This document shows, one piece after another, positions 1 to 64,000 of a stretch of 64,000 bases of DNA (its first letter is position 1; every line of letters starts with the position of its first letter). The DNA lies in NCBI GenBank assembly GCA_035492775.1, contig DATJIW010000078.1:46318-110317 (forward strand), in the 5' to 3' direction. Source of the stretch: Vicinamibacterales bacterium (GTDB taxonomy: Bacteria > Acidobacteriota > Vicinamibacteria > Vicinamibacterales > 2-12-FULL-66-21). The position numbers were made by a program, and so were the translations under genes. The notes under the pieces are model-generated. The model saw only the letters and a list, made by a program, of their open reading frames with translations, was not told where the DNA came from and did not search any database.

Positions 1-2
1 CG

Positions 3-131
3 CAGGGCGACCTGGACGAGGTGCGGCGCCGCATCGACTCGAACGGCCTGCTGTTCAAGGTGAGGGTGGTTTCCTCTGACGTGCGCGAGCGGCAGCGGAC
101 CGCGCTGAAGACACAACGAATCGTGAGCTGA
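3..131 (+). CDS. C-terminal fragment of an unidentified protein (gene continues upstream of the window)
   Basis: Frame open from window edge to TGA 129-131 (...GDLDEVRRRIDSNGLLFKVRVVSSDVRERQRTALKTQRIVS*); GC-rich third positions; no domain recognisable in 42 aa. Confidence 0.3.
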   Translation, partial: QGDLDEVRRRIDSNGLLFKVRVVSSDVRERQRTALKTQRIVS

Positions 132-148
132 TACAAAAGGTAGCCGAT

Positions 149-1738
149 ATGAAGATGACTGTATTGACCGTAGGTGCTGCCGTCGCCCTGGCCGTGAGCG
201 CGGGCGCGGCGAGAGCGCAGGCCACGACCGCGACAAGCGCGGCACAGGCAGCGAAAGACGCCGCGCGTGCCGCAACATTCGCCGGCACGATGCCGTCGGA
301 TCGCGAGATGAAGCTCGCGCTCGAGCAGGCCGCAGCCGCGGGAACACTCTCCAGTGCGGGGCTGGCGCAGGTCGACATGGCGCTCCAACAGGCGCGCGAG
401 GCGCTGGACGCGTTTCCAGGCGTCGACCTGGCGCTCCAGGAGGCGAGCGAAGCGCTCAGCGCGCTTCCCGAGGCCGACATGGCGATGGCGCGGGCAGCCG
501 AAGCCCTCGACGCCTTGCCGCAGGCCCAGGTCCAGCCGGACGAGCGGGCGCGCGAGCAGGAGGAGCGGGCGCGCGAGCTGGCCGAACGTGATCGCGATCG
601 CTCGGCTCGGGACCGCGACGAACAGAACCGGTACTACGACGCGGGACAGCAGGCGCTGGACAGTTCCCACTGGGACCGCGCCATCTCGAACTTCGATCGC
701 GTGATCGAGATGAAGGGCGCTCGGGCCGACGCGGCGCAGTACTGGAAGGCGTTCGCGCAGAACCGGCTCGGACAACGGGCCGACGCATTGAGCACCATTG
801 CCGCGCTTCAGAAGGACTACCCGAAGAGCCGCTATCTCGAGCAGGCCAGGGCGCTCGAAGTCGAAGTGCGGAGCGAAGCGGGCCAGCCGGTCCGGCCCGA
901 GAACCAGAGCGACGAAGATCTGAAGCTGCTCGCGATTCAGGCGCTGCAGAACAGCGACGCCGAGCAGGCGGTGCCGATGCTTCAGAAGATCCTCGTGGGA
1001 ACGGGCTCGCCGAAGCTGAAAGAGCGCGCGCTGTTCGTCCTCGCGCAGAGCGATTCCGCGAAGGCCCGCGACGTGCTCGTCAACATCGCCAAGGGAAACT
1101 CCGCGACGCCTGACATCCAGATGAAGGCCATTCAGTATCTCGGCATCCATGGCGGCACCGAAAGCCGCGCGGCGCTCGCCGATATCTACAAGAGCACGTC
1201 GGACGTCGACGTGAAACGCCGCATCCTGCGCGCGTTCATGGTCGCCGGCGAAAGGGACCGCCTGCTGTCGGTCGCGCAGACGGAACAGAATCCGGACCTC
1301 CGCATGGAAGCCGTCCGCCAGCTCGGCGTGATGGGCGCGACCGATGAGCTCCTGACGATGTATCGGAAAGAAACGAGCACAGACGTCAAGAAGCAGATCC
1401 TGCAGGCGATGTTCACCGGCGGCAACGCGACACGGATGATCGAGCTTGCCAAGGCCGAGCAGAACCCCGAGCTGCGGCGGATCGCGGTGCGCAATCTCGG
1501 ACTGATGGGAGGCACCCAGACCGGGGCAGCGCTCGTCGATATCTACTCGACCGACAAGGATCCCGCCATCCGACAGTCGGTCATCCAGGCGCTCTTCATC
1601 CAGAACAACGCGGAGTCGCTCGTCGCGCTGGCGCGCAAGGAGCAGGACACGGCGATGAAGAAGGACATTGTCCAGAAGCTGTCGCTGATGCACTCCAAGG
1701 TGGCGACGGACTACCTGCTGGAGCTGCTCAACAAGTAG
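149..1738 (+). CDS. Secreted TPR/HEAT-repeat protein
   Basis: 529-aa ORF. Signal-like N-terminus (MKMTVLTVGAAVALAVSAGAARAQA). Repeated D(M/L)A(L/M)xxAxEALxA(L/F)P motif. Charged ERAREQEERARELAERDRDR linker and TPR-like segment. Multiple HEAT/PBS-lyase-type repeats follow (NPDLRMEAVRQLGVMG, NPELRRIAVRNLGLMG, DPAIRQSVIQALF). Confidence 0.75.
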   Translation: MKMTVLTVGAAVALAVSAGAARAQATTATSAAQAAKDAARAATFAGTMPSDREMKLALEQAAAAGTLSSAGLAQVDMALQQAREALDAFPGVDLALQEASEALSALPEADMAMARAAEALDALPQAQVQPDERAREQEERARELAERDRDRSARDRDEQNRYYDAGQQALDSSHWDRAISNFDRVIEMKGARADAAQYWKAFAQNRLGQRADALSTIAALQKDYPKSRYLEQARALEVEVRSEAGQPVRPENQSDEDLKLLAIQALQNSDAEQAVPMLQKILVGTGSPKLKERALFVLAQSDSAKARDVLVNIAKGNSATPDIQMKAIQYLGIHGGTESRAALADIYKSTSDVDVKRRILRAFMVAGERDRLLSVAQTEQNPDLRMEAVRQLGVMGATDELLTMYRKETSTDVKKQILQAMFTGGNATRMIELAKAEQNPELRRIAVRNLGLMGGTQTGAALVDIYSTDKDPAIRQSVIQALFIQNNAESLVALARKEQDTAMKKDIVQKLSLMHSKVATDYLLELLNK

Positions 1739-1747
1739 GAGGCGCAC

Positions 1748-2623
1748 GTGAGGAGAACACTGCTCGCCACGGCCTCGTCGCTCCTGGTCCTCGCGACATC
1801 GCCGCTCTTCGCCCAGACGCCCCGGGTGACCAACGGCCGCTTGATTCCTCAGCCGGCAGCCTCCGGTCTGACGGCAACCGTCCGCACCGTTGCTGCTGCG
1901 CAGTCAGAGCCGGTGTGGATCGGCTACACGGTGCCGTCGCGGCCCGGCGACGACACGATGTGCTGCGGCGACAACGGATATTGGGGATCGTGCGGACTCG
2001 AGCCGCACGACCGTGACCGCACGACCGTGACGAGCGGCGGCGGAACGGCACGCCTCGAGGGTCCGCAGTCCGTCATGATCCTTCTGCGGCTCGAAGACAA
2101 AGCCGTCCAGAGAATCAGGACGTTCTCCGCCGACTGCGAGCTGGACGCCGGCGGTCGATCGATCTACTGGCTCGACACTGTGAAAGGCGCTGATTCGATT
2201 TCGTTTCTCTCCTCCTTCGTGTCGGATGAAGGCAAGCGTAACGATCGCCTCTCGAGCTCGGCCCTTTCGGCGATCGCGATGCACGGCGACGCCGCGTCGG
2301 TGCCGGCGCTGATCAAGTTCGCGCGGCAGGATCCAAGCACGAAGGTGCGCGGTGACGCGCTGTTCTGGCTTGCGCAGCGCGCCGGTGAAAAAGCCGCGGC
2401 CGAAATCACGACCGCGATCGAACAGGATCCGGATACGGAGGTGAAGCGCCGGGCAGTGTTCGCGCTGAGCCAGCTGCCGAAGGACGAGGGCGTGCCGCTG
2501 CTCATCCAGACGGCGCGCACCAACAAGAATCCGGTCGTCCGGAAACAGGCGATGTTCTGGCTCGGGCAGTCGAAGGACCCGCGCGCGCTGGCGTTTTTCG
2601 AGGAAATACTCGGGAAGAATTAG
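1748..2623 (+). CDS. Secreted HEAT-repeat protein
   Basis: 291-aa ORF with GTG start preceded by TAGGAGG (1735-1741). Signal-like N-terminus (LLATASSLLVLATSPLFAQ). Cys-rich patch MCCGDNGYWGSCG. C-terminal HEAT repeats (DPSTKVRGDALFWLAQ, DPDTEVKRRAVFALSQL, NPVVRKQAMFWLGQS). Confidence 0.75.
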   Translation: MRRTLLATASSLLVLATSPLFAQTPRVTNGRLIPQPAASGLTATVRTVAAAQSEPVWIGYTVPSRPGDDTMCCGDNGYWGSCGLEPHDRDRTTVTSGGGTARLEGPQSVMILLRLEDKAVQRIRTFSADCELDAGGRSIYWLDTVKGADSISFLSSFVSDEGKRNDRLSSSALSAIAMHGDAASVPALIKFARQDPSTKVRGDALFWLAQRAGEKAAAEITTAIEQDPDTEVKRRAVFALSQLPKDEGVPLLIQTARTNKNPVVRKQAMFWLGQSKDPRALAFFEEILGKN

Positions 2624-2638
2624 CGAGTCGGTCGGTTT

Positions 2639-2669
2639 GGTGAATTGGTGAGCGGGTCACCAATTCACC
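2639..2669. terminator. Perfect 13-bp inverted repeat hairpin between convergent genes
   Basis: GGTGAATTGGTGA (2639-2651), loop gcggg, TCACCAATTCACC (2657-2669). Sits between the stop of the HEAT gene (+) and the yciE-like gene (-). No clear U-tract on either side, so the terminator function is inferred. Confidence 0.4.
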
Positions 2670-2688
2670 AGATTCGCGGTTCCGGCCG

Positions 2689-3189
2689 CTATGCTTCCTG
2701 GAGCGCTTCCAGGTTGACTACGTTTTCGGCGAGCGAACTGAGCTTCTTGTCCGTGCGCGCCTCCTCGTCCAGCGTCTGCTGGAGCAGCTTCGCGACTTTC
2801 TTGAGGCCGAGCAGGTTCGCATGCGTGCGCGCCGTCCCGTATCCCGCGATCTCGTAGTGCTCGACTTTCTGCGCCGCGCCGATCATGCCGGCATCCAGCG
2901 TGTCTTCTTCGAATTCCTGCATGACCTCCTTTCCTTCCTCGAGCAGTCCTTCCATGCCCTTGCATTTCTTCCCACGGAGCGAGAAATCCATCTCCTCCGC
3001 GATCTGCTCGAGACGCTCCGCCTGCGTGCGCGTTTCCTCGAGGTGTGATTCGAACGCGCGGCGGAGTTCCGGATTTGCAGCCTTCCTCGCCATCCGCGGC
3101 AGCGCCTTGATAATCTGGTTCTCGGCGTTGTAGAGATCCTTCAATTCGTCGACGAGCAGTTCGTGCAGTGCGTTCGTTTCCTCGGCCAT
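2689..3189 (-). CDS. Ferritin-like DUF892 (YciE/YciF family) stress protein
   Basis: LLVDELKDLYNAENQIIKALPRMARKAANPELRRAFESHLEETRTQAERLEQI is typical of YciE/YciF. I moved the start to ATG 3189 (MAEETNALHELL), which has AGGAGG 4-9 nt upstream; the track start at 3246 has no SD. Confidence 0.8.
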   Translation of the reverse strand: MAEETNALHELLVDELKDLYNAENQIIKALPRMARKAANPELRRAFESHLEETRTQAERLEQIAEEMDFSLRGKKCKGMEGLLEEGKEVMQEFEEDTLDAGMIGAAQKVEHYEIAGYGTARTHANLLGLKKVAKLLQQTLDEEARTDKKLSSLAENVVNLEALQEA

Positions 3190-3252
3190 GAATCCTCCTG
3201 ACACGAACGCCTGACGCTGCAAGCCGTGCGCCACGAGCCGGTGCACCGTGGA

Positions 3253-3810
3253 TCAGTGCACGCCGTGACTCGTCGTGAGCGCTGACGGATCGGCGCCGAG
3301 CCGACGGATGACGGTTTCCCACATCTGCGACGGCTCGATGTCGAACACGACGTCGAGATCGATGTCGCTCATGAGCCACGCAGACTGCGAAAGCTCTTCA
3401 TCGAGCTGTCCGGGCGCCCAGCCGGCGTATCCGGCAAGCACGCGGGCGCGCGGCGCGGGACGAGCTTCGAGCACGTCGCGCAGCAGTGCGGCAGAGGTCG
3501 AGAGGTACAGCCCCTCGCGAATGGTTTTGAATTCCTCGGAGGCAGGCGCATCCGCAACGAGGATCCAGCCGCGCTGCTGATCGACGGGGCCGCCGATCCA
3601 CAACGGCAGGCCGTTACCCACACTCACCGGAGGTTCCAGACGGATCATCTCGCTCGCCAGCATGTCCGTCGGCCGATTAATGACGAGGCCGAACGCGCCG
3701 TCGGGATTGAACTCGCAGAGCAGTACGACGGTGCGCGCGAAGTTCGGATCCTGCAGCTGCGGCATCGATACGAGCAGTGTGGGATGAAATGGCTCGGACA
3801 TGTCGGGCAT
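3253..3810 (-). CDS. YqgE/AlgH family (UPF0301) protein
   Basis: 185 aa; MPQLQDPNFARTVVLLCEFNPDGAFGLVINRP...GGPV...AGYAGWAPGQLDEEL matches the YqgE/AlgH pattern. Confidence 0.85.
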   Translation of the reverse strand: MPDMSEPFHPTLLVSMPQLQDPNFARTVVLLCEFNPDGAFGLVINRPTDMLASEMIRLEPPVSVGNGLPLWIGGPVDQQRGWILVADAPASEEFKTIREGLYLSTSAALLRDVLEARPAPRARVLAGYAGWAPGQLDEELSQSAWLMSDIDLDVVFDIEPSQMWETVIRRLGADPSALTTSHGVH

Positions 3811-3822
3811 CCGGTGAACTTC

Positions 3823-4473
3823 TCAGTCGTTGCTGATTCCGGCGACCTCTGCAGCCACCTTCTTCAAATCGTCCACGAATCGTTTCATCTCCACATGCCG
3901 CGCATCGTCGTCTGGCGCGCGGAGAATGGACGAGGGGTGAACGGTCGCCGTGACGCGCGGAGCGAGGTCGGACGGGACGAACCGGCCCCGCTGCCGGGAA
4001 ACCTTGAAACTGCGTCCCAGCAACGCCTGCGCCGCCGTCGCGCCGAGACACACCAGGACGTGCGGCTTGACGAGCGCGATCTCCGTTTCCAGCCACGGCC
4101 GGCATGCGCCGATCTCGGCGCTGTTGGGTTTCGCGTGTATACGGCGTTTTCCACGCGGCTCCCATTTGAAATGTTTCACGACGTTGGTGACGTACACAAG
4201 CCCGCGGTCGATCCCCGCCTCCTCGAGCGCGCGGTCGAGCAGCTTTCCTGCCGGACCGACAAACGGGTGCCCTGCGATGTCCTCCGCGTCGCCGGGCTGC
4301 TCCCCCACCATCATGATCCGTGCGCGCCGCGGACCTTCACCGAAGACCGTCTGCGTGCCGCGCCTGTAGAGGTCGCACGCGCGGCAGCCCCGCGCGGCTT
4401 CACGGACGGTCTTCAGCGTCGGCCGCGCCGGAATGAGATCGGAAACAGGTGGTCCAGGGCGACGCTCGCTCAC
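3823..4473 (-). CDS. udgX: UdgX-type family-4 uracil-DNA glycosylase (Fe-S)
   Basis: GEQPG motif A, FVGPAGKLLDRAL, HPSSILR motif B, N-terminal CRACDL cysteines. Carries the KRRIH loop insertion (VKHFKWEPRGKRRIHAKP) that distinguishes UdgX from ordinary family-4 UDGs. Start placed at GTG 4471-4473, which overlaps the queG TGA (GTGA), with AGGAG just upstream; the track start at 4596 would lie inside queG. Confidence 0.75.
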   Translation of the reverse strand: MSERRPGPPVSDLIPARPTLKTVREAARGCRACDLYRRGTQTVFGEGPRRARIMMVGEQPGDAEDIAGHPFVGPAGKLLDRALEEAGIDRGLVYVTNVVKHFKWEPRGKRRIHAKPNSAEIGACRPWLETEIALVKPHVLVCLGATAAQALLGRSFKVSRQRGRFVPSDLAPRVTATVHPSSILRAPDDDARHVEMKRFVDDLKKVAAEVAGISND

Positions 4474-5504
4474 GTCTCCTCGTTCCGCGCGCGAGCCCAG
4501 TCGATATGTTCGGTGACGAGCGGTTCGCGGCACGATGGCTCGTCGAACCCGGCTACCGCGGCCAGGGCGTCGCGATCGCCGGTCGCGCCGGCACACGTCG
4601 CGAGATTGCGGCGCAGCCGCTTGACGCCTGCGCGGGTCATGGCGCTGCCCTTCAAGCCGCGGCGCAATTCATCGTCCGGAGTGCTCCAGAGATCCGCCAG
4701 CGACCGGCTGTCGAAGATCGCGCGCGGCAGCCACGCGGGGTCGGCGGAGACGGCAGCGGACTTGTTCCATGGGCACACGTCCTGGCAGATGTCGCAGCCG
4801 TAGGCGTGAGCGCCGACGGATTCGCGGAGGTCCTCGGGAATGGGGCCTTTCAGCTCGATCGTGAGGTACGAGAGGCAGCGGGTCGCGTCGACCACGTATG
4901 GTTCGACAATGGCGCCCGTCGGACAGGCGTGCAGGCATCGGCGGCACGCGCCGCACTGATCGAGCGCCGGCGCGTCGGGCTCGAGCGCCAGCGAGCAGAT
5001 GATTTCGGAGAGAAAGATCCAGGAACCCACCTGCGCGTTGATGACGCAGGTGTTTTTTCCGATCCAGCCGAGTCCACCGTACTGGGCGTATACGCGCTCC
5101 TGCACCGGGCCGGTGTCGACGTAAGCGCGCGCCTCGAACGGCTGGGCGGCGTGCTCGCGCATCCATGCCAGCAGCGCGTCCATCCGGCGGTTGATGACGT
5201 CGTGGTAATCGTCGCCCCAGGCGTAGCGCGCGATCTGCGCCTGGCCGAACTGCCGTGCGATCGAGGCGGGCCTGTCGGTGTTGTAGACCGTGCCGAGGCA
5301 GATGACCGACCGTGCCGTAGGCATCACGGCGCGAACGTCCGCCCGCCGGTCGGCAGAACGTTCGAGGTAGCCCATCTCGCCGGCATAGCCGCGCGCGAGC
5401 CACTCACGGAGGAACGCCAGCTCTCGATGGTCACCGACGGGCGCCACGCCGCATAAGTCGAATCCAAGCCCGGCGGCGCGCCGTTTGATGTCGTCCGAGG
5501 TCAC
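4470..5504 (-). CDS. queG: tRNA epoxyqueuosine(34) reductase
   Basis: IKRRAAGLGFDLCGVAPV N-terminus; ferredoxin-type clusters CGACRRCLHACPTGAI and YGCDICQDVCPWN. Start inferred at GTG 5502-5504, overlapping the acnA stop TGA 5501-5503. Confidence 0.85.
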   Translation of the reverse strand: MTSDDIKRRAAGLGFDLCGVAPVGDHRELAFLREWLARGYAGEMGYLERSADRRADVRAVMPTARSVICLGTVYNTDRPASIARQFGQAQIARYAWGDDYHDVINRRMDALLAWMREHAAQPFEARAYVDTGPVQERVYAQYGGLGWIGKNTCVINAQVGSWIFLSEIICSLALEPDAPALDQCGACRRCLHACPTGAIVEPYVVDATRCLSYLTIELKGPIPEDLRESVGAHAYGCDICQDVCPWNKSAAVSADPAWLPRAIFDSRSLADLWSTPDDELRRGLKGSAMTRAGVKRLRRNLATCAGATGDRDALAAVAGFDEPSCREPLVTEHIDWARARNEET

Positions 5505-8257
5505 GAACTCACCAATTGGCGCAGCACATACGGCAGAATGCCGCCGTTGCGGTACGCCGCCAGCTCCTCTGGTGTGTCGATTCGCACGATCGCCTGGATC
5601 TCCGTCACCGCACCGCCCGCGTCCGTCGCGCGCACCGTGATCGTGGACCGCGGCTCGCATGCGGTGCCAACGCCAAGGACGTCGTACGTCTCGCGGCCGG
5701 TCAGCTTCAACGATGGTGCGGTCTCACCGTCGCGGAACTGGAGTGGCAGCACGCCCATGTTGACGAGATTGCTGCGGTGGATCCGCTCGAAGCTCTCGGC
5801 CAGCACGGCGCGGACGCCGAGCAGCAGCGTACCCTTGGCGGCCCAATCGCGCGAGGACCCGGATCCGTATTCCTTGCCGGCGATCACGATCAGCGGCACG
5901 CCGCGCTCGCGGTACTCGACCGAGGCGTCGTAGATCGTCGTCACGTCCCCGGACGGGAACAGCGTCGTCCAGCCGCCCTCAGTGCCAGGCGCAATCTGAT
6001 TCCGCAGCCGGATATTCGCAAACGTCCCGCGCACCATCACTTCGTGGTTGCCGCGGCGCGCGCCGTACGAGTTGAAATCGCGCGGCGGCACATTGTTCGC
6101 AATGAGGTACTTTCCCGCGGGACTGTCGGGTGGGATGGAGCCGGCCGGCGAGATGTGATCCGTCGTCACGCTGTCGCCGAGCAGCGCCAGCACGCGTGCG
6201 TCGCGGATATCGCCGGGCGGCGTCGGCGTTCGCGTGAGTCCCTCGAAGAACGGCGGGTTGCGGATGTATGTCGAGTCGTCCTGCCATTTGAAACGGTCGC
6301 CGTCCGGGATCGGCAGCGCGCGCCAGCGTGCGTCGCCGTCGAAGACCTCGGCGTACTTTGCGCGGAACATGTCCTGACGCACAGCCTGCAGCATGGTCTG
6401 CTGAATCTCGCGCTCGGTCGGCCAGATGTCCCGCAGCATGACGGGCTCGCCATCCGCTCCGGTCCCGATCGGCTCGGTCGTCAAATCGATCTGCATGCGG
6501 CCCGCAATCGCGTACGCGACGACGAGCGGCGGCGATGCGAGGTAATTCGCCCGCACCTGCGACTGAATCCGTCCTTCGAAGTTCCGATTCCCCGACAGGA
6601 CGGACGCGACGACGAGATTCCTGTCCCTGACGATTGTCGACACCGGTTCGGGCAGCGGTCCGCTATTGCCGATGCAGGTGGTGCATCCGTATCCCACGAG
6701 GTTGAACCCGAGCTCCGCGAGAGGCTCGAGGAGGTCGGCGGCCCGCAGGTATTCGGTGACAACGAGCGAACCCGGTGCGAGGCTCGTCTTGACCCAGGGC
6801 TTGGTCGACAGCCCCTTCCTGATCGCATTGCGCGCGAGCAGGCCGGCTCCGATCATCACGCTCGGGTTGGATGTGTTCGTGCAGCTCGTGATCGCCGCAA
6901 CGACCACCGCGCCGTGATCCAGCGCCTCGAGCCCCGGCGCTGTTTCCGGTTGAGCCGCAACGGCAAGAGCCGCGGCCGCAGGAGCGGCTGCGGGGGTCGT
7001 TTCCCCGGGCTTCGGTGTGGCTGCGGCCGGCTTCGCCTTGCGCTCCGTCATCATGACCGCGAGTGCCTGCTCGAACTTCTGTTTGGATTGCGCCAGCGAG
7101 ACGCGATCCTGCGGGCGCTTCGGACCGGCAAGGCTGGGCTCGACGGTTGAGAGATCGAGCTCGATCGTTTGCGTGTACACCGGCTCGGGCGAATCGGCCG
7201 TGCGGAAGAGACCCTGCTCTTTCGCGTATGCCTCGACGAGTTGCACGCGCGCCGCGTCACGTCCCGTGAGCCGCAGGTAGTCGAGCGTCATGTCGTCGAT
7301 GGAACAGATGGCGATCGTCGCGCCGTACTCGGGCGACATGTTGCCGAGCGTGGCGCGGTCGGCAATCGTCAGGAACTCGAGACCCGGTCCGTAGAACTCC
7401 ACGAATTTCCCGACCACGCCGAGCTTCCGCAACCGTTCGGTGATGGTGAGCACGAGGTCGGTGGCGGTCGCGCCTTCCGGCAGACGGTTCGTCAGCCGAA
7501 AGCCCACGACCTCCGGAATCAGCATGGAAATGGGCTGGCCGAGCATCGCCGCTTCCGCTTCGATGCCACCGACGCCCCAGCCGACGACGCCGAGACCGTT
7601 GACCATTGTCGTGTGCGAATCCGTTCCCACGAGCGTGTCGGGATAGGCAAACCAGTCGCCACCCTGCCGCTCGCTGAAGACGACCCGCGCCAGGTACTCG
7701 ATGTTGATCTGATGCACGATGCCGGTGTCCGGCGGCACGACGCGAAAGTTCTGGAACGCCGTCTGTCCCCAGCGCAGGAACGTGTAGCGTTCCCTGTTAC
7801 GCGCGAATTCGAGCTGCGCGTTCAATTCGAGCGCGTTGTGCTCGGCGAAGTGATCGACCTGCACGGAGTGGTCGATGACGAGTTCCACCGGCTGCAGCGG
7901 GTTGACGCGCCCGGGGTCGCCGCCGAGCCGCACTACACCGTCGCGCATCGCCGCGAGATCGACCACGGCTGGAACACCCGTGAAGTCCTGGAGCAGCACC
8001 CGCGCGGGCATGAAGGCGATTTCCTTCTGCACGGTCGACCTCACGTCCCATCGCGCGAGCGTCTCGATGTCATCGCGATCGACGGACCGTCCGTCTTCGC
8101 GCCGGAGCAGGTTCTCCAGCAGAATCCGGAGCGAGTACGGGAGCTTCGAAAGCCCCGTGAAGCCCGCCTTTTCGAGCGCAGGCAGGCTGAAGACTTGATA
8201 CGTCAGGCCGCCGGCCGTGAGCGGGACGCGGGTGGCGAACGAATTCTGCGAAGCCAT
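5501..8257 (-). CDS. acnA: Aconitate hydratase A
   Basis: About 918 aa with aconitase hallmarks (VGTDSHTTMVNGLG, AAITSCTNTSNPSV, CTTCIGNSG, GKEYGSGSSRDWAAKG). Start chosen at ATG 8257 (MASQNSFATR) with GAAGG upstream. Contains an Ala/Pro-rich insertion (KPAAATPKPGETTPAAAPAAAALAVAAQPETAPG). Confidence 0.9.
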   Translation of the reverse strand: MASQNSFATRVPLTAGGLTYQVFSLPALEKAGFTGLSKLPYSLRILLENLLRREDGRSVDRDDIETLARWDVRSTVQKEIAFMPARVLLQDFTGVPAVVDLAAMRDGVVRLGGDPGRVNPLQPVELVIDHSVQVDHFAEHNALELNAQLEFARNRERYTFLRWGQTAFQNFRVVPPDTGIVHQINIEYLARVVFSERQGGDWFAYPDTLVGTDSHTTMVNGLGVVGWGVGGIEAEAAMLGQPISMLIPEVVGFRLTNRLPEGATATDLVLTITERLRKLGVVGKFVEFYGPGLEFLTIADRATLGNMSPEYGATIAICSIDDMTLDYLRLTGRDAARVQLVEAYAKEQGLFRTADSPEPVYTQTIELDLSTVEPSLAGPKRPQDRVSLAQSKQKFEQALAVMMTERKAKPAAATPKPGETTPAAAPAAAALAVAAQPETAPGLEALDHGAVVVAAITSCTNTSNPSVMIGAGLLARNAIRKGLSTKPWVKTSLAPGSLVVTEYLRAADLLEPLAELGFNLVGYGCTTCIGNSGPLPEPVSTIVRDRNLVVASVLSGNRNFEGRIQSQVRANYLASPPLVVAYAIAGRMQIDLTTEPIGTGADGEPVMLRDIWPTEREIQQTMLQAVRQDMFRAKYAEVFDGDARWRALPIPDGDRFKWQDDSTYIRNPPFFEGLTRTPTPPGDIRDARVLALLGDSVTTDHISPAGSIPPDSPAGKYLIANNVPPRDFNSYGARRGNHEVMVRGTFANIRLRNQIAPGTEGGWTTLFPSGDVTTIYDASVEYRERGVPLIVIAGKEYGSGSSRDWAAKGTLLLGVRAVLAESFERIHRSNLVNMGVLPLQFRDGETAPSLKLTGRETYDVLGVGTACEPRSTITVRATDAGGAVTEIQAIVRIDTPEELAAYRNGGILPYVLRQLVSS

Positions 8258-8264
8258 CCTTCGA

Positions 8265-9797
8265 TCATTCCTTACTTGCGGGCTCGCGTTCAAGTTTGGC
8301 AAGAAATGCGCGAGCGACGACGGCCGGATCCTGATGTTCCTCGTCTACGGCGCGGTTCATCCGGCGCATCTCATCGGCGGTGAGCCGGCCGGCAAGCGAG
8401 GTCAGCGCGGCGCGCACGGCCGGATACCTGAGGAGCACGGATGTCCGGGCAAGCGGTACCGCGTCGTACGGCGGAAAATAATGCCGCGAGTCCTGCAGCA
8501 TCGAGAGGTCATATGCCGCGATGAGGCCGTTGGTGGCGTCGCCGGCGATGAGATCCACCTGGCGTTCGGCGAGCGCGCGATAAATGAGCGAGAGATCCAT
8601 CGCCCGCGGCGGCGCGGCGAATCGGAGGCCGTAGGTGCGCGACAGGCCCGGATAGCCGTCGGCGCGCTGCAGGAACTCGTACCCGAAGCCGGCGCGCCAC
8701 TCGGGCGCGTACTGGCGTACATCGTCGATCGTATGCAGGCCGAGCCGGCGGGCGTCGGCGCCACGCACGAGGATCGCAAACGTATTGTCGAACCCCAGCG
8801 GCGGCAGGACGGTGATCCCTCGATCGGCGTATTGCCTCCGCACGCGCTCCAGCACGCGAGCAGCGTCCGTCTCGGAAGCGTTCTTGAACACCGCGGTGTC
8901 AGCCGTGCCGGTGTATTCGACGTAGAGGTCGATGTCGCCGGACGACAGCGCGGTGTCGCAGATGAACGTGCCGCCCAGGTCCAGTCGCCGTCCTACCGAG
9001 TACCCCGTCTCGTGTTCGATCGCCTGCGCCAGCAGCTCGCCAAGGATGATCTGCTCGGTGAAATTCTTGGAGCCGACCGTGATCCTCGGCGCGGCCCGTC
9101 CCGTCATGGCGAGCGGTATCGTCAGGGCCGCGGCGAGGGCGGCGACCAGGGCCAGGCCAGGCACACGGCGGGAAACAATCAGGCGCTCGATGCCAAGCAA
9201 CAACCCATCGAGCACCAGCGCGAGCGCCGCGGCGGGTACGGCGCCCGCAAGCACCATCGTCGAATCGACCATCGAGAGGCCGCGGAAGATGTATTCGCCC
9301 AGACCGCCGGCTCCAACCGCGGCGGCAATCGTCGCCGTCCCGACGCCGATCACGACTGCGACGCGAATCCCGGCGACGATTGAAGGAAGCGCGAGCGGCA
9401 GCTGAACGCGCCAGAGGAGCTGCCGCGAGGACATGCCCAACGCCGTGCCGGCCTCGATCAAGACCGGGTCGATGCCGCGCATGCCGGTAATCGTCGTCCG
9501 AACGATCGGCAGCAGCGCATACAGGACCAACACCACGATGGCCACGCGCGCGCCGAGGCCGCCGACCAGCGGCAGCGGCAGCAGGAACCCGAACATGGCG
9601 AGACTCGGGATCGTTTGCGCGACGTTAGCCAGCCAGACAATCGGCGCACCGGCGCGCGGCCGGCGCACCGCGAGCAGGCCGGCCGGCACGCCGATCGCAA
9701 TGGCCGCAACCGTCGATATGCCGACGAGGCGGAGGTGCTGCAGGAGCAGCGAGAGAAGCTCCGCACGGTGGGCCGCCAGGAACCTCGTCAGCGTCAC
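8265..9797 (-). CDS. Osmoprotectant ABC transporter, fused permease + substrate-binding protein (OpuC/OpuB-like)
   Basis: The N-terminal half is a binding-protein-dependent permease (TIPSLAMFGFLLP..., EAGTALGMSSRQLLWRVQLPLALP). The C-terminal half is an OpuAC-type glycine-betaine-binding domain (ITVGSKNFTEQIILGELLAQAIE...DLYVEYTGTA). Confidence 0.85.
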   Translation of the reverse strand: MTLTRFLAAHRAELLSLLLQHLRLVGISTVAAIAIGVPAGLLAVRRPRAGAPIVWLANVAQTIPSLAMFGFLLPLPLVGGLGARVAIVVLVLYALLPIVRTTITGMRGIDPVLIEAGTALGMSSRQLLWRVQLPLALPSIVAGIRVAVVIGVGTATIAAAVGAGGLGEYIFRGLSMVDSTMVLAGAVPAAALALVLDGLLLGIERLIVSRRVPGLALVAALAAALTIPLAMTGRAAPRITVGSKNFTEQIILGELLAQAIEHETGYSVGRRLDLGGTFICDTALSSGDIDLYVEYTGTADTAVFKNASETDAARVLERVRRQYADRGITVLPPLGFDNTFAILVRGADARRLGLHTIDDVRQYAPEWRAGFGYEFLQRADGYPGLSRTYGLRFAAPPRAMDLSLIYRALAERQVDLIAGDATNGLIAAYDLSMLQDSRHYFPPYDAVPLARTSVLLRYPAVRAALTSLAGRLTADEMRRMNRAVDEEHQDPAVVARAFLAKLEREPASKE

Positions 9798-10570
9798 GAG
9801 TGGTTGGACGGCAGCACTGCACCCAGTTCGACGAGCGGAGCCAGGAGCGGCGTCACGCGTGGATCGGTGGAGCGCGCAAGCGCCCGGGGCGAGTCGTAGG
9901 CCGCAATGCAGCCGTCCGAGAGAACGCCGACCATGTCGGCGAGCGCGAACGCTTCGGCCATGTCGTGCGTGACGATCACGACCGTCTTGCGCAGGCGCGT
10001 CTGAATCCCGCGGAATTCGCGGTGAAGCTCAGACCGTGTCACCGGATCGAGTGCCCCGAACGGCTCGTCCATGAGCAGCAGCTCCGGGTCGGCGGCCAGT
10101 GCTCGGGCGACGCCCACGCGCTGGCGCTGCCCGCCCGACAGTTGCCGCACGTGGCGCTGTCCGAACGTGTTTGGCTCCAGCCCGACCAGCTGCAGCATTT
10201 CGCGCACCCGCGCGCTCGTTCTTCCCCTGTCCCATTTCAGGAGCGAGGGTACGACCGCGACGTTCTCCTCGACGGTCAGATGAGGAAACAGGCCGACGTC
10301 CTGGAGGACATAGCCGATTCCGCGCCTGAGCTGCAGCAGGTCCCAGTCTGTCGTCGCCCGTCCGAGAACGGAAACCGTTCCACCGTCAGGCAGGAGCAGG
10401 CCGTTGATAAGGCGCAGCATCGTGCTCTTGCCCGCGCCGCTGCGGCCGACGAGCGCAACGACGGCGCCGCGCGCAATCACCAGATCGATCCCGTCGAGTA
10501 CGCGCCCCGCTGGCGGACGCGCGTAATGGACGTGCTCGAACACAATCGCCGAGGCCTCCGGCGCCGCCAC
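9794..10570 (-). CDS. Osmoprotectant ABC transporter ATP-binding protein
   Basis: Walker A GRSGAGKST, signature LSGGQRQRVGVARAL, Walker B LLLMDEPFGALD. Stop/start overlaps the permease gene. Start placed at GTG 10568-10570 because upstream codons (ttt tcc tct gcc att cga cct...) are atypically T-ending; the start is uncertain (10570-10726). Confidence 0.8.
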   Translation of the reverse strand: MAAPEASAIVFEHVHYARPPAGRVLDGIDLVIARGAVVALVGRSGAGKSTMLRLINGLLLPDGGTVSVLGRATTDWDLLQLRRGIGYVLQDVGLFPHLTVEENVAVVPSLLKWDRGRTSARVREMLQLVGLEPNTFGQRHVRQLSGGQRQRVGVARALAADPELLLMDEPFGALDPVTRSELHREFRGIQTRLRKTVVIVTHDMAEAFALADMVGVLSDGCIAAYDSPRALARSTDPRVTPLLAPLVELGAVLPSNHS

Positions 10571-10628
10571 GACCCGGACTGTATCGCAGCGGTACGTAGT
10601 TTGGAAACAGTGACCAGGAGGAGGTCGA

Positions 10629-10868
10629 ATGGCAGAGGAAAAACGGCCGAACCGCGCGTCGAACATGGAACGTGCCGAAGGCGATCGCGAAACGGCACTG
10701 GCAAACGACAGATCGGACGATCGCACTGATGAGGGCGCCGCTCACCCGGGCATCACGAATCGGTCCGATGAAGAGGAGTCGACGAATCAGCAGCGGGTGC
10801 CGCCGCGCGGAAATTCGCGCGATCCAGTGATGCCCGACGAGGAGTCGACTATCAATACAAAGATTTGA
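10629..10868 (+). CDS. Small acidic, highly hydrophilic protein (79 aa), hypothetical
   Basis: ATG preceded by a strong SD CAGGAGGAGG (about 6 nt spacing). Sequence MAEEKRPNRASNMERAEGDRETALANDRSDDRTDEG...NRSDEEESTNQQ...PDEESTINTKI has no hydrophobic core. CCCTCGAGGGGTTTT follows the stop. Divergent from the osmoprotectant ABC operon. Confidence 0.45.
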   Translation: MAEEKRPNRASNMERAEGDRETALANDRSDDRTDEGAAHPGITNRSDEEESTNQQRVPPRGNSRDPVMPDEESTINTKI

Positions 10869-10921
10869 CGATAGCTGCCGATTGCGGCTCCCTCGAGGGG
10901 TTTTGCAAGGAGAATCTGCAA

Positions 10922-11596
10922 TCAGAAATTCACTACGACCCCGGCGCTGACGACCGGCAGTGTGATCCGCTTCGTCGGATCGAGACCGCCACTCTTGTCG
11001 CGTGACGAGACACGGGCGTCGGCGCGGAGTCCGGTGCGGCGACGGCCATGGCCAAACCAGTACTTCATGCCGCCGCCCGCGTGCAGTTCGGTCCCGTTCT
11101 GCGCGTCAACGCCCCCCGCGTCGAGCTGACGCAGGAACGCAGCGCCACCGAAAACGAAGGGCTGCAGCCGCCCACGGCCGAAATGGTACAGAGCGGAGCC
11201 GCCGATCAGATACTGCGTCGAGGTTTCGTCCGCGGTCGTATCCACGGCGCCTTCGAAATCGCCCGTGAGCCGCACCGCCAGCACGGGCCGTGTGAAGCTG
11301 CCCGCGCCCTCCAGCTCCACCGCTGGCGTCAGGTAAACGCCGACGCGTCCTTCGATCCCCACGGCGGGCTCCAGACTCGCCTGCGCCCGGAAGAGCGTCA
11401 ACGGCGTCGAACTGACGATTGGATTCGACGTCTCGGTCGCGCTCGTCGGCGCATCCGTTCGTCCACCGTTCAAAGTCACCGCCGCACCGATTTCCACGCT
11501 GCCGCGTCGCGGCAGCCCGGACACGTACTGGGCGTTAGCGCTGCCGGCAGCGCACACTCCGAGCACGGCGGCCAGCGCCACCGACCTCCCGATCAC
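10922..11596 (-). CDS. Outer-membrane beta-barrel protein (porin-family/OmpW-like)
   Basis: Signal peptide MIGRSVALAAVLGVCAAGSANAQ; alternating-hydrophobic strands rich in G/Y/F; C-terminal ...VVVNF (terminal Phe, as in OM barrels). ATGA overlap with the matrixin gene. Confidence 0.65.
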   Translation of the reverse strand: MIGRSVALAAVLGVCAAGSANAQYVSGLPRRGSVEIGAAVTLNGGRTDAPTSATETSNPIVSSTPLTLFRAQASLEPAVGIEGRVGVYLTPAVELEGAGSFTRPVLAVRLTGDFEGAVDTTADETSTQYLIGGSALYHFGRGRLQPFVFGGAAFLRQLDAGGVDAQNGTELHAGGGMKYWFGHGRRRTGLRADARVSSRDKSGGLDPTKRITLPVVSAGVVVNF

Positions 11597-12594
11597 TTCG
11601 CCACCACTTTGATTTCGACGCCCCGCGATGTGCCGCCGCGAGGGACGATGACGAGCTGCGGAGAGAAGGCGGGACGGAAGTCCATGTCGACGCGCATGCT
11701 CGCGTCGAAGAAACTGTCGGTGTCGGCATCGTCCAGCGGCTCGACGCGCAGCACGTAAACGCCCGGGTCGAGGGCGGCAATCACGAACGAGCCGTCCTCG
11801 GCCAGCGTGAAACCGGCGACGAGCTTGCCGCTGCCAGGCGAGTACGCGATGACGTGCGCGCCTGGAACGCCGGCACCGTTTTTGGTGACGCGGCCGGTGA
11901 TGCTGCCGGTTCGCTGCTCGATGGTCGTGTTCGAGTAGATGTCGGAAATCCCGGCAATGTCGTCGGCGTGCAGCGTGCGTTGATCGATGCTGCCGGGTGA
12001 AAAGGCGATCGGAAACATGACGGCCTCGCTCGCCAACACCCTTCGGCCGTCGGCGCGCAGTTCCGTCTCGCCGAGCGCCGAATGCCCCAGTCCGTGTAGA
12101 TGCCCGATCTCGTGGAGCGCGATCGACTCGACGTCGTAGTGCCCGGTCTCACCCGCCGGAGCGGTCGACCATGGAAACGTCGAGTTGAAGAAGACGTCGG
12201 CCTCGACGATCTCGCCGCTGACCATGTCCACTGTGAACGAGGTCGACCCGAGCACGCGATCGAGATCGGGCCGGTCCGCAAACCCGAGCACGGTCTGCGA
12301 CGTATTCTGCAGCGGCGAAACGGACGTAAAGCCGGCGAACTCCGCGCCCAGATGCACGTCGGGCGCCGCGGCCCACGTCGTAAACGCGCGGGCGATCGCG
12401 TCCTGAAGCTGCGGAGCCGTCACGCCGGGGACGTCGCGGTTCGTCACGAAGTAATGGATCGGCAGCGTGCCCCACTTGAGCGAGACGATCTCGCCCCGGA
12501 TGCGCGTTCCGAGCTTGAGATACGCACCGGCGTCTGCGGCCCAGCACGCCAGCACCACGAATGCCGTCACGCCGGCCACGACGGGCTTTCTCAT
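11593..12594 (-). CDS. Secreted matrixin-family (M10, metzincin) zinc metalloprotease with C-terminal CarboxypepD_reg-like domain
   Basis: Signal peptide; extended zinc motif HEIGHLHGLGHS (HExxHxxGxxH) followed by a Met-turn candidate (AVMFP). C-terminal GSITGRVTKNGAGVPGAHVIAY...VYVLRVEP beta-sandwich. No cysteine-switch propeptide visible. Confidence 0.8.
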   Translation of the reverse strand: MRKPVVAGVTAFVVLACWAADAGAYLKLGTRIRGEIVSLKWGTLPIHYFVTNRDVPGVTAPQLQDAIARAFTTWAAAPDVHLGAEFAGFTSVSPLQNTSQTVLGFADRPDLDRVLGSTSFTVDMVSGEIVEADVFFNSTFPWSTAPAGETGHYDVESIALHEIGHLHGLGHSALGETELRADGRRVLASEAVMFPIAFSPGSIDQRTLHADDIAGISDIYSNTTIEQRTGSITGRVTKNGAGVPGAHVIAYSPGSGKLVAGFTLAEDGSFVIAALDPGVYVLRVEPLDDADTDSFFDASMRVDMDFRPAFSPQLVIVPRGGTSRGVEIKVVAK

Positions 12595-13145
12595 CGGACG
12601 TTCTCGGCCAGCACCTGGCGCACGATGTTACGGAACTGTTCGATCGCGACCGGCCGCCGCGCCTCGTCGCCGCGGATGACCGGCTGCGCGTCCGTCATTC
12701 CCGGAAGGCCCATCACGGCGGGCGGAGTGACCAGACGCGCCGAACTTCCCGGCATGGCGACGACTCGGAATGCGCCCTGGCTGAGACCGACGATCGAGGG
12801 ATACGACGGTGCGCCCGTGCGGAGAAACAGGACCACTTCGTCGCCGCGCTGAAATACCGGGGCGCCGATCATGATGGTGCGATACCGCCCGAGCCTTCCT
12901 CCGGGAACCTGCACGGTGATCTCGGGCCCGAGATCACCCTTCAGGTATTCGTCCGCGCGCAGGGTCAGAAAGGTTTCGACAGAGCGACGGCCCGGCGACC
13001 AGTCGCTGCGCACGTCGATGACTTCGCCGTGGACGATGATCGGAGCTGTGGCGACGAGTTCGCGAAATGCAATCGGGACGAGAACGGTCGCGCGTGCGGC
13101 CGCGGCCGCAGCCACGACCAGCGCCGCGACGAGAAAGGCGCGCAT
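12591..13145 (-). CDS. Secreted hypothetical protein (184 aa), possible OB/beta-barrel partner of the matrixin
   Basis: Signal peptide MRAFLVAALVVAAAAAARA|TVLVP; beta-rich pattern; ATGA overlap with the matrixin start; 12-bp gap after lpxB. No family recognised. Confidence 0.6.
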   Translation of the reverse strand: MRAFLVAALVVAAAAAARATVLVPIAFRELVATAPIIVHGEVIDVRSDWSPGRRSVETFLTLRADEYLKGDLGPEITVQVPGGRLGRYRTIMIGAPVFQRGDEVVLFLRTGAPSYPSIVGLSQGAFRVVAMPGSSARLVTPPAVMGLPGMTDAQPVIRGDEARRPVAIEQFRNIVRQVLAENVR

Positions 13146-13157
13146 CGGGGCAGTGTA

Positions 13158-14333
13158 TCAGCGTCGCGGATCCGCTCCTGCGTTTGCCCGGGCCGCCGCC
13201 ACGATCAGTTCCGCCGCACGCCGGCTCGCACCTGGTTCGCCCAGGCGCGACCGGACGTCGGCAAGGTCGGCGCGGACCTTCGCGGCGTATCGACGGTCGC
13301 GCAGAATCCGCAGCGCCTCGGAGGCCGCCGCCGCCGGAGTGAACGCATCCTGAATCAGCTCCGGTACGACCGTTCGCCCGGCGATCAGATTCGCCATGGC
13401 GTAAGTGTCAACCGTCACGAGCGGCTTGCCGATCCGGTAGGTCAGAGGTGCGACGCGATAGACGACTACCATCGGGCATTCGTGCAGCGCCGCCTGCACG
13501 GTCACGGTGCCCGATGCGACGATCGCGACGTCGGCGCTCGCCAGCGTCGCATCAGCGGCCGCCGTCACGACGACCGGCCCTGTGGCGTGTGCCGGCCAGT
13601 CCTGCAACGGCGCGAACAGCGCGTCGTCCAGATGCGGCGCCCGCGGGATGATGTACTGCGCCTCGGGGACCGCCGCGGCAATGAGCGCAGCGGCCCGCAC
13701 CATGTCGGGCAGCAGCTGCTTCAATTCATTTCTGCGGCTGCCCGGCAGCAGCGCGACGACCGGCTGCCTGGGATCGAGCCCCAGGCCCCGGAGGAACTCG
13801 TCCCGGCTGACGCTCGGCCGCATGTCGAGGAGCGGATGCCCGACGAACGTCGACGGTACCCCCGCTGCCTCGAAAAATGCCGTCTCGAACGGGAAGATCA
13901 CCAGTACGCGGTCGACCACCCGTTTCATGGTCTTCACGCGTCCGGGACGCCAGGCCCACAGCTGCGGGCTGATGTAATAAATGACGGGAATCCGGCGCCG
14001 CTTGAGGGTCCGCGCGACAATCAGGTTGAAGTCGGGGAAATCGATCGGCACGAAGACGTGGGGACGCCGGGTTTCCGCGGCTCGCACCAGCCGCCGATAG
14101 AGCCGCCACGATCGCGGCAGCACGCGAAGCGCTTCGGCGAGTCCCGTCACCGACATCCCGCTGAAGCTGTCGATGAGCGATGCGCCGGCCTCACGCAGCC
14201 GTTCGCCCCCGAACCCCGTGATCTCCGCCTCGGGCTCGAGCTTCAGGATCTCTGCTGCGAGCGCACCGGCGTACAGATCACCGGACGGTTCGCCGCACGA
14301 GATCATGATGCGCAGCCGAGGGCCCGCAGTCAT
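13158..14333 (-). CDS. lpxB: Lipid-A-disaccharide synthase
   Basis: MISCGEPSGDLYAGALAAEI..., FVPIDFPDFNL, PQLWAWRPGR, ASGTVTVQAALHECPMVVVYR are typical LpxB motifs. Confidence 0.85.
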   Translation of the reverse strand: MTAGPRLRIMISCGEPSGDLYAGALAAEILKLEPEAEITGFGGERLREAGASLIDSFSGMSVTGLAEALRVLPRSWRLYRRLVRAAETRRPHVFVPIDFPDFNLIVARTLKRRRIPVIYYISPQLWAWRPGRVKTMKRVVDRVLVIFPFETAFFEAAGVPSTFVGHPLLDMRPSVSRDEFLRGLGLDPRQPVVALLPGSRRNELKQLLPDMVRAAALIAAAVPEAQYIIPRAPHLDDALFAPLQDWPAHATGPVVVTAAADATLASADVAIVASGTVTVQAALHECPMVVVYRVAPLTYRIGKPLVTVDTYAMANLIAGRTVVPELIQDAFTPAAAASEALRILRDRRYAAKVRADLADVRSRLGEPGASRRAAELIVAAARANAGADPRR

Positions 14334-16483
14334 CAGCTCGGACGCGTGAAGAGGCCGCCCGACAGCGCGACGTTGAAGTGGATCCTGCGGATATCGCGCT
14401 CGATCGCGCCCCCATCCGGGCGGCGGACGACCGTGTGAAACGGCACCTTGATCCCCTCGACGATGCGGTAGTCGCTGTATTCCTCGGTCGTGACGCCCGT
14501 TGGCGTGTCGTATTTGACGCGTTCGATGAGGCCCGTCTCATGGTTGACGAACAGCGTCACCGGTGCGAGGTCGCCGCCGCTGACGATGACGGCGTCGAAC
14601 GGCGCGTCGGCGTCGGCGCCTCGCACGACGAGCTCTCCGGCAGCCGCCTTGAGCAGCATCGGGATTGTGTCGCGCTGCAGCGCGTCGCGGATGGCATCCC
14701 GCACGGGAGCATCCGGTTCACCCACGCCGCGTGAGTCCTTGATCCAGTACGCACCGTCGGCGAAGACCTGTGTCAACGTCCCGGCCGGCGTCTCCACGTC
14801 CATCCGGAACCGTCCGGGATATTCAACGGACGTCGTCGTTGGCATCGCGACGGCGCCCTGCGGACCCGGCACCGACGTCGTCGCTTCGGCGCGGACGGTC
14901 CGGATGCCCTGCAGTTTCTTCAGGCCACCCTTCGCGGCGATGGCCCGCTGGATGACCGCCGACGGTTGTTCCTGATCGCGCGGTATCGTCATCGTCAGAG
15001 CTGCGGGACGAATCCCTCCGGCAGACGGATGCCTGCGAAGATCGGGCGAGTAGATGTCGAGCTCCGACGCCGGAATGCGCTCGAACTTGTCGAACCCTGC
15101 GCCGGGCAGCTGTTTGACGAACGAGTCCGCGTCGCCGACGAGCACGATCGTGAGACGGTCCGGGTACAGATACATCCGCGCGACACGCTGGATATCGCGG
15201 GTCGTGACCGCGTTCACCCGTTCACGATAGGTCTGCAGTTGATCGAGATCCAGGCCGTAGAACACGCCGTTCAGGATCTGCAGCGCGATCTGGCTCGGCG
15301 TCTCGATCGTGAGCGGAAACGAGCCCGTCGCGTACTCCTGCGCTCCGCTCAGCTCCCGATCGCCAACGGGATCGCGGGTGAGGCGCCAGACTTCGTCGAC
15401 CATCAGGCGCAGCGTCTCCCCTGTCGTCGCCGAGCGCGTGTTGGTCTGAGCCTCGATGTCGCCGGCCTGCTTCATCGCCGTGAGGTCGGCGGATGCGCCG
15501 TATGTCAGACCGCGCTCGCTTCGCAGGACGCGATGCAGCCGGTTCGCGCCTTCGCCGCCGAGGACCTTCACGGCGAGGTCGAGCGCGGTGTAGTCGGCGC
15601 TCTTGCGCGGAATGCCGATATTGCCCACGCGGATCTCCGTCTGCACCGCGCCTGGCTTGTCCACGACAACGACGCGCCTCACGGGAGGTGGCGGATCCAC
15701 CGGCGCGGGGGCATCAGCGGCAGCGCGCCCCCAGCCGCCAAATGCACGGGCGGCCCCCGCAAACGCCTCGTCCGGCGTGACGTCGCCGACGACTGCGAGA
15801 ATGGCATTGTTCGCGCCGAACCATTTCTGCTGGAACGCGATCAGGTCATCCCGCGTGATGGCGGCAACCGTCGCGGGAGTCCCCATCTGCGGCCGGCCGT
15901 ACGGGTGCTGGCCGTAGACCAGCCGGTTGAACACGATATTGGCGAGGTAGTCCGGGTCGTCGTACGACACCTGCATCCCGGACAGCATCTGCTGCCGCTG
16001 GCGTTCGATCTCCTCCGGCGCGAACGCCGGATGCTGGACGATGTCCGACACGAGATCGAAACCGAACGGCAGGCTGTCCTTCATCACGATCGCGTTGATG
16101 TAGGTCAGATCGGCGCCGGCGCCGGTATTGAGGACGCCGCCGATCGAATCGATCGCGTTCGCGACCTGCTCGGCCGACTTCGTCGTCGTGCCCTGGTCGA
16201 GGAGGGTTGCGACCAGGGCTGCGACGCCTGGTTTTGCGTCGGGATCCTGGGCGGGTCCGGCGCGCACGATCAGCCGCACGCTGACGACGGGTTCCTCGTG
16301 ATGCGAGACAGCGACCACCTGAAGTCCGTTCGGCAGCGTCCGGACCTCGTAGGGGGGAAACCTGACCGCATGAGCCGCCTGTGGACGTGGCGGCCGCTCG
16401 GTCGGCCACTTCGTCTCCTGTGCGGACGTCAGCGCCGCGATCCCGGCGAGCAGGGACGCGGCGATCCACGCGGTGCGCTTCAT
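14333..16483 (-). CDS. M16-family peptidase-like protein (no HxxEH motif) with ~250-aa C-terminal extension
   Basis: Signal peptide. Two M16 (insulinase) halves without a zinc-binding HxxEH motif (the non-catalytic partner type). Residues ~470-716 form an extra beta-rich domain (LolA/lipoprotein-sorting-like by pattern, inference). ATGA overlap with the upstream M16 gene. Confidence 0.8.
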   Translation of the reverse strand: MKRTAWIAASLLAGIAALTSAQETKWPTERPPRPQAAHAVRFPPYEVRTLPNGLQVVAVSHHEEPVVSVRLIVRAGPAQDPDAKPGVAALVATLLDQGTTTKSAEQVANAIDSIGGVLNTGAGADLTYINAIVMKDSLPFGFDLVSDIVQHPAFAPEEIERQRQQMLSGMQVSYDDPDYLANIVFNRLVYGQHPYGRPQMGTPATVAAITRDDLIAFQQKWFGANNAILAVVGDVTPDEAFAGAARAFGGWGRAAADAPAPVDPPPPVRRVVVVDKPGAVQTEIRVGNIGIPRKSADYTALDLAVKVLGGEGANRLHRVLRSERGLTYGASADLTAMKQAGDIEAQTNTRSATTGETLRLMVDEVWRLTRDPVGDRELSGAQEYATGSFPLTIETPSQIALQILNGVFYGLDLDQLQTYRERVNAVTTRDIQRVARMYLYPDRLTIVLVGDADSFVKQLPGAGFDKFERIPASELDIYSPDLRRHPSAGGIRPAALTMTIPRDQEQPSAVIQRAIAAKGGLKKLQGIRTVRAEATTSVPGPQGAVAMPTTTSVEYPGRFRMDVETPAGTLTQVFADGAYWIKDSRGVGEPDAPVRDAIRDALQRDTIPMLLKAAAGELVVRGADADAPFDAVIVSGGDLAPVTLFVNHETGLIERVKYDTPTGVTTEEYSDYRIVEGIKVPFHTVVRRPDGGAIERDIRRIHFNVALSGGLFTRPS

Positions 16484-17862
16484 TGGCCGCCTCCGTCGCG
16501 GTTCTTCGATTTCTCGGACGGACCTGGCAGCACGGTGAGTACCAGGCGATTCTCAGGCGTGAAGTACGTGCGCGCGACGCGTTGCACATCGGCGCTCGTG
16601 AGGTTCTGGAAGATATCGAACTCGCCGTCGGCCGTCTTGAGGTCGCCGTGAATGACAGCGGCATGTCCGAGTACCTCGGCCTTGTCCTTCACCGACTCCC
16701 GGCCGAGGATGTAGTCGCGTGCGAGCTGGTTCTTCGCCTGCTGCAATTCCTCAGCGGTAATCGGCTCGTCGCGAAGACGATCCAGCTCGCCGACGAGCGC
16801 TGTCGCCGCCTCGTCGGTCGTGTGTCCGGGCTGCACGATTGCAACGGCGAAGAACAGGTTCGGATCTTCGATGATGTTGCCGCCACCGAATGCCGCGAGC
16901 GCGATGCCGGTCTCGTAGACGAGTTTTCGGTAAATCCGCGAACTCTGTCCGTCCGACAGAATTTTGGACGCAACGTGCAGCGGATATGAATCCGGATGCC
17001 CGTCATACGTGATGTGGTACGCGACGACGACGGCTGGCAGCGGCCACTCCTCGTGCAGAGTGACGCGCTTCTCCTTCGTCTGCGGCGGCTCCTTCGGGAT
17101 GTCCCGCGGCACCGGCGCATTCGATTTCGGCACGCGTCCGAGATAGCGCTCCACGAGCCCCACCGCATCCTTCGTATCGAAGTCGCCGACCACGACAGCG
17201 GTTGCGTTCGTCGGAACGTAATACGTGTGGAAGAAATCGCGGACGTCATCGATCGACGCCGCCTCGAGGTCTTGCATGCTGCCGATGACGGGATGCTTGT
17301 ACGGATGAATTGTGAACGCCTGGTCGGCGATGATTTCCTGCAGGCGGCCGTAGGGCTGGTTCTCGATGCGCATTCGCCGCTCCTCCTTCACGACCTCGCG
17401 TTCGGTCGTGAAGATCGACGGTTCGATCCGCAGCGACGCCAGGCGGTCGGCCTCGAGCCAGAGCACGAGCGGAAGGTACTGCGACGGGACGGTCTCCCAG
17501 AACACCGTCGCGTCCTCGGTCGTATAGGCGTTGCTCTGTCCTCCGACGCTCGAGACGTAAGACGGATGCCCCTCCGGCTCCACGTTTTTGGAGCCCTTGA
17601 ACATCATGTGTTCGAAGAGGTGCGCGAATCCCGTGCGTCCGGGCCGCTCGTTCTTCGAGCCGACGTGGTACCACATCTCGAGGTGCACGATCGGCGTCGA
17701 ATGATCTTCCAGGAACACTACGCGCATCCCGTTCGACAGCGTGGTGGTGGTGTAGTCGAGCCGCGGCGGACGTACGGCGGCGTCTAGTACGGCGGCAAAC
17801 ACGAGCGAAACGACCATCGCGGCGAGGACCGCCGCGCGCCGGATCCCGGGGGACACGCGCAT
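16480..17862 (-). CDS. M16-family zinc peptidase (catalytic subunit type)
   Basis: Signal peptide; inverted zinc motif HLFEHMMFKGS (HxxEH); typical pitrilysin fold length (460 aa). Confidence 0.85.
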   Translation of the reverse strand: MRVSPGIRRAAVLAAMVVSLVFAAVLDAAVRPPRLDYTTTTLSNGMRVVFLEDHSTPIVHLEMWYHVGSKNERPGRTGFAHLFEHMMFKGSKNVEPEGHPSYVSSVGGQSNAYTTEDATVFWETVPSQYLPLVLWLEADRLASLRIEPSIFTTEREVVKEERRMRIENQPYGRLQEIIADQAFTIHPYKHPVIGSMQDLEAASIDDVRDFFHTYYVPTNATAVVVGDFDTKDAVGLVERYLGRVPKSNAPVPRDIPKEPPQTKEKRVTLHEEWPLPAVVVAYHITYDGHPDSYPLHVASKILSDGQSSRIYRKLVYETGIALAAFGGGNIIEDPNLFFAVAIVQPGHTTDEAATALVGELDRLRDEPITAEELQQAKNQLARDYILGRESVKDKAEVLGHAAVIHGDLKTADGEFDIFQNLTSADVQRVARTYFTPENRLVLTVLPGPSEKSKNRDGGGQ

Positions 17863-17878
17863 CAGAAACGATTATCGC

Positions 17879-19006
17879 TCAGCGGGAGAGCCGGGCCTCG
17901 AGGTCTGCGAGGCGCTGCTCCAGGTCTGCGATGGCTTTCTTCAACTGAGGGAGGCGACGGAAGATCGCCGACGATTTCAGCCAGTCGCGATTGGGGATGG
18001 CCGGATAGCCGGAGACAAAGGCTCCGGCATCGACAGAGTTCGGAATCCCCGTTTGCGCCGTCGCGACCATCCCCTTTCCGAGCGTGAGATGACCGGCAAC
18101 GCCAACCTGCCCGGCGAGGGTCACGTTGTCTTCGACCGTCGTGCTGCCGGCGATGCCCACCTGCGCCGCCAGCAGCACTCCGCTGCCGATGCGAACGCCA
18201 TGGGCAACCTGCACGAGGTTGTCGATCTTCGTCCCCGCACCAATGCGCGTTTCACCAACGGCCGGCCGATCGATCGCCGCGTTCGCGCCGATCTCCACGT
18301 CGTCCTCGATGACGACGCCTCCCACCTGCGGGATTTTGTAGTGGGCGCCGTGTTCGCCGCGCGCAAACCCGAATCCGTCGCTGCCGATGACGGCGCCGTC
18401 CTGAATCACCACCCGCTGACCGATCTGGACGCGCGCGCGGATCGAGACGCCAGCATGGATCACACAGTCGGCGCCGATCCGGGCGCCGGGACCAATCGTG
18501 ACGTGCGGATACACGATCGTGCGGGCGCCGATCTCCGCGCCGTCGCCGATGCTGACGAACGCGGCGACGGACGCGTCGGGCGCGATGACGGCGCCTGTCG
18601 CGACGTCGGCCAGCCGGTGCACACCCGCCGGATGCACGTCCGCGGGCGCGAACAGCGCGACGGCATGGGCGAAGGCCAGATATGGGTTGCGGGCGCGCAG
18701 CATGGCGCACGGAGCCGCCTCGTCCTTCTCACCGAGAATGACGGCGGAGGCGCGCGTCGCGCGCATCTGCGCGATGTACTTCGGATTGGCAAAGAAGGTC
18801 AGATCGCCCGCCGTGGCGTCCTCGAGCGTCGTCACGCGCCGGATATCAATCGCGCCGTCGCCGTCGAGACGGCAGCCGAGGCGCTCCGCGAGGTCTTCGA
18901 GCAGCAACGCCGGCAGTATAAACGGGTTCCCGGGATCCCGGGGCTTCAGCGGTTCACGATTCGATCGCGCTCTTCTCGAAAAACGCGGCAAAGTGTTCGA
19001 GACCAA
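17879..19006 (-). CDS. lpxD: UDP-3-O-acylglucosamine N-acyltransferase
   Basis: [18 protein letters not shown]-terminal domain, long hexapeptide-repeat (LbH) region, C-terminal coiled helix. The track start at 19006 overlaps the upstream gene by 52 nt; the true start is probably an internal CTG/TTG near 18920-18950 (uncertain). Confidence 0.8.
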
Positions 19007-19637
19007 GTTCGGAAGCTACGGCGCGGACGCGCTCGGAACGTTCGTCCGGCTGTGCACCGATCAACGCACGCAGCGCCGCCAGACCGGCGCTCTGCTGCGC
19101 CGTCCAGTCGCAGGCCACGAGTCCCTGACGTGCGCCACGCACGCAGAGGAAATGTCCGACGACTCTGAACAGGAAGTAATAGGCCACGAGATTGGGACCG
19201 GGCAGCAGCGCGAGCGCCGCAGACCCGATCAGACCGAGGCTGTCGATGGCGAGCCAGAAGCGGTGCCGCTCGAAATCACGATTGAGCTGGCGTCGGAGGA
19301 TCTCCAGCGCGTGGGGGTCAGTGAGATCGGCCGGATAGACCAGGGTGGCCGCCGTACGTCCTCGCAGCGTCCACAGGAGGCGCTGCTCCGCGATCGATTC
19401 GGCCACATACCGGAGGACACGTGCCTTGACGCGTGCCGCGAGGCTTCGCGGCTCGCCGGCGGACGGCGGCGCGTGCCGCTCGCGTTCAGCTTCGGCCATC
19501 GTCGCGCGGAAGCGATGCAGCGTACGCCGGACGATCCCGCTCGGAGCCGCGTCGGGTGAAGGCAGCTCCGCCGGCTGCTCGCAATACAGCTCGTAGCGGT
19601 CCGCGCCGACGGGCACCAGATACACCTGCATCTCCAA
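18954..19637 (-). CDS. Hypothetical membrane protein
   Basis: 227-aa ORF at the head of the lpxD operon; two predicted TM helices ([38 protein letters not shown]). Family not recognised with confidence. Confidence 0.55.
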
Positions 19638-19702
19638 GGATCCTCGGCCCTTTGCTATCGCATCTGCAAAGATCTTCGCCGTTCTTTGCTACCATCGCGC
19701 GC

Positions 19703-20263
19703 ATGCGCGCTGCCATCGCGCTTGCCGCCGCGCTGACGATGCAGCCCGCCGCCCCCGTGCGGCTGCACATCCGCGTGTTCAACGGCTCCGAGGAGGTGAC
19801 CGCGGACACACGAGTGACGCTCTACAAAGCCGGCGAGCACGATTCCCCCGTTTCGGCGTCGGCCGTGAAAGCCGCGCTCGACGCGGCGGTGCCGCCGGGC
19901 ATTTACGACGCCCAGGCGATTCTCGAGAAAGATTCCCGCGTCGTGAACATCCGCTGGGCCGAACGGCTCGTCGTGATGCCCTATCCGGACGAGGCGGGAC
20001 ATCACCTTGAAGTCATCAACTTCCAGACGGAATTCGGGGCGCTCGAAGTAAAGGGCGCCGGAGGCGGCGGACCGCAGGCAACGTTGTATGCTGCGGGCGC
20101 CAGGGATCGGGAGGCGGCCATCCCGGTGCGCGGTGATGGATATGTGTTGTTCGTCGCGCCCGCGGGCGCGTACGATGTGCGCGTCGACGACAACGGACGT
20201 GTCTCGTGGCACACCGGAATCGACGTGCCACGAGATCGGACTCGGTTCTGGATTGCGCCGTGA
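19703..20263 (+). CDS. Secreted hypothetical protein (186 aa)
   Basis: The real start is likely ATG 19703 (MRAAIALAAALTMQPAAP, signal-like); upstream track residues are Arg/Pro-rich junk. Beta-sandwich-like repeats (VTLYKAGEH..., GIYDAQAILE, GAYDVRVDDNG). Confidence 0.55.
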   Translation: MRAAIALAAALTMQPAAPVRLHIRVFNGSEEVTADTRVTLYKAGEHDSPVSASAVKAALDAAVPPGIYDAQAILEKDSRVVNIRWAERLVVMPYPDEAGHHLEVINFQTEFGALEVKGAGGGGPQATLYAAGARDREAAIPVRGDGYVLFVAPAGAYDVRVDDNGRVSWHTGIDVPRDRTRFWIAP

Positions 20264-20268
20264 CGCGT

Positions 20269-20412
20269 CTACACCCGGCTTCCCGTGAGGAGTCGCAGCA
20301 CGATGATGACCAGCGCCACGACGAGAAGGATGTGGATCAACCCTCCCGCGACGTGCATGGCAAATCCGAGGACCCACAGAATCAGCAACAACACCACGAT
20401 CGTCCAGAGCAT
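20269..20412 (-). CDS. Small two-TM membrane protein (47 aa), lmo0937-like
   Basis: Not in the ORF track (below its size cut-off). CAGGAGG SD 5 nt upstream of ATG 20412. MLWTIVVLLLILWVLGFAMHVAGGLIHILLVVALVIIVLRLLTGSRV* resembles the small lmo0937/DUF5670-type proteins. Confidence 0.6.
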   Translation of the reverse strand: MLWTIVVLLLILWVLGFAMHVAGGLIHILLVVALVIIVLRLLTGSRV

Positions 20413-20491
20413 GCAGCCTCCTGACAGCCTCTCGTTCGCTGTCTGCTATCGTGCAAGTGGAGTGCCACGCGAGGCGAGAACCGACTGAACC

Positions 20492-20941
20492 ATGTCTGCT
20501 CCTGTCTCCGACCTCGAAGTGATCCAGCGCCTGCTGCTCGCAGCGGTGGCCGGAGGCGTCATCGGTGCCGAACGCGAATTCCGCCGCAAGAGCGCCGGCT
20601 TTCGCACGAACATCCTCATCGCGATGGGTTCGGCGCTCTTCACGATGCTGTCGGAAACGTTCGGAGGTGCGGCGGGCGGAGACACGCGGATCGCCGCGCA
20701 GATCGTCACGGGGATCGGTTTTCTTGGCGCCGGCGCCATCATCCGGACGAATCGCGACGTTCATGGCCTGACGACTGCCGCCACCGTGTGGGTCAACGCC
20801 GCGCTCGGGATGGCGGCGGGAGGCGGCGAGTACCACATGACCTTGATCGCCGCCGCGATCACGCTGGTCGTGCTGCTGATCCTCGCACCCCTCGAGCGAG
20901 GATTCGAGCGCTGGGCGGGTCGCGAGGAGCCGCCCGGTTAG
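20492..20941 (+). CDS. mgtC: MgtC/SapB family membrane protein
   Basis: LLLAAVAGGVIGAEREFRRKSAGFRTNILIAMGSALFTML...AAQIVTGIGFLGAGAI is a typical MgtC N-terminal domain. Confidence 0.85.
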   Translation: MSAPVSDLEVIQRLLLAAVAGGVIGAEREFRRKSAGFRTNILIAMGSALFTMLSETFGGAAGGDTRIAAQIVTGIGFLGAGAIIRTNRDVHGLTTAATVWVNAALGMAAGGGEYHMTLIAAAITLVVLLILAPLERGFERWAGREEPPG

Positions 20942-20954
20942 CCGGTCATGCGGC

Positions 20955-21854
20955 TTATCGATCTCCGTCGGCTCGTCTGACCTTGCGCGGCAGGCGCGGC
21001 GGTGCATCCGGAGAGACCGTCGGTTTCCCGGCTTCCGCCCAGGCCGACGCGATCGCGGCCGCGGTGCCAGCCGTGGCTTCCCCCACACGCTTCTCGAGGA
21101 TGGGCTGGGTCTTCGTGAAGAACGCGGCGAAGTAGGTGTCGTCGTATTCATCGCGCCCCGCGATCGCTGCGCGGTCTGCCGCCAGAATCGGGGACGTGAG
21201 CTGATAGCTGTCCGCAAGCGTCGCGAACACGAACTCGCGTAGGTTGCCGATGACGGGCAGCGGCGGCGCGATCACCTGCAGACGGCCGCTGTACCGCTCG
21301 AACAACTCCGTCTCGAACCGTGAATGGATTCCATTCTGCCCCGTCAGCTGGCCGTCGTAGTTGACGTTCGCGTGCAGCGGTTGATAACTGTCCTGGATGT
21401 AGTGCGCGAGCAGCGACGAGAACAGTTTCACGTCATCGCGGGCGTACGGCGCGCTGTCGATGTGGCGGAAGCTGTCGACGAGCCGCCGGTAGATCTCGTC
21501 CGTCCTCCAGGGGAGCGTGCCGTTCTTCAGCACGAAGTCTTCGCCCCGCTTCGCGACCGCTTCGGCGTAGTCGTGTGGGATCGCGGTGAACGGAAACGAT
21601 CCCCAGGCGTCCATGTCCATGAAGTGGCGGGGCGGCTCGGCGGTCCACCCCACCGTACGGTAGGTGTCCGGATCGATCGCGTGTTCGACGATGGACACGC
21701 GGAACTTGTCGAAGAATGGACGAAGGCCTGCGGGCAGCCGGTCGACCGCCCGGTCGGTGATGAACTTGTGCGCGGTGAAACCCCACGCGTGGGTCACCGG
21801 CGCGGGCAGCGCGAGCGCCAGCGTCGCGATCGCGGCCGCCACCAGCCTTCGCAT
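20955..21854 (-). CDS. Zinc-dependent phospholipase C / P1-nuclease superfamily protein
   Basis: Signal peptide, then HAWGFTAHKFITDRAVDRL (W/H zinc-ligand N-terminus), HFMDMD and HYIQDSYQPLH histidine/aspartate clusters. Confidence 0.65.
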   Translation of the reverse strand: MRRLVAAAIATLALALPAPVTHAWGFTAHKFITDRAVDRLPAGLRPFFDKFRVSIVEHAIDPDTYRTVGWTAEPPRHFMDMDAWGSFPFTAIPHDYAEAVAKRGEDFVLKNGTLPWRTDEIYRRLVDSFRHIDSAPYARDDVKLFSSLLAHYIQDSYQPLHANVNYDGQLTGQNGIHSRFETELFERYSGRLQVIAPPLPVIGNLREFVFATLADSYQLTSPILAADRAAIAGRDEYDDTYFAAFFTKTQPILEKRVGEATAGTAAAIASAWAEAGKPTVSPDAPPRLPRKVRRADGDR

Positions 21855-21882
21855 CGGAGCACTCTACTTCATAATCGAAGCG

Positions 21883-22791
21883 ATGCCCCGGCTCGGCGCG
21901 CACATGTCGATACGCGGCGGCCTTCCGCGCGCCGTCGATCGGGCGCATGCCAGCGGATGCGCCGCCCTTCAGATCTTCACGAAGTCCGCAGGACAGTGGC
22001 GCGCGCGGCCGCTCCCCGACGACGAGGTCCGCGCATTCCGCCGGCGCGTGCGCGAGACCGGCATCCGCCCCGTCGTGGCGCACAACAGTTATCTGATCAA
22101 CGTGGCCGCCGCAGACCGCATCCTGCGGCGCCGCTCGATTGCCGCACTCGTCGAGGAACTCGACCGCGCTGAAGCGCTCGGGCTCGACGGACTCGTCATG
22201 CACCCGGGCTCCTACACCAGCGGGTCAGAATCCGGAGGGCTGCGGCTGATTGCGGATGCGATCGCCGCCGTGTTCGACACCCGCCCCTACGGGCGAACGC
22301 GCCTGCTCCTCGAACACACCGCGGGCCAGGGCACGAACCTGGGCCACCGGTTCGAACACCTCGCAGGGATTATCGACGCGCTCGGCGGAAGCCCCCGTGT
22401 CGGCGTCTGTCTGGACACCTGTCATCTGCTCACCGCGGGCTATGACATCTGTTCTGAGGATGGATATCGCGAGACGTTCCGGCAGTTCGGCCGCATCGTT
22501 GGCTTCTCGCGGCTGAAGGCGCTCCATCTGAACGACTCGAAGAAGCCGTGCGCGAGCCGCGTCGATCGGCACGAGCACATTGGAAAGGGATGCATCGGGC
22601 TGGAGCCGTTCAGGTGGCTGCTGAACGACCCGCGCTTCGCGCGGCTGCCGATGCTGCTCGAAACCCCCAAGCTCGAGACCCGCGAATCGCTGCGCCAGTC
22701 GGACGTCGATCCGCTGGATGCCATGAACCTGTCGACGCTCCGCGCGCTGATCGATCACTCGTCCCCGAAGACCTCGGCCTCGAAGCGATAG
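21883..22791 (+). CDS. nfo: Deoxyribonuclease IV (endonuclease IV)
   Basis: Start at ATG 21883 (MPRLGAHMSIRGGL...); VAHNSYLINVA, LVMHPGS, LLLEHTAGQGT, VCLDTCHL, HLNDSK motifs. The 3' end overlaps the convergent AMMECR1 gene by 37 nt. Confidence 0.85.
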   Translation: MPRLGAHMSIRGGLPRAVDRAHASGCAALQIFTKSAGQWRARPLPDDEVRAFRRRVRETGIRPVVAHNSYLINVAAADRILRRRSIAALVEELDRAEALGLDGLVMHPGSYTSGSESGGLRLIADAIAAVFDTRPYGRTRLLLEHTAGQGTNLGHRFEHLAGIIDALGGSPRVGVCLDTCHLLTAGYDICSEDGYRETFRQFGRIVGFSRLKALHLNDSKKPCASRVDRHEHIGKGCIGLEPFRWLLNDPRFARLPMLLETPKLETRESLRQSDVDPLDAMNLSTLRALIDHSSPKTSASKR

Positions 22792-23297
22792 ACGTCGACG
22801 CCGCGGCGCCAGGCGTCCGACGCCATCCCTGCCTTGCGGCACGTGTGCGCGAGGAACTCTTCCCGATCCCATCCCCATTCGGGAGCGACTTGCGGCAAGA
22901 GCAGCCCGCGGCGCAAAGCGTCGGCCACGACGAGTCCGTGGCGGCCGATGACGATCGCGTTGGGGTCCGCCGGGTCGATGCGCTCGAGCGGCCCGAGTAC
23001 CGACACCTCGAACTCTAGAAACGGCAGTTCGGCTTCGGTCACGGGCGGGAACCGCGGATCTTCGCGCGCCGCGTTGACAGCAACGCGCGCAATCTCCACC
23101 GCCAGCGCGGCGCGGCATTCGAGCGTTCCAATGCAGCCGCGGAGATCGCCCTCCTTCTTCAACGTGACGAACACGCCGCTGGCGGGCGGCGGATTGTCGA
23201 GCGCGACCGCCCGCAACGCGTGACCGGCCACCGCCGCGGCCACGGCCTCCCGCGCGATCTCGAGAATCGCCGCGCGCTGAGTTGCGTCAGTGGACAT
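22755..23297 (-). CDS. AmmeMemoRadiSam system protein A (AMMECR1 domain)
   Basis: Start at ATG 23297 (MSTDATQRAAILEIAREAV...); GVFVTLKKEGDLRGCIGTLE, PRFPPVT, GLLLPQV motifs. Confidence 0.8.
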   Translation of the reverse strand: MSTDATQRAAILEIAREAVAAAVAGHALRAVALDNPPPASGVFVTLKKEGDLRGCIGTLECRAALAVEIARVAVNAAREDPRFPPVTEAELPFLEFEVSVLGPLERIDPADPNAIVIGRHGLVVADALRRGLLLPQVAPEWGWDREEFLAHTCRKAGMASDAWRRGVDVYRFEAEVFGDE

Positions 23298-24135
23298 CCG
23301 TGAAGATCCCGAACGCCGCAGCGAGATAGCCGACGACGCCGCTGTTGTCGCCGGAGATTTCTCCCGAGTGCGCATACCGCAGCACGCGGGCGCTCGAGGC
23401 GCCGCGCGCGCTCGCGGCGCGCATCACCGCTATCGCCGGACCCCCGCCGCACGCGACGTACCGGCCCCTGTCGTGTTCCGGATATTGCTCGAACAGTGCA
23501 AGCAGCTGGTCGGCATCGAAGGCGCCGACGGCTGCTTGCACGCGCGAGTCGAGCGCGGCGGCCGTCGCGGCGTCGAAATAGTGTGACAAATCGGTGCTGG
23601 CGACGAGAAGGAGCCGCTTCTCCCGTGCGGCCGCGGCGAGCCCGCTGGCAAGCGAGAGGATCGTCTCGCGCACCTGATACCCCATGAGCAGCGGCACGAT
23701 TGGCAGATCGGGCAACAGACGCTTGATGAACGGCAGCTGCATTTCGAGCGAGTGTTCGCGACGGTGCGCCGCATGGTAGGGATGAATGACGTCGCACGCC
23801 GCGCGAATGGAGTCCGCGAGATCGGCATCGATGGCGACGGGGCCGAATGGTGTTTCGAACGCGCCGTCGGGATACAGCGCCACGCCCTCGAACGCGACGA
23901 AGTGCGACGGGCCGACGAGAACCGCCGCATCGTAAGGGGCAGACGCCGCAGCCGCCTTGTACGAAAACGCGCCAACAGGTCCGGAGAACATCAGGCCGGC
24001 ATGCGGCGCGATGACGGCCGTGACGTCGCCGCGCGGTACATCGCGCACCCCCGCGAGGCAGCCGTCGACCTCGCGCGCCAGCGCGCCCGGCGATCCTGGA
24101 TACCACGTGCCCGCGACCGCGGCCGCTCTGTTCAT
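23287..24135 (-). CDS. AmmeMemoRadiSam system protein B (MEMO1 family)
   Basis: AVAGTWYPGSPGAL, IAPHAGLMFSGPVGA, VLVGPSHF, STDLSHY, CGGGP motifs. Overlaps protein A by 11 nt. Confidence 0.8.
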   Translation of the reverse strand: MNRAAAVAGTWYPGSPGALAREVDGCLAGVRDVPRGDVTAVIAPHAGLMFSGPVGAFSYKAAAASAPYDAAVLVGPSHFVAFEGVALYPDGAFETPFGPVAIDADLADSIRAACDVIHPYHAAHRREHSLEMQLPFIKRLLPDLPIVPLLMGYQVRETILSLASGLAAAAREKRLLLVASTDLSHYFDAATAAALDSRVQAAVGAFDADQLLALFEQYPEHDRGRYVACGGGPAIAVMRAASARGASSARVLRYAHSGEISGDNSGVVGYLAAAFGIFTDVH

Positions 24136-24152
24136 CTGCTACGATCCCCGCG

Positions 24153-24470
24153 ATGCCAACGCTCTCTGGATCCGACGTGCGACGCATCGCAGCGCTCGCG
24201 CGCCTCGAACTGACCGACGCCGAAGTCGAGCGGCTCACCGGTGAACTGGCCGCGATTCTCGACTACGCGGCACAGGTGCAGCGCGTTGACGTCCCCGCCG
24301 ACCTCCGCATCGAAGAATCGACGCCGTTCGAGGGCGCGCCCGGAGCACCCGGGCGCCTTCGCGACGACGAGCCGATGCCCTCGCTCCCCCGTGCGGCCGT
24401 GCTGGACGACGCGCCGGGCGCCAACACCGCGGCGGGTTTCTTCACCGTACCACGGGTGCTCGGCTCGTGA
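24153..24470 (+). CDS. gatC: Asp-tRNA(Asn)/Glu-tRNA(Gln) amidotransferase subunit C
   Basis: DVRRIAALARLELTDAEVERLTGELAAILDYAAQV; GTGA overlap into gatA. Confidence 0.85.
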   Translation: MPTLSGSDVRRIAALARLELTDAEVERLTGELAAILDYAAQVQRVDVPADLRIEESTPFEGAPGAPGRLRDDEPMPSLPRAAVLDDAPGANTAAGFFTVPRVLGS

Positions 24471-25936
24471 CGACCGACCCCCCGACGTCCGCGACGCCGC
24501 CCTTGACCGCCTGCGAAATTCGCGCCGCGATCGCGAGCGGCCGGAGCTCTGCGACCCAAGTCTGCCGCGAGACGCTGGACGCCATCGCTCGAGTGGATCC
24601 CGCCCTGCACGCATTCCTTCACGTGGATCGCGAGGGGGCGCTCGCACGAGCCGCGGAACTGGACCGGAATCCGCCATCCGATGCGCCGCTGCTCGGCGTC
24701 CCCGTGGCCCTGAAGGACAACATCTGCACGAAAGCACTGCCCACGAGCGCTGGATCGCGCCTGCTCGAACAGTATCGGCCCCCGTACGACGCGACAGTCG
24801 TGTCGCGTCTTCATGCAGCCGGCGCGATTGTCATCGGCAAGACGAACATGGACGAGTTCGCGATGGGCTCGTCGACTGAACATTCCGCGTTCGGGCCGAC
24901 GTTCAACCCGTGGGCACGGGATCGAGTGCCCGGCGGCTCCAGCGGTGGTTCGGCGGCGGCTGTGTCGGCCGGACTGGTACCGCTCGCGCTCGGTTCGGAT
25001 ACCGGCGGCTCGGTGCGGCAGCCAGCGGCGCTCTGCGGCGTCGTTGGCATCAAACCCACGTATGGACGCGTGTCGCGCTACGGCCTCATCGCGTTCGCGT
25101 CATCGCTCGATCAGATTTCGCCGTTCGCACGCACGTCCGAAGATGCCGCGCTGGTGCTTCGCGTGATCAGCGGTCAGGACGCCTGCGACGCGACCACATC
25201 GTCCGCGCCACCCATCGATGCGGGCGCCGGCGATTTTTCGACGCTCGACGGCATCCGGGTCGGCGTACCGCGTCATCTGCTCGACGGCATCGAAGACGAC
25301 GTGCGCGTTCGATTCGACGCCGCGCTGGCGGAACTCGCGGGCGCCGGTGCACGCCTGGTCGACGTCGAACTCCGGCATGCGCCGCTCGCGGTACCGGTCT
25401 ATTACCTGGTCGGGAATGCCGAGGCGAGCTCGAATCTCGCTCGCTACGACGGCGTCCGCTACGGATTTCGCGCGAACGCCGACCGGGTGGCCGACATGTA
25501 TTACGACACGCGCGCCGCGTTCGGCGCGGAAGTGAAGCGCCGGATCATGATTGGCACGTACGTCTTGAGCGCCGGCTACTGGGATGCGTTCTACTTGAAA
25601 GCACAGGCGCTGCGGGCACTCATTCGCCGCGACTACGCGGCGGCGTTCTCCGCCGTCGATGTCATCGCGACGCCGACGAGCCCCACGACCGCATTTCGCA
25701 TCGGCGAGCGGTTGGACGACCCGCTGCGGATGTACTTGTCGGATGTTTTCACGGTACCCGCGAATCTGGCAGGGCTTCCCGCAATCTCGTTTCCGTGCGG
25801 CGAAGGGACCTCGGGCTTGCCTGTTGGAGTTCAGCTCACTGGACGGGCGTTCGAAGACGCACTGCTGCTCCGCGTCGCGCGGACGATCGAAACGCGCAGC
25901 GACTGGTTCACGCACCGGCCGCCAGTACGCGCGTAA
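24467..25936 (+). CDS. gatA: Asp-tRNA(Asn)/Glu-tRNA(Gln) amidotransferase subunit A
   Basis: Amidase signature GGSSGGSAAAVSAG...GSDTGGSVRQPA; 489 aa. Confidence 0.9.
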   Translation: MTTDPPTSATPPLTACEIRAAIASGRSSATQVCRETLDAIARVDPALHAFLHVDREGALARAAELDRNPPSDAPLLGVPVALKDNICTKALPTSAGSRLLEQYRPPYDATVVSRLHAAGAIVIGKTNMDEFAMGSSTEHSAFGPTFNPWARDRVPGGSSGGSAAAVSAGLVPLALGSDTGGSVRQPAALCGVVGIKPTYGRVSRYGLIAFASSLDQISPFARTSEDAALVLRVISGQDACDATTSSAPPIDAGAGDFSTLDGIRVGVPRHLLDGIEDDVRVRFDAALAELAGAGARLVDVELRHAPLAVPVYYLVGNAEASSNLARYDGVRYGFRANADRVADMYYDTRAAFGAEVKRRIMIGTYVLSAGYWDAFYLKAQALRALIRRDYAAAFSAVDVIATPTSPTTAFRIGERLDDPLRMYLSDVFTVPANLAGLPAISFPCGEGTSGLPVGVQLTGRAFEDALLLRVARTIETRSDWFTHRPPVRA

Positions 25937-25982
25937 GACTCTCCGCCTTCGGAATGTCAGATGTGGATCGAACGCGATCCGC

Positions 25983-26282
25983 TCACGCCACCGCCACCCG
26001 CGACGGCCGCGCCAGCGCCCACACAAGGAGCCCCAGCAGCACGAACGGCAGGAGGGGCAGCGCGAAGACCGCGCCGAGAACGAAAAGAACGAACAGTCCG
26101 ACAACGGCGAGAATCGGCCCGACGACCATGAGCACGAGTCCGCCGACGAGCCATTTCAGGAGAAGCAGCGGAAGGAGGATGAGGCGCAGCGCCAGCTTCA
26201 GCGCCACCCCTACTACCAGGAGCACCGTGAAGAGCACGGCGCCGAGAAACAGCAGAAAACCCATGAGCATCAAAGCAGCCAT
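25983..26282 (-). CDS. Small polytopic membrane protein (99 aa), hypothetical
   Basis: Start moved to ATG 26282 (MAALMLMGFLLFLGAVLFTVLLVV...), with GAGGGGAGG upstream; three hydrophobic helices. The track N-terminus overlaps rpoZ in another frame. Confidence 0.5.
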   Translation of the reverse strand: MAALMLMGFLLFLGAVLFTVLLVVGVALKLALRLILLPLLLLKWLVGGLVLMVVGPILAVVGLFVLFVLGAVFALPLLPFVLLGLLVWALARPSRVAVA

Positions 26283-26346
26283 TGCAGCGTGGGCCTCCCC
26301 TCTCTGGAAGTTACGCCGGTCGCCCCGGTGAAGTTCCGATCCGGTC

Positions 26347-26595
26347 TCAGCGCTCCCGGGGAGGGGTCGTGGGCGGAAGGGTGTACCCGATGAGGCCCTG
26401 CCGAACCTCCTGCATGGCCATGCGTTCGAGCTTGCCGGACGCGCCAGGCTGACGCTCGACCCGCGGCAGCGCGCCGCGACGCAACTGCTTCGCACGCTGC
26501 GCGGCGACATCGACGAAGAGAAATCGGCTCGTGATCGGAGGCGCGGGAACCGGCGGCTCGGCATTGGCCTCGAGCGCATCAGGTGCGTCGGTCAT
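26347..26595 (-). CDS. rpoZ: DNA-directed RNA polymerase subunit omega
   Basis: Start at ATG 26595 (MTDAPDALE...). SRFLFVDVAAQRAKQLRRGALPR...KLERMAMQEVRQGLI fits the omega pattern (RFxLVxxAAxRAxQLxxGA...A..E...G.I). Confidence 0.65.
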   Translation of the reverse strand: MTDAPDALEANAEPPVPAPPITSRFLFVDVAAQRAKQLRRGALPRVERQPGASGKLERMAMQEVRQGLIGYTLPPTTPPRER

Positions 26596-26613
26596 GCCGA
26601 CAGTATAAGCCGC

Positions 26614-26644
26614 AAAAGAAAAGCGGCGCTGACGCGCCGCTTTT
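26614..26644 (-). terminator. Rho-independent terminator downstream of hsp20 (bidirectional-capable)
   Basis: GCGGCGC (26623-29), loop tgac, GCGCCGC (26634-40). Flanked by AAAAGAAAA (26614-22, the U-run on the minus transcript) and TTTT (26641-44). Confidence 0.6.
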
Positions 26645-26647
26645 CTC

Positions 26648-26676
26648 AACTCCCTGCGACCAACTCCCAATTCCAT
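26648..26676. repeat. Degenerate short copy of the CCCAAnT/TTGGGAR heptamer element
   Basis: AACTCCCtgcgaccAACTCCCAATTCCa between the hsp20 stop and its terminator; same heptamer as at 32841, 56115 and 61494. Confidence 0.4.
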
Positions 26677-26723
26677 CGTCCGCGCCCACTTCGCGGACGT
26701 GGACGACGGTACCGGGTTCCGAA

Positions 26724-27155
26724 CTACTGCTGCACTTCGATCTGCTTCGGCTTCGCCTCTTCACGCTGCGGCAGCCGAATGGTGAGCACGCCATCTTTGT
26801 ATGTAGCAGCGATGCGCGAGGCATCGACTGTCGCCGGCAGCGTGAAGGACCGGCTGAACGAACCGTACTGCCGCTCGATGCGATGGAACCGATCCTTCGA
26901 CGTCTCGTGCTCCGACTTCCGCTCACCCTTCAACGTGAGCGTGCCGCTGTCGAACGTGACGGCGATGTCCTCACGCTTCATGTCGGGGAGTTCGGCCTTG
27001 ATCACGAACTCGTGGCCCTCGCTCTCGAACACATCCACCGCAGGCACCCACGACCGGGAGTAGGGCTGGCCGTAGAAGTCCGCGAACATCTGATTCAGAC
27101 GGTCGACTTCCATCGACGCCAGCTCGCGAACAGGATCCCAGCGAACCAGTGTCAT
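26724..27155 (-). CDS. Hsp20/alpha-crystallin small heat-shock protein
   Basis: Start ATG 27155 (MTLVRWDPVREL...) with AGGAGG 8 nt upstream. PAVDVFESEGHEFVIKAELPDMKREDIAVT...GVLTIRLP alpha-crystallin domain. Confidence 0.85.
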   Translation of the reverse strand: MTLVRWDPVRELASMEVDRLNQMFADFYGQPYSRSWVPAVDVFESEGHEFVIKAELPDMKREDIAVTFDSGTLTLKGERKSEHETSKDRFHRIERQYGSFSRSFTLPATVDASRIAATYKDGVLTIRLPQREEAKPKQIEVQQ

Positions 27156-27191
27156 GACGTTGTCCTCCTGGAGAAATGATTTCACGACCTC

Positions 27192-27220
27192 AATATACGA
27201 AATATATTAGTGGCTGTCAA
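27192..27220 (-). promoter_or_regulatory. Near-consensus sigma70-type promoter for hsp20 (TTGACA-N17-TATATT)
   Basis: Minus strand: TTGACA (27220-27215), 17-nt spacer, TATATT (27197-27192), ~35 nt upstream of the SD. Lies in an AT-rich island. Inverted repeat AATATAcgaaaTATATT (27192-27208) overlaps the -10. Confidence 0.55.
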
Positions 27221-27326
27221 GCATATGATCTGCGTAAATTATGCTCATATTTTATCGAGCTCCGACTAGCTCTGCCGTAACGCTTCCCCTGCGCGTCTCA
27301 GCGGCGGGCGCGCTAAAATCACCGGA

Positions 27327-27758
27327 ATGACCCGGATCTTCGTCGAACGGCGGGAATTGCCGGAAGACCTGCAGGCCCTCCTCGATGTCATTTGGAACGA
27401 TGGCGCTCGTGATGCCGCCATCCCGGCGGAGTGCACGCCGCCGCTGGATGTCCTCGAAACGGAAAGTGGCGTCGAAGTCGTCATGGACCTGCCAGGCATT
27501 GCGGCCTCCACCCTGCAGATCGTGTTCAGCAGGAACGTCCTCATCGTCGCCGGGCAGAAACTCCCGGCGCGCGAACATCCGGACGCCGCCTTCCATCTCG
27601 CGGAGCGCGCCTTCGGCCGCTTCGCGCGCGCCGTGCGCCTCGAGGGGGCGTACGATGCGGGCCGCGCCGACGCCTCGCTCGCCGCCGGCGAACTGCGCGT
27701 GCTCCTGCCGCGCATCGACGAGCGGCGGGGACGCGAAATCCGCATTCCGGTCCGTTAG
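27327..27758 (+). CDS. Hsp20/alpha-crystallin small heat-shock protein
   Basis: PPLDVLETESGVEVVMDLPGIAASTLQIVFSRNVLIVAGQK...GELRVLLPRI. First gene of the ymdB-xseAB-ispA-tlyA-nadK string. TAAAAT lies 7 nt upstream of the ATG and no SD is present. Confidence 0.8.
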   Translation: MTRIFVERRELPEDLQALLDVIWNDGARDAAIPAECTPPLDVLETESGVEVVMDLPGIAASTLQIVFSRNVLIVAGQKLPAREHPDAAFHLAERAFGRFARAVRLEGAYDAGRADASLAAGELRVLLPRIDERRGREIRIPVR

Positions 27759-27759
27759 C

Positions 27760-28581
27760 ATGCGCATCCTGTTCATCGGCGACATCTTCGGACGTCCCGG
27801 CCGGGAAATCGTGCGCCGTGCGCTGCCCGCGCTCGTCGAACGCGAGTCGCTCGACTTCGTGATTGCGAACGTCGAGAACGCCGCCGCCGGCTTTGGGATC
27901 ACAGGAGACATCGCCGACACGATCCTCGGCTACGGCGTCGATGCGATGACGACGGGCAATCACGTCTGGGACAAGAAAGAGGTCCTCGAGTACATGCCGC
28001 GCCAGCCGAAGCTGTTGCGGCCCGCGAACTTCCCCGCGGGCGTGCCCGGACGCGGCAGCTATCTCGGACGCACACGCACGGGCGAGCCGATCGCCATCGT
28101 GAATGTCATGGGCCGTATCTTCATGCAGCCGCTCGACGATCCTTTCAGCGTCGTGCTGAAGGAGATCGATGCGTTACGCGCGAAAGCTCGGGTCGTCATC
28201 GTCGATTTCCATGGCGAAGCCACGTCCGAGAAGGTGGCGATGGCGTGGCACCTGGACGGCCGGGTCACGGCCGTGTTCGGGACGCACACCCACGTGCAGA
28301 CCGCCGACGAGCGCATCCTTCCGAAAGGGACCGCGGCCATGACCGACGTCGGCATGACCGGACCGCACGATTCGATCATCGGCGTCGTGACAGAAGCTGC
28401 CCTCGGGCGCTTCCTGACCTCCATGCCGGCGAAATTCGAGCCCGCCACGGGGCCGGGGCGGTTGAACGCCGTGATCGTGACGGCGGACAGGGCCACGGGC
28501 CGCGCCACGGCGATCGAAAGGCTCAATATGTCGGCCGACGAGGTCGATGCGCTGGCCGCCAGCGTACCGGCGGAGCGCTGA
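27760..28581 (+). CDS. ymdB: YmdB-like metallophosphoesterase (2',3'-cyclic-nucleotide 2'-phosphodiesterase family)
   Basis: Start ATG 27760 (MRILFIGDIFGRPGR...); NVENAAAGFGIT, GNHVWDKKE, DFHGEATSEK, GTHTHVQTADERI. Confidence 0.85.
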   Translation: MRILFIGDIFGRPGREIVRRALPALVERESLDFVIANVENAAAGFGITGDIADTILGYGVDAMTTGNHVWDKKEVLEYMPRQPKLLRPANFPAGVPGRGSYLGRTRTGEPIAIVNVMGRIFMQPLDDPFSVVLKEIDALRAKARVVIVDFHGEATSEKVAMAWHLDGRVTAVFGTHTHVQTADERILPKGTAAMTDVGMTGPHDSIIGVVTEAALGRFLTSMPAKFEPATGPGRLNAVIVTADRATGRATAIERLNMSADEVDALAASVPAER

Positions 28582-28583
28582 CG

Positions 28584-30008
28584 ATGGCCGACCTGTTCGA
28601 CATGCCATTCGAAGAGGGCGACCGCTGGCCGCCCGACGACGACCTGCTGCCCGAACCGCCGCGGCGTGCACCGGTCGAGCGCCGCACCGTCACCGTGTCG
28701 GCGCTGACGTCGGCGATCCGCCGTCAGCTCGAAACGGGATTCGGCGACCTGTGGGTCGAGGGAGAGATCTCCAACTGCCGCCTCTGGAACACGGGCATCC
28801 TCTATTTCACGCTGAAGGACGACGGCGCGCAGATCAAGGCCGTCATGTTCCGCACCGCCGTCCGGTATCTCCGGTTCACGCCTGAAGACGGCCTCCACGT
28901 CGTTGCGCGCGGCCGCCTCGGCGTGTACGAACCGAAGGGCGAGTATCAGCTGGTGTGCGAGCACATCGAGCCTCACGGTCTCGGCGCGCTGCAGCTCGCG
29001 TTCGAACAGCTCAAGAGCCGGCTGCAGGCCGAGGGGCTGTTCGCGGCGGATCGCAAACGTCCGCTGCCGGCGTTTCCCAAGCGGATCGGCATCGTCACCT
29101 CGCTCGAGGGTGCCGCGGTGCGCGACATTCTGAAGGTGCTGAGGCGCAGGGCGCCGAATGCGAGCGTCCTCATCCGTCCGGCGCGCGTTCAGGGCGATGG
29201 CGCAGCCGACGAGATCGCGCGGGCGTTGAAGGCGCTGGCCCGCGTCGGCGACGTCGACGTGGTCATCGTCGGCCGCGGCGGCGGATCGGCAGAAGACCTC
29301 TGGGCGTTCAACGAGGAGCGTGTCGCGCGGATGATCGCGGCGTCTCCGGTGCCGGTCATTACCGGGATCGGGCACGAAGTCGATTTCACGATCGCTGACT
29401 TCGTCGCGGATGTTCGCGCTCCCACGCCGTCGGCGGCGGCGGAAATGGTCGTGGCGACGACAAACGAATTCTGCACGCGGATCGATCGGCTGTCCGCGAG
29501 ACTGAGGGCGGCAGTGGGCGCCGACGTGCAGCGCCGCCGCGCGTACGTGCACACTCTCGGCAGCCGGCGCGGTCTCTCGGGCGTGCAGACGCGGGTCGCC
29601 ATGCGCGGGCGGCATACGGCGGAACTGGACCACCAGCTCCGCGTCGCCGTGCTCGCGGCGGTCAACGGCCGCGCGCGGCGGTGGATGGCGCTGCGGCAAC
29701 GGCTCGAACAGCGTGATCTGGCGAGACGGCTCGCCGTCGTTCGAACTCGTCTCACGGAAATCGGTGCGAGACTCGAAGCGTCGGCGCGTCGCACACATCA
29801 TCGCGCGCATGCGTCGCTCCAGGCACTGTCGGGGAGGCTGGATAATCTGAGTCCCCTCGCGGTGCTCGCCCGCGGTTACGCCGTGTGCTGGACGGAAAAC
29901 AAGGAACGGATTTTGCGCCGTGCGGCCGATGCCGCCGAAGGGGACCACGTCAGCGTGACGCTGGCTGAAGGGGAACTGGCGTGCAGGGTCGAACGCCTGC
30001 AGCGATGA
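28584..30008 (+). CDS. xseA: Exodeoxyribonuclease VII large subunit
   Basis: Start ATG 28584. VSALTSAIRRQLETGFGDLWVEGEISNCR (OB fold), IGIVTSLEGAAVRDIL, VIVGRGGGSAEDLWAFNEE. Confidence 0.85.
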   Translation: MADLFDMPFEEGDRWPPDDDLLPEPPRRAPVERRTVTVSALTSAIRRQLETGFGDLWVEGEISNCRLWNTGILYFTLKDDGAQIKAVMFRTAVRYLRFTPEDGLHVVARGRLGVYEPKGEYQLVCEHIEPHGLGALQLAFEQLKSRLQAEGLFAADRKRPLPAFPKRIGIVTSLEGAAVRDILKVLRRRAPNASVLIRPARVQGDGAADEIARALKALARVGDVDVVIVGRGGGSAEDLWAFNEERVARMIAASPVPVITGIGHEVDFTIADFVADVRAPTPSAAAEMVVATTNEFCTRIDRLSARLRAAVGADVQRRRAYVHTLGSRRGLSGVQTRVAMRGRHTAELDHQLRVAVLAAVNGRARRWMALRQRLEQRDLARRLAVVRTRLTEIGARLEASARRTHHRAHASLQALSGRLDNLSPLAVLARGYAVCWTENKERILRRAADAAEGDHVSVTLAEGELACRVERLQR

Positions 30009-30032
30009 GGAGCTCGTTGGATCACCTGTGCC

Positions 30033-30281
30033 ATGGATGCGACCATCAAGGATTTTGAGAGCGCGATCGCGGAACTCGAATCGATCGTGAAGACGCTCGA
30101 GGGCGGCGATCTCGCGTTGGAGAAGTCGCTCGCGCTTTTCGAGCGCGGGGTCCAGCTCTCGCGGTTCTGCCACGCTCAGCTCGAACAGGCGGAACGCCGC
30201 ATCGAGATTCTGACCGATCGCGGCGAGATCAAAGCGGCGCCCGCAACGCTCGGCGCGGACGAGGACGAGCGTCCGCGGTGA
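30033..30281 (+). CDS. xseB: Exodeoxyribonuclease VII small subunit
   Basis: FESAIAELESIVKTLEGGDLALEKSLALFERGVQLSRFCHAQLEQAERRIEIL. Confidence 0.85.
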   Translation: MDATIKDFESAIAELESIVKTLEGGDLALEKSLALFERGVQLSRFCHAQLEQAERRIEILTDRGEIKAAPATLGADEDERPR

Positions 30282-31213
30282 ACGCGGAGCTGCGCGAGTG
30301 GCTCGGCGCTGCGCGGCGGGATGTCGATGCGGCGCTCGCGCGTTACCTGCCGGACGCGCCCGCGTCCCCCCTGCGCGTCTCCGAGTCGATGCGCTACAGC
30401 GTGTTCGCCGGAGGCAAGCGGCTGCGGCCCGTCCTTGCGCTCGCCGCAGCTGAAGCCGTCGCCGCGCACGCCGGCGGCGACGTCAGGCAGGCGCGGGCGC
30501 TCGCTCTGCCTGCCGCGTGTGCGCTGGAACTCGTGCACACGTACTCGCTGATCCACGACGATCTCCCGGCGATGGATGACGACACGCTGCGGCGCGGCCG
30601 TCCGACGAACCACGTCGTGTTCGGCGAGGGCCTTGCCATCCTGGCTGGCGACGCCCTGCTGACGGAGGCGTTCGCGCTGCTCGCGCGCGAACCACAGGAC
30701 GCGCATCGGCATGTCGATGACCTCGCCGCGCGCAAGCTGCACGCGATCCAGACAATTGCCGACGCCGCCGGGGCATGCGGAATGGTGGGCGGCCAGGCGA
30801 TCGATCTCGAGGCGGCGGGTACCGGCGCGGGATTCGACGCCGACGGACTGCGCGCCATGCACGCCCGAAAAACGGGCGCCCTCATTCGTGCGTCTGCGCT
30901 GGCCGGTGCAATCATGGCCGGCGGCAACCCGTCCCTGCTCGACGCGGTGGGGCGGTATGCCGCTGAACTCGGCCTGGCGTTCCAAATCATCGACGACGTC
31001 CTCGACGTCGAAGGGGCGTCGGCGGATCTCGGGAAGACGGCAGGCAAGGACGCCGCCGCCGGCAAACCGACGTACCCGGCGCTCTATGGATTGGAGCAGT
31101 CGCGCCATCTCGCAGCGGAGTGCGTCGATCGCGCGCTTCAGGCGATCGGCGCCGCGGGCATCGCGGGCCAGCTCCCCGCGATCGCGCGGTGGACCGTCGA
31201 TCGAAGCCATTGA
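30278..31213 (+). CDS. ispA: Polyprenyl (farnesyl/geranylgeranyl) diphosphate synthase
   Basis: First Asp-rich motif LIHDDLPAMDDDTLRRGRPT and second motif FQIIDDVLD; GTGA overlap with xseB. Confidence 0.85.
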   Translation: MNAELREWLGAARRDVDAALARYLPDAPASPLRVSESMRYSVFAGGKRLRPVLALAAAEAVAAHAGGDVRQARALALPAACALELVHTYSLIHDDLPAMDDDTLRRGRPTNHVVFGEGLAILAGDALLTEAFALLAREPQDAHRHVDDLAARKLHAIQTIADAAGACGMVGGQAIDLEAAGTGAGFDADGLRAMHARKTGALIRASALAGAIMAGGNPSLLDAVGRYAAELGLAFQIIDDVLDVEGASADLGKTAGKDAAAGKPTYPALYGLEQSRHLAAECVDRALQAIGAAGIAGQLPAIARWTVDRSH

Positions 31214-31956
31214 CGTCGCGAGAACGGCTCGACGTGCTCGTCGTCGAACGCGGATTCGCCGGTTCGCGTGAGCGGGCGAGGGCGCTGATCCTTGCCGGGC
31301 AGGTACGCGTCAACGGCGCCGTCGTATCCAAGGCAGGGACGAGGGTCGACACCAGCGCGGTCATTGATCTCGCGCAGCCGGATCATCCCTACGTCGGCCG
31401 GGGTGGAATCAAGCTCGCGCATGCGCTCGACGCGTTCCAGGTAAATCCGTCGGGGGCCGTCGCGCTGGACGTCGGCGCGTCAACGGGCGGGTTCACTGAC
31501 GTGCTGCTGCGGCGCGGCGCCGCGCACGTCGTGGCGCTCGACGTCGGGCATGGACAGCTCGACTGGAAATTGAGAAACGATCCCCGCGTGACCGTCATCG
31601 AGCGAGTGAATGCCCGCGCGTTGACGGCCGACCAGCTGCCGGCGGCGTTTCGCACGTTCGGTCTGATGACGATGGATCTCTCTTTTATTTCGCTGCGGCA
31701 GGTGCTGCCCGCAGTCGCGCCGCTGCTCGAACCCGGGGGTTCAGCGATTGCGCTCGTGAAGCCGCAGTTCGAGGCGGGCCGCGGCGAGGTCGGCAAGGGT
31801 GGCATCGTCACGGATCCGGCCGTGCAGTCGCGCGTGGTGGAGGATGTGGCCTCCGCGGCCGATAGTCTAGGATTGAGCCGCATCGCGTCCCTGGAATCGC
31901 CGATCACCGGCGCCGAGGGCAACCGCGAATTCTTTCTGCACCTGCGCCGCACATGA
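31210..31956 (+). CDS. tlyA: TlyA-family rRNA (cytidine-2'-O)-methyltransferase
   Basis: S4-like RLDVLVVERGFAGSRERARALILAGQVRVNG; SAM motif LDVGASTGGFTDVLL. Start inferred at TTG 31210, overlapping the ispA TGA. Confidence 0.8.
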   Translation: MTSRERLDVLVVERGFAGSRERARALILAGQVRVNGAVVSKAGTRVDTSAVIDLAQPDHPYVGRGGIKLAHALDAFQVNPSGAVALDVGASTGGFTDVLLRRGAAHVVALDVGHGQLDWKLRNDPRVTVIERVNARALTADQLPAAFRTFGLMTMDLSFISLRQVLPAVAPLLEPGGSAIALVKPQFEAGRGEVGKGGIVTDPAVQSRVVEDVASAADSLGLSRIASLESPITGAEGNREFFLHLRRT

Positions 31957-32831
31957 ACCGAATCTCCAGGGTCGGCCTCGTCGCCAAGCGCCACCTCGAC
32001 GCCGCTGCGGGCGTGCTGGCGGAGCTCGCCGGCTGGCTCGACGCCCGCGGCGTGCGCGCGGTGTTCGAAACGGAAACCGCGCAGCTCGCCGGCGTGCCGT
32101 CCGACTGGCACACCAGCTCACGCGACGATCTGCCCCGCGACTGCGACCTGATCGTCGTGCTGGGCGGCGATGGCACGCTCATCGGCATGGCGGGACGGAT
32201 CGCCAGTGCGGCCGCGTCGGTCCCGATCCTCGGCGTGAATTTCGGCAGCCTCGGATTCCTGACCGAGATCACGCTCGACGAGTTGTTTCCGTCGCTCGAA
32301 TCAGTGCTCAACGGCACCGCCTCAATCGAGCCGCGCGCACTGCTGACGGCGCGCACGATCCGCCAGGAGCAGCCGTTTGCCGAGCACACGGTGCTGAACG
32401 ACATCGTCATAACGAAGGCGGCGCTCTCTCGAATCATCGAGATGACGATCACGGTCGGCGCCGACGCCGTCACCCGTGTCCGCGCGGACGGCCTCATCGT
32501 CGCCACACCCACCGGATCGACGGCCTACAACCTGGCCGCCGGAGGAGCGATCGTGCATCCCGCCGTCGACGCGGTGCTCATCACGCCCATCGCGCCGCAC
32601 ACGCTGGCGAACAGGCCGATAGTCATTCCCGCCAGCTCCGAGGTCCACATCCGGCCGATCATGGAGGCGAACGACGAAGTCTTCGTGACCTTCGATGGTC
32701 AGTCGGGTTTCCCACTCGCCGTCAACGACGTCGTGACGATCCGCCGATCGCGCCAGCCGCTGTATCTCGTCAAATCCGCCAACCGGACCTACTTCGACGT
32801 CCTGCGGCAGAAATTGAAGTGGGGTGGATAG
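31953..32831 (+). CDS. nadK: NAD(+) kinase
   Basis: DLIVVLGGDGTLI, NFGSLGFLTE, ADGLIVATPTGSTAYNLAAGG; ATGA overlap with tlyA. Confidence 0.85.
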   Translation: MNRISRVGLVAKRHLDAAAGVLAELAGWLDARGVRAVFETETAQLAGVPSDWHTSSRDDLPRDCDLIVVLGGDGTLIGMAGRIASAAASVPILGVNFGSLGFLTEITLDELFPSLESVLNGTASIEPRALLTARTIRQEQPFAEHTVLNDIVITKAALSRIIEMTITVGADAVTRVRADGLIVATPTGSTAYNLAAGGAIVHPAVDAVLITPIAPHTLANRPIVIPASSEVHIRPIMEANDEVFVTFDGQSGFPLAVNDVVTIRRSRQPLYLVKSANRTYFDVLRQKLKWGG

Positions 32832-32840
32832 GGAATCGTT

Positions 32841-32964
32841 AATTCCCAACTCCCAACTCCCAACTCCCAATTTCGATAAAGCCCGGTTGGGAGTTCAGTT
32901 GGGAATTGACTAGAAAATTGAGAATGAAATTGGGAATTGGGAGTTGGGAGTTGGGAGTTGGGAC
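32841..32964. repeat. Inverted arrays of heptamer TTGGGAR / YTCCCAA (C-arm 32841-32873, partial 32887-32908, G-arm 32929-32964)
   Basis: Direct reading: aaTTCCCAACTCCCAACTCCCAACTCCCAAttt ... ATTGGGAATTGGGAGTTGGGAGTTGGGAGTTGGGA. Fills the spacer between the nadK stop and the mltG stop. Confidence 0.85.
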
Positions 32965-34008
32965 TTAAGGATTTCCTCCGCCGTCCTTGAGTTTGCGGTC
33001 GCGGAAATACTTCCGCTGAAATTCTTCCACGTTGCGGTTGTGCTCCTCGAGCGTCGAAGCAAACGCATGCGTGCCGTCGTTGCGGCTGACGAAGTACAGG
33101 TACGACACGTCCGCGGGATGCGCGGCGGCTTCGAGCGAGCTGCGTCCCGGATTGGCGATCGGACCGGGCGGCAGGCCGGCATACCGATAGGTGTTGTAGG
33201 GCGAGTCGAACGCGAGGCTCTCTCGGGTGAGATTGCCGTTGTATTGGCCCGCGCGCTCGAGCGCATAGATGACGGTGGGGTCGCACTGCAGTCCCATGCC
33301 GATCTTCAGGCGGTTGGAGTAGACGGCGGCGACGAGCGCGCGCTCGGATGCATCGCCGGTTTCCTTTTCGACGATGGACGCCAGCGTGACCAGCTGCCGC
33401 ACGCCCAGGCCGCGTGAGGCCGCCTGCTCTCGAATCTCCGGCGTGAGCGCCTTCTGAAAGCCCGCTACCATCCGGGCGACGAGCTGGTCGGCGGTCGCGC
33501 GGCGCGGCAACGCATAGGTCTCCGGAAACAGGTAACCTTCGAGGTCTTCCGCCGCGGGATCGATGGACGAAACGAGCGCGGTTTTGTGCGCCGCGGTCAT
33601 GAAGGCGTCAGCCGTGCCGAATCCCTTCTGCTCGTACAAGTCCGCCATCTGGCGCATCGTCAGCCCTTCGGGAAACGTGATCGGCCGCAGGTACACCTCG
33701 CCCCGCGCGATCATGTCGACGACCTGACGGGCGGTCAGCGGACGATCGAACCGGTACTCCCCTGCTTCGAGCCGCCGGCCTTTTCCCGTCAGCCACACGG
33801 CGAGCCGGAAGGTCACCGCATCGCGCACGACTCCCGCCTCCGCCAGACGGCGGCCGATGCCTGCCGGCCCGGCGCCCTGTGGAATCTCCACGAACTGCTC
33901 CGCACTTTCGTAACCTTTATAAGGACGGCTGACCCCCGCGAATAGCCAGACGACGACGCCGGCGGACAGCAGGATCAGAACGAGGCAGACGATAAGAAGG
34001 CGCTTCAA
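32965..34008 (-). CDS. mltG: Endolytic murein transglycosylase (YceG-like)
   Basis: N-terminal TM anchor; ...LASIVEKETG...ERALVAAVYSNRLK..MGLQCDPTVIY...YNTYRYAGLPPGPIANPG are typical MltG motifs. Confidence 0.85.
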   Translation of the reverse strand: MKRLLIVCLVLILLSAGVVVWLFAGVSRPYKGYESAEQFVEIPQGAGPAGIGRRLAEAGVVRDAVTFRLAVWLTGKGRRLEAGEYRFDRPLTARQVVDMIARGEVYLRPITFPEGLTMRQMADLYEQKGFGTADAFMTAAHKTALVSSIDPAAEDLEGYLFPETYALPRRATADQLVARMVAGFQKALTPEIREQAASRGLGVRQLVTLASIVEKETGDASERALVAAVYSNRLKIGMGLQCDPTVIYALERAGQYNGNLTRESLAFDSPYNTYRYAGLPPGPIANPGRSSLEAAAHPADVSYLYFVSRNDGTHAFASTLEEHNRNVEEFQRKYFRDRKLKDGGGNP

Positions 34009-34445
34009 CGCGGGAGACGGTGATCGAGATAGTCCTGCAAGATCAGGGCAGCGGCCATCGCATCGAGCCGGCGCTTGCGTTTCCGCCAGTCGGGCTCGCG
34101 TTCCGCAAGCAGCGCATCCGCCTCGTGGCTCGTCAGGCGTTCGTCCTGCAGGACGACAGGAAGCGCCGTGCGCGAGCCGAGGAGCGTCGACAGCGTGCGT
34201 ACTCGCGCCGTCTGATCGTTCGGCTCACCGTTCAAACGCCGCGGCAGCCCGATGACGATCACGTCGACGTCGTCGCCCTCGTGCGCGAGGCGTGCGAGCT
34301 CGTCTGCAATCTGCGAGGCGACGGCCTCGAGATCGGCGGCGCTCGCGACTGTCTTCCAGGGCGACGCGAGCAGTCCCGTCGGATCCGAGAGCGCGAGGCC
34401 GATCCGCCGTTCTCCATAGTCGATGCCAAGGGCCCGCATCTTCAC
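34005..34445 (-). CDS. ruvX: Holliday-junction resolvase-like RuvX (YqgF)
   Basis: MRALGIDYGERRIGLALSDPTGLLASP...VIGLPRRLNGEPNDQT...DERLTSHEA. Confidence 0.85.
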   Translation of the reverse strand: MKMRALGIDYGERRIGLALSDPTGLLASPWKTVASAADLEAVASQIADELARLAHEGDDVDVIVIGLPRRLNGEPNDQTARVRTLSTLLGSRTALPVVLQDERLTSHEADALLAEREPDWRKRKRRLDAMAAALILQDYLDHRLPR

Positions 34446-34483
34446 AGAGTACTACCAGATCCGGCGGTATAATGCGGCATCCC

Positions 34484-35608
34484 ATGAAGCACCGTACGTC
34501 CGTCGTCGCAGTGATTGCGATGCTCTCCAGCGGAGCTGTGGCTTCAGGCACGTCGCAATCGCAATCGGACGACCTCTCGAAGCGCGCGGGCGAACGCCTG
34601 TCAGCTCTGCAGCAGGAATCCGACGCGCTCGCGACACGAGAGCGGACCCTGCTGGTGGATCTTCGAAAGCTCGAACTCGATCGGCAGATCAAGATCGAGA
34701 GGCTCGCTTCAATCGAGCACGATTCGGCGCAGGTGCAATCACAGCTGGCGGACGCGGAGCAGCGCGCGGCGACGCTCGCCGCAGAAGTCGAATCGGAACG
34801 CCCGGACGTCGAAGCGCGGTTCGTTCAGCTCTACAAGCTCGGACGCGTCGGCTACTGGCGGATGCTGCTCGACGTCGACAGCCTTCGGGAGCTGGGCCGC
34901 GCGTATCGAACGGCGTCGGCGCTGGGGCACATCGATCGCGAGCGGCTCGAGCAGCATCGCAGGAACGTCGCAGCGCTCGATGCGGAGCGCGCGACGCTTC
35001 GTCAGCGCGTTACGGAGCTTGCGCAACTGCAGCAGCAGGCGGAAACGGCTCGCGCCTCCGCCGCGCGCGCGGTCGCCGCACAGACGGCCCTCGTCAAATC
35101 GATCGACGAGCGCCGGGACCTCAACGCGCAGCTCACCGGCGAACTGCAGCAGGCCCGCGATCGCCTGCAATCCGAAGTCGAACGCATGCAGGCCGGCACG
35201 TCACGCGCGGCAGGCCTGCCGATTCGGCCGTTCAGAGGCGTCCTGCCGTGGCCGGCAGACGGGATCCCCATCCAGCGCGCGCACCGCGGCGCCTCGGCGG
35301 CCACCAGGAAAGGCATCGAACTCTCGCTGCCGGCGGGCCAGCCCGTCAAATCCGTCCACGAGGGAACGGTGGCGTTTGCCGACCAGTTCACCGGTTACGG
35401 GAACCTCGTCATCGTCGACCATGGGGACAACGACTTCTCGCTCTATGGCAATCTTCAGGCGTTGGCAGTGCACAAGGGCGACCGCGTGAAGGCCGGCTCG
35501 ACGGTTGGCAGCTCCGGCCGCGACCCTGCCGGCAATCCGTCCCTCTATTTCGAGCTGCGGATCGACGGGCAGCCCGTGGATCCCCTACAATGGCTCAAGA
35601 GGTCCTGA
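34484..35608 (+). CDS. EnvC-like murein hydrolase activator / M23 peptidase with coiled coil
   Basis: Start ATG 34484 (MKHRTSVVAVIAMLSSGAVASG signal); long coiled-coil region; C-terminal M23/LytM domain (GIELSLPAGQPVKSVHEGTVAFAD...GNLVIVDHGD...YFELRIDGQPVDP). TATAAT at 34468-34473. Confidence 0.8.
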   Translation: MKHRTSVVAVIAMLSSGAVASGTSQSQSDDLSKRAGERLSALQQESDALATRERTLLVDLRKLELDRQIKIERLASIEHDSAQVQSQLADAEQRAATLAAEVESERPDVEARFVQLYKLGRVGYWRMLLDVDSLRELGRAYRTASALGHIDRERLEQHRRNVAALDAERATLRQRVTELAQLQQQAETARASAARAVAAQTALVKSIDERRDLNAQLTGELQQARDRLQSEVERMQAGTSRAAGLPIRPFRGVLPWPADGIPIQRAHRGASAATRKGIELSLPAGQPVKSVHEGTVAFADQFTGYGNLVIVDHGDNDFSLYGNLQALAVHKGDRVKAGSTVGSSGRDPAGNPSLYFELRIDGQPVDPLQWLKRS

Positions 35609-35615
35609 AGCATTC

Positions 35616-36881
35616 ATGACGACCCGTACCAGGCTTTCCGTGCTGCTGATCTCGACGCCGCTTCTCGCGTTCATCGTCATTGGCGGCGCGCTCGGCAGGG
35701 CCTCGTCCGGCGACGACGCGTTCCAGCACCTGCGAGTGTTCGAAGACGTCGTGTCGCTGATCCTCAACAACTATGTCGAGGAAGTGAAAGTCGATCACGT
35801 CATGGAAGGCGCGATGCGTGGTCTCGCCGACGGCCTGGACCCGGACAGTGCGTACCTCACGCCGGAAGAAGTGAAGGCGCTCGACGCTTCGGGTCCGTGT
35901 GCGTCGCTCTCGCCGAGCGCGGCCTGCGCATCCAGCGGCGTGCCTGCGGGAGACGTCGGCGTCGAACTCACCCGGCAGTACTACCTGCGCGTCATCGCAG
36001 CGCGCGATGGATCGCCGGCAGCCAGGGCTGGATTACAGACAGGCGATTACGTGCGTGCGATCGACGGGAAGCCGACGCGGGACATGTCGGTCTGGGAGGG
36101 CGCGCGCATGCTCCGTGGCACGCCCGGCTCCAAGGTGACGCTGACCGTCATCCGCGGCAATGCCGCAGACCCGCACGACGTGGCTCTCGTGCGCGAAACC
36201 TCGCCCGGATCGATCGTGAGCGGACGGCTTCTCGAGCCCGGCATCGGGGTGATCCGGATTGCGGCGTTTGGCACCGGAACGGCCGGCCGCGTCCGCGAGC
36301 AGGTGGAGCAACTGACCAGGGCAGGCGCCACGCATCTCATCATCGACCTGCGGCATACGGCGGAAGGGCCGTACGAGAACGGGATCGAAACCGCACGCCT
36401 GTTCGTGAAGGACGGCACCCTCGTTCAAATCGCGGGGCGCGACCCGCAGCAGAAGGCTGAGGAGAAGTCGGCGACGGCCAATCCGCCGGCATCGACGAAG
36501 GTGTCTCCAGCCGCCATCCGACAGACCATCTCGGCCCGACCGGGAGACGGCGCAATCGCCACGCCGGTGACGCTGCTCGTAACGACGGGCACGTCCGGGG
36601 CCGCGGAGCTGTTCGTTGCTGCGCTCGACGGGAACAAGCGCGCCGACGTGGTCGGCGAGCGCACGCTCGGCAGGGCCGGGGTGCAGAAGCTGGTTCGTCT
36701 TCCCGACGGCCGCGGCCTGTGGCTCACCTACGAGCGCTACGTCGCTCCATCGGGCGATACGATCTCGGGCCGCGGGATTGCCCCCGACCAGGAGGTCGAT
36801 GAGCCTGATGTGGAGTGGGGTGAGCCGGTCCCCTCGACGGATCCCATCCTCGACGCGGCAGTCGCCCGCATCAAGAAATAA
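35616..36881 (+). CDS. S41-family C-terminal processing peptidase (PDZ-containing)
   Basis: Start ATG 35616 (MTTRTRLSVLLISTPLLAFIVIGG). PDZ (AARAGLQTGDYVRAIDGKPT). Ser motif TTGTSGAAELFVAAL. The expected TFGKG Lys motif reads TLGRAG. Confidence 0.8.
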   Translation: MTTRTRLSVLLISTPLLAFIVIGGALGRASSGDDAFQHLRVFEDVVSLILNNYVEEVKVDHVMEGAMRGLADGLDPDSAYLTPEEVKALDASGPCASLSPSAACASSGVPAGDVGVELTRQYYLRVIAARDGSPAARAGLQTGDYVRAIDGKPTRDMSVWEGARMLRGTPGSKVTLTVIRGNAADPHDVALVRETSPGSIVSGRLLEPGIGVIRIAAFGTGTAGRVREQVEQLTRAGATHLIIDLRHTAEGPYENGIETARLFVKDGTLVQIAGRDPQQKAEEKSATANPPASTKVSPAAIRQTISARPGDGAIATPVTLLVTTGTSGAAELFVAALDGNKRADVVGERTLGRAGVQKLVRLPDGRGLWLTYERYVAPSGDTISGRGIAPDQEVDEPDVEWGEPVPSTDPILDAAVARIKK

Positions 36882-36965
36882 CGATTGCCGGTTGGACGGC
36901 ATTTGCGATTCCGCCGCTTGTCCATTAAACTGATCGTTCCGGCAAGGCCTGTGTTTTCAAGACAT

Positions 36966-37041
36966 AGGCGCGTAGCTCAGTGGTTAGAGCGCCTGCTTGA
37001 CACGCAGGAGGTCAGTGGTTCGACTCCACCCGCGCCTACCA
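36966..37041 (+). tRNA. tRNA-Val (anticodon GAC)
   Basis: 76 nt folded by hand: acceptor AGGCGCG/CGCGCCT, D-arm GCTC-AGTGGTTA-GAGC, anticodon arm CCTGC-TTGACAC-GCAGG, T-arm with GGTTCGACTCC, encoded CCA. Confidence 0.9.
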
Positions 37042-37149
37042 GCCTTCGCTCACGCTTGCACATGCGAAACGTGAGCATCGGCTCGGCAAGCCACGCGAAG
37101 GCTGTCGCGCCGAAGCCGCGTAGCGGCGAAGGCGGACTCACCATGCTCC

Positions 37150-39105
37150 ATGTCTGAGATCTCGGTTACGCTTCCTGACGGCTCCGTTCGCCAGGTGCCC
37201 GCCGGCAGCACGCCTGCCGACGTCGCGGCCGCGATCTCTCCACGCCTCGCCAAGGCGGCGATTGCCGCACTCGTCGACGGTCAGTTGACGGATCTGACGC
37301 GGCCGCTCACGAAGGACGCGTCGGTCGCCCTCGTCACCGACAAGGGACGCGAGGCGCTCCATGTTTACCGGCACAGCACCGCTCACCTGCTCGCCGCGGC
37401 CGTAACGCACTTGTTCCCCGGCGCCCAGTGCGGGATCGGGCCCGCCACCGAGGACGGATTCTTCTACGACTTCGTCGTCGAACGCCCGTTCGTCCCTGAG
37501 GACCTGGAAGCGATCGAGCGGAAGATGAAAGAGCTGGCGGCCGCCGACCTGGTCTACGAGCGACAGATCTGGCCGCGCGAGGAGGCGCTGCGCTTCTTCA
37601 AGGAACGCGGCGAGCCCCTCAAGGTGCAGCTGATCGAAGAGAAGACCGCGGGCCAGTCCGAGGTGTCGTGCTACACGATCAAGGACCGCGACCTGTTCGT
37701 GGACTTCTGCGTCGGACCGCACGTCCCTTCGTCTGGTCGCCTCAAGGCGTTCAAGCTCCTGAACACGTCGAACGCCTACTGGAAAGGCGACGCGAAGAAC
37801 CAGCCGATGCAGCGGATCTACGGCACGGCGTTCTTCACCGACAAGGAACTGCAGGCGTATCTGCAGCGGATCGAGGAAGCGAAGAAGCGCGACCACCGGA
37901 AGCTCGGACGCGACCTCGGCCTGTTCATGTTCCACCCATGGGCGCCCGGCGCGACGTTCTGGTTCGGCAAGGGCACGACGCTGTACAACACGCTCGCAAA
38001 CTACATGCGCGGCGTGCTCTTCCCTGCCGGGTACCAGGAAGTCAAGGCGCCGATCATCTTCAACAAGGCGTTGTGGGAAACGTCCGGGCACTGGGAGCAC
38101 TATCGCGACAACATGTTCCTCGTGCAGTCGTCGGACGACGAGGAGATGGGGCTCAAGGCGATGAACTGCCCGGGCCACTTCCTCATGTTCGCCAGCGAAG
38201 TACGCAGCTACAAGGACCTGCCAATCCGGTTTCACGAACAGACGCCGCTGCACCGCAACGAGGCCTCCGGCGTGCTGTCGGGTTTGACGCGCGTGCGCCA
38301 GTTCTCACAGGACGATGCCCACTGCTTCGTGACGCAGGATCAGATCGGCCAAGAGGTCGAGCGCCTGCTGCGGCTCGTGCAGCGCGTGTACGGCGACTTC
38401 GGACTTCAGTACGAGGCCAAGCTCGGAACGAGACCCGCCAGCTACCTCGGCAGGCTGGAGACGTGGAATCATGCCGAAGCGCAGCTGCGGGACGCACTCG
38501 AGCGCGCGGGCATGGCGTACGTCCTGAACGAAGGGGACGGCGCGTTCTACGGGCCGAAGATCGATTTCGACATCACCGACGCGATCGGGCGCAAATGGCA
38601 GTGCGCCACGATTCAGCTCGACTATCAGATGCCGGAGCGGTTCGATCTGAAGTACATCGGCGCGGACAACGCCGAGCATCGGCCCGTCGTCATCCACCGC
38701 GCGATCTTCGGAAGCTTCGAGCGGTTCATTGCGATCCTGATCGAGCATTATGCCGGCGCGTTTCCGCTGTGGCTCGCGCCCGTGCAGGCTATCGTGCTGC
38801 CGATTGCCGATCGACACGCGGCGTATGCCCGCGACGTGCGCGACCGGCTCGCGGCAGCGGGTCTGCGGGTGGATATCGATGAACGGCAGGAAAAGGTAAA
38901 CTATAAGATTCGCGAAGCCCAGCTGCAGAAAGTCCCCTACATGCTCGTCATCGGGGACCGCGAAGCGGCCGAGGGTACGGTGGCCGTCCGCAGCCGGAGC
39001 GGCGGAGACCAGGGCGGCCGGGCAGTCGACGCGTTCATCTCGGCGGCGCGGACCGAGATTGCCGCCAAGCGAGAACCGGAAAACGGACTGGCCGCGGCAA
39101 GCTGA
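37150..39105 (+). CDS. thrS: Threonine--tRNA ligase
   Basis: 651 aa; TGS domain (ISVTLPDGS), editing-domain HSTAHLLA, class II motifs (FHEQTPLHRNEASG, GFGLQYEAKL..., GPKIDF, IHRAIFGSFERF). Confidence 0.9.
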   Translation: MSEISVTLPDGSVRQVPAGSTPADVAAAISPRLAKAAIAALVDGQLTDLTRPLTKDASVALVTDKGREALHVYRHSTAHLLAAAVTHLFPGAQCGIGPATEDGFFYDFVVERPFVPEDLEAIERKMKELAAADLVYERQIWPREEALRFFKERGEPLKVQLIEEKTAGQSEVSCYTIKDRDLFVDFCVGPHVPSSGRLKAFKLLNTSNAYWKGDAKNQPMQRIYGTAFFTDKELQAYLQRIEEAKKRDHRKLGRDLGLFMFHPWAPGATFWFGKGTTLYNTLANYMRGVLFPAGYQEVKAPIIFNKALWETSGHWEHYRDNMFLVQSSDDEEMGLKAMNCPGHFLMFASEVRSYKDLPIRFHEQTPLHRNEASGVLSGLTRVRQFSQDDAHCFVTQDQIGQEVERLLRLVQRVYGDFGLQYEAKLGTRPASYLGRLETWNHAEAQLRDALERAGMAYVLNEGDGAFYGPKIDFDITDAIGRKWQCATIQLDYQMPERFDLKYIGADNAEHRPVVIHRAIFGSFERFIAILIEHYAGAFPLWLAPVQAIVLPIADRHAAYARDVRDRLAAAGLRVDIDERQEKVNYKIREAQLQKVPYMLVIGDREAAEGTVAVRSRSGGDQGGRAVDAFISAARTEIAAKREPENGLAAAS

Positions 39106-39134
39106 AATTGGCAGTTGTCTGATAGGGGGTAGTT

Positions 39135-39722
39135 ATCGCTTTTGATCGAAACCCGCGGCGGGACGACCGCACCCGGGTCAACGAACGGATCCGGGTCCGC
39201 GAGGTCCGGGTCATCGATGAAAACGGCGAACAGCTCGGGATCATGGCGCCGCCGCAGGCGCTGGCGATCGCGCGCCAGAAAGGTCTCGATCTCGTGGAGA
39301 TCGCGGCGACGGCGGTACCGCCCGTCTGCCGCATCATGGACTTCGGGCGCTACCAGTACCAGGAACAGAAGCGGGCGCGCTCGGCCAAGAAACACCAGAA
39401 GATCATCGAGGTCAAGGAAATCAAGTTCCGGCCGAAGGTCGACGAGCACGACTACCAGTTCAAGAAGAAGCACATCGAGCGCTTCCTGGCCGAGGGGGAC
39501 AAGGTCAAGGCGACGATCTTCTTCAGAGGCCGCGAAATGGCACACCCCGAGATCGGCCGCCGCATTCTCGAGCGGCTGATCGAAGAGCTCGCCGAAGTCG
39601 CGATCGCGGAAACGCAGCCGCGCCAGGAAGGCAACCAGATGCACACCATCCTGTCGCAGAAGGGCGGCGGAAAACGCACGGCGCCGAAGCCGAAGACGGA
39701 ACAGACGACGGAGAACGCGTAA
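39135..39722 (+). CDS. infC: Translation initiation factor IF-3, with non-canonical ATC start
   Basis: The track begins at internal Met 39243, but the frame is open back to TAG 39123-25. It encodes the conserved IF-3 N-terminus ([36 protein letters not shown]). There is no in-frame ATG/GTG/TTG/CTG in 39126-39242. ATC 39135 has GGGGG 5-6 nt upstream. Confidence 0.8.
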
Positions 39723-39914
39723 ATGCCCAAGTTGAAGAGTCATCGCGGCGCCGCAAAGCGGTTCAAGAAGACCGGGACGGGGAAAGTCGTCCGGGCCAAG
39801 GCTTTCAAGCGTCACATCCTGACGAGCAAGACCCGCAGCCGCAAGCGGAAGCTTCGCGGAACGTTCGTCGCGGCGCCGGCCGATCAGGCCAAGCTGCGCA
39901 GGATGCTGCCGTAA
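39723..39914 (+). CDS. rpmI: 50S ribosomal protein L35
   Basis: [37 protein letters not shown]; the ATG abuts the infC TAA. Confidence 0.9.
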
Positions 39915-39960
39915 CGCCGTTGCCAGATTCCAGTTGCCAATTGCCCTGAGAGAGTAAGAG

Positions 39961-40338
39961 ATGCCGAGAGTAAAAAGAGGAAACGTCCGCCGGGCGAAGC
40001 GCAAGAAGCTGCTCGCGCGAGCGAAAGGGTTCTACCAGACGAAGAGCAAGCTCTATCGTTCCGCGAAAGAGTCGGTGGATACGGCGCTCAAATATGCCTT
40101 CGTCGGCCGCCGGAACAAGAAACGCGACTTCCGCCGCCTGTGGGTGATGCGCATCAACGCCGCCGCGCGGGAACACGGGCTGACCTACGGACAGTTCATC
40201 GCCGGCTTGAAGGCGGCGGGCAATACGCTCGATCGAAAGAGCCTCGCGGATCTCGCCGTATCATCTCCCGCGTCGTTCGCCCGACTCGCGAAGGTGGCCG
40301 CCGAGGCGAAGCCGAAGCAGGCCGCCCCGCGCGCCTAG
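39961..40338 (+). CDS. rplT: 50S ribosomal protein L20
   Basis: [39 protein letters not shown]... Confidence 0.9.
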
Positions 40339-40363
40339 CCGTCCGGTTCTAGTAAGCTTCCCA

Positions 40364-40400
40364 GGAGATCAGGAGGTCAGGAGTCATCCTCTTGATCTCC
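40364..40400 (+). promoter_or_regulatory. 13-bp stem-loop in the rplT-pheS spacer that embeds the pheS SD (loop) and TTG start (stem)
   Basis: GGAGATCAGGAGG (40364-76) pairs with CCTCTTGATCTCC (40388-400), with one G-U pair; the 11-nt loop tcAGGAGtcat holds the SD. The 5' arm is three tandem nTCAGGAG octamers. Confidence 0.45.
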
Positions 40401-41462
40401 GATCGCCCAACGAGTGCTCTAGAACCGCGAATGGACATTTCTTCTCTCCGCAGACAATTCGATGCCGATCTCGCTGCCGCAGCGAGTGAGGCGCAGTTGC
40501 GCGCGGTGCGGGACCGCTATCTTGCCCGCAGCGGGGGCCTCGTCTCGAACCTGCTCCGGGAGGTCAGTGCTGCGCCGGCGGCGGAGCGTCCCGTCCTTGG
40601 AAAACAGGCCAACGAGCTCAAGAAATACATCGACGACGCGATCAAAGCGTGTGTCGTCCGGACGACGTCGCCGGGAGCCGACGCGCTGGACGTCACACTC
40701 CCCGGGCGCCGGCCTCTGCTCGGCCATCGGCATCCGCTCACCCTGCTGCGCGAGCAGATCGAGGCCTTCTTCCAGCGCATCGGGTTCCTGATCGTCGAAG
40801 GCCCCGAACTCGAGGACGACTACCACAACTTCGAAGCGCTCAACATGCCGGCGGAGCATCCCGCGCGCGACATGCAGGACACGCTGTATCTCGCATCGCC
40901 GGTACGGTCCGCTGTCGGAGTGCTCGCGACGCTCCTGCGCACGCACACCTCGGGCATGCAGGTCCGCTACATGGAGCGGTTCCAGCCGCCTGTGCGTCTC
41001 ATCGCACCCGGGCGCGTCTACCGTCGCGACAATCTCGACCTGACACATACGCCGATGTTCACCCAGGTCGAAGGTCTCGTCGTGGATGAGGGAATCACTC
41101 TGGCGGATCTCAAGGGGACCCTCGTCGCGTTCGCGCGGGAAATGTTCGGCGCCGATCGGCAGACACGGTTCCGTCCGAGCTTCTTCCCCTATACGGAGCC
41201 GAGCGCGGAACTCGACATCAGCTGCGCAGCCTGCAGTGGTACGGGATGCCCGATGTGCAAGCACACGGGATGGATCGAAGTACTCGGCAGCGGCATGGTG
41301 CACCCGGCCGTGTTCGAGGCGGTCGGCTACGATCCGGAGCGGTTCACGGGTTTCGCGTTCGGCGTCGGCATCGAGCGGATGGCGCTCCTCAAGTGGGGCG
41401 TCGAAGACATCCGTCTCTTTTACGAGAATGATCTGCGCTTCCTGGAGCAGTTCCCGCTGTGA
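40392..41462 (+). CDS. pheS: Phenylalanine--tRNA ligase alpha subunit
   Basis: Class II motifs (HPLTLLREQIEAFF, FEALNMPAEHPARDMQDT, RTHTSGMQVR, GRVYRRD, FRPSFFPYTEPSAE, GSGMVHP, AFGVGIERMALL). TTG 40392 has AGGAG 8 nt upstream; the alternative ATG 40431 lacks an SD. Confidence 0.9.
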   Translation: MISDRPTSALEPRMDISSLRRQFDADLAAAASEAQLRAVRDRYLARSGGLVSNLLREVSAAPAAERPVLGKQANELKKYIDDAIKACVVRTTSPGADALDVTLPGRRPLLGHRHPLTLLREQIEAFFQRIGFLIVEGPELEDDYHNFEALNMPAEHPARDMQDTLYLASPVRSAVGVLATLLRTHTSGMQVRYMERFQPPVRLIAPGRVYRRDNLDLTHTPMFTQVEGLVVDEGITLADLKGTLVAFAREMFGADRQTRFRPSFFPYTEPSAELDISCAACSGTGCPMCKHTGWIEVLGSGMVHPAVFEAVGYDPERFTGFAFGVGIERMALLKWGVEDIRLFYENDLRFLEQFPL

Positions 41463-43588
41463 GGCTGCCGCTCGAGTGGCTCTACGAGTTCGTCGAGGTT
41501 CCGCGCGACCCGGATGCCGTCGCGCGCGCGCTCGGCCTGCGCGGGTTCGAAGTGGCTGCCGTCGAACACACGCCGCACGCGGTGATCGATTTCGAGATCA
41601 CCGCGAACCGCCCCGACTGCCTGTCGATCGTCGGCCTCGCCCGGGAGGCCGCGGCGGCGTTCGGACAGGCGCTGAAGGTGCCGGAGGCGCGGGCCTCCTC
41701 TCCAGACGCCGCCGGGACAGCCGCAGCGGTCGACGTGGAGATTCAGGACGCGCTCGCCTGCCCACGCTATTGCGCGCAGGTATTCGAGGTCCGCGCTGGA
41801 AGTCCGACTCCCGCGTGGATGCGCGAGCGGCTCGAGGCGGCCGGGGTCCGCGCCATCGATCCGATCGTCGACGTCACGAATTACGTCATGCTCGAAACGG
41901 GGCACCCGACGCACGCGTTCGATCTGGAGAGACTTCGCGGCCGCGCCCTGCGCATCCGGCCGGCGAGTGCCGGTGAACGGATCCGCACCCTCGACGGCGT
42001 CGACCGCGCGCTCGACGCCGACATGCTCGTGATCGCCGACGCCGAGCGGCCTCAGGCGATCGCTGGCGTCATGGGCGGCGCCGAATCGGAGATCGGGGGC
42101 ACGACACGGACGATGGTGCTGGAAAGCGCGTATTTTCAGCCGGCGTCGGTCCGGCGAACCAGCAAGCGTCTGGGTTTGAAAACGGAAGCCTCGTCACGGT
42201 TCGAGCGCGGCGCAGACATCAACGCAGCGCCGGCCGCGGTCGCGCGCGCGTCGGCGCTCTTCGAGCAGCTGGGGGTCGCGCAGGCTGCCGGGCCGCTGAT
42301 CGACCGCTACCCCGCCCCGCGCCAGCCAGTCACGCTGACGCTGCGCGGCCGCCGCATCGCGCACGTGCTCGGTATGCCGGTCGCGGACAGCTCGGTCTCG
42401 CCAATCCTCACGCCGCTCGGCTTCGCAGTCGCACCGGAACAAGAAGGGCGACCTGACGCCGAACGAGAACACGAACAGGAACCGGGAATCCGCACTGCCG
42501 AACCGCCGAACCGCCGCACTGCCGAACCACGCGCGACATCCTGGTCTGTGACCGTTCCGACCTTCCGCGTCGACGTGCAGCGCGAAATCGATCTCATCGA
42601 AGAGGTCGCCAGGCACGACGGCTATGCCAGCCTTCCTGCGACGTTCCCGGAACTGGCCGCCGCGCAGGCTCCGCCCGACGCGCGCACGCTGCTCGATCGG
42701 CGGCTGCGGCACGTGCTGACCGCGTGCGGCATGTCGGAAGCGATGACGTTCGCGTTCATCGAGCGCGCGGCCGCACTTCCGTTCCTGCGGGACGCAGAAC
42801 CTGCCGCCCTTGCGAATCCGTTGTCGGAGAAATACGCGGTGCTCCGCCCGTCGCTCGTCCCCGGTCTGATCGATGCGGCGGCCCACAACAGACGACGCGA
42901 GCGCAAGGATGTCCGGCTCTTCGAGACCGGGACCCGGTTCACTCCCTCCGGAGAAAACCGCGCCGTCGCGGGCATCTGGATGGGCGCGGCCGTGGCGGCG
43001 CACTGGGCCGAGAAGCCTCGACCCGTTGACTTCTACGACGTGAAGGGAATTGTAGAGGCGTTGCTCTCGGCGCTCGGGCTCGAAGCGCGGTTCGAGCCGC
43101 TGGCGCGAGGCTGCTTCGAGCAGGGATACAGCGCAGGGGTCGTGACGCCGGCAGGGACTGCGCTCGGCGAGATGGGTCAGCTCGCAGTCAGCGTACTCGA
43201 TGCGCGCGGACTGTCGGCCTCGGAGCCGGCCTTCGTGTTCGAACTCGACGTCGACGCTGCGGCAGCGGCGCAACGCTCCGGCGATTTGCGCGCCGAATCG
43301 CTGCCCCGCTTCCCCGCGATCGTGCGCGACCTCTCGATTCTCGTCGACAATGGCTTGCCTGCAGCCACGGTTCGTGGCACTATCCGAGCGGCGGCCCCGG
43401 AAACGCTGGTCGGGATGATCGAATTCGATCGGTATCGAGGCGCGGGCGTACCTGAAGGACGGATCAGCCTCTCGCTGCGTCTGACGTTCCGTTCGACCGA
43501 TCGGACGCTGACCGACGCCGAGGTCGACGCCGCCATGACCGGGATCGTCGAGGCGCTCGCGTCCGCACACGGCGCGGTTCGTCGCTGA
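41459..43588 (+). CDS. pheT: Phenylalanine--tRNA ligase beta subunit (short form lacking the OB tRNA-binding domain; with low-complexity insertion)
   Basis: B1 (MRLPLEWLYEFVEV), then directly the B3/4 region (AVIDFEITANRPDCLS). B5, FDX-ACB-like C-terminus (FPAIVRDLSILVD...FDRYRG...SLSLRLTFRS). GTGA overlap with pheS. Confidence 0.9.
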   Translation: MRLPLEWLYEFVEVPRDPDAVARALGLRGFEVAAVEHTPHAVIDFEITANRPDCLSIVGLAREAAAAFGQALKVPEARASSPDAAGTAAAVDVEIQDALACPRYCAQVFEVRAGSPTPAWMRERLEAAGVRAIDPIVDVTNYVMLETGHPTHAFDLERLRGRALRIRPASAGERIRTLDGVDRALDADMLVIADAERPQAIAGVMGGAESEIGGTTRTMVLESAYFQPASVRRTSKRLGLKTEASSRFERGADINAAPAAVARASALFEQLGVAQAAGPLIDRYPAPRQPVTLTLRGRRIAHVLGMPVADSSVSPILTPLGFAVAPEQEGRPDAEREHEQEPGIRTAEPPNRRTAEPRATSWSVTVPTFRVDVQREIDLIEEVARHDGYASLPATFPELAAAQAPPDARTLLDRRLRHVLTACGMSEAMTFAFIERAAALPFLRDAEPAALANPLSEKYAVLRPSLVPGLIDAAAHNRRRERKDVRLFETGTRFTPSGENRAVAGIWMGAAVAAHWAEKPRPVDFYDVKGIVEALLSALGLEARFEPLARGCFEQGYSAGVVTPAGTALGEMGQLAVSVLDARGLSASEPAFVFELDVDAAAAAQRSGDLRAESLPRFPAIVRDLSILVDNGLPAATVRGTIRAAAPETLVGMIEFDRYRGAGVPEGRISLSLRLTFRSTDRTLTDAEVDAAMTGIVEALASAHGAVRR

Positions 43589-43661
43589 CAGCGGCTTCGG
43601 ATCGGAACGGCGGGCGCGGGGCGCAAACGGCGCTCCCCGATTTCAAAAAGGAATTTGTATC

Positions 43662-43991
43662 GTGATGGCCAAAGCCGCGGTTGCGACGCGGTCGACGGAA
43701 CTCGACTCCATCGATCGTCTGGAAGAAAAAGTCAAGGCGCTCGTCGGGGTCCTCGAGCGAATGAAGACGGACACGGTCCGCCTGAACGACGAGAATACCC
43801 GGTTGAAGGCGGACATGTCGCGTGCAAACGAGGAGAACACGCGGATGCGTGCCGACCTCGAGACCGCACGGACACGCCTGGGCGACGTCGAAGGCAGCAA
43901 AGCCGAACTGACCGCGCTGCGCGACGAGCGGGAGCACATTCGCGCCCGCGTCGCCGACATGCTGAACCAGATCGAAGCGTTGAATCTGTAA
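43662..43991 (+). CDS. ZapB-like coiled-coil cell-division protein
   Basis: 109-aa all-helical heptad sequence (LEEKVKALVGVLERMKTDTVRLNDENTRLKADMSRANEENTRMRADLE...) directly upstream of zapA. The assignment rests on pattern and context only. Confidence 0.5.
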   Translation: MMAKAAVATRSTELDSIDRLEEKVKALVGVLERMKTDTVRLNDENTRLKADMSRANEENTRMRADLETARTRLGDVEGSKAELTALRDEREHIRARVADMLNQIEALNL

Positions 43992-44033
43992 CAGGTCGGA
44001 GGCGAAGCCTCCATCTACGCAAACTACGCAAAG

Positions 44034-44378
44034 ATGGATCAAACGCGCGTGGTAACCGTGGAGATCAACGGCCAGCGGTATCCGATCCGCAGCCACCTCG
44101 ACGCGTCCTACATCGCGGAGCTGGCGGCTTTCGTGGACCAGAAGATGTCGCTGGCGCATCGCGAGTGCCCGCAGGGCGACTCGCTGAAAGTCGCGGTCCT
44201 GGCCGCGCTCAATATCGCCGACGAGTGCTTCCGGGCGCGCGACGAGGATGCCGCGAGGCGGCGCGACATCAGCGCGCGCACCGAGGAGCTCGAGCGCATG
44301 CTCGATCTGGCACTCGGCGCCGAGCCTGCCGCCGACGTCGAACCGACGCCGCTGGTTCGATCGGTCGGCTCTCTCTGA
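44034..44378 (+). CDS. zapA: Cell division protein ZapA
   Basis: VTVEINGQRYPIRSHLDASYIAELAAFVDQKM...KVAVLAALNIADECF is a typical ZapA. Confidence 0.8.
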   Translation: MDQTRVVTVEINGQRYPIRSHLDASYIAELAAFVDQKMSLAHRECPQGDSLKVAVLAALNIADECFRARDEDAARRRDISARTEELERMLDLALGAEPAADVEPTPLVRSVGSL

Positions 44379-44419
44379 AAATCTGCGATAATTACGAACA
44401 ACAGAGTTCCAGCGACTCG

Positions 44420-44605
44420 ACATTCGGCAGCTGGAACTCGCAGGTTCGTAGTTTCGCCGAGATCCCTGCTTTGCGCGTGATGGATCGGAGGCTCGGTTTG
44501 AGCCAATGTTCCATCCAAGCGAATCGCGACGCTGCGCCGTGTGCATGCCTCTGTTCCGAGGAAGCCTGACGCGTGGCTTGACCAGCGGTTCCACCTGCTT
44601 AGTGC
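44420..44605 (+). ncRNA. ssrS: Candidate 6S RNA (ends approximate)
   Basis: Lies immediately 3' of zapA, the classical ssrS position. 44500-44566 is co-linear with my recollection of the E. coli 6S central-bubble/terminal-stem region (GAGCC.AU.UU.CAU.CCA...GAAU...CGCU.CGC...GCAUGC...UCCGAG.AAGCC). An interrupted 16-bp closing helix joins 44427-45 and 44581-98. No credible ORF. Confidence 0.55.
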
Positions 44606-44806
44606 AGGTTCAAACGACCTCCCCACACGGCAAAGCGGGGGCTTTCCGCGGCGTCGCCGCGAGGTGACGGGTACTTGGTACCTCGAATGGGTGCCGGGTA
44701 TGAGGCGCCGCACCAACCCGCCCGGCCCCCATTCAAGGCACGAAAGCCCCCGGCATTCGGCGCGAAGCGCGGAGACCACCAAGATCTAGTACGCTTGCGC
44801 GTGACG

Positions 44807-46381
44807 ATGGGTCCGGAAGCCGCTTCCGTGGTGTCGGCCGCTGTCGCAGCGGCGATCGGCTTCGGTGCTGCCGCTGTGTGGTTTGCGAGCAGGCGGCGCG
44901 CCGCCGAGGCGCTGGTGAGCAGCGCCAAACAGGCCGCCGCCACCGAACGCCAGCAGGGGCAGCGGGAGGCGGAGACGGCAAGAAAAGAAGCGCTCATCGA
45001 GGCACGTGAAGAGGCCCACCGCCTGATCTCCGACGCCGAACGGCAGGCGCACGCGCGGCGCGACGAGATGCTCGGACTCGAGCAGTCGCTGGCCGATCGG
45101 ACGCGGGCGCTCGCCGACCGTCTCGCGGCGACCGAAGCCGTCGAACGCGACGTGACGGCCCGCGAAGCGTTGGCTTCCAGGCTTCGCGCGCAGGCGGAGG
45201 CGGCGCTCGCGCGCGCGGACCAGCTGGTCGCCGAACGCCACCGTGAACTGCAGCGCGTGTCCGGCCTTGGCGCAGACGAGGCGCGAGAGCTGCTCATGAG
45301 GCAGATCGAAGGCGACGCGCGCCGCGACGCAGCCAACCTGGTGAAACGCCTGGAGGCGGATGCACGTGAGACGGCCGCCCAGCGAGCCCGGCAGATCATC
45401 ACGGACGCGATCCAGCGGAGCGCCGCCGAACACGCGATTGAGACGACCGTCTCCGTCGTCGACCTGCCGAGCGACGACATGAAGGGCCGGATCATCGGCC
45501 GCGAGGGGAGGAACATCCGCGCGCTCGAAACGGCCACCGGCGTCGAGCTCATCATCGACGACACGCCGGGCGCGATCATTCTGTCGTCCTTCGATCCGCT
45601 CCGTCGCGAAATCGCACGCCAGGCCATCGAACGGCTCATCGCCGACGGTCGGATCCATCCCGCGCGCATCGAGGAAGTCGTCGAAAAGGTCAAAGCCGAG
45701 GTCGAGCAGACCGTCCAGCGTGATGGCGAGGCCGCCGCCTTCGAGCTGGGCCTCTACGATCTGCATCCGGAAGTGCTGGCACTCATGGGACGCCTCAAGT
45801 TCCGTACGAGCTACGGACAGAACGTGCTGAACCATTCCCGCGAGGTCGCACTGCTCGCCGGAATCATGGCGAACGAGATCGGGCTCGACGCGCACGTCGC
45901 CACCCGGGCCGCGTTCCTTCACGACATCGGCAAAGCCATCGACCGCGATCTGCAGGGCACCCACCTGGAGCTCGGTCTCGAGTTCCTGCGGAAGCACGGC
46001 GAATCGGAGCCGGTCCTGCAGGCCGTCGCCGCCCATCACATGGATATAGACTGGCCGTCGCTCGAGGCAATGATCGTGCAGGCCGCTGACGCGATCTCCG
46101 CGGCGCGGCCCGGTGCCCGCCGCGAGATCCTCGAGTCATACGTCAAGCGGCTCGAAAAACTGGAAAGCATCGCGGAATCGTTCCAGGGCGTCTCCCGGGC
46201 GTTCGCCCTCCAGGCCGGACGCGAAATCCGCATCGTCGTCGAGAGCGAGCGCGTGTCGGACGAGGAAGCCGTCTGGCTGTCGAAGGACATCGCGCGCCGA
46301 ATCGAGAACGAACTGGAATACCCGGGACAGATCAAGGTGACCGTTATTCGTGAGACACGCGCCGTTGAATACGCGCGCTGA
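44807..46381 (+). CDS. rny: Ribonuclease Y
   Basis: Start ATG 44807. N-terminal TM (VVSAAVAAAIGFGAAAVWFA), long coiled coil, KH domain (GRIIGREGRNIRALE), HD domain (LLAGIMANEIGLD...AFLHDIGKA). Confidence 0.9.
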   Translation: MGPEAASVVSAAVAAAIGFGAAAVWFASRRRAAEALVSSAKQAAATERQQGQREAETARKEALIEAREEAHRLISDAERQAHARRDEMLGLEQSLADRTRALADRLAATEAVERDVTAREALASRLRAQAEAALARADQLVAERHRELQRVSGLGADEARELLMRQIEGDARRDAANLVKRLEADARETAAQRARQIITDAIQRSAAEHAIETTVSVVDLPSDDMKGRIIGREGRNIRALETATGVELIIDDTPGAIILSSFDPLRREIARQAIERLIADGRIHPARIEEVVEKVKAEVEQTVQRDGEAAAFELGLYDLHPEVLALMGRLKFRTSYGQNVLNHSREVALLAGIMANEIGLDAHVATRAAFLHDIGKAIDRDLQGTHLELGLEFLRKHGESEPVLQAVAAHHMDIDWPSLEAMIVQAADAISAARPGARREILESYVKRLEKLESIAESFQGVSRAFALQAGREIRIVVESERVSDEEAVWLSKDIARRIENELEYPGQIKVTVIRETRAVEYAR

Positions 46382-47399
46382 TGCCGCCGCCGTCCCTGGC
46401 GGAACCGTTGCCGACCTGGGCGAGCGGGATCTCATCGCCAGGATCCAAGAGCGCCTGCCGCCGGCCTCACGCGCTCTACTCGTCGGTATCGGCGACGATG
46501 CGGCCGTGCTCGAACCGCCGCGCGGGAGACTGGAAGTCCTGACAACCGACGGGCTCGTCGAGGGCATCCATTTCGATCGCCGTTTCAGCACGCCGTTCGA
46601 CATCGGTTGGAAGGCGCTCGCAGTGAACCTGTCCGACATTGCCGCGATGGGCGCGGCACCGGCAGCGGCGCTCCTTTCACTGGCACTCCCGGAATCCATG
46701 GGGATTGACGCGCTTGACGGGTTGATCGACGGCTTTCTGAGCTTGGCCGGCGAATCCAGGGTCGGGCTCGCGGGCGGTAACGTGACGCGCTCACCGGGAC
46801 CGCTCGTGGTGGACGTCACGGTAACGGGATCGGTCCGCCGGCGGGACGTGCTCCGGCGGAACGGCGCGAGACCCGGCGACGGGGTTTTCGTCACGGGGTC
46901 GATCGGTGCCGCGCGGGCCGGGCTGGAATTCCTGATGGCAGGCGGCAGTGAAATTTCGCTCGACGGAATGGATGCCTGCATCGAGCGCTACTGCCGCCCC
47001 GCTCCGCGTTACCGCATCGGCGCGCTCCTCGGCCGCGTGCGCGCCGCCACCGCGTGCATGGATTTGAGCGACGGCCTGGCAGATGCGGCCCGGCAGGTCG
47101 CGGAGGCGAGCGGCGTCGGGATTCGACTGACAGCCGACGCCCTGCCCGTGTCCGAAGCGTGCCGCCGCTGGTTCGACGAGCGCGGCGGTGACGCCATCGC
47201 GGCGGCTGCGGCCGGAGGAGACGATTACGAACTGCTGTTCACGGTTCCGAGGAAGCGGACCGGCCGGCTGCGACACGTCGTCCAGCAGGCGCGAAACGTA
47301 CCCATCACGCGCATCGGCGAAATCACGGCGGAGAAAGGGGCCGAGCTGATTCGCAACGGCAGCAGGGAACCGCTGCCCGCCGGGTTCGTCCATTTTTGA
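46350..47399 (+). CDS. thiL: Thiamine-monophosphate kinase
   Basis: GERDLIARIQERL, GIGDDAAVLE, EGIHFD, ALAVNLSDIAAMGA, GGNVT, GGDDYELLFT. Start uncertain: GTG 46350 or TTG 46365, both overlapping the rny 3' end. Confidence 0.8.
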   Translation: MRHAPLNTRADAAAVPGGTVADLGERDLIARIQERLPPASRALLVGIGDDAAVLEPPRGRLEVLTTDGLVEGIHFDRRFSTPFDIGWKALAVNLSDIAAMGAAPAAALLSLALPESMGIDALDGLIDGFLSLAGESRVGLAGGNVTRSPGPLVVDVTVTGSVRRRDVLRRNGARPGDGVFVTGSIGAARAGLEFLMAGGSEISLDGMDACIERYCRPAPRYRIGALLGRVRAATACMDLSDGLADAARQVAEASGVGIRLTADALPVSEACRRWFDERGGDAIAAAAAGGDDYELLFTVPRKRTGRLRHVVQQARNVPITRIGEITAEKGAELIRNGSREPLPAGFVHF

Positions 47400-47404
47400 G
47401 CCGC

Positions 47405-47899
47405 ATGTCGTCGCCAAGAGTCCGCCGCTGGCTCAATCAGCTCCTGCACACGCACGACACGCCGCAGCGAACCGCGGCGGCCTACGCGCTGGGTGTGTTC
47501 TTCGGGTTCTCTCCCCTGCTCGGCCTGCATACCCTGCTGGGGATCACCCTCGCGTTTGCGCTGAACCTCAATCGCGTCGCGGTCCTCCTCGGCATCTACT
47601 CCAATCTTCCGTGGATTCTGCCGGCGTACTACACGCTGGCGACGATGCTCGGCGCGGCCCTGCTCCGCGCACGAATTCCGCCAGGGCTACTGCAGAATCT
47701 GACAGGCGCGTTCCGCGATGCGTCCTGGGCGGACTTCCGGCACCTCGCCCACGTGCTCAAACCGCTGCTCTGGTCATACGTGCTGGGCTCCGCGATAGGG
47801 GCTGGAATCCTTGCGTTCGTCGGGTACCGCGTGGCGCTCGCCACGATCGTCGCCCATCGCCGGCACCTCGCACGCCTGCAAGACCCTAAAAATCAATAA
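47405..47899 (+). CDS. DUF2062 family membrane protein
   Basis: HTHDTPQRTAAAYALGVFFGFSPLLGLHTLLGITLAFALNLNRVAVLLGIYSNLPW. ATG 47405 chosen; TTG 47396 overlapping the thiL TGA is the alternative. Confidence 0.75.
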   Translation: MSSPRVRRWLNQLLHTHDTPQRTAAAYALGVFFGFSPLLGLHTLLGITLAFALNLNRVAVLLGIYSNLPWILPAYYTLATMLGAALLRARIPPGLLQNLTGAFRDASWADFRHLAHVLKPLLWSYVLGSAIGAGILAFVGYRVALATIVAHRRHLARLQDPKNQ

Positions 47900-47931
47900 G
47901 TTACATAATTGCACCCCATCCATTTGGGGCT

Positions 47932-47960
47932 TTGACTGACCCCTCGCCGGCCGGTATAGT
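47932..47960 (+). promoter_or_regulatory. Near-consensus sigma70-type promoter (TTGACT-N17-TATAGT) upstream of the 3D-domain gene
   Basis: TTGACT 47932-37, 17-nt spacer, TATAGT 47955-60, ~37 nt upstream of ATG 47997. Preceded by a small hairpin CCCCAtccattTGGGG + CTTT (47914-47933) that may terminate the DUF2062 gene. Confidence 0.5.
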
Positions 47961-47996
47961 TGGGGGACGGTACCCGCGGGGACCGGTTCCACGGCG

Positions 47997-48485
47997 ATGT
48001 TGATTTCACGATCTCTCGGCCGGAAACTGGTCGTCACGGCGACGGCCGCGGCGTCGTTCGTGTTCCTGCACGAGGCGACAGTGATCGACTCGATCATCGC
48101 GCCGCCCGCCCTTCAGGCAAGCGTCGGTGCGATCGACTCCCCCGCGCCGGGTTCCAGACTTCCCTTTACGGCCACCGCCTATTGCAAGGGGACCACGACC
48201 GCCTCCGGCGTCAACGTCAGAACGGGCATCGCGGCGGCGGATCCGGACCTGCTTCCGGTCGGCTCGGTGGTGCAGGTCGATCGCCTGGGCGACCGGTACA
48301 ACGGCATCTACACGATCATGGACACCGGCCCTTCCGTTCAAGGGCGGCACATCGACATCTACATGTGGAATTGCAACGAAGCGCTTGCGCTCGGCCGCCG
48401 CGACGCATCGCTGACGGTTCTGAGGCTCGGGTGGAACCCGCGAGCCACCACGCCGAACCTGCTGCATCGGCTGTTCAGCCGATAA
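47997..48485 (+). CDS. 3D (Asp-Asp-Asp) domain protein, RlpA/MltA-like double-psi beta-barrel
   Basis: N-terminal anchor/signal. FTATAYCKGTTTASGVNVRTGIAAADPDLLPVGSVVQVD...YTIMDTGPSVQGRHIDIYMWNCNEA. Confidence 0.75.
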   Translation: MLISRSLGRKLVVTATAAASFVFLHEATVIDSIIAPPALQASVGAIDSPAPGSRLPFTATAYCKGTTTASGVNVRTGIAAADPDLLPVGSVVQVDRLGDRYNGIYTIMDTGPSVQGRHIDIYMWNCNEALALGRRDASLTVLRLGWNPRATTPNLLHRLFSR

Positions 48486-48491
48486 CCGCCG

Positions 48492-50324
48492 TCAATTGTC
48501 GGCGGCGACGGCCGCCGGCCGCTCCTGATCCCGGTATTGGAGCTGATACAGCTTGAAATAGATCCCGCGCTGCGCAAGCAGTTCCTGGTGCGTCCCCGCC
48601 TCCCGCAGCTGCCCCTTGTGCAGAACGAGGATGTTATCCATGTCCTGAATCGTCGAGAGGCGGTGGGCGACGGCGATCGTCGTCCGTTCGGCCATCAGCA
48701 CCTTGAGCGCGTCGCGGATCAGGAGTTCGGTCTCGGTGTCGACGCTCGAGGTCGCCTCGTCGAGGATCAGAATCCGCGGATCGAACGCAAGCGCCCGGGC
48801 AAACGACAGCAGCTGCTTCTGGCCGACCGACAGCGTGGCGCCGCGCTCGGCAACGGCCGCGCCGTACCCGCCGGGAAGCCTGCGGATGAATCCGTCCGCG
48901 TGAACGGCAGCCGCCGCGTGCGCGACGGCCTCGTCGGGGATCGCACCGTTGCCGAGGCGGATGTTGTCCGCGATCGTCCCGGTGAACAGCTGCACGTCCT
49001 GGAGCACGAGGCTGAACAGCCCCCGCAGCTCGGGCAGCGGCATCTCGCGAATGTCCACGCCGTCGATCGTGATGCGGCCGCGGCTCACGTCATAGAACCG
49101 CAGGAGCAGGTTGATGATCGTCGACTTCCCCGCCCCGGTGGCGCCGACGATGCCGACGCGCTCGCCGGGACGTACTTCGAACGAGACGTCGCGCAGCACG
49201 TAGTCGGGCTCCCCCGCATCCGTGGCGTTGTACGCGAACCACACGTGATCGAAGACGATGTGCCCGACCGCGTCCGTCTTCGGCCTGCGGCGCTCCGGAG
49301 CTGCCGTCGCATGAGCTGAGACGGGACTGACGATGCTGACCGGTTCGTCGAGCAGCTTGAAAATACGCTCCGACGACGCCATCGCGGCCTGCAGGATGTT
49401 GAACTTATCGGACATGTCGGAGATCGGACGGAAGAACCGCTGGGAATACAGCAGAAACGCGACGAGCGAGCCGAGCGTCAGCGCCCCCTGGAGGACCCAG
49501 CGTCCGCCGTACCAGATCGTGAGCGCCGCCGCGAGCGCGCCCACGATGTCGATCGCGGGATAGAAGACGGCGTAGTAGAAGATCGACTGGATGTTGGCCT
49601 CGCGGTGGTCGCGGTTGATGGCGTCGAACTGCCGGAACGCCCGCGCCTCGCGTCGGAACAGCTGCACGGTCGCCATGCCGGTGATGTGTTCCTGGAGGTA
49701 CGCGTTGATCCTCGCGATGAGCCGCCGCACCGTCCGGTACGATTCCCTGACGTTCCGCCGGAACCACTGGGTCGCGATGACGATGAGCGGCAGCACGGCG
49801 AACGTGACGAGCGCGAGCTTCCAGTTCATCGAGAGCAGGACGATCATGATGCCGAGCAGCGTGAACACGTCGCCGAAAACGGAGACGACACCCGACGTGA
49901 ACATGTCGTTGATCACGTCGACGTCGGTCGTCACGCGCGTCATCAGGCGGCCGACGGGATTCCTGTCGTAGAAGCGCAGGTCGATGCGCTGCAGGTGGGC
50001 GTAGATCTCCGCGCGCATGTCGAACATGATCCGCTGACCGGTCATCTGCAGCAGCCAGGTCTGCGTGTATTCCAGGCAGAACGAACCGATCAGGATGAAC
50101 AGATACGCGAGCGCGATGCGGTTCACGCCGGCGAGATCGCGCGCCGGGATATAGCGGTCGATCGCCACCTTCATCAGGTAGGGCTGCGCGAGCTGCAGGA
50201 CGGAGGCGGCGATGATGGCCGCCAGCGCCAGCCCTGCCTGCGGCCGGTAGGGACGCAGGTAGTGCAGCAGCCGCCGCATCAATCGCGCGTCGTACGCCTT
50301 CCCGAGAACGTCGTCGTCCTGCAT
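48492..50324 (-). CDS. ABC exporter, fused permease/ATPase (MsbA/MdlB-like), subunit 2
   Basis: Six-TM ABC_membrane domain, then Walker A GATGAGKST, signature LSVGQKQLLSFARAL, Walker B ILILDEATS. Confidence 0.85.
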   Translation of the reverse strand: MQDDDVLGKAYDARLMRRLLHYLRPYRPQAGLALAAIIAASVLQLAQPYLMKVAIDRYIPARDLAGVNRIALAYLFILIGSFCLEYTQTWLLQMTGQRIMFDMRAEIYAHLQRIDLRFYDRNPVGRLMTRVTTDVDVINDMFTSGVVSVFGDVFTLLGIMIVLLSMNWKLALVTFAVLPLIVIATQWFRRNVRESYRTVRRLIARINAYLQEHITGMATVQLFRREARAFRQFDAINRDHREANIQSIFYYAVFYPAIDIVGALAAALTIWYGGRWVLQGALTLGSLVAFLLYSQRFFRPISDMSDKFNILQAAMASSERIFKLLDEPVSIVSPVSAHATAAPERRRPKTDAVGHIVFDHVWFAYNATDAGEPDYVLRDVSFEVRPGERVGIVGATGAGKSTIINLLLRFYDVSRGRITIDGVDIREMPLPELRGLFSLVLQDVQLFTGTIADNIRLGNGAIPDEAVAHAAAAVHADGFIRRLPGGYGAAVAERGATLSVGQKQLLSFARALAFDPRILILDEATSSVDTETELLIRDALKVLMAERTTIAVAHRLSTIQDMDNILVLHKGQLREAGTHQELLAQRGIYFKLYQLQYRDQERPAAVAADN

Positions 50325-52081
50325 CAGCTGGCCTGCAGCTCCTCCTCGAGCAGCTGTTTGCGGTGGAGCGCCGCGTAGAGTCCGTTGCGGCGCACGAGTT
50401 GGTCGTGCGTGCCGTGTTCGGCGATCCGTCCGTCGTCCAGGACGAAGATCTGGTCCGCCTCCCGCACGGTGGAGATCCGGTGCGCGACGATGATCGACGT
50501 GCGCTGGCGCATTACGGCGTGGAGGCGCGACAGGATCTCTTCTTCCGTGTAGGTGTCGACCGCGGAAAGGGCATCGTCCAGTATGAGAATGGACGGGTCG
50601 CCGAACAGCGCGCGGGCAATTGCCGTGCGCTGCTTCTGTCCGCCCGACAGCGTGATGCCACGTTCACCCACGGCCGTCTGGTACCCGCGCGGAAACGTCT
50701 CGACGTCCTTGTCGAGGCGCGCCACGGATGCGGCTTCGCGCACCAGCTCGACCGGCGCCCCGGCTTCCGGCGCCGAAAACGCCACGTTCTCCGCAATCGT
50801 GTCCGAGAAGAGAAACGGCTCCTGCGGGACGAAGCCGATCGCGCTCCGCAGCCGCTCGAGCGGAATTTCGCGGACGTCGACGCCGCCGATGAAGACCGTG
50901 CCCTTCGGCGGCTGGTGCATGCGCGGCAGCAGGCTGAGAATGGTGGACTTTCCGGAACCTGTCCCGCCGACGAACGCCACCGTCTGTCCCGCTTCGATGC
51001 GCAGGTTGATGTCACGCAGTACAGGTCGCTCGGAACCTGGATACGTGAACGTCAGGGACCTCAATTCGACCTCCCCGTCCATCCGCGCACAGCGGCCGTC
51101 CTCGGTGACCTCCGCATCGCTGATGGCGGGCTCCTGCCGCATGATTTCGAGCATGCGTTCCCACGACGCAAACCCGCGCTGCAGGATGTTCGTGACCCAG
51201 CCGAACGCGATCATGGGCCAGGCGAGCATGACCAGGTATCCGTTGAACGCGACGAACTCGCCGAGCGACATCTCGCCGCGAATGACCGCGCGGCTGCCGA
51301 GCCACAGCACCATGAGCGAGCCGAGCCCGAGGAAGAAGGTCATGCTCGGGTAGAACGCGCCCTGCAGCCGGATCAGCACTCGATTCCGTTCCAGGTACTC
51401 GAGATTCGATCGCCGGAAGCGCTCCTGCTCGTGCGCTTCCTGCCGGTAGGCACGGACGACGCGGACGCCGGCAAGCGCTTCCTGGACGACGGCGCTCACG
51501 TCCGAGAGCTGGGCCTGAATCTTCTCGAAGCGCTTGTGGATTGCGCTTCCGAAATATTTGACCGAGAGGGACACGAACGGCAGCGGAATCAGCGCGATGA
51601 GCGTCAAGCGCAGATCGATCGTCACCATCAGCGCGATGGCGACGACGAAAACGAGTACGGTCTGCGCCGAGTACATGACGGCCGGTCCGATCATCATGCG
51701 CACGGCGTTCAGATCGTTCGTCGCGCGCGACATGAGGTCGCCGGTGCGGCGCGCCTGGTAATACCCGAGGGGCAGCCGTTCGAGACGGGCGAAGAAGTCG
51801 TTCCGCATGTCGTATTCGATGTCCCGCGATGCGCCGATGACGATCCGGCGCATGAGGAACAGGAACACGCCGCGGACGAGCGAGATGCCGAGCAGCAGCC
51901 CCGCATAGAGCAGCAGCTTCTCGCGCGTCACGCCGAGATTGAGGTCATCGATCGCGTACTTCAGCACCCACGGCGACGCGAGCTGAAACGTCGTGGTAAG
52001 GAGCACGCATATGAAGCCTGTGACGAACGCGCGGCGGTAACGGATGACGTAGGGAAGCAGCGCGCGGACCGCAGCGGACAT
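50324..52081 (-). CDS. ABC exporter, fused permease/ATPase (MsbA/MdlB-like), subunit 1
   Basis: Six-TM domain, then GGTGSGKST, LSGGQKQRTAIARAL, ILILDDALS. A 1-nt stop/start overlap with subunit 2 suggests a heterodimer. Confidence 0.85.
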   Translation of the reverse strand: MSAAVRALLPYVIRYRRAFVTGFICVLLTTTFQLASPWVLKYAIDDLNLGVTREKLLLYAGLLLGISLVRGVFLFLMRRIVIGASRDIEYDMRNDFFARLERLPLGYYQARRTGDLMSRATNDLNAVRMMIGPAVMYSAQTVLVFVVAIALMVTIDLRLTLIALIPLPFVSLSVKYFGSAIHKRFEKIQAQLSDVSAVVQEALAGVRVVRAYRQEAHEQERFRRSNLEYLERNRVLIRLQGAFYPSMTFFLGLGSLMVLWLGSRAVIRGEMSLGEFVAFNGYLVMLAWPMIAFGWVTNILQRGFASWERMLEIMRQEPAISDAEVTEDGRCARMDGEVELRSLTFTYPGSERPVLRDINLRIEAGQTVAFVGGTGSGKSTILSLLPRMHQPPKGTVFIGGVDVREIPLERLRSAIGFVPQEPFLFSDTIAENVAFSAPEAGAPVELVREAASVARLDKDVETFPRGYQTAVGERGITLSGGQKQRTAIARALFGDPSILILDDALSAVDTYTEEEILSRLHAVMRQRTSIIVAHRISTVREADQIFVLDDGRIAEHGTHDQLVRRNGLYAALHRKQLLEEELQAS

Positions 52082-52148
52082 GGGCCTTCAGAATACCTCA
52101 GTGCGGTTCGGCGGCTCGGCGGTCGGCGCGAAACGCAGAAACGATCAC

Positions 52149-52177
52149 AAAAAAAGGCGGCGGGTTTCCCCGCCGCC
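52149..52177 (-). terminator. Rho-independent terminator of the TonB-dependent receptor gene
   Basis: Minus strand: GGCGGCGGG-gaaa-CCCGCCGCC followed by TTTTTTT (plus-strand A-run 52149-55; stems 52156-64 and 52169-77). Confidence 0.7.
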
Positions 52178-52217
52178 CTCCCCTCCTGGCGCGAATCCGT
52201 CGATTGCTCGATCGCTG

Positions 52218-55163
52218 CTAGAACTGAAACCGCGCGCCGAGCTGAAGTTTTCTCGGCGTATAGCTCGTGCTGTAGTCCGTGAGCACGAGGAACGTGGACG
52301 AGTTCTGGTTGCCCGCCGGATTCAGGAAGTTCGTCCGGTTGGTCAGGTTGAACACGTCCGCGGCGATCTCGAGCGTGCGCCCCGCCGTCAGCGGGAACTT
52401 GTAGCCGAAGCGCATGTCGAGTTGGAAGAAGCCCGGCCCACGCGCGCCGTTGCGTTCGCTCGTATAGTTCTTGACCGTGTAGGCGTTGGTGCCGTCACCG
52501 GAGTAGCTGCCGACGGGCAGCGGTTCGGCCTGGATGCCGTTCTGGTCCGGGTCGGTCGCGCTGTTGGTCAACGAAAACGGCGTCCCGCTCAACGCGCGCG
52601 CCACCCAGCTCAGGTTCAACCCGTGGGTGCGGGGAATGAGCGCGGTGCCGCTGACCGTAAAGTTGTTCGGGATGTCGAAGTCCGTCGGTCCTTGGTTCAG
52701 ATCCAGGTTCATCTCCTGGCCGACCTGGAAATTGCTGCCCGGCGCGCCATTCCCAGACGTATTGCCGCGCGAACTTCCATACGTGTAGGAGACCTGGGCG
52801 CTGTAGTTGTTGCTGAATCGCTTCTTCAGCTGCAGCATGATCGCGTCGTAATCGACGCGCCCGGTGTTCCGGTATTGATTCACGTTGCCGACAAACGGCC
52901 GCATCGTCGGATGCGTCTGCTGCAGCTCCGCAAACGCCTGGTCCAGTGCCGGACTGCCGATGCGAACGGGGCTCGACTGGTTCACATTGGGAGTCGGCCG
53001 ATGCAGCGGATTGAGATTCAGCACCATCAGCATGTCACGCTGACGGTTGTGCACGTAATCTCCCGATACGCTGAGGCTGTTCGCAATCTGCCGTTCGTAG
53101 CCGATTGTGTATTGATCGGTATATGGCGAATGCCGATCCGGATTGTCGAACACGACCGTGCCCGTGTTCTGCAGAATGCCGCCGCCGCCGAGCTGGTCCA
53201 GCAGTTCGTGATTGATGACCGGTCCGTTGATGAGGAACGGATCCGTCGGCAATTGGCCGTTCCGCGGCCCGAGGTCGGGGCCATTCGTCGGAGTGGTGAA
53301 CGTCGTCGATGTGACGAACGGCGTCGCGGTCCAGAGTCCGCCAATCAGCTCGAGATGCTGGCGTTCGTAGAAGCGGCCATATCCCCCGCGCACGACAGCG
53401 TCGCCGCCCCCCATGTCATAGGTCACCCCGAGACGCGGAGCGAAGTTGTTGCCGTCGAACGGCGACTTGTCGACGAACGGGTCGTCCGTCTCGGGGATCG
53501 GGAACTTCTCGAAGTCGTACCGCAGGCCGAGGCTCAGCGTCAGCCTGGGCGTGAACCGCCATTTGTCCTGGGCGAATCCGGCGAAATAGTGGATCTTTTC
53601 GTACGTCGTTGTCGTTCCCCCCAGGCGGATCGACAGTCGATCCGGATAGGTGCGCGGATCGGCCTGGTTGAACGGCAGATTGTTCAGACCGAACGAGAAG
53701 GTGCCGTTCGCATTGCCGTCGTTGAGATTGTTGGCCCCCGTGTACTCGTACTGCACGCCGACCTTGATGTCGTGGTCGCCGTGTTTATTGGGCACGAACC
53801 AGGCCAGGGTGTCATCGAGCTGGATCGCGTCGTCGATGCGCGCCTGCGCCGTGTTGTCCTGCTGGTCCGAGTACGTCTGATACGCCAGTGTCGGGTCACA
53901 CGTCGAGAGATCGCGTCCGTTCGTGTTGTAGCAGTGGTTCGCGAACGCGACGTTCTCGCGCGTCCACGTTACGCGCACCGTGTTGACCTTCGTATTCGAG
54001 AGCACGCTGTTGACGTTCGTGGAGAGCGTCTGATCGACGTCCGATTCCTCGCGCGCCGCGGCGACGGAGACGCGGCCGACAATCTGGTTCGTCTGCGGTG
54101 AACTCTCGCGCAGATAACGCACGCTGTACGTATTGTTGGGCGAGATCTGATGATCGCCGCGCGCGATCACGTTCCACACGCGGTCCTGCGTGGCCGTCGT
54201 GGTGCTGAGGTCCGGCCGCGCCGGGATGTTGATCGTGTTCGGTCGGTCGATCGCGAACCGCTCCAGGCTGAAGAAGTAGTGGAGTTTGTTCCTGACGACC
54301 GGCCCGCCGGCGGTGCCTCCCCAGCGGTCATACTTCGTATCGGCCTTCGGCAGGTCCTGCTGCTTGGCGAAGAAATCCGTTTCGGTCCACGCGCCGCGCT
54401 GGAAGTACCCGAATGCGCTGCCGTGCAGGGCGTTGGTTCCGGATTTCGTGACGGCGTTGACCACCGCGCCGGCGGTGCGGCCGAACTCCGCGTCGAACTG
54501 ATTGGTGATGACCTGGAATTCCTGGAACGCCTCGATCGGCGTGCGCGCCTGCATGCCCGCCCGCTGACCGATCACGTCGTCGTTGTTGTTGCCGCCGTCG
54601 ACGGCGTAGTTATTGTTGCGCGGATCCTGACCATTCACGCTGATCGAGTCCGAACCGAACGACTCCGTACTGATCGATGGGACGATGCCCGGCAGCAGCC
54701 CGACGAAACCAATGAAGTTCCCGTTGACACTCGGCAACTCGACCATCGTCTCGCTCGTGATGTTGCCGCCAATCTCCTTTGAGGTGACGTCCACGAGCGG
54801 GGACGCCGCCGAAACGTTCACCGTTTCCTCGAGCGAACCGACGTCCATCTTCACGTCGATCGTGGCGGTCTTGCCGACTTCGAGCACCAGTCCCTTGCGG
54901 TTGAACGTCTTGAAGCCTTGAAGCGCCGCAGTCACCTCGTACGTCCCGGGGGTTAGACCGCTGGCGATGAACGACCCGTCTGATCCGCTCTGGGTGTCGC
55001 GGAACATGCCGGTCGCCTGATTGCGAACGGTCACAGTCACGCCAGGAAGCACGGCTCCCTGGGCGTCGATTACTTTGCCACGAAGTTCGGTGGTGCCCTG
55101 CTGGGCGAAGGCAGGGATGGCGAGCAGGAGCGCGCACATCGCCCCAATCACACGGCGGAACAT
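52218..55163 (-). CDS. TonB-dependent receptor with N-terminal CarboxypepD_reg-like domain (Oar-like)
   Basis: Signal peptide MFRRVIGAMCALLLAIPAFAQQ. GKVIDAQGAVLPGVTVTVRNQATG...GSFIASGLTPGTYEV. Plug region, long beta-barrel, C-terminal ...LQLGARFQF. Confidence 0.85.
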   Translation of the reverse strand: MFRRVIGAMCALLLAIPAFAQQGTTELRGKVIDAQGAVLPGVTVTVRNQATGMFRDTQSGSDGSFIASGLTPGTYEVTAALQGFKTFNRKGLVLEVGKTATIDVKMDVGSLEETVNVSAASPLVDVTSKEIGGNITSETMVELPSVNGNFIGFVGLLPGIVPSISTESFGSDSISVNGQDPRNNNYAVDGGNNNDDVIGQRAGMQARTPIEAFQEFQVITNQFDAEFGRTAGAVVNAVTKSGTNALHGSAFGYFQRGAWTETDFFAKQQDLPKADTKYDRWGGTAGGPVVRNKLHYFFSLERFAIDRPNTINIPARPDLSTTTATQDRVWNVIARGDHQISPNNTYSVRYLRESSPQTNQIVGRVSVAAAREESDVDQTLSTNVNSVLSNTKVNTVRVTWTRENVAFANHCYNTNGRDLSTCDPTLAYQTYSDQQDNTAQARIDDAIQLDDTLAWFVPNKHGDHDIKVGVQYEYTGANNLNDGNANGTFSFGLNNLPFNQADPRTYPDRLSIRLGGTTTTYEKIHYFAGFAQDKWRFTPRLTLSLGLRYDFEKFPIPETDDPFVDKSPFDGNNFAPRLGVTYDMGGGDAVVRGGYGRFYERQHLELIGGLWTATPFVTSTTFTTPTNGPDLGPRNGQLPTDPFLINGPVINHELLDQLGGGGILQNTGTVVFDNPDRHSPYTDQYTIGYERQIANSLSVSGDYVHNRQRDMLMVLNLNPLHRPTPNVNQSSPVRIGSPALDQAFAELQQTHPTMRPFVGNVNQYRNTGRVDYDAIMLQLKKRFSNNYSAQVSYTYGSSRGNTSGNGAPGSNFQVGQEMNLDLNQGPTDFDIPNNFTVSGTALIPRTHGLNLSWVARALSGTPFSLTNSATDPDQNGIQAEPLPVGSYSGDGTNAYTVKNYTSERNGARGPGFFQLDMRFGYKFPLTAGRTLEIAADVFNLTNRTNFLNPAGNQNSSTFLVLTDYSTSYTPRKLQLGARFQF

Positions 55164-55290
55164 AAGCTGTCCTCCCCACGGCTTACGGTCTGACCGATTC
55201 AGTTTTGGAGTGCCGGAATCCCCATTCGTGGATCCGGCTGGCCATCAGGCTGGCAAGTGTCTCATCGTCGGACCTCTGCCGGATACCGCA

Positions 55291-55319
55291 AGTATACACA
55301 ACGGCTGATAGAAGCCCAA
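55291..55319 (-). promoter_or_regulatory. Candidate promoter of the TonB-dependent receptor (TTGGGC-N17-TATACT)
   Basis: Minus strand: TATACT (55296-55291) and TTGGGC (55319-55314) with a 17-nt spacer, ~125 nt upstream of ATG 55163 (SD GGGGAGGA). The GTATAC palindrome overlapping the -10 could be a GntR-type GT..AC operator. Confidence 0.35.
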
Positions 55320-55338
55320 CTCCAGACGGGTATTGGTA

Positions 55339-56052
55339 TCACGTCATCGAGATGCCGCTGACGTGGCCCCGCATCAGCGCGTCCTTCATCAGGCGGCTGC
55401 CGACATCGAGGTGTTCTTCCATGCGTCCGCGGGCGCCGGCGGGGTCGTGCGCCGCGATCGCTTCGACGATTTGACGGTGGGCCTCGGACGCGTTGTCCTG
55501 AAACGGCCCGAAGCTGACGCCGAGCGACATGAACCGATCGACCTGCGCGAGGCATCGCTCGATCAACTCGAGGGCGAGCCCGTTACGGGCCGCGCCGGCG
55601 ATTGCGAGATGGAACTGGACGTTGGCCACTTCCGATTCGCGATAACTCTGCGATGCGCGAATCGGAACCGCCGCCAGTCGCCGCAGACGATCGATTTCCT
55701 CGGCGGTCGCCAGCTCGGCAGCACGTGCCGCGGCCGCACCCTCGAGCAGCCGACGGACGTCGAACGTGTCGTGAATCTGCTGGACCGTGACGCGCGCCAC
55801 GAAATACCCGTGCCCGACGACACGCTCGAGATAGCCCTCCTGCCACAGGCGCGCGAGGCCCTCTCGAATAGGCGTGCGGCTCATCCCATGTTCAAGTGCG
55901 AGGGTGACTTCTGACAGAGGAGCGCCTGGACGGTATCGGCCTTCGACGATACCCGCCTTGAGGTTGCTGTAGGCGCGCTCGACATGCGGCGCCGGGCTGA
56001 GGCCGTCACGAGGCGAATCCGTGCGCCGCGGCGATCGTCCACGGGCCTTCAT
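55339..56052 (-). CDS. GntR-family transcriptional regulator (FadR/FCD-type C-terminal domain)
   Basis: wHTH LSEVTLALEHGMSRTPIREGLARLWQEGYLERVVGHGYFV, then a helical FCD-like effector domain. Directly upstream of, and co-oriented with, the TonB receptor. Confidence 0.8.
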   Translation of the reverse strand: MKARGRSPRRTDSPRDGLSPAPHVERAYSNLKAGIVEGRYRPGAPLSEVTLALEHGMSRTPIREGLARLWQEGYLERVVGHGYFVARVTVQQIHDTFDVRRLLEGAAAARAAELATAEEIDRLRRLAAVPIRASQSYRESEVANVQFHLAIAGAARNGLALELIERCLAQVDRFMSLGVSFGPFQDNASEAHRQIVEAIAAHDPAGARGRMEEHLDVGSRLMKDALMRGHVSGISMT

Positions 56053-56114
56053 AATGATCTACTCCCTGGGCGGCCAGAGTATACCGGCAGGATACGCAAG
56101 GGCAAATAATGAAG

Positions 56115-56197
56115 AACTCCCAATTCCCAACGCCCAATTCCCAAATTGGGAGTTAAGAATGAGAATTGGGGGTTGGGAGTTGGGAATTGGGAGTTGA
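56115..56197. repeat. Inverted TTGGGAR/YTCCCAA heptamer arrays in the gntR / OM-barrel divergent spacer
   Basis: AACTCCCAATTCCCAACGCCCAATTCCCAAATTGGGAGTTaagaatgagaATTGGGGGTTGGGAGTTGGGAATTGGGAGTTGAG. Shares the AGAATGArAATTGGG core with the 32841 locus. Confidence 0.8.
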
Positions 56198-56276
56198 GAA
56201 TGCTATCCTCAATAAGCCTTTCCCAGCAGGCTCCTGCGACCTGTTTTCCCAAAATCAACCGGGGCGAGAACCAGTC

Positions 56277-57119
56277 ATGCGCATACGTCCGCTTCCGATC
56301 GTCGTCTGCCTGTCTGCGCTGCTCGGCGCCGCGGCGCCCGCGGCCGCCCAGTACGGCGCACAGCCCATTTCGAACCGCGCGACCGGCGAAACCTATCACG
56401 TCGAGGCCGGCATCTATTTCTGGGATCCGACGCCGGACCTGGTGATAGCGAGTGAAGCTTTGGGCCAGATTGCCGACCGGATTGACTTCGTCAATGACCT
56501 TGGCATCGAGAAGAGCACGTTCCGGCAGTTCCGAATCACCGTGCGGCCGGGCACGAAGCACAAATTCCGGTTCGAGTTCACTCCCGTTCGGTATGAAGCT
56601 CAGAAGACGATCACCCGGACTTTCGTCTTCAACGGCCAGCGCTACACGATCGGCCTGCCGGTGTCCTCCGAGGTGAAATGGAACGCGTATCGCTTCGGTT
56701 ACGAATGGGATTTCGTCTATCTCGACCGCGGCTTCGTGGGACTGGTCCTCGAAACGAAATACACGGACGTCCAGGCGACGCTCAATGCAAACTTCGCCGG
56801 CTTCGCGGATACGGAATTCACGCACGCGAAAGCGCCGATTCCGGCGATCGGCATCACGGGCCGCGGCTACGTGACGTCGAACATCTCGATCACCGGCGAG
56901 TTCACGGGTTTCAAGCTGCCGCAGATCGGTTCGGACACGAGCGCTAACCGTTACAGCGGCAAGTACTTCGACTTCGACCTCTATGGAACGGTGAACTTCA
57001 CCAACAACTTCGGCGTTGATGCCGGGTGGCGCTCGTTCGATGTCGACTATCTGGCCAAGAGCGATTCCGGCACGCTGAAGCTCAACGGGTTCTACTTTGG
57101 CGGGAAGGCTCGATTCTGA
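56277..57119 (+). CDS. Outer-membrane beta-barrel protein, hypothetical
   Basis: Start ATG 56277 (MRIRPLPIVVCLSALLGAAAPAAAQ signal); alternating beta-strand pattern; C-terminal ...FYFGGKARF. The track N-terminus (MGVGSWELGV...) is translated repeat sequence. Confidence 0.6.
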   Translation: MRIRPLPIVVCLSALLGAAAPAAAQYGAQPISNRATGETYHVEAGIYFWDPTPDLVIASEALGQIADRIDFVNDLGIEKSTFRQFRITVRPGTKHKFRFEFTPVRYEAQKTITRTFVFNGQRYTIGLPVSSEVKWNAYRFGYEWDFVYLDRGFVGLVLETKYTDVQATLNANFAGFADTEFTHAKAPIPAIGITGRGYVTSNISITGEFTGFKLPQIGSDTSANRYSGKYFDFDLYGTVNFTNNFGVDAGWRSFDVDYLAKSDSGTLKLNGFYFGGKARF

Positions 57120-57131
57120 ATTCAGCGCGGC

Positions 57132-59909
57132 TCAGTTCAGCCTCACCCAGGCGCCGAGGAATCGGGAATCCCTGCTCCCCTGCTCCGACGGACGGAAGCC
57201 AGACGACGAGCGCAACTGCACAAGTGCGGCGCCGCGGGACGCATCCATCGGCACCTGAAGGTCGCGCGTTTCACCGGGAGCGAGCGCGACCGTCTGATGC
57301 CAGGAGCCCGAGACGACGTCCAGCTCGTTCGACACCGGCGCGTTCCGAACGGTGAGCCTGACGACGGACGAGATCGCGTCGGGTGCCACGACGATCGACG
57401 TGGATCGGGCGCCACCCACCCAGAAGCCCGATGGCTCCGCGAAGGCACGGTCGTCGAGGAAATACACGATCGACCCGTCGTAGCGCACAGCGCGTCGCGC
57501 GGGCTCGCTCGTGAGGCGGTCGCGGGGGTCGAGCAGCCGCAACGGATGAAGCACCACGCGATTGATCGCATCGCGCGCCTGTTCGTCGACGCGGACCACG
57601 ATCGACGGCACGTCGACGGGGAGCCGCAGCGTCACACCTGATTCGAGCACCGCCAGCGGCTGGGTGAGGATCGCGAACTGATCCTGCGCGATCCCGGCCA
57701 TCAGCCATCCATCGCTGCGCTGCGCGTCGATCGAAAGCCGGTAATCGCCCGCAGGAACCCCCGGCAGGATCGCCAGCGGGCGGCCGCCGCGCGGACCCGG
57801 ACGGGCGTGGGATGACGACACGTCGGCGGCGATCGACATCGAAGCGACGTAGTCTTCACGCGAGACGACTTTCTTCCCCCGCACGTCGACGACGATCGGC
57901 CTCGAAGATATCGCCCGAAGGGCCGCGAGCTGCGACGGCGCGGCGCGGAGCGGTGTTGCGCCCGTCGCCTGCCACACGATTGTTGCGCTGGCCATGATCA
58001 TCGCGGCGGCCGACCACGTGACTGCGGCCGCCAGATGCCCCTCGCGCAAACGTGAGCGCCGCATCACGAGCACGATCAGGGCTGCGCCGGCTATCCAGGG
58101 GATTGCCGCGAACATTCCTGCGCGCGCAGCGGCATGCCGTGCCTCGACGGCTGTGCCGATCGGCAGCGGCACGAAGCCGGGAAGCGCCGATGGAAGATCC
58201 ACGGCGCGGCTCGCCCACTCCGCCCATGGTGCGGCCGTCGCCCCCGATTCGTTGCGCGAGTGGTATGCCAGACGGCCGCCGCCAACGCCCACCATCGCCG
58301 CGGAAAGCCAGACACTCACGGCGAGCGCGGCAATCATCACCGCGCGCATCCCGGGGCGCCTCGATGTCTCCGCCCAGGCCTGCGCCGCCGGAAGCGCGAG
58401 AGGCAACACGAGCGGCACCAGGAATCGCGCAGGCCCGCTCCACCCTGCCCACCACATCGCGAATGTCGCGACGGCCAGCAGATATGGAATCCCGACGACC
58501 GCATATTCGAGGGCGAAACGCCGAAGGCGCGTGAATCCCACCAGCGCAACCGTGAGGACCGGCGCGGTGACCAGCAGCCCGAATCCCTGGTCGAAGAACA
58601 AGCCGCCAATCCCATTGGACAGATAACTGAACGAGTTCTGCGCCTGCCGTCCGTACGGCGCCGACGGATCCGGCATGCCGTAGACAATCACAAAGAAGAA
58701 CAGCCACGACAGCGCGCTCGCGGCCGGCACGGCCAGAAACGCGATCGCCTTCGCAAGCGGGTTCGGGGTGCGCGACAGGCGCAGCAGCACCAGACCGCCA
58801 AGCGTCGCCGCGATCACCGCGAACCGCGTGTGCATCCACGGGAGCAGCGCCAGCGCGGCGCCGTGAAGGAACCACGGCATCCATCGTTCGCTCCGCGTGC
58901 GGCGTTCCCAGTCCGCGCGCATGAGCGCCCACACTCCGGTAAGCACGACGCCCGCACCGGGACCATCGGGATAGACCGTGAAGGTTTCCACCAGAAACGG
59001 CGCTGACAGCGCAACTGCCGCCCATCCGAACCATGCAGCCGCAGCGCTGTCCGTGAGCCGCCATGCGAGCCACCACGCCAGCGCCGACGCCGCGGCCGCC
59101 GCAAGCAGCAGGAACACGACGACCCCGTGATAGCCCGCGACCGCGAACGCCGGCAGCACGAGCGCCGGCACACCCGGGGCGTGAATCGAATAAATCTCGC
59201 CATTGCGGCCGCGCTGCACGTAGTCGGGATTGAGGTCGCCGGCGAAGTACGCGTGGTAATCCCCGCGGCGGTGGTTGTTCTCGATCTTCAAATCGTGGTC
59301 GTACAGCAGGCTCTGCGTGATGACGAGATAGTGCGGCTCGTCACCCCCGGGAAGCGATGGCGACGCAAACCACGCCGCAAGCGCAAACAGAACGAACGAG
59401 ACGACGCCGGCGCGGAGACATTGTCTCGATGGCGGCGTCGCGTTGACGGTGAGGATGTCGCGACGCGTGACGGCCATCACCCCGAGGGCGCATCCCATCC
59501 ACACGAGGCCGAGCATCGGGCCCGTCCAGATGAGGAACGCGGGCGGAACGCGGAACGGAATCCACGGCAGGAGCACGAGCGCAAGCGGCGAGATCGCGAC
59601 GAGCACGCCGCGCGCGCGCCCCGGCCGCCAGGCAGCGGCGCCCGCGAACACGCCGACGATCAACGCGAGCGCCAGGTGCCACAGATCGATCGGCACCAGC
59701 GCCGCACGGCCCTGTCCGTCCGCTGTCAGCGCGAACGACGCGAACGACAGCCAGGCCGCGACGGCGACGATCGCGGCGGCGCACACGGCAGGCAATCGCG
59801 ATGACGGTAGAATGACGGCAATTCTACATGGACGACCGTTCGGACCTGCGGCTTCGCGAAGCCGTGACGGTCTGCCTGGCAGGCCTCGCGCTCGCGGTCC
59901 TGATGACAT
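57132..59909 (-). CDS. Large polytopic membrane protein, GT-C-like N-terminal region + ~300-aa C-terminal extracytoplasmic domain
   Basis: Up to 925 aa; more than 12 hydrophobic helices over ~620 aa with an acidic first-loop motif (PGGDEPHYLVITQSLLYDHD), then a soluble beta-rich C-terminus. Start uncertain: in-frame TTG 59795 or GTG 59786 would remove the 82-nt overlap with the divergent gene. Confidence 0.6.
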   Translation of the reverse strand: MSSGPRARGLPGRPSRLREAAGPNGRPCRIAVILPSSRLPAVCAAAIVAVAAWLSFASFALTADGQGRAALVPIDLWHLALALIVGVFAGAAAWRPGRARGVLVAISPLALVLLPWIPFRVPPAFLIWTGPMLGLVWMGCALGVMAVTRRDILTVNATPPSRQCLRAGVVSFVLFALAAWFASPSLPGGDEPHYLVITQSLLYDHDLKIENNHRRGDYHAYFAGDLNPDYVQRGRNGEIYSIHAPGVPALVLPAFAVAGYHGVVVFLLLAAAAASALAWWLAWRLTDSAAAAWFGWAAVALSAPFLVETFTVYPDGPGAGVVLTGVWALMRADWERRTRSERWMPWFLHGAALALLPWMHTRFAVIAATLGGLVLLRLSRTPNPLAKAIAFLAVPAASALSWLFFFVIVYGMPDPSAPYGRQAQNSFSYLSNGIGGLFFDQGFGLLVTAPVLTVALVGFTRLRRFALEYAVVGIPYLLAVATFAMWWAGWSGPARFLVPLVLPLALPAAQAWAETSRRPGMRAVMIAALAVSVWLSAAMVGVGGGRLAYHSRNESGATAAPWAEWASRAVDLPSALPGFVPLPIGTAVEARHAAARAGMFAAIPWIAGAALIVLVMRRSRLREGHLAAAVTWSAAAMIMASATIVWQATGATPLRAAPSQLAALRAISSRPIVVDVRGKKVVSREDYVASMSIAADVSSSHARPGPRGGRPLAILPGVPAGDYRLSIDAQRSDGWLMAGIAQDQFAILTQPLAVLESGVTLRLPVDVPSIVVRVDEQARDAINRVVLHPLRLLDPRDRLTSEPARRAVRYDGSIVYFLDDRAFAEPSGFWVGGARSTSIVVAPDAISSVVRLTVRNAPVSNELDVVSGSWHQTVALAPGETRDLQVPMDASRGAALVQLRSSSGFRPSEQGSRDSRFLGAWVRLN

Positions 59910-61480
59910 GGCCGCTCGCTGCAGGGCTCGGCCGCCTCGGTAGAACCAGCAGTGCTGACGGTCAGTTCAGCATCTGGAACGTGTCGTGGGTCGCACAGAC
60001 GATCGTCGCGGCGCCGCAGCGCCTCTTCGACGCGAACATCTTCTTCCCGCACTCGACCACCCTCGCGTATTCCGAAGCCAACGTCCTCGAAGGCATCGCG
60101 GGCGTGCCGGTCTGGTGGTCGACGCGCAATCCGTACGCCACGCTGAACGTCGTCGTCCTGCTCGCGTTCGCGACGTCGTTCGTTTGCATGTACTTTCTGG
60201 CGCGCCGGCTGTCGGGCCCCGGCGGTGCCGCCGTCGCGGGCGTGTTATACGCGTGCTGCCCGTATGTGTTCTCCCATACACCTCATATCCAGCTCCTCGT
60301 GACCGCGGGGCTGCCACTCTCGATGCTGATGCTCGACCGCGTCGTCGAATCGCCATCGCCCGCGCGCGGGCTCGGCCTCGGGCTCGCGCTTGCGGCGCAG
60401 ACGCTGTCGTGTGCGTACTACGGCATCTTCGCGGCGCTGATGGTGGGGTCTGCTGCGCTCATGCTGAGCGCAACCCGCGGCACGTGGCGTCGGCCTGCGT
60501 ATTGGCTCTCGCTCGCGGTCGGCGCGTTCGTGTCAATCGCACTCGTGCTGCCGGTGTTCGAGCAGTACCTGCGCGTCAGGAGTGAGACCGATTTCGGCCG
60601 CACTATCGATGACGCCGCACACTGGTCCGCAAAGCCGCAGGACTACATCGTATCGTCCGCGCACGCGCACGCATGGCTGCTCGACATCGCGAAGCACTTC
60701 GAGCACTGGGAGGAAGTGCTCTTTCCCGGAGTCCTCGCTGTGCTATTCGGTGCGGCGGGATTCGTCCTGACGGCACGCCGCGGAGCGGATCGCAGGGCCC
60801 GCGAAACGGCGCTGGTGTATGGTTCGCTCGGCGGATTGGCGCTCTGGAGTTCGTTCGGGCCGGCGGCGGGGCTGTACCGGCTGCTCTTTCATCTGCCGCT
60901 GTTCTCGTTTCTCCGCGCTCCGTCGCGCTTCGGCCTGATCGTCGCGCTGTCACTGTCGGTGTTTGCGGCCTTTGGAGTCGAGGCGCTACTGGCGCGCGTG
61001 CCGCGTCGCGCACGGCGGCTGGTCGCGGCATCGCTCGTCGCCGCGGCGCTTCTCGAGTTGAACGTGCTGCCATTCCCGTGGGAGCGGGCGCCGATCGTGC
61101 CGTCGCCGTATCGCGCGCTGGCGGCGCTGCCGCGTGCCCCGCTCGCGGAGTTTCCATTCTACGGCCAGCGCACCACGTTCCCGCTGCACGCCCAATACAT
61201 GCTCTTCTCGACGGCGCACTGGATGCCGCTCGTGAACGGCTACAGCGACGTCATCCCGCTCGACTTCCGCGCCACGGCGAGGGTCCTATCGTCGTTTCCA
61301 ACGAACGACGCATTCGCCGTCCTTCTCCGGCACCGGGTCCGCTACATCGGCGTGCACTGGGATATGTACGGTCCGCGCTCGGACGATATCCGCCGTCGGC
61401 TGGAGGCGTATTCGTCAAACCTCCGCGTCATCGCCGGCGACGCGAGGATGACTCTTTACGAGATCACCGGGTATCCGTAG
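59828..61480 (+). CDS. Polytopic membrane protein, GT-C/YfhO-like putative glycosyltransferase
   Basis: 550 aa, multi-TM. N-terminal loop ADGQFSIWNVSWVAQTI...LFDANIFFPHSTTLAYSEANVLEGI and a C-terminal soluble tail (VRYIGVHWDMYGP...). Family assignment by pattern only. Confidence 0.6.
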   Translation: MDDRSDLRLREAVTVCLAGLALAVLMTWPLAAGLGRLGRTSSADGQFSIWNVSWVAQTIVAAPQRLFDANIFFPHSTTLAYSEANVLEGIAGVPVWWSTRNPYATLNVVVLLAFATSFVCMYFLARRLSGPGGAAVAGVLYACCPYVFSHTPHIQLLVTAGLPLSMLMLDRVVESPSPARGLGLGLALAAQTLSCAYYGIFAALMVGSAALMLSATRGTWRRPAYWLSLAVGAFVSIALVLPVFEQYLRVRSETDFGRTIDDAAHWSAKPQDYIVSSAHAHAWLLDIAKHFEHWEEVLFPGVLAVLFGAAGFVLTARRGADRRARETALVYGSLGGLALWSSFGPAAGLYRLLFHLPLFSFLRAPSRFGLIVALSLSVFAAFGVEALLARVPRRARRLVAASLVAAALLELNVLPFPWERAPIVPSPYRALAALPRAPLAEFPFYGQRTTFPLHAQYMLFSTAHWMPLVNGYSDVIPLDFRATARVLSSFPTNDAFAVLLRHRVRYIGVHWDMYGPRSDDIRRRLEAYSSNLRVIAGDARMTLYEITGYP

Positions 61481-61493
61481 GAGGAATTGCGTC

Positions 61494-61523
61494 AACTCCC
61501 AATTCCCAATTCCCAACTCCCAA
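61494..61523. repeat. Single-arm YTCCCAA heptamer array (4 units)
   Basis: AACTCCCAATTCCCAATTCCCAACTCCCAAG, 14 nt after the stop of the + strand gene. Confidence 0.75.
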
Positions 61524-61527
61524 GACG

Positions 61528-61612
61528 GCGCTCCGCACCCGCGCTCCGCACCCGCGCTCCGCACCCGCGCTCCGCACCCGCACGCCGCACCCGCACGCCG
61601 CACCCGCACCCC
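61528..61612. repeat. 13-nt tandem repeat array (4x GCGCTCCGCACCC, 2x GCACGCCGCACCC, partial GCACCC)
   Basis: Read directly; units at 61528, 61541, 61554, 61567, 61580 and 61593. The array ends at the stop codon of the slt-like gene (TAG, complement of 61612-14). Confidence 0.85.
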
Positions 61613-63912
61613 TAGCCTCCACCCTTCGTTTTTTTCTTGTGCGCACTCTTCTTTGAAGGCGCTTTCTTCTTCGTGGCCGTCGCGGGCTTTGCGGACTTGG
61701 CGTTCACGGTGTGTGCAGTCACGCGCATCGGCCGCGCGCCGGCCTCGCCGTAGAGACGCCGGTAATCCTCGGCCGTGCCGAGGATCCGCTTGACATAGTT
61801 CTGCGTCTCCGGGAACGGGATATCGTCGATGAATTCGTCCTCGTCGAGGCCGGGACGTTCCGCCTTCCATCGGACCACGCGGCTTTCGCCGGCATTGTAG
61901 CTGGCCAGTGCGTAGTACGCTCCGCCAAATTGCTGGACGAGCCGCGAAAAATACAGGGTGCCGAGCCGGATGTTCAGTTCCGGATTTGTCAGCATCGACG
62001 TGCTGAAGCGGCGGATCCCGAGCGATCGCGCAAGCGTCCGACCCGTAGCCGGAACGACCTGCATCAGCCCCCACGCGTTCGCATTCGAGCGAACGCCGGC
62101 GTCGAACGTCGACTCCTGCGCGATGAGCGCGGCGACGACGTAGGGGTCGAGGTCGTGTTGCGTGGAGTAGCGCTTGATCCAGTCCCAGTACGTCAGGGGA
62201 TAGATGATCTGCAGAATCTCGGCGGGCAGATCCTCCCCGCCGAACGCGAGATGCTGCGGGTACGCGCGGCGCATGAGCGTGATCGCTTTTCGGAGTTCAC
62301 CTTTCTGGTGATACACCCACGCGATCGTCGCGTCGATCACCGGCGAGCTGGCCGAGGTCTTCTGCGCGAACCGCAGTTCGTCCAGCGCATCGTCATACAG
62401 CCCCGCAGCGAGCAGCTTGCGGATCACCGGCGCGTTCGGCGGCGGCTCGACGGCGGGGGCCTGAAGTGAGCGCGCGGTCGCGGGAACGATGGCACCCGAC
62501 GCGTCGGGAGCCGCGTTGTTGGAAAGCCGGCGGCTTGCGAGGCGGCCGTAGTACGAATTCATGTAGTCCGTGTAGACGAGCCGCAGCCGCGCATCGGCAG
62601 TCGCCCGGTCACCCATGTGCGCCCGGGCGCGCGCCGCCCAGTACAGGTAGGGCGGGCGATAGTCGGAGTGCGGGAAGTTCGCGGCGGCTGACTCGAAGAC
62701 CCGGACGGTTTCCGCATAGTTACCCGTCTTGTAGCACCACCAGCCGTACTTCCACGCGGCTCGCTCGGCGCGCGTACCGTGCGGAAATTTCTCGTACAGC
62801 TCCTGAAATGCCTTCGCCGCGAGATCATCCTGATTCGCGAGGATGTAGTACGTCCCGAGATTGTTGAGGGCGTCCTCGGACCACGAGCTGTCGGGGAAAT
62901 CGGCGACGAGGGCGTGCGTGAGCGCGACGTACTGGTCACGATCGCCAATCCCGCCAATGGAGCCGAGGTAGAAGTATCGGGCCTCCGCCTTGCGCGACGC
63001 GCGATCGAGATACGGCTGCAACCCGTCGCGCGCGGCGACGAATTGCTTGAGGAAATAGTTGCACTCGGCGATGCGGAGGTCGATGAGCTCGCGATCGTCG
63101 CCGGTCACCTGATTCTGGAGCGACTGGAAGGCGGGCAGCGCCTCCGAATATCGACGCGCGCCGAAGAGCAGCGATGCCCTGCCGAGATCCAGCTTGTAGC
63201 TGTTCTTGACGATCTGATCCTGCAGCGGCGAGAGGGCGGCGCCGGCGAGCGTTGCCGCGTCGCTCAGCGGGAACTCGTAAAAGACGCGCAGGTACGCCTG
63301 GGCCGCGCGCTGGCGATCGCCGGCCGCGAGCGCCGCGCGCCCCAGACGCATCAGCACATCGTCTGGCGCCGCGGTCTTCTGCGAGGAGACTTTCTCATAG
63401 ATGTCCGCGGCGGCGCGCGGATCGCCGCGAAGCTCGGCGGCCTCCCCGAGCGCGAGGAGCGACGCGACCGCCAGATTACCCTGAGGCTTGCGATCGACGA
63501 GTGCGCTCAAGACGCGCGTCGCCTCGGATCCGTGTGACAGACGGAGTTCCGCGAGCCCCTGGTAGTACGCCGCGTAGTCGCCGAGCGGTCCACCTTCGGC
63601 GTAGGCGTGCTCTGCCGCCGTGAGCGTGGCGGCGTAATTGCCGGCGGCATACGCGGCCGCCGCCGCCGCGAGAGACGCACTGTCGCGTGCAGTGCGTTCG
63701 CTGCGGGGCGGCACGAGCCAGAAATCGTCGACGTTCTGCGGCAGTGCCGCGTGCGCCGTCGGCTCGAGCAGCGGCTGCGTCGGGGCCGCGGGTTGCGCCG
63801 TGCCCTGCTGTGGCGGCTGGGGGTCTGGCGCCTGCGCGGCTGGACGAACAGGAAGCGACAAGACCGCCGCGACCGTCACCGCGGCGATGGGAACACGAGA
63901 TACGGGCATCAT
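61612..63912 (-). CDS. slt: Soluble lytic murein transglycosylase (Slt70-like) with Lys-rich C-terminal tail
   Basis: Signal peptide, long TPR/superhelical region, SLT catalytic domain (AALIAQESTFDAGVRSNANAWGLMQVVPATG...YNAG). Tail KSAKPATATKKKAPSKKSAHKKKTKGG. ATG 63912 overlaps the upstream TGA. Confidence 0.85.
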   Translation of the reverse strand: MMPVSRVPIAAVTVAAVLSLPVRPAAQAPDPQPPQQGTAQPAAPTQPLLEPTAHAALPQNVDDFWLVPPRSERTARDSASLAAAAAAYAAGNYAATLTAAEHAYAEGGPLGDYAAYYQGLAELRLSHGSEATRVLSALVDRKPQGNLAVASLLALGEAAELRGDPRAAADIYEKVSSQKTAAPDDVLMRLGRAALAAGDRQRAAQAYLRVFYEFPLSDAATLAGAALSPLQDQIVKNSYKLDLGRASLLFGARRYSEALPAFQSLQNQVTGDDRELIDLRIAECNYFLKQFVAARDGLQPYLDRASRKAEARYFYLGSIGGIGDRDQYVALTHALVADFPDSSWSEDALNNLGTYYILANQDDLAAKAFQELYEKFPHGTRAERAAWKYGWWCYKTGNYAETVRVFESAAANFPHSDYRPPYLYWAARARAHMGDRATADARLRLVYTDYMNSYYGRLASRRLSNNAAPDASGAIVPATARSLQAPAVEPPPNAPVIRKLLAAGLYDDALDELRFAQKTSASSPVIDATIAWVYHQKGELRKAITLMRRAYPQHLAFGGEDLPAEILQIIYPLTYWDWIKRYSTQHDLDPYVVAALIAQESTFDAGVRSNANAWGLMQVVPATGRTLARSLGIRRFSTSMLTNPELNIRLGTLYFSRLVQQFGGAYYALASYNAGESRVVRWKAERPGLDEDEFIDDIPFPETQNYVKRILGTAEDYRRLYGEAGARPMRVTAHTVNAKSAKPATATKKKAPSKKSAHKKKTKGGG

Positions 63913-64000
63913 CAAACGGCGGAGCCGAGCAGCGCCGCGTCGCCGTCCGCGAGCGTCTGCACGAGTTCCTGTTGAAAGTAGACCGAGCGTCCGCCGATCG
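63912..64000 (-). CDS. C-terminal fragment of an unidentified protein (gene continues beyond window end)
   Basis: Minus-strand frame open from the window edge to TGA (complement of 63912-14): ...IGGRSVYFQQELVQTLADGDAALLGSAV*. Confidence 0.3.
   Translation of the reverse strand, partial: IGGRSVYFQQELVQTLADGDAALLGSAV

Follow-up and report, generated by a model that had tools for sequence, protein, structure and literature searches.

The convergent genes nadK and mltG (yceG) are separated by a spacer of 133 nt, which is nearly filled by two opposed arrays of a TTGGGAR heptamer, as read from the sequence (Table 1). The window, which is the whole 64-kb stretch of DNA that was analysed, has a G+C content of about 66%. 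The nadK stop codon TAG occupies 32829-32831; the C-rich array (C-arm) as delimited starts 9 nt further on, and its first exact TCCCAA hexamer lies 12 nt on. The G-rich array (G-arm) ends 1 nt short of the mltG stop codon TAA at 32965-32967. The two stop codons therefore flank the element, and they, the C-arm and the partial internal copy TTGGGAGTTCAGTTGGGAATTG lie where the original prediction had placed them. The sequence of the G-arm was also read correctly, although its end had been set at 32964, which is a C lying just past the last base of the arm.

The arms had been described as reverse complements. They are opposed near-complements, and the match is not exact because four units stand against five. 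The internal units in the loop may be decayed remains of a once longer G-array, as the layout suggests. A lone GGGAATC unit stands opposite the first C-arm unit and produces a mini-palindrome, GGGAAT-cgtta-ATTCCC. Small ORFs across the arrays were rejected as mechanical, with antisense overlap of real genes. A 100% identical homologue of the MltG protein, annotated as MltG, was found by homology search in a Vicinamibacterales MAG. An assembly artefact is ruled out by independent metagenome assemblies that carry the identical sequence.

Table 1. Positions of the genes and repeat features in the window
Feature	Position	Strand	Description	Basis
Degenerate remnant caactccctgcgaccaacTCCCAAttcc	26648..26675		One exact hexamer; downstream of HSP20 gene 26724-27185 (-)	
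nadK (NAD kinase)	31953..32831	+	Pfam NAD_kinase and NAD_kinase_C	ORF; Pfam
Lone GGGAATC unit	32831..32837	+	Overlaps final base of nadK stop	
Entire hairpin-forming element	32839..32968		31-bp stem with 4 flanking pairs, ~58-nt loop	RNA folding
C-arm	32841..32873		aaTTCCCAA (CTCCCAA)x3 ttt = (YTCCCAA)x4; four units	Sequence reading, TRF
Internal partial G-units TTGGGAGTTCAGTTGGGAATTG	32887..32908		In the loop	Sequence reading
12-mer TTGAGAATGAAA	32918..32929	+	Immediately 5' of G-arm; common to copy 2	
G-arm	32929..32963		(ATTGGGA)x2 (GTTGGGA)x3 = (RTTGGGA)x5; five units	Sequence reading, TRF
mltG/yceG	32965..34008	-	Pfam YceG	ORF; Pfam
Copy 2	56115..56199		C-arm of 4 units (56115-56144), one G-unit, 12-mer TTAAGAATGAGA, G-arm of 4-5 units (56166-56199)	
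Copy 2 context			Divergent: GntR/FCD regulator gene 55339-56052 (-), ORF start near 56277 (+)	Pfam, ORFs
Copy 3	61494..61523		C-arm alone, 4 units	
Copy 3 context			14 nt past stop of PMT_2-family gene 59828-61480 (+); convergent with SLT/TPR gene 61612-63915 (-)	
13-nt tandem array (GCGCTCCGCACCC)x6.2	61528..61607		Takes up the remainder of the copy 3 spacer	TRF, strain comparison

Related copies within the window

The heptamer is strongly enriched in the window. A three-unit pattern with up to two mismatches gave 12 matches against 0.00 expected from shuffles, and a two-unit pattern gave 17 against 0.06. Three clear loci emerge, two in convergent spacers and one in a divergent spacer, with arms of 4, 5, 4, 5 and 4 units. 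TRF assigned a period of 7 to all five arms (3.9, 4.9, 3.9, 4.4 and 4.4 copies), with a match of 100% in the C-arm (3.9 copies) and 96% in the G-arm (4.9 copies) of the nadK-mltG element. Further copies had been proposed at 26648, 56115 and 61494; the latter two are real, whereas the first is degenerate. This remnant is adjoined by a canonical stem-loop with a T-run at 26617-26650, read on the minus strand.

In this 64-kb sample, all arrays are intergenic, with the closest ORF end 1-21 nt away. Among the convergent spacers of the window just two are long, and both hold arrays; the others measure 6-65 nt. Both arms of copy 2 display the same order of A/G unit variants. A 12-mer, TTRAGAATGARA, stands directly 5' of the G-arm in copies 1 and 2 only (TTGAGAATGAAA at 32918-32929 and TTAAGAATGAGA at 56153-56164), and a search of the window returned 2 matches against 0.27 expected. 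Its matching position in these two copies hints at duplicative spread or at selection for a binding site.

Folding, strain variation and distribution

As RNA, either strand of the element is predicted by the folding model to form a 31-bp stem, giving a perfect hairpin of about 31 bp. The plus strand reached a minimum free energy (MFE) of -69.8 kcal/mol and the minus strand one of -62.2 kcal/mol (z about -10), values that no shuffled sequence attained. The MFE of copy 2 was -51.8 kcal/mol (z -6.3). Both transcripts of the element read the C-arm before the G-arm, and reading of the sequence past the stem revealed no run of four or more T on either strand (3' flanks CUUAAGGAUUUCC on the plus strand and AAUUAACGAUUCC on the minus strand). 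These results agree with the hairpin of about 30 bp, C-arm first and lacking a U-tract, that had been predicted for either transcript. A terminator scan returned no site at the element, and an intrinsic terminator was rejected as an explanation, since a stable G+C-rich stem-loop is present but has no U-tract 3' of the stem. Rfam returned no family at the gathering score; a permissive setting gave only sub-threshold models of eukaryotic miRNA-precursor hairpins. Rho utilisation (C-rich strand first) was rejected as a general explanation, because units in other nadK spacers run G-then-C and the C-arm here is only 28 nt long.

Each G-arm formally fits the G3N4 motif, as had been pointed out. When the G-quadruplex (G4) option of ViennaRNA was used, the MFE of the full element was unchanged and contained no G4. 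In the folding model, the hairpin is favoured over the G4 by about 50-60 kcal/mol when both arms are present, and an isolated arm gains merely about 8-12 kcal/mol from G4 formation. The same model does predict a G4 for copy 3, whose arm stands alone, when the minus strand is folded. Formation of a G4 or i-motif would thus, according to these models, likely matter only where an arm has no partner, as in copy 3.

The number of units differs between otherwise identical strains. JGI soil metagenome contigs whose NadK is identical to that of the window were identical to it over the aligned 200 nt, except for the number of G-arm units. The G-arm has five units in the window and in two contigs (L123 and L124), six in L122 and seven in L121, whereas the C-arm is fixed at four units across the strain variants seen. 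The hairpin is retained in folds of the six- and seven-unit alleles. L207 has one extra unit in copy 2. The heptamer arm of copy 3 does not change, and the adjoining 13-mer or GC-rich array varies in length and composition, with spacers of 131, 144 and 216 nt. These differences were read from short-read assemblies, in which the arrays are shorter than a read. Changes by whole 7-nt units between identical flanks point to replication slippage in a simple sequence repeat (SSR) and not to transposition. The natural allele series of 0, 4, 5, 6 and 7 units is material for the study of effects on transcript ends.

To follow the spacer further, 36 convergent nadK-mltG loci were compared, in which NadK is 58-100% identical to that of the window. 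Spacers shorter than 40 nt (14 loci) are nearly empty, at 0-30 nt, and free of repeats; those of 50-382 nt (18 loci) hold tandem arrays of 7-8-nt units in 14 cases; and those longer than 600 nt (4 loci) hold inserted genes. Two of these four long spacers encode a Y1_Tnp transposase (IS200-like, RAYT-like) that lies between REP-like GGTGCCAGGTCTG repeats. In at least seven arrayed spacers, namely the window, L129, L138, L154, L173, L183 and L187, the arrays are inverted and reach z of -5 or below. The units vary by lineage and include ATGTGGAA/ATTTGGAA-type octamers, GGGATTC, GGGATCN, TGGTCTT, CAATCGT and CAGCTAT; many of the spacer units of relatives have no G-runs, such as the octamers, CAATCGT and TGGTCTT. 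A relative at 88% carries TTGGTAR units, and TCCCAAC...GTTGGGA recurs in L183. Inverted arrays were also found downstream of nadK in L165 (GCCAGTT) and L177 (GGGGTCC); a convergent mltG was not found in either. Relatives with 83-85% MltG identity have a 30-nt repeat-free spacer (L210), a 224-nt spacer with one unit at each end (L212) or the C-arm alone (L128).

The spacer therefore turns over among relatives between empty, differently repeated and transposon-filled states. At the level of compared sequences, this establishes the nadK-mltG element as dispensable and evolutionarily short-lived. Any role in this spacer cannot be essential, because many relatives have spacers without a hairpin. 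In the presence/absence check that had been proposed for orthologous spacers, near-identical strains differ by whole units, and it is in farther relatives that the spacer is empty or differently repeated. Because the inverted arrays of relatives include units without G-runs, the common denominator is the hairpin and not the G4. Judged across these loci, the shared feature is a predicted hairpin with arms of tandem short repeats, and not G4 capacity.

The distribution of the unit itself was examined by a scan of one genome per species for TTGGGARTTGGGARTTGGGA, which required at least three exact units and yielded at least 120 stretches. Among the matches listed, most belong to filamentous cyanobacteria, which carry long, unpaired arrays of up to 19 units. 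TTGGGAR arrays also occur in Vicinamibacterales and other Acidobacteriota, Gemmatimonadaceae, Chloroflexota, Bacteroidota, Verrucomicrobiota and a Xanthomonas. Among the same matches, an opposed partner was found for 3 of 124 arrays at low-GC, mostly cyanobacterial, loci and, within 250 nt, for 24 of 51 arrays at high-GC loci. Those 24 high-GC pairs, again among the matches listed, run C-then-G in 20 cases and G-then-C in four. High-GC arrays of three units were seen 23 times and those of four units 16 times among the matches listed, at least three exact units having been demanded. The hexamer GTTGAC, which resembles a -35 element, terminates 7 of the 51 arrays among the matches listed. A scan of 2.9 million viral contigs gave only 14 stretches and hence no sign of phage carriage.

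The C-then-G polarity is specific to TTGGGAR, because the units of other nadK spacers run the opposite way. When the C-arm is transcribed first, the stem can close while the G-arm is being transcribed, on both strands; this order is more in keeping with a hairpin than with an RNA G4.

Origin and function of the arrays

The most probable explanation, held with moderate confidence, is that the element consists of opposed G-rich heptamer SSR arrays belonging to a genome-wide family, which grew by slippage and here provide a putative 3' hairpin that lacks a U-tract. Arrays would be seeded, and would lengthen by slippage, in spacers that tolerate insertions well; such permissive seeding is suggested by the fact that both long convergent spacers of the window are occupied. 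The opposed arm may have arisen by inverted duplication or by hairpin-templated copying. Each of the two convergent mRNAs would then carry the hairpin at its 3' end, where the stem would close as the G-arm emerges behind the C-arm. Such a 3' stem-loop without a U-tract may block exonucleases and so stabilise the 3' end, may hinder read-through into the opposing gene, or both, and its strength could be tuned through the number of units. From the folding models, we infer a dispensable 3' hairpin without a U-tract as the putative function for the nadK and mltG mRNAs. This role cannot cover the whole family, because the spacer of copy 2 is a divergent (promoter) one and copy 3 lacks a second arm.

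One alternative builds on the G4 capacity that the earlier proposal had noted for the repeat. According to this reading, the G3N4 arms (as G4s) and the C-arms (as i-motifs), in DNA or RNA, are the selected feature, for instance for polymerase pausing or for the recruitment of G4 proteins. Every arm has four to five GGG tracts with 4-nt loops, exactly four units occur in three of the five window arms, and the lone arm of copy 3 folds as a G4 in the model. In vitro, the related repeats GGGAATC and GGGGAYT fold into G4s that depend on K+, as seen by CD, with four units preferred (PMC4692102). However, wherever both arms lie on one strand the predicted hairpin leads by the wide energy difference given above and no G4 appears in the MFE. 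The predominance of C-then-G order (20 against 4, among the matches listed) disfavours RNA G4s, and relatives hold inverted arrays without G-runs in this spacer, as does L165 past nadK with GCCAGTT. Selection for G4 or i-motif formation is accordingly judged unlikely, and G4 capacity does not hold up as the key property.

Slippage alone leaves two observations unaccounted for, the recurrence of one unit at several loci and in several phyla, and the 12-mer common to copies 1 and 2; duplicative spread or a binding protein may lie behind them. The former would correspond to a non-autonomous mobile element, MITE- or REPIN-like, in which a composite of C-arm, core and G-arm is copied by a transposase encoded elsewhere. 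The occurrence of one unit at several loci in non-equivalent contexts agrees with this, as do the common layout of copies 1 and 2 (four C-units, one or more G-units, TTRAGAATGARA and four to five G-units), the like order of A/G variants in the arms of copy 2, and the Y1 transposase with REP-like flanks in the spacer of relatives. Against it, no direct target-site duplications were found at copies 1-3, lengths and loops differ (58 nt against about 21 nt), and copy 3 is one-armed. The arms are tandem TCCCAAC units without self-complementarity and not palindromic REP units; in the window, a tblastn search with the Y1_Tnp of relatives gave no RAYT homologue (best E 0.35), and no REP-like motif was present. 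Strains differ by whole units and not by presence or absence, viral contigs seldom carry the pattern (14 stretches), and Xanthomonas repeats of the (GGGANTN)n class are not tied to mobile elements (PMC4692102). Mobility is thus about as doubtful as selection for G4s. The original prediction of a dispersed family and not a bespoke terminator is borne out by the three window loci and by the arrays in other Vicinamibacterales and Acidobacteriota MAGs, whereas its REP/MITE-like character finds no support, as duplications, a fixed length and a palindromic unit are missing and neither a RAYT homologue nor a REP motif was found in the window. Alternatively, the heptamers may together form a multimeric site on DNA or RNA to which a genome-specific protein binds, be it a regulator, an RNA chaperone or a nucleoid-associated protein. 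If binding were selected for, the presence of one unit across loci would be accounted for, and a genome-specific unit is indeed reused at several loci and found in distant phyla. Copy 2 lies in a promoter region beside a GntR-family regulator gene, and a binding protein has been proposed for TAACTGA heptamer arrays (MacGregor 2015; PMC4679880). However, no candidate protein was found, the number and even the presence of units vary freely across strains and relatives, and the contexts are heterogeneous, which makes a protein-binding array quite improbable.

The favoured reading, slippage-grown arrays that yield a putative 3' hairpin, can be extended. A sequence-independent process in Vicinamibacterales, and perhaps in other GC-rich bacteria such as Xanthomonas, may build and maintain hairpins of tandem 7-8-nt repeats as putative bidirectional 3'-end or insulator elements without a U-tract, although this generalisation is a long shot. 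If true, slippage in such 'hairpin SSRs' would tune their strength between strains and make the control of read-through between adjacent genes both heritable and quick to vary, and the C-then-G polarity of TTGGGAR and the shared 12-mer would reflect the mechanism of formation or spread. Few unexplained repeats of large bacterial genomes are as abundant as heptanucleotide arrays. The occurrence of the opposed-array architecture with units that are not G4-capable moves the focus from G-quadruplexes to hairpins and their mutational origin.

Comparison with known repeat classes

Within the library searched, no paper deals with repeats of this kind in Acidobacteriota, and a search on the unit itself (TTGGGAG/CTCCCAA and two-unit strings) returned irrelevant matches only. 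The likeness of the heptad to telomere repeats is formal only; the internal position that had been noted for it is correct, between two housekeeping genes of conserved synteny. Intrinsic terminators, including bidirectional ones in convergent spacers, share with the element a stable stem-loop directly past both stop codons. In contrast to them, the element has no U-tract, a far longer stem (31 bp) and a far larger loop (about 58 nt). REP, BIME and REPIN elements are likewise dispersed intergenic inverted repeats that form hairpins, and they are often found in convergent spacers and at 3' ends. Such elements are thought to stabilise mRNA 3' ends. REP units are imperfect palindromes of 20-40 nt with a fixed sequence that are mobilised by RAYTs, whereas the arms here are tandem 7-mers of variable number.

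Published heptamer sequences of the cyanobacterial STRR repeats differ from TTGGGAR. The STRR repeats of Calothrix and Nostoc, as cited in PMC4692102, resemble the arrays in being tandem heptamers that are dispersed, intergenic and patchy across phyla. They were rejected as an assignment because the host is a Vicinamibacterales MAG and not a heterocystous cyanobacterium, and their unit sequences are different. The TAACTGA arrays of Beggiatoaceae, Cyanobacteria and Bacteroidetes also consist of dispersed, intergenic tandem heptamers with a patchy distribution across phyla, but they have another unit sequence and sit just upstream of start codons (PMC4679880). According to Mrazek et al. 2007, as cited in PMC4679880 and PMC4692102, heptanucleotides are the commonest long SSRs (LSSRs) in large, GC-rich genomes, and polymerase slippage was proposed as the cause of long SSRs. 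The arrays agree with the LSSR category (units of 5-11 nt), as it is described in these citing papers, in their heptamer period, the high-GC genome of a non-pathogen, the intergenic position and the slippage-type change in copy number. As described there, LSSR is a statistical category and predicts neither opposed-pair hairpins nor the reuse of one unit at many loci.

The closest known system is that of Rehm et al. 2015, who described GGGAATC/(GGGANTN)n repeats in Xanthomonas and GGGGA(C/T)T repeats in Nostoc PCC 7120 (PMC4692102). The Xanthomonas genomes hold about 185 arrays each, roughly 90% of which are intergenic; most lie less than 50 bp from ORF ends, and few are in divergent spacers (PMC4692102). 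Four is the commonest number of units, array length differs extensively between Xcc and Xac, and in 70-75 cases arrays on opposite strands lie near each other and can form a stem-loop (PMC4692102). Transcript starts and stops are commoner at the G4-capable repeats than at controls, and the authors did not identify a function (PMC4692102).

The arrays described here share with this class a head-to-tail 7-nt unit with a GGG tract and a total length of at least 14 bp, and their units GGGAGTT and GGGAATT match GGGANTN, with positions 1-4 and 6 conserved. In the 64-kb sample, they are dispersed, intergenic and near ORF ends; close pairs on opposite strands are present at two of the three window loci, the window arms have four or five units, and length varies among close relatives. 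As far as the window shows, they are like the published class also in lacking an association with mobile elements. They differ in that no window array contains GGGAATC, which was the search criterion of the authors and which occurs here only as a lone unit outside the arrays. The host is a member of the Vicinamibacterales (Acidobacteriota), and the arms run mostly C-then-G, while the paper terms its pairs 'convergent' (PMC4692102). Furthermore, relatives build a like architecture from units that are not G-rich, and G4 formation here comes from the folding model only. The locus reveals no new kind of system, and the repeat, which had not been recognised earlier as a described family, finds its match in these heptamer SSRs. 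The element is a new example of the G-rich heptanucleotide SSR class (GGGANTN)n known from Xanthomonas and Nostoc, and with it the G-rich paired form is extended to soil Acidobacteriota.

Other short-unit arrays

Intergenic arrays of short units appear to characterise the order Vicinamibacterales as a whole. A relative carries a TTAGAGG array (8.3 units) in its xseB-xseA spacer, which is 24 nt long in the window-type contigs. Other spacers of relatives hold arrays of GGATTAG (10.6 units) and GGTGCGG (11 units), and the relative L213 has opposed arrays of GGTTCG/CGAACCGC. The unit CGAACCGC, whose intergenic array in L213 is long, is related to GCCGAACC, an 8-nt unit repeated four times (83% match) at 42497-42528 of the window, within a long plus-strand ORF (41459-43588). 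The contig L224 (IMGVR_UViG_3300035688_000092; 64% G+C), which is classed as viral, contains five TTGGGAR arrays, including one opposed pair in the order G-then-C. The contig may represent a prophage, or else a piece of a related bacterium that was wrongly classified.

Coordinates of arrays, hairpin and RNA genes
Feature	Sequence	Position	Strand	Remark
GTTGAC-type array end	window, copy 3	61485-61497	minus	G-strand 3' end
GTTGAC-type array ends	L018, L035, L042, L115, L116			G-strand 3' ends
Terminator-like hairpin	window	26617-26650	minus	GCGGCGC-gtca-GCGCCGC, then TTTTCTTTT
13-nt tandem array	window	61528-61607		GCGCTCCGCACCC x6.2, directly after copy-3 heptamer arm
Corresponding array region	L208	2880-3070
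Corresponding array region	L209	2880-2998
Array/spacer site	L212	14070-14127
Array/spacer site	L213	3144-3312
Array/spacer site	L138	4473-4546
Array/spacer site	L140	3740-3814
Array regions	L224	407-507; 1306-1339; 8934-8960; 9704-9744
6S RNA	window	44460-44645	+	Rfam, gathering score, 71.1 bits
tRNA gene	window	36966-37038	+	Rfam, gathering score

Ends and neighbours of the heptamer arrays

Among the matches listed, GTTG is retained before divergence in nearly all high-GC TTGGGAR arrays, and GTTGAC follows the last unit at the G-strand 3' end in 7 of 51. This GTTGAC is a -35-like hexamer (TTGACN). The final base of the nadK stop codon is also part of a lone GGGAATC, the unit known from Xanthomonas (region 32831-32847 of the window). 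This heptamer faces the first C-arm unit of copy 1, the opposed arrays of the nadK-mltG spacer, in a mini-palindrome (GGGAAT-cgtta-ATTCCC).

The minus strand of the 13-nt array beside copy 3, the lone C-arm, is G-rich and self-complementary, with an RNA MFE of -40.5 kcal/mol in the folding model. The array differs strongly in length and unit composition from contig to contig, while the flanking PMT_2 product is identical; across such contigs the spacer measures 131, 144 and 216 nt.

Terminator-like hairpin and RNA genes

The canonical hairpin lies 3' of the HSP20 gene, immediately adjoining the degenerate heptamer remnant, and is absent from the list of the consensus terminator scan. Its presence indicates that U-tract terminators, too, are in use by the organism. 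The 6S RNA and the tRNA gene of the window are both ordinary.

Transposase insert in the nadK-mltG spacer

Palindromic REP-like GGTGCCAGGTCTGCG/GGGGTCAGGTCTG units are found 3' of nadK in L131, L134 and L178, and none lies within the window. In two other relatives, L143 (1596-2772) and L168, the nadK-mltG spacer contains an insert of about 1.1 kb with a gene for a Y1_Tnp (IS200-like, RAYT-like) transposase that has an HTH tail; repeats of these units border the gene on both sides.
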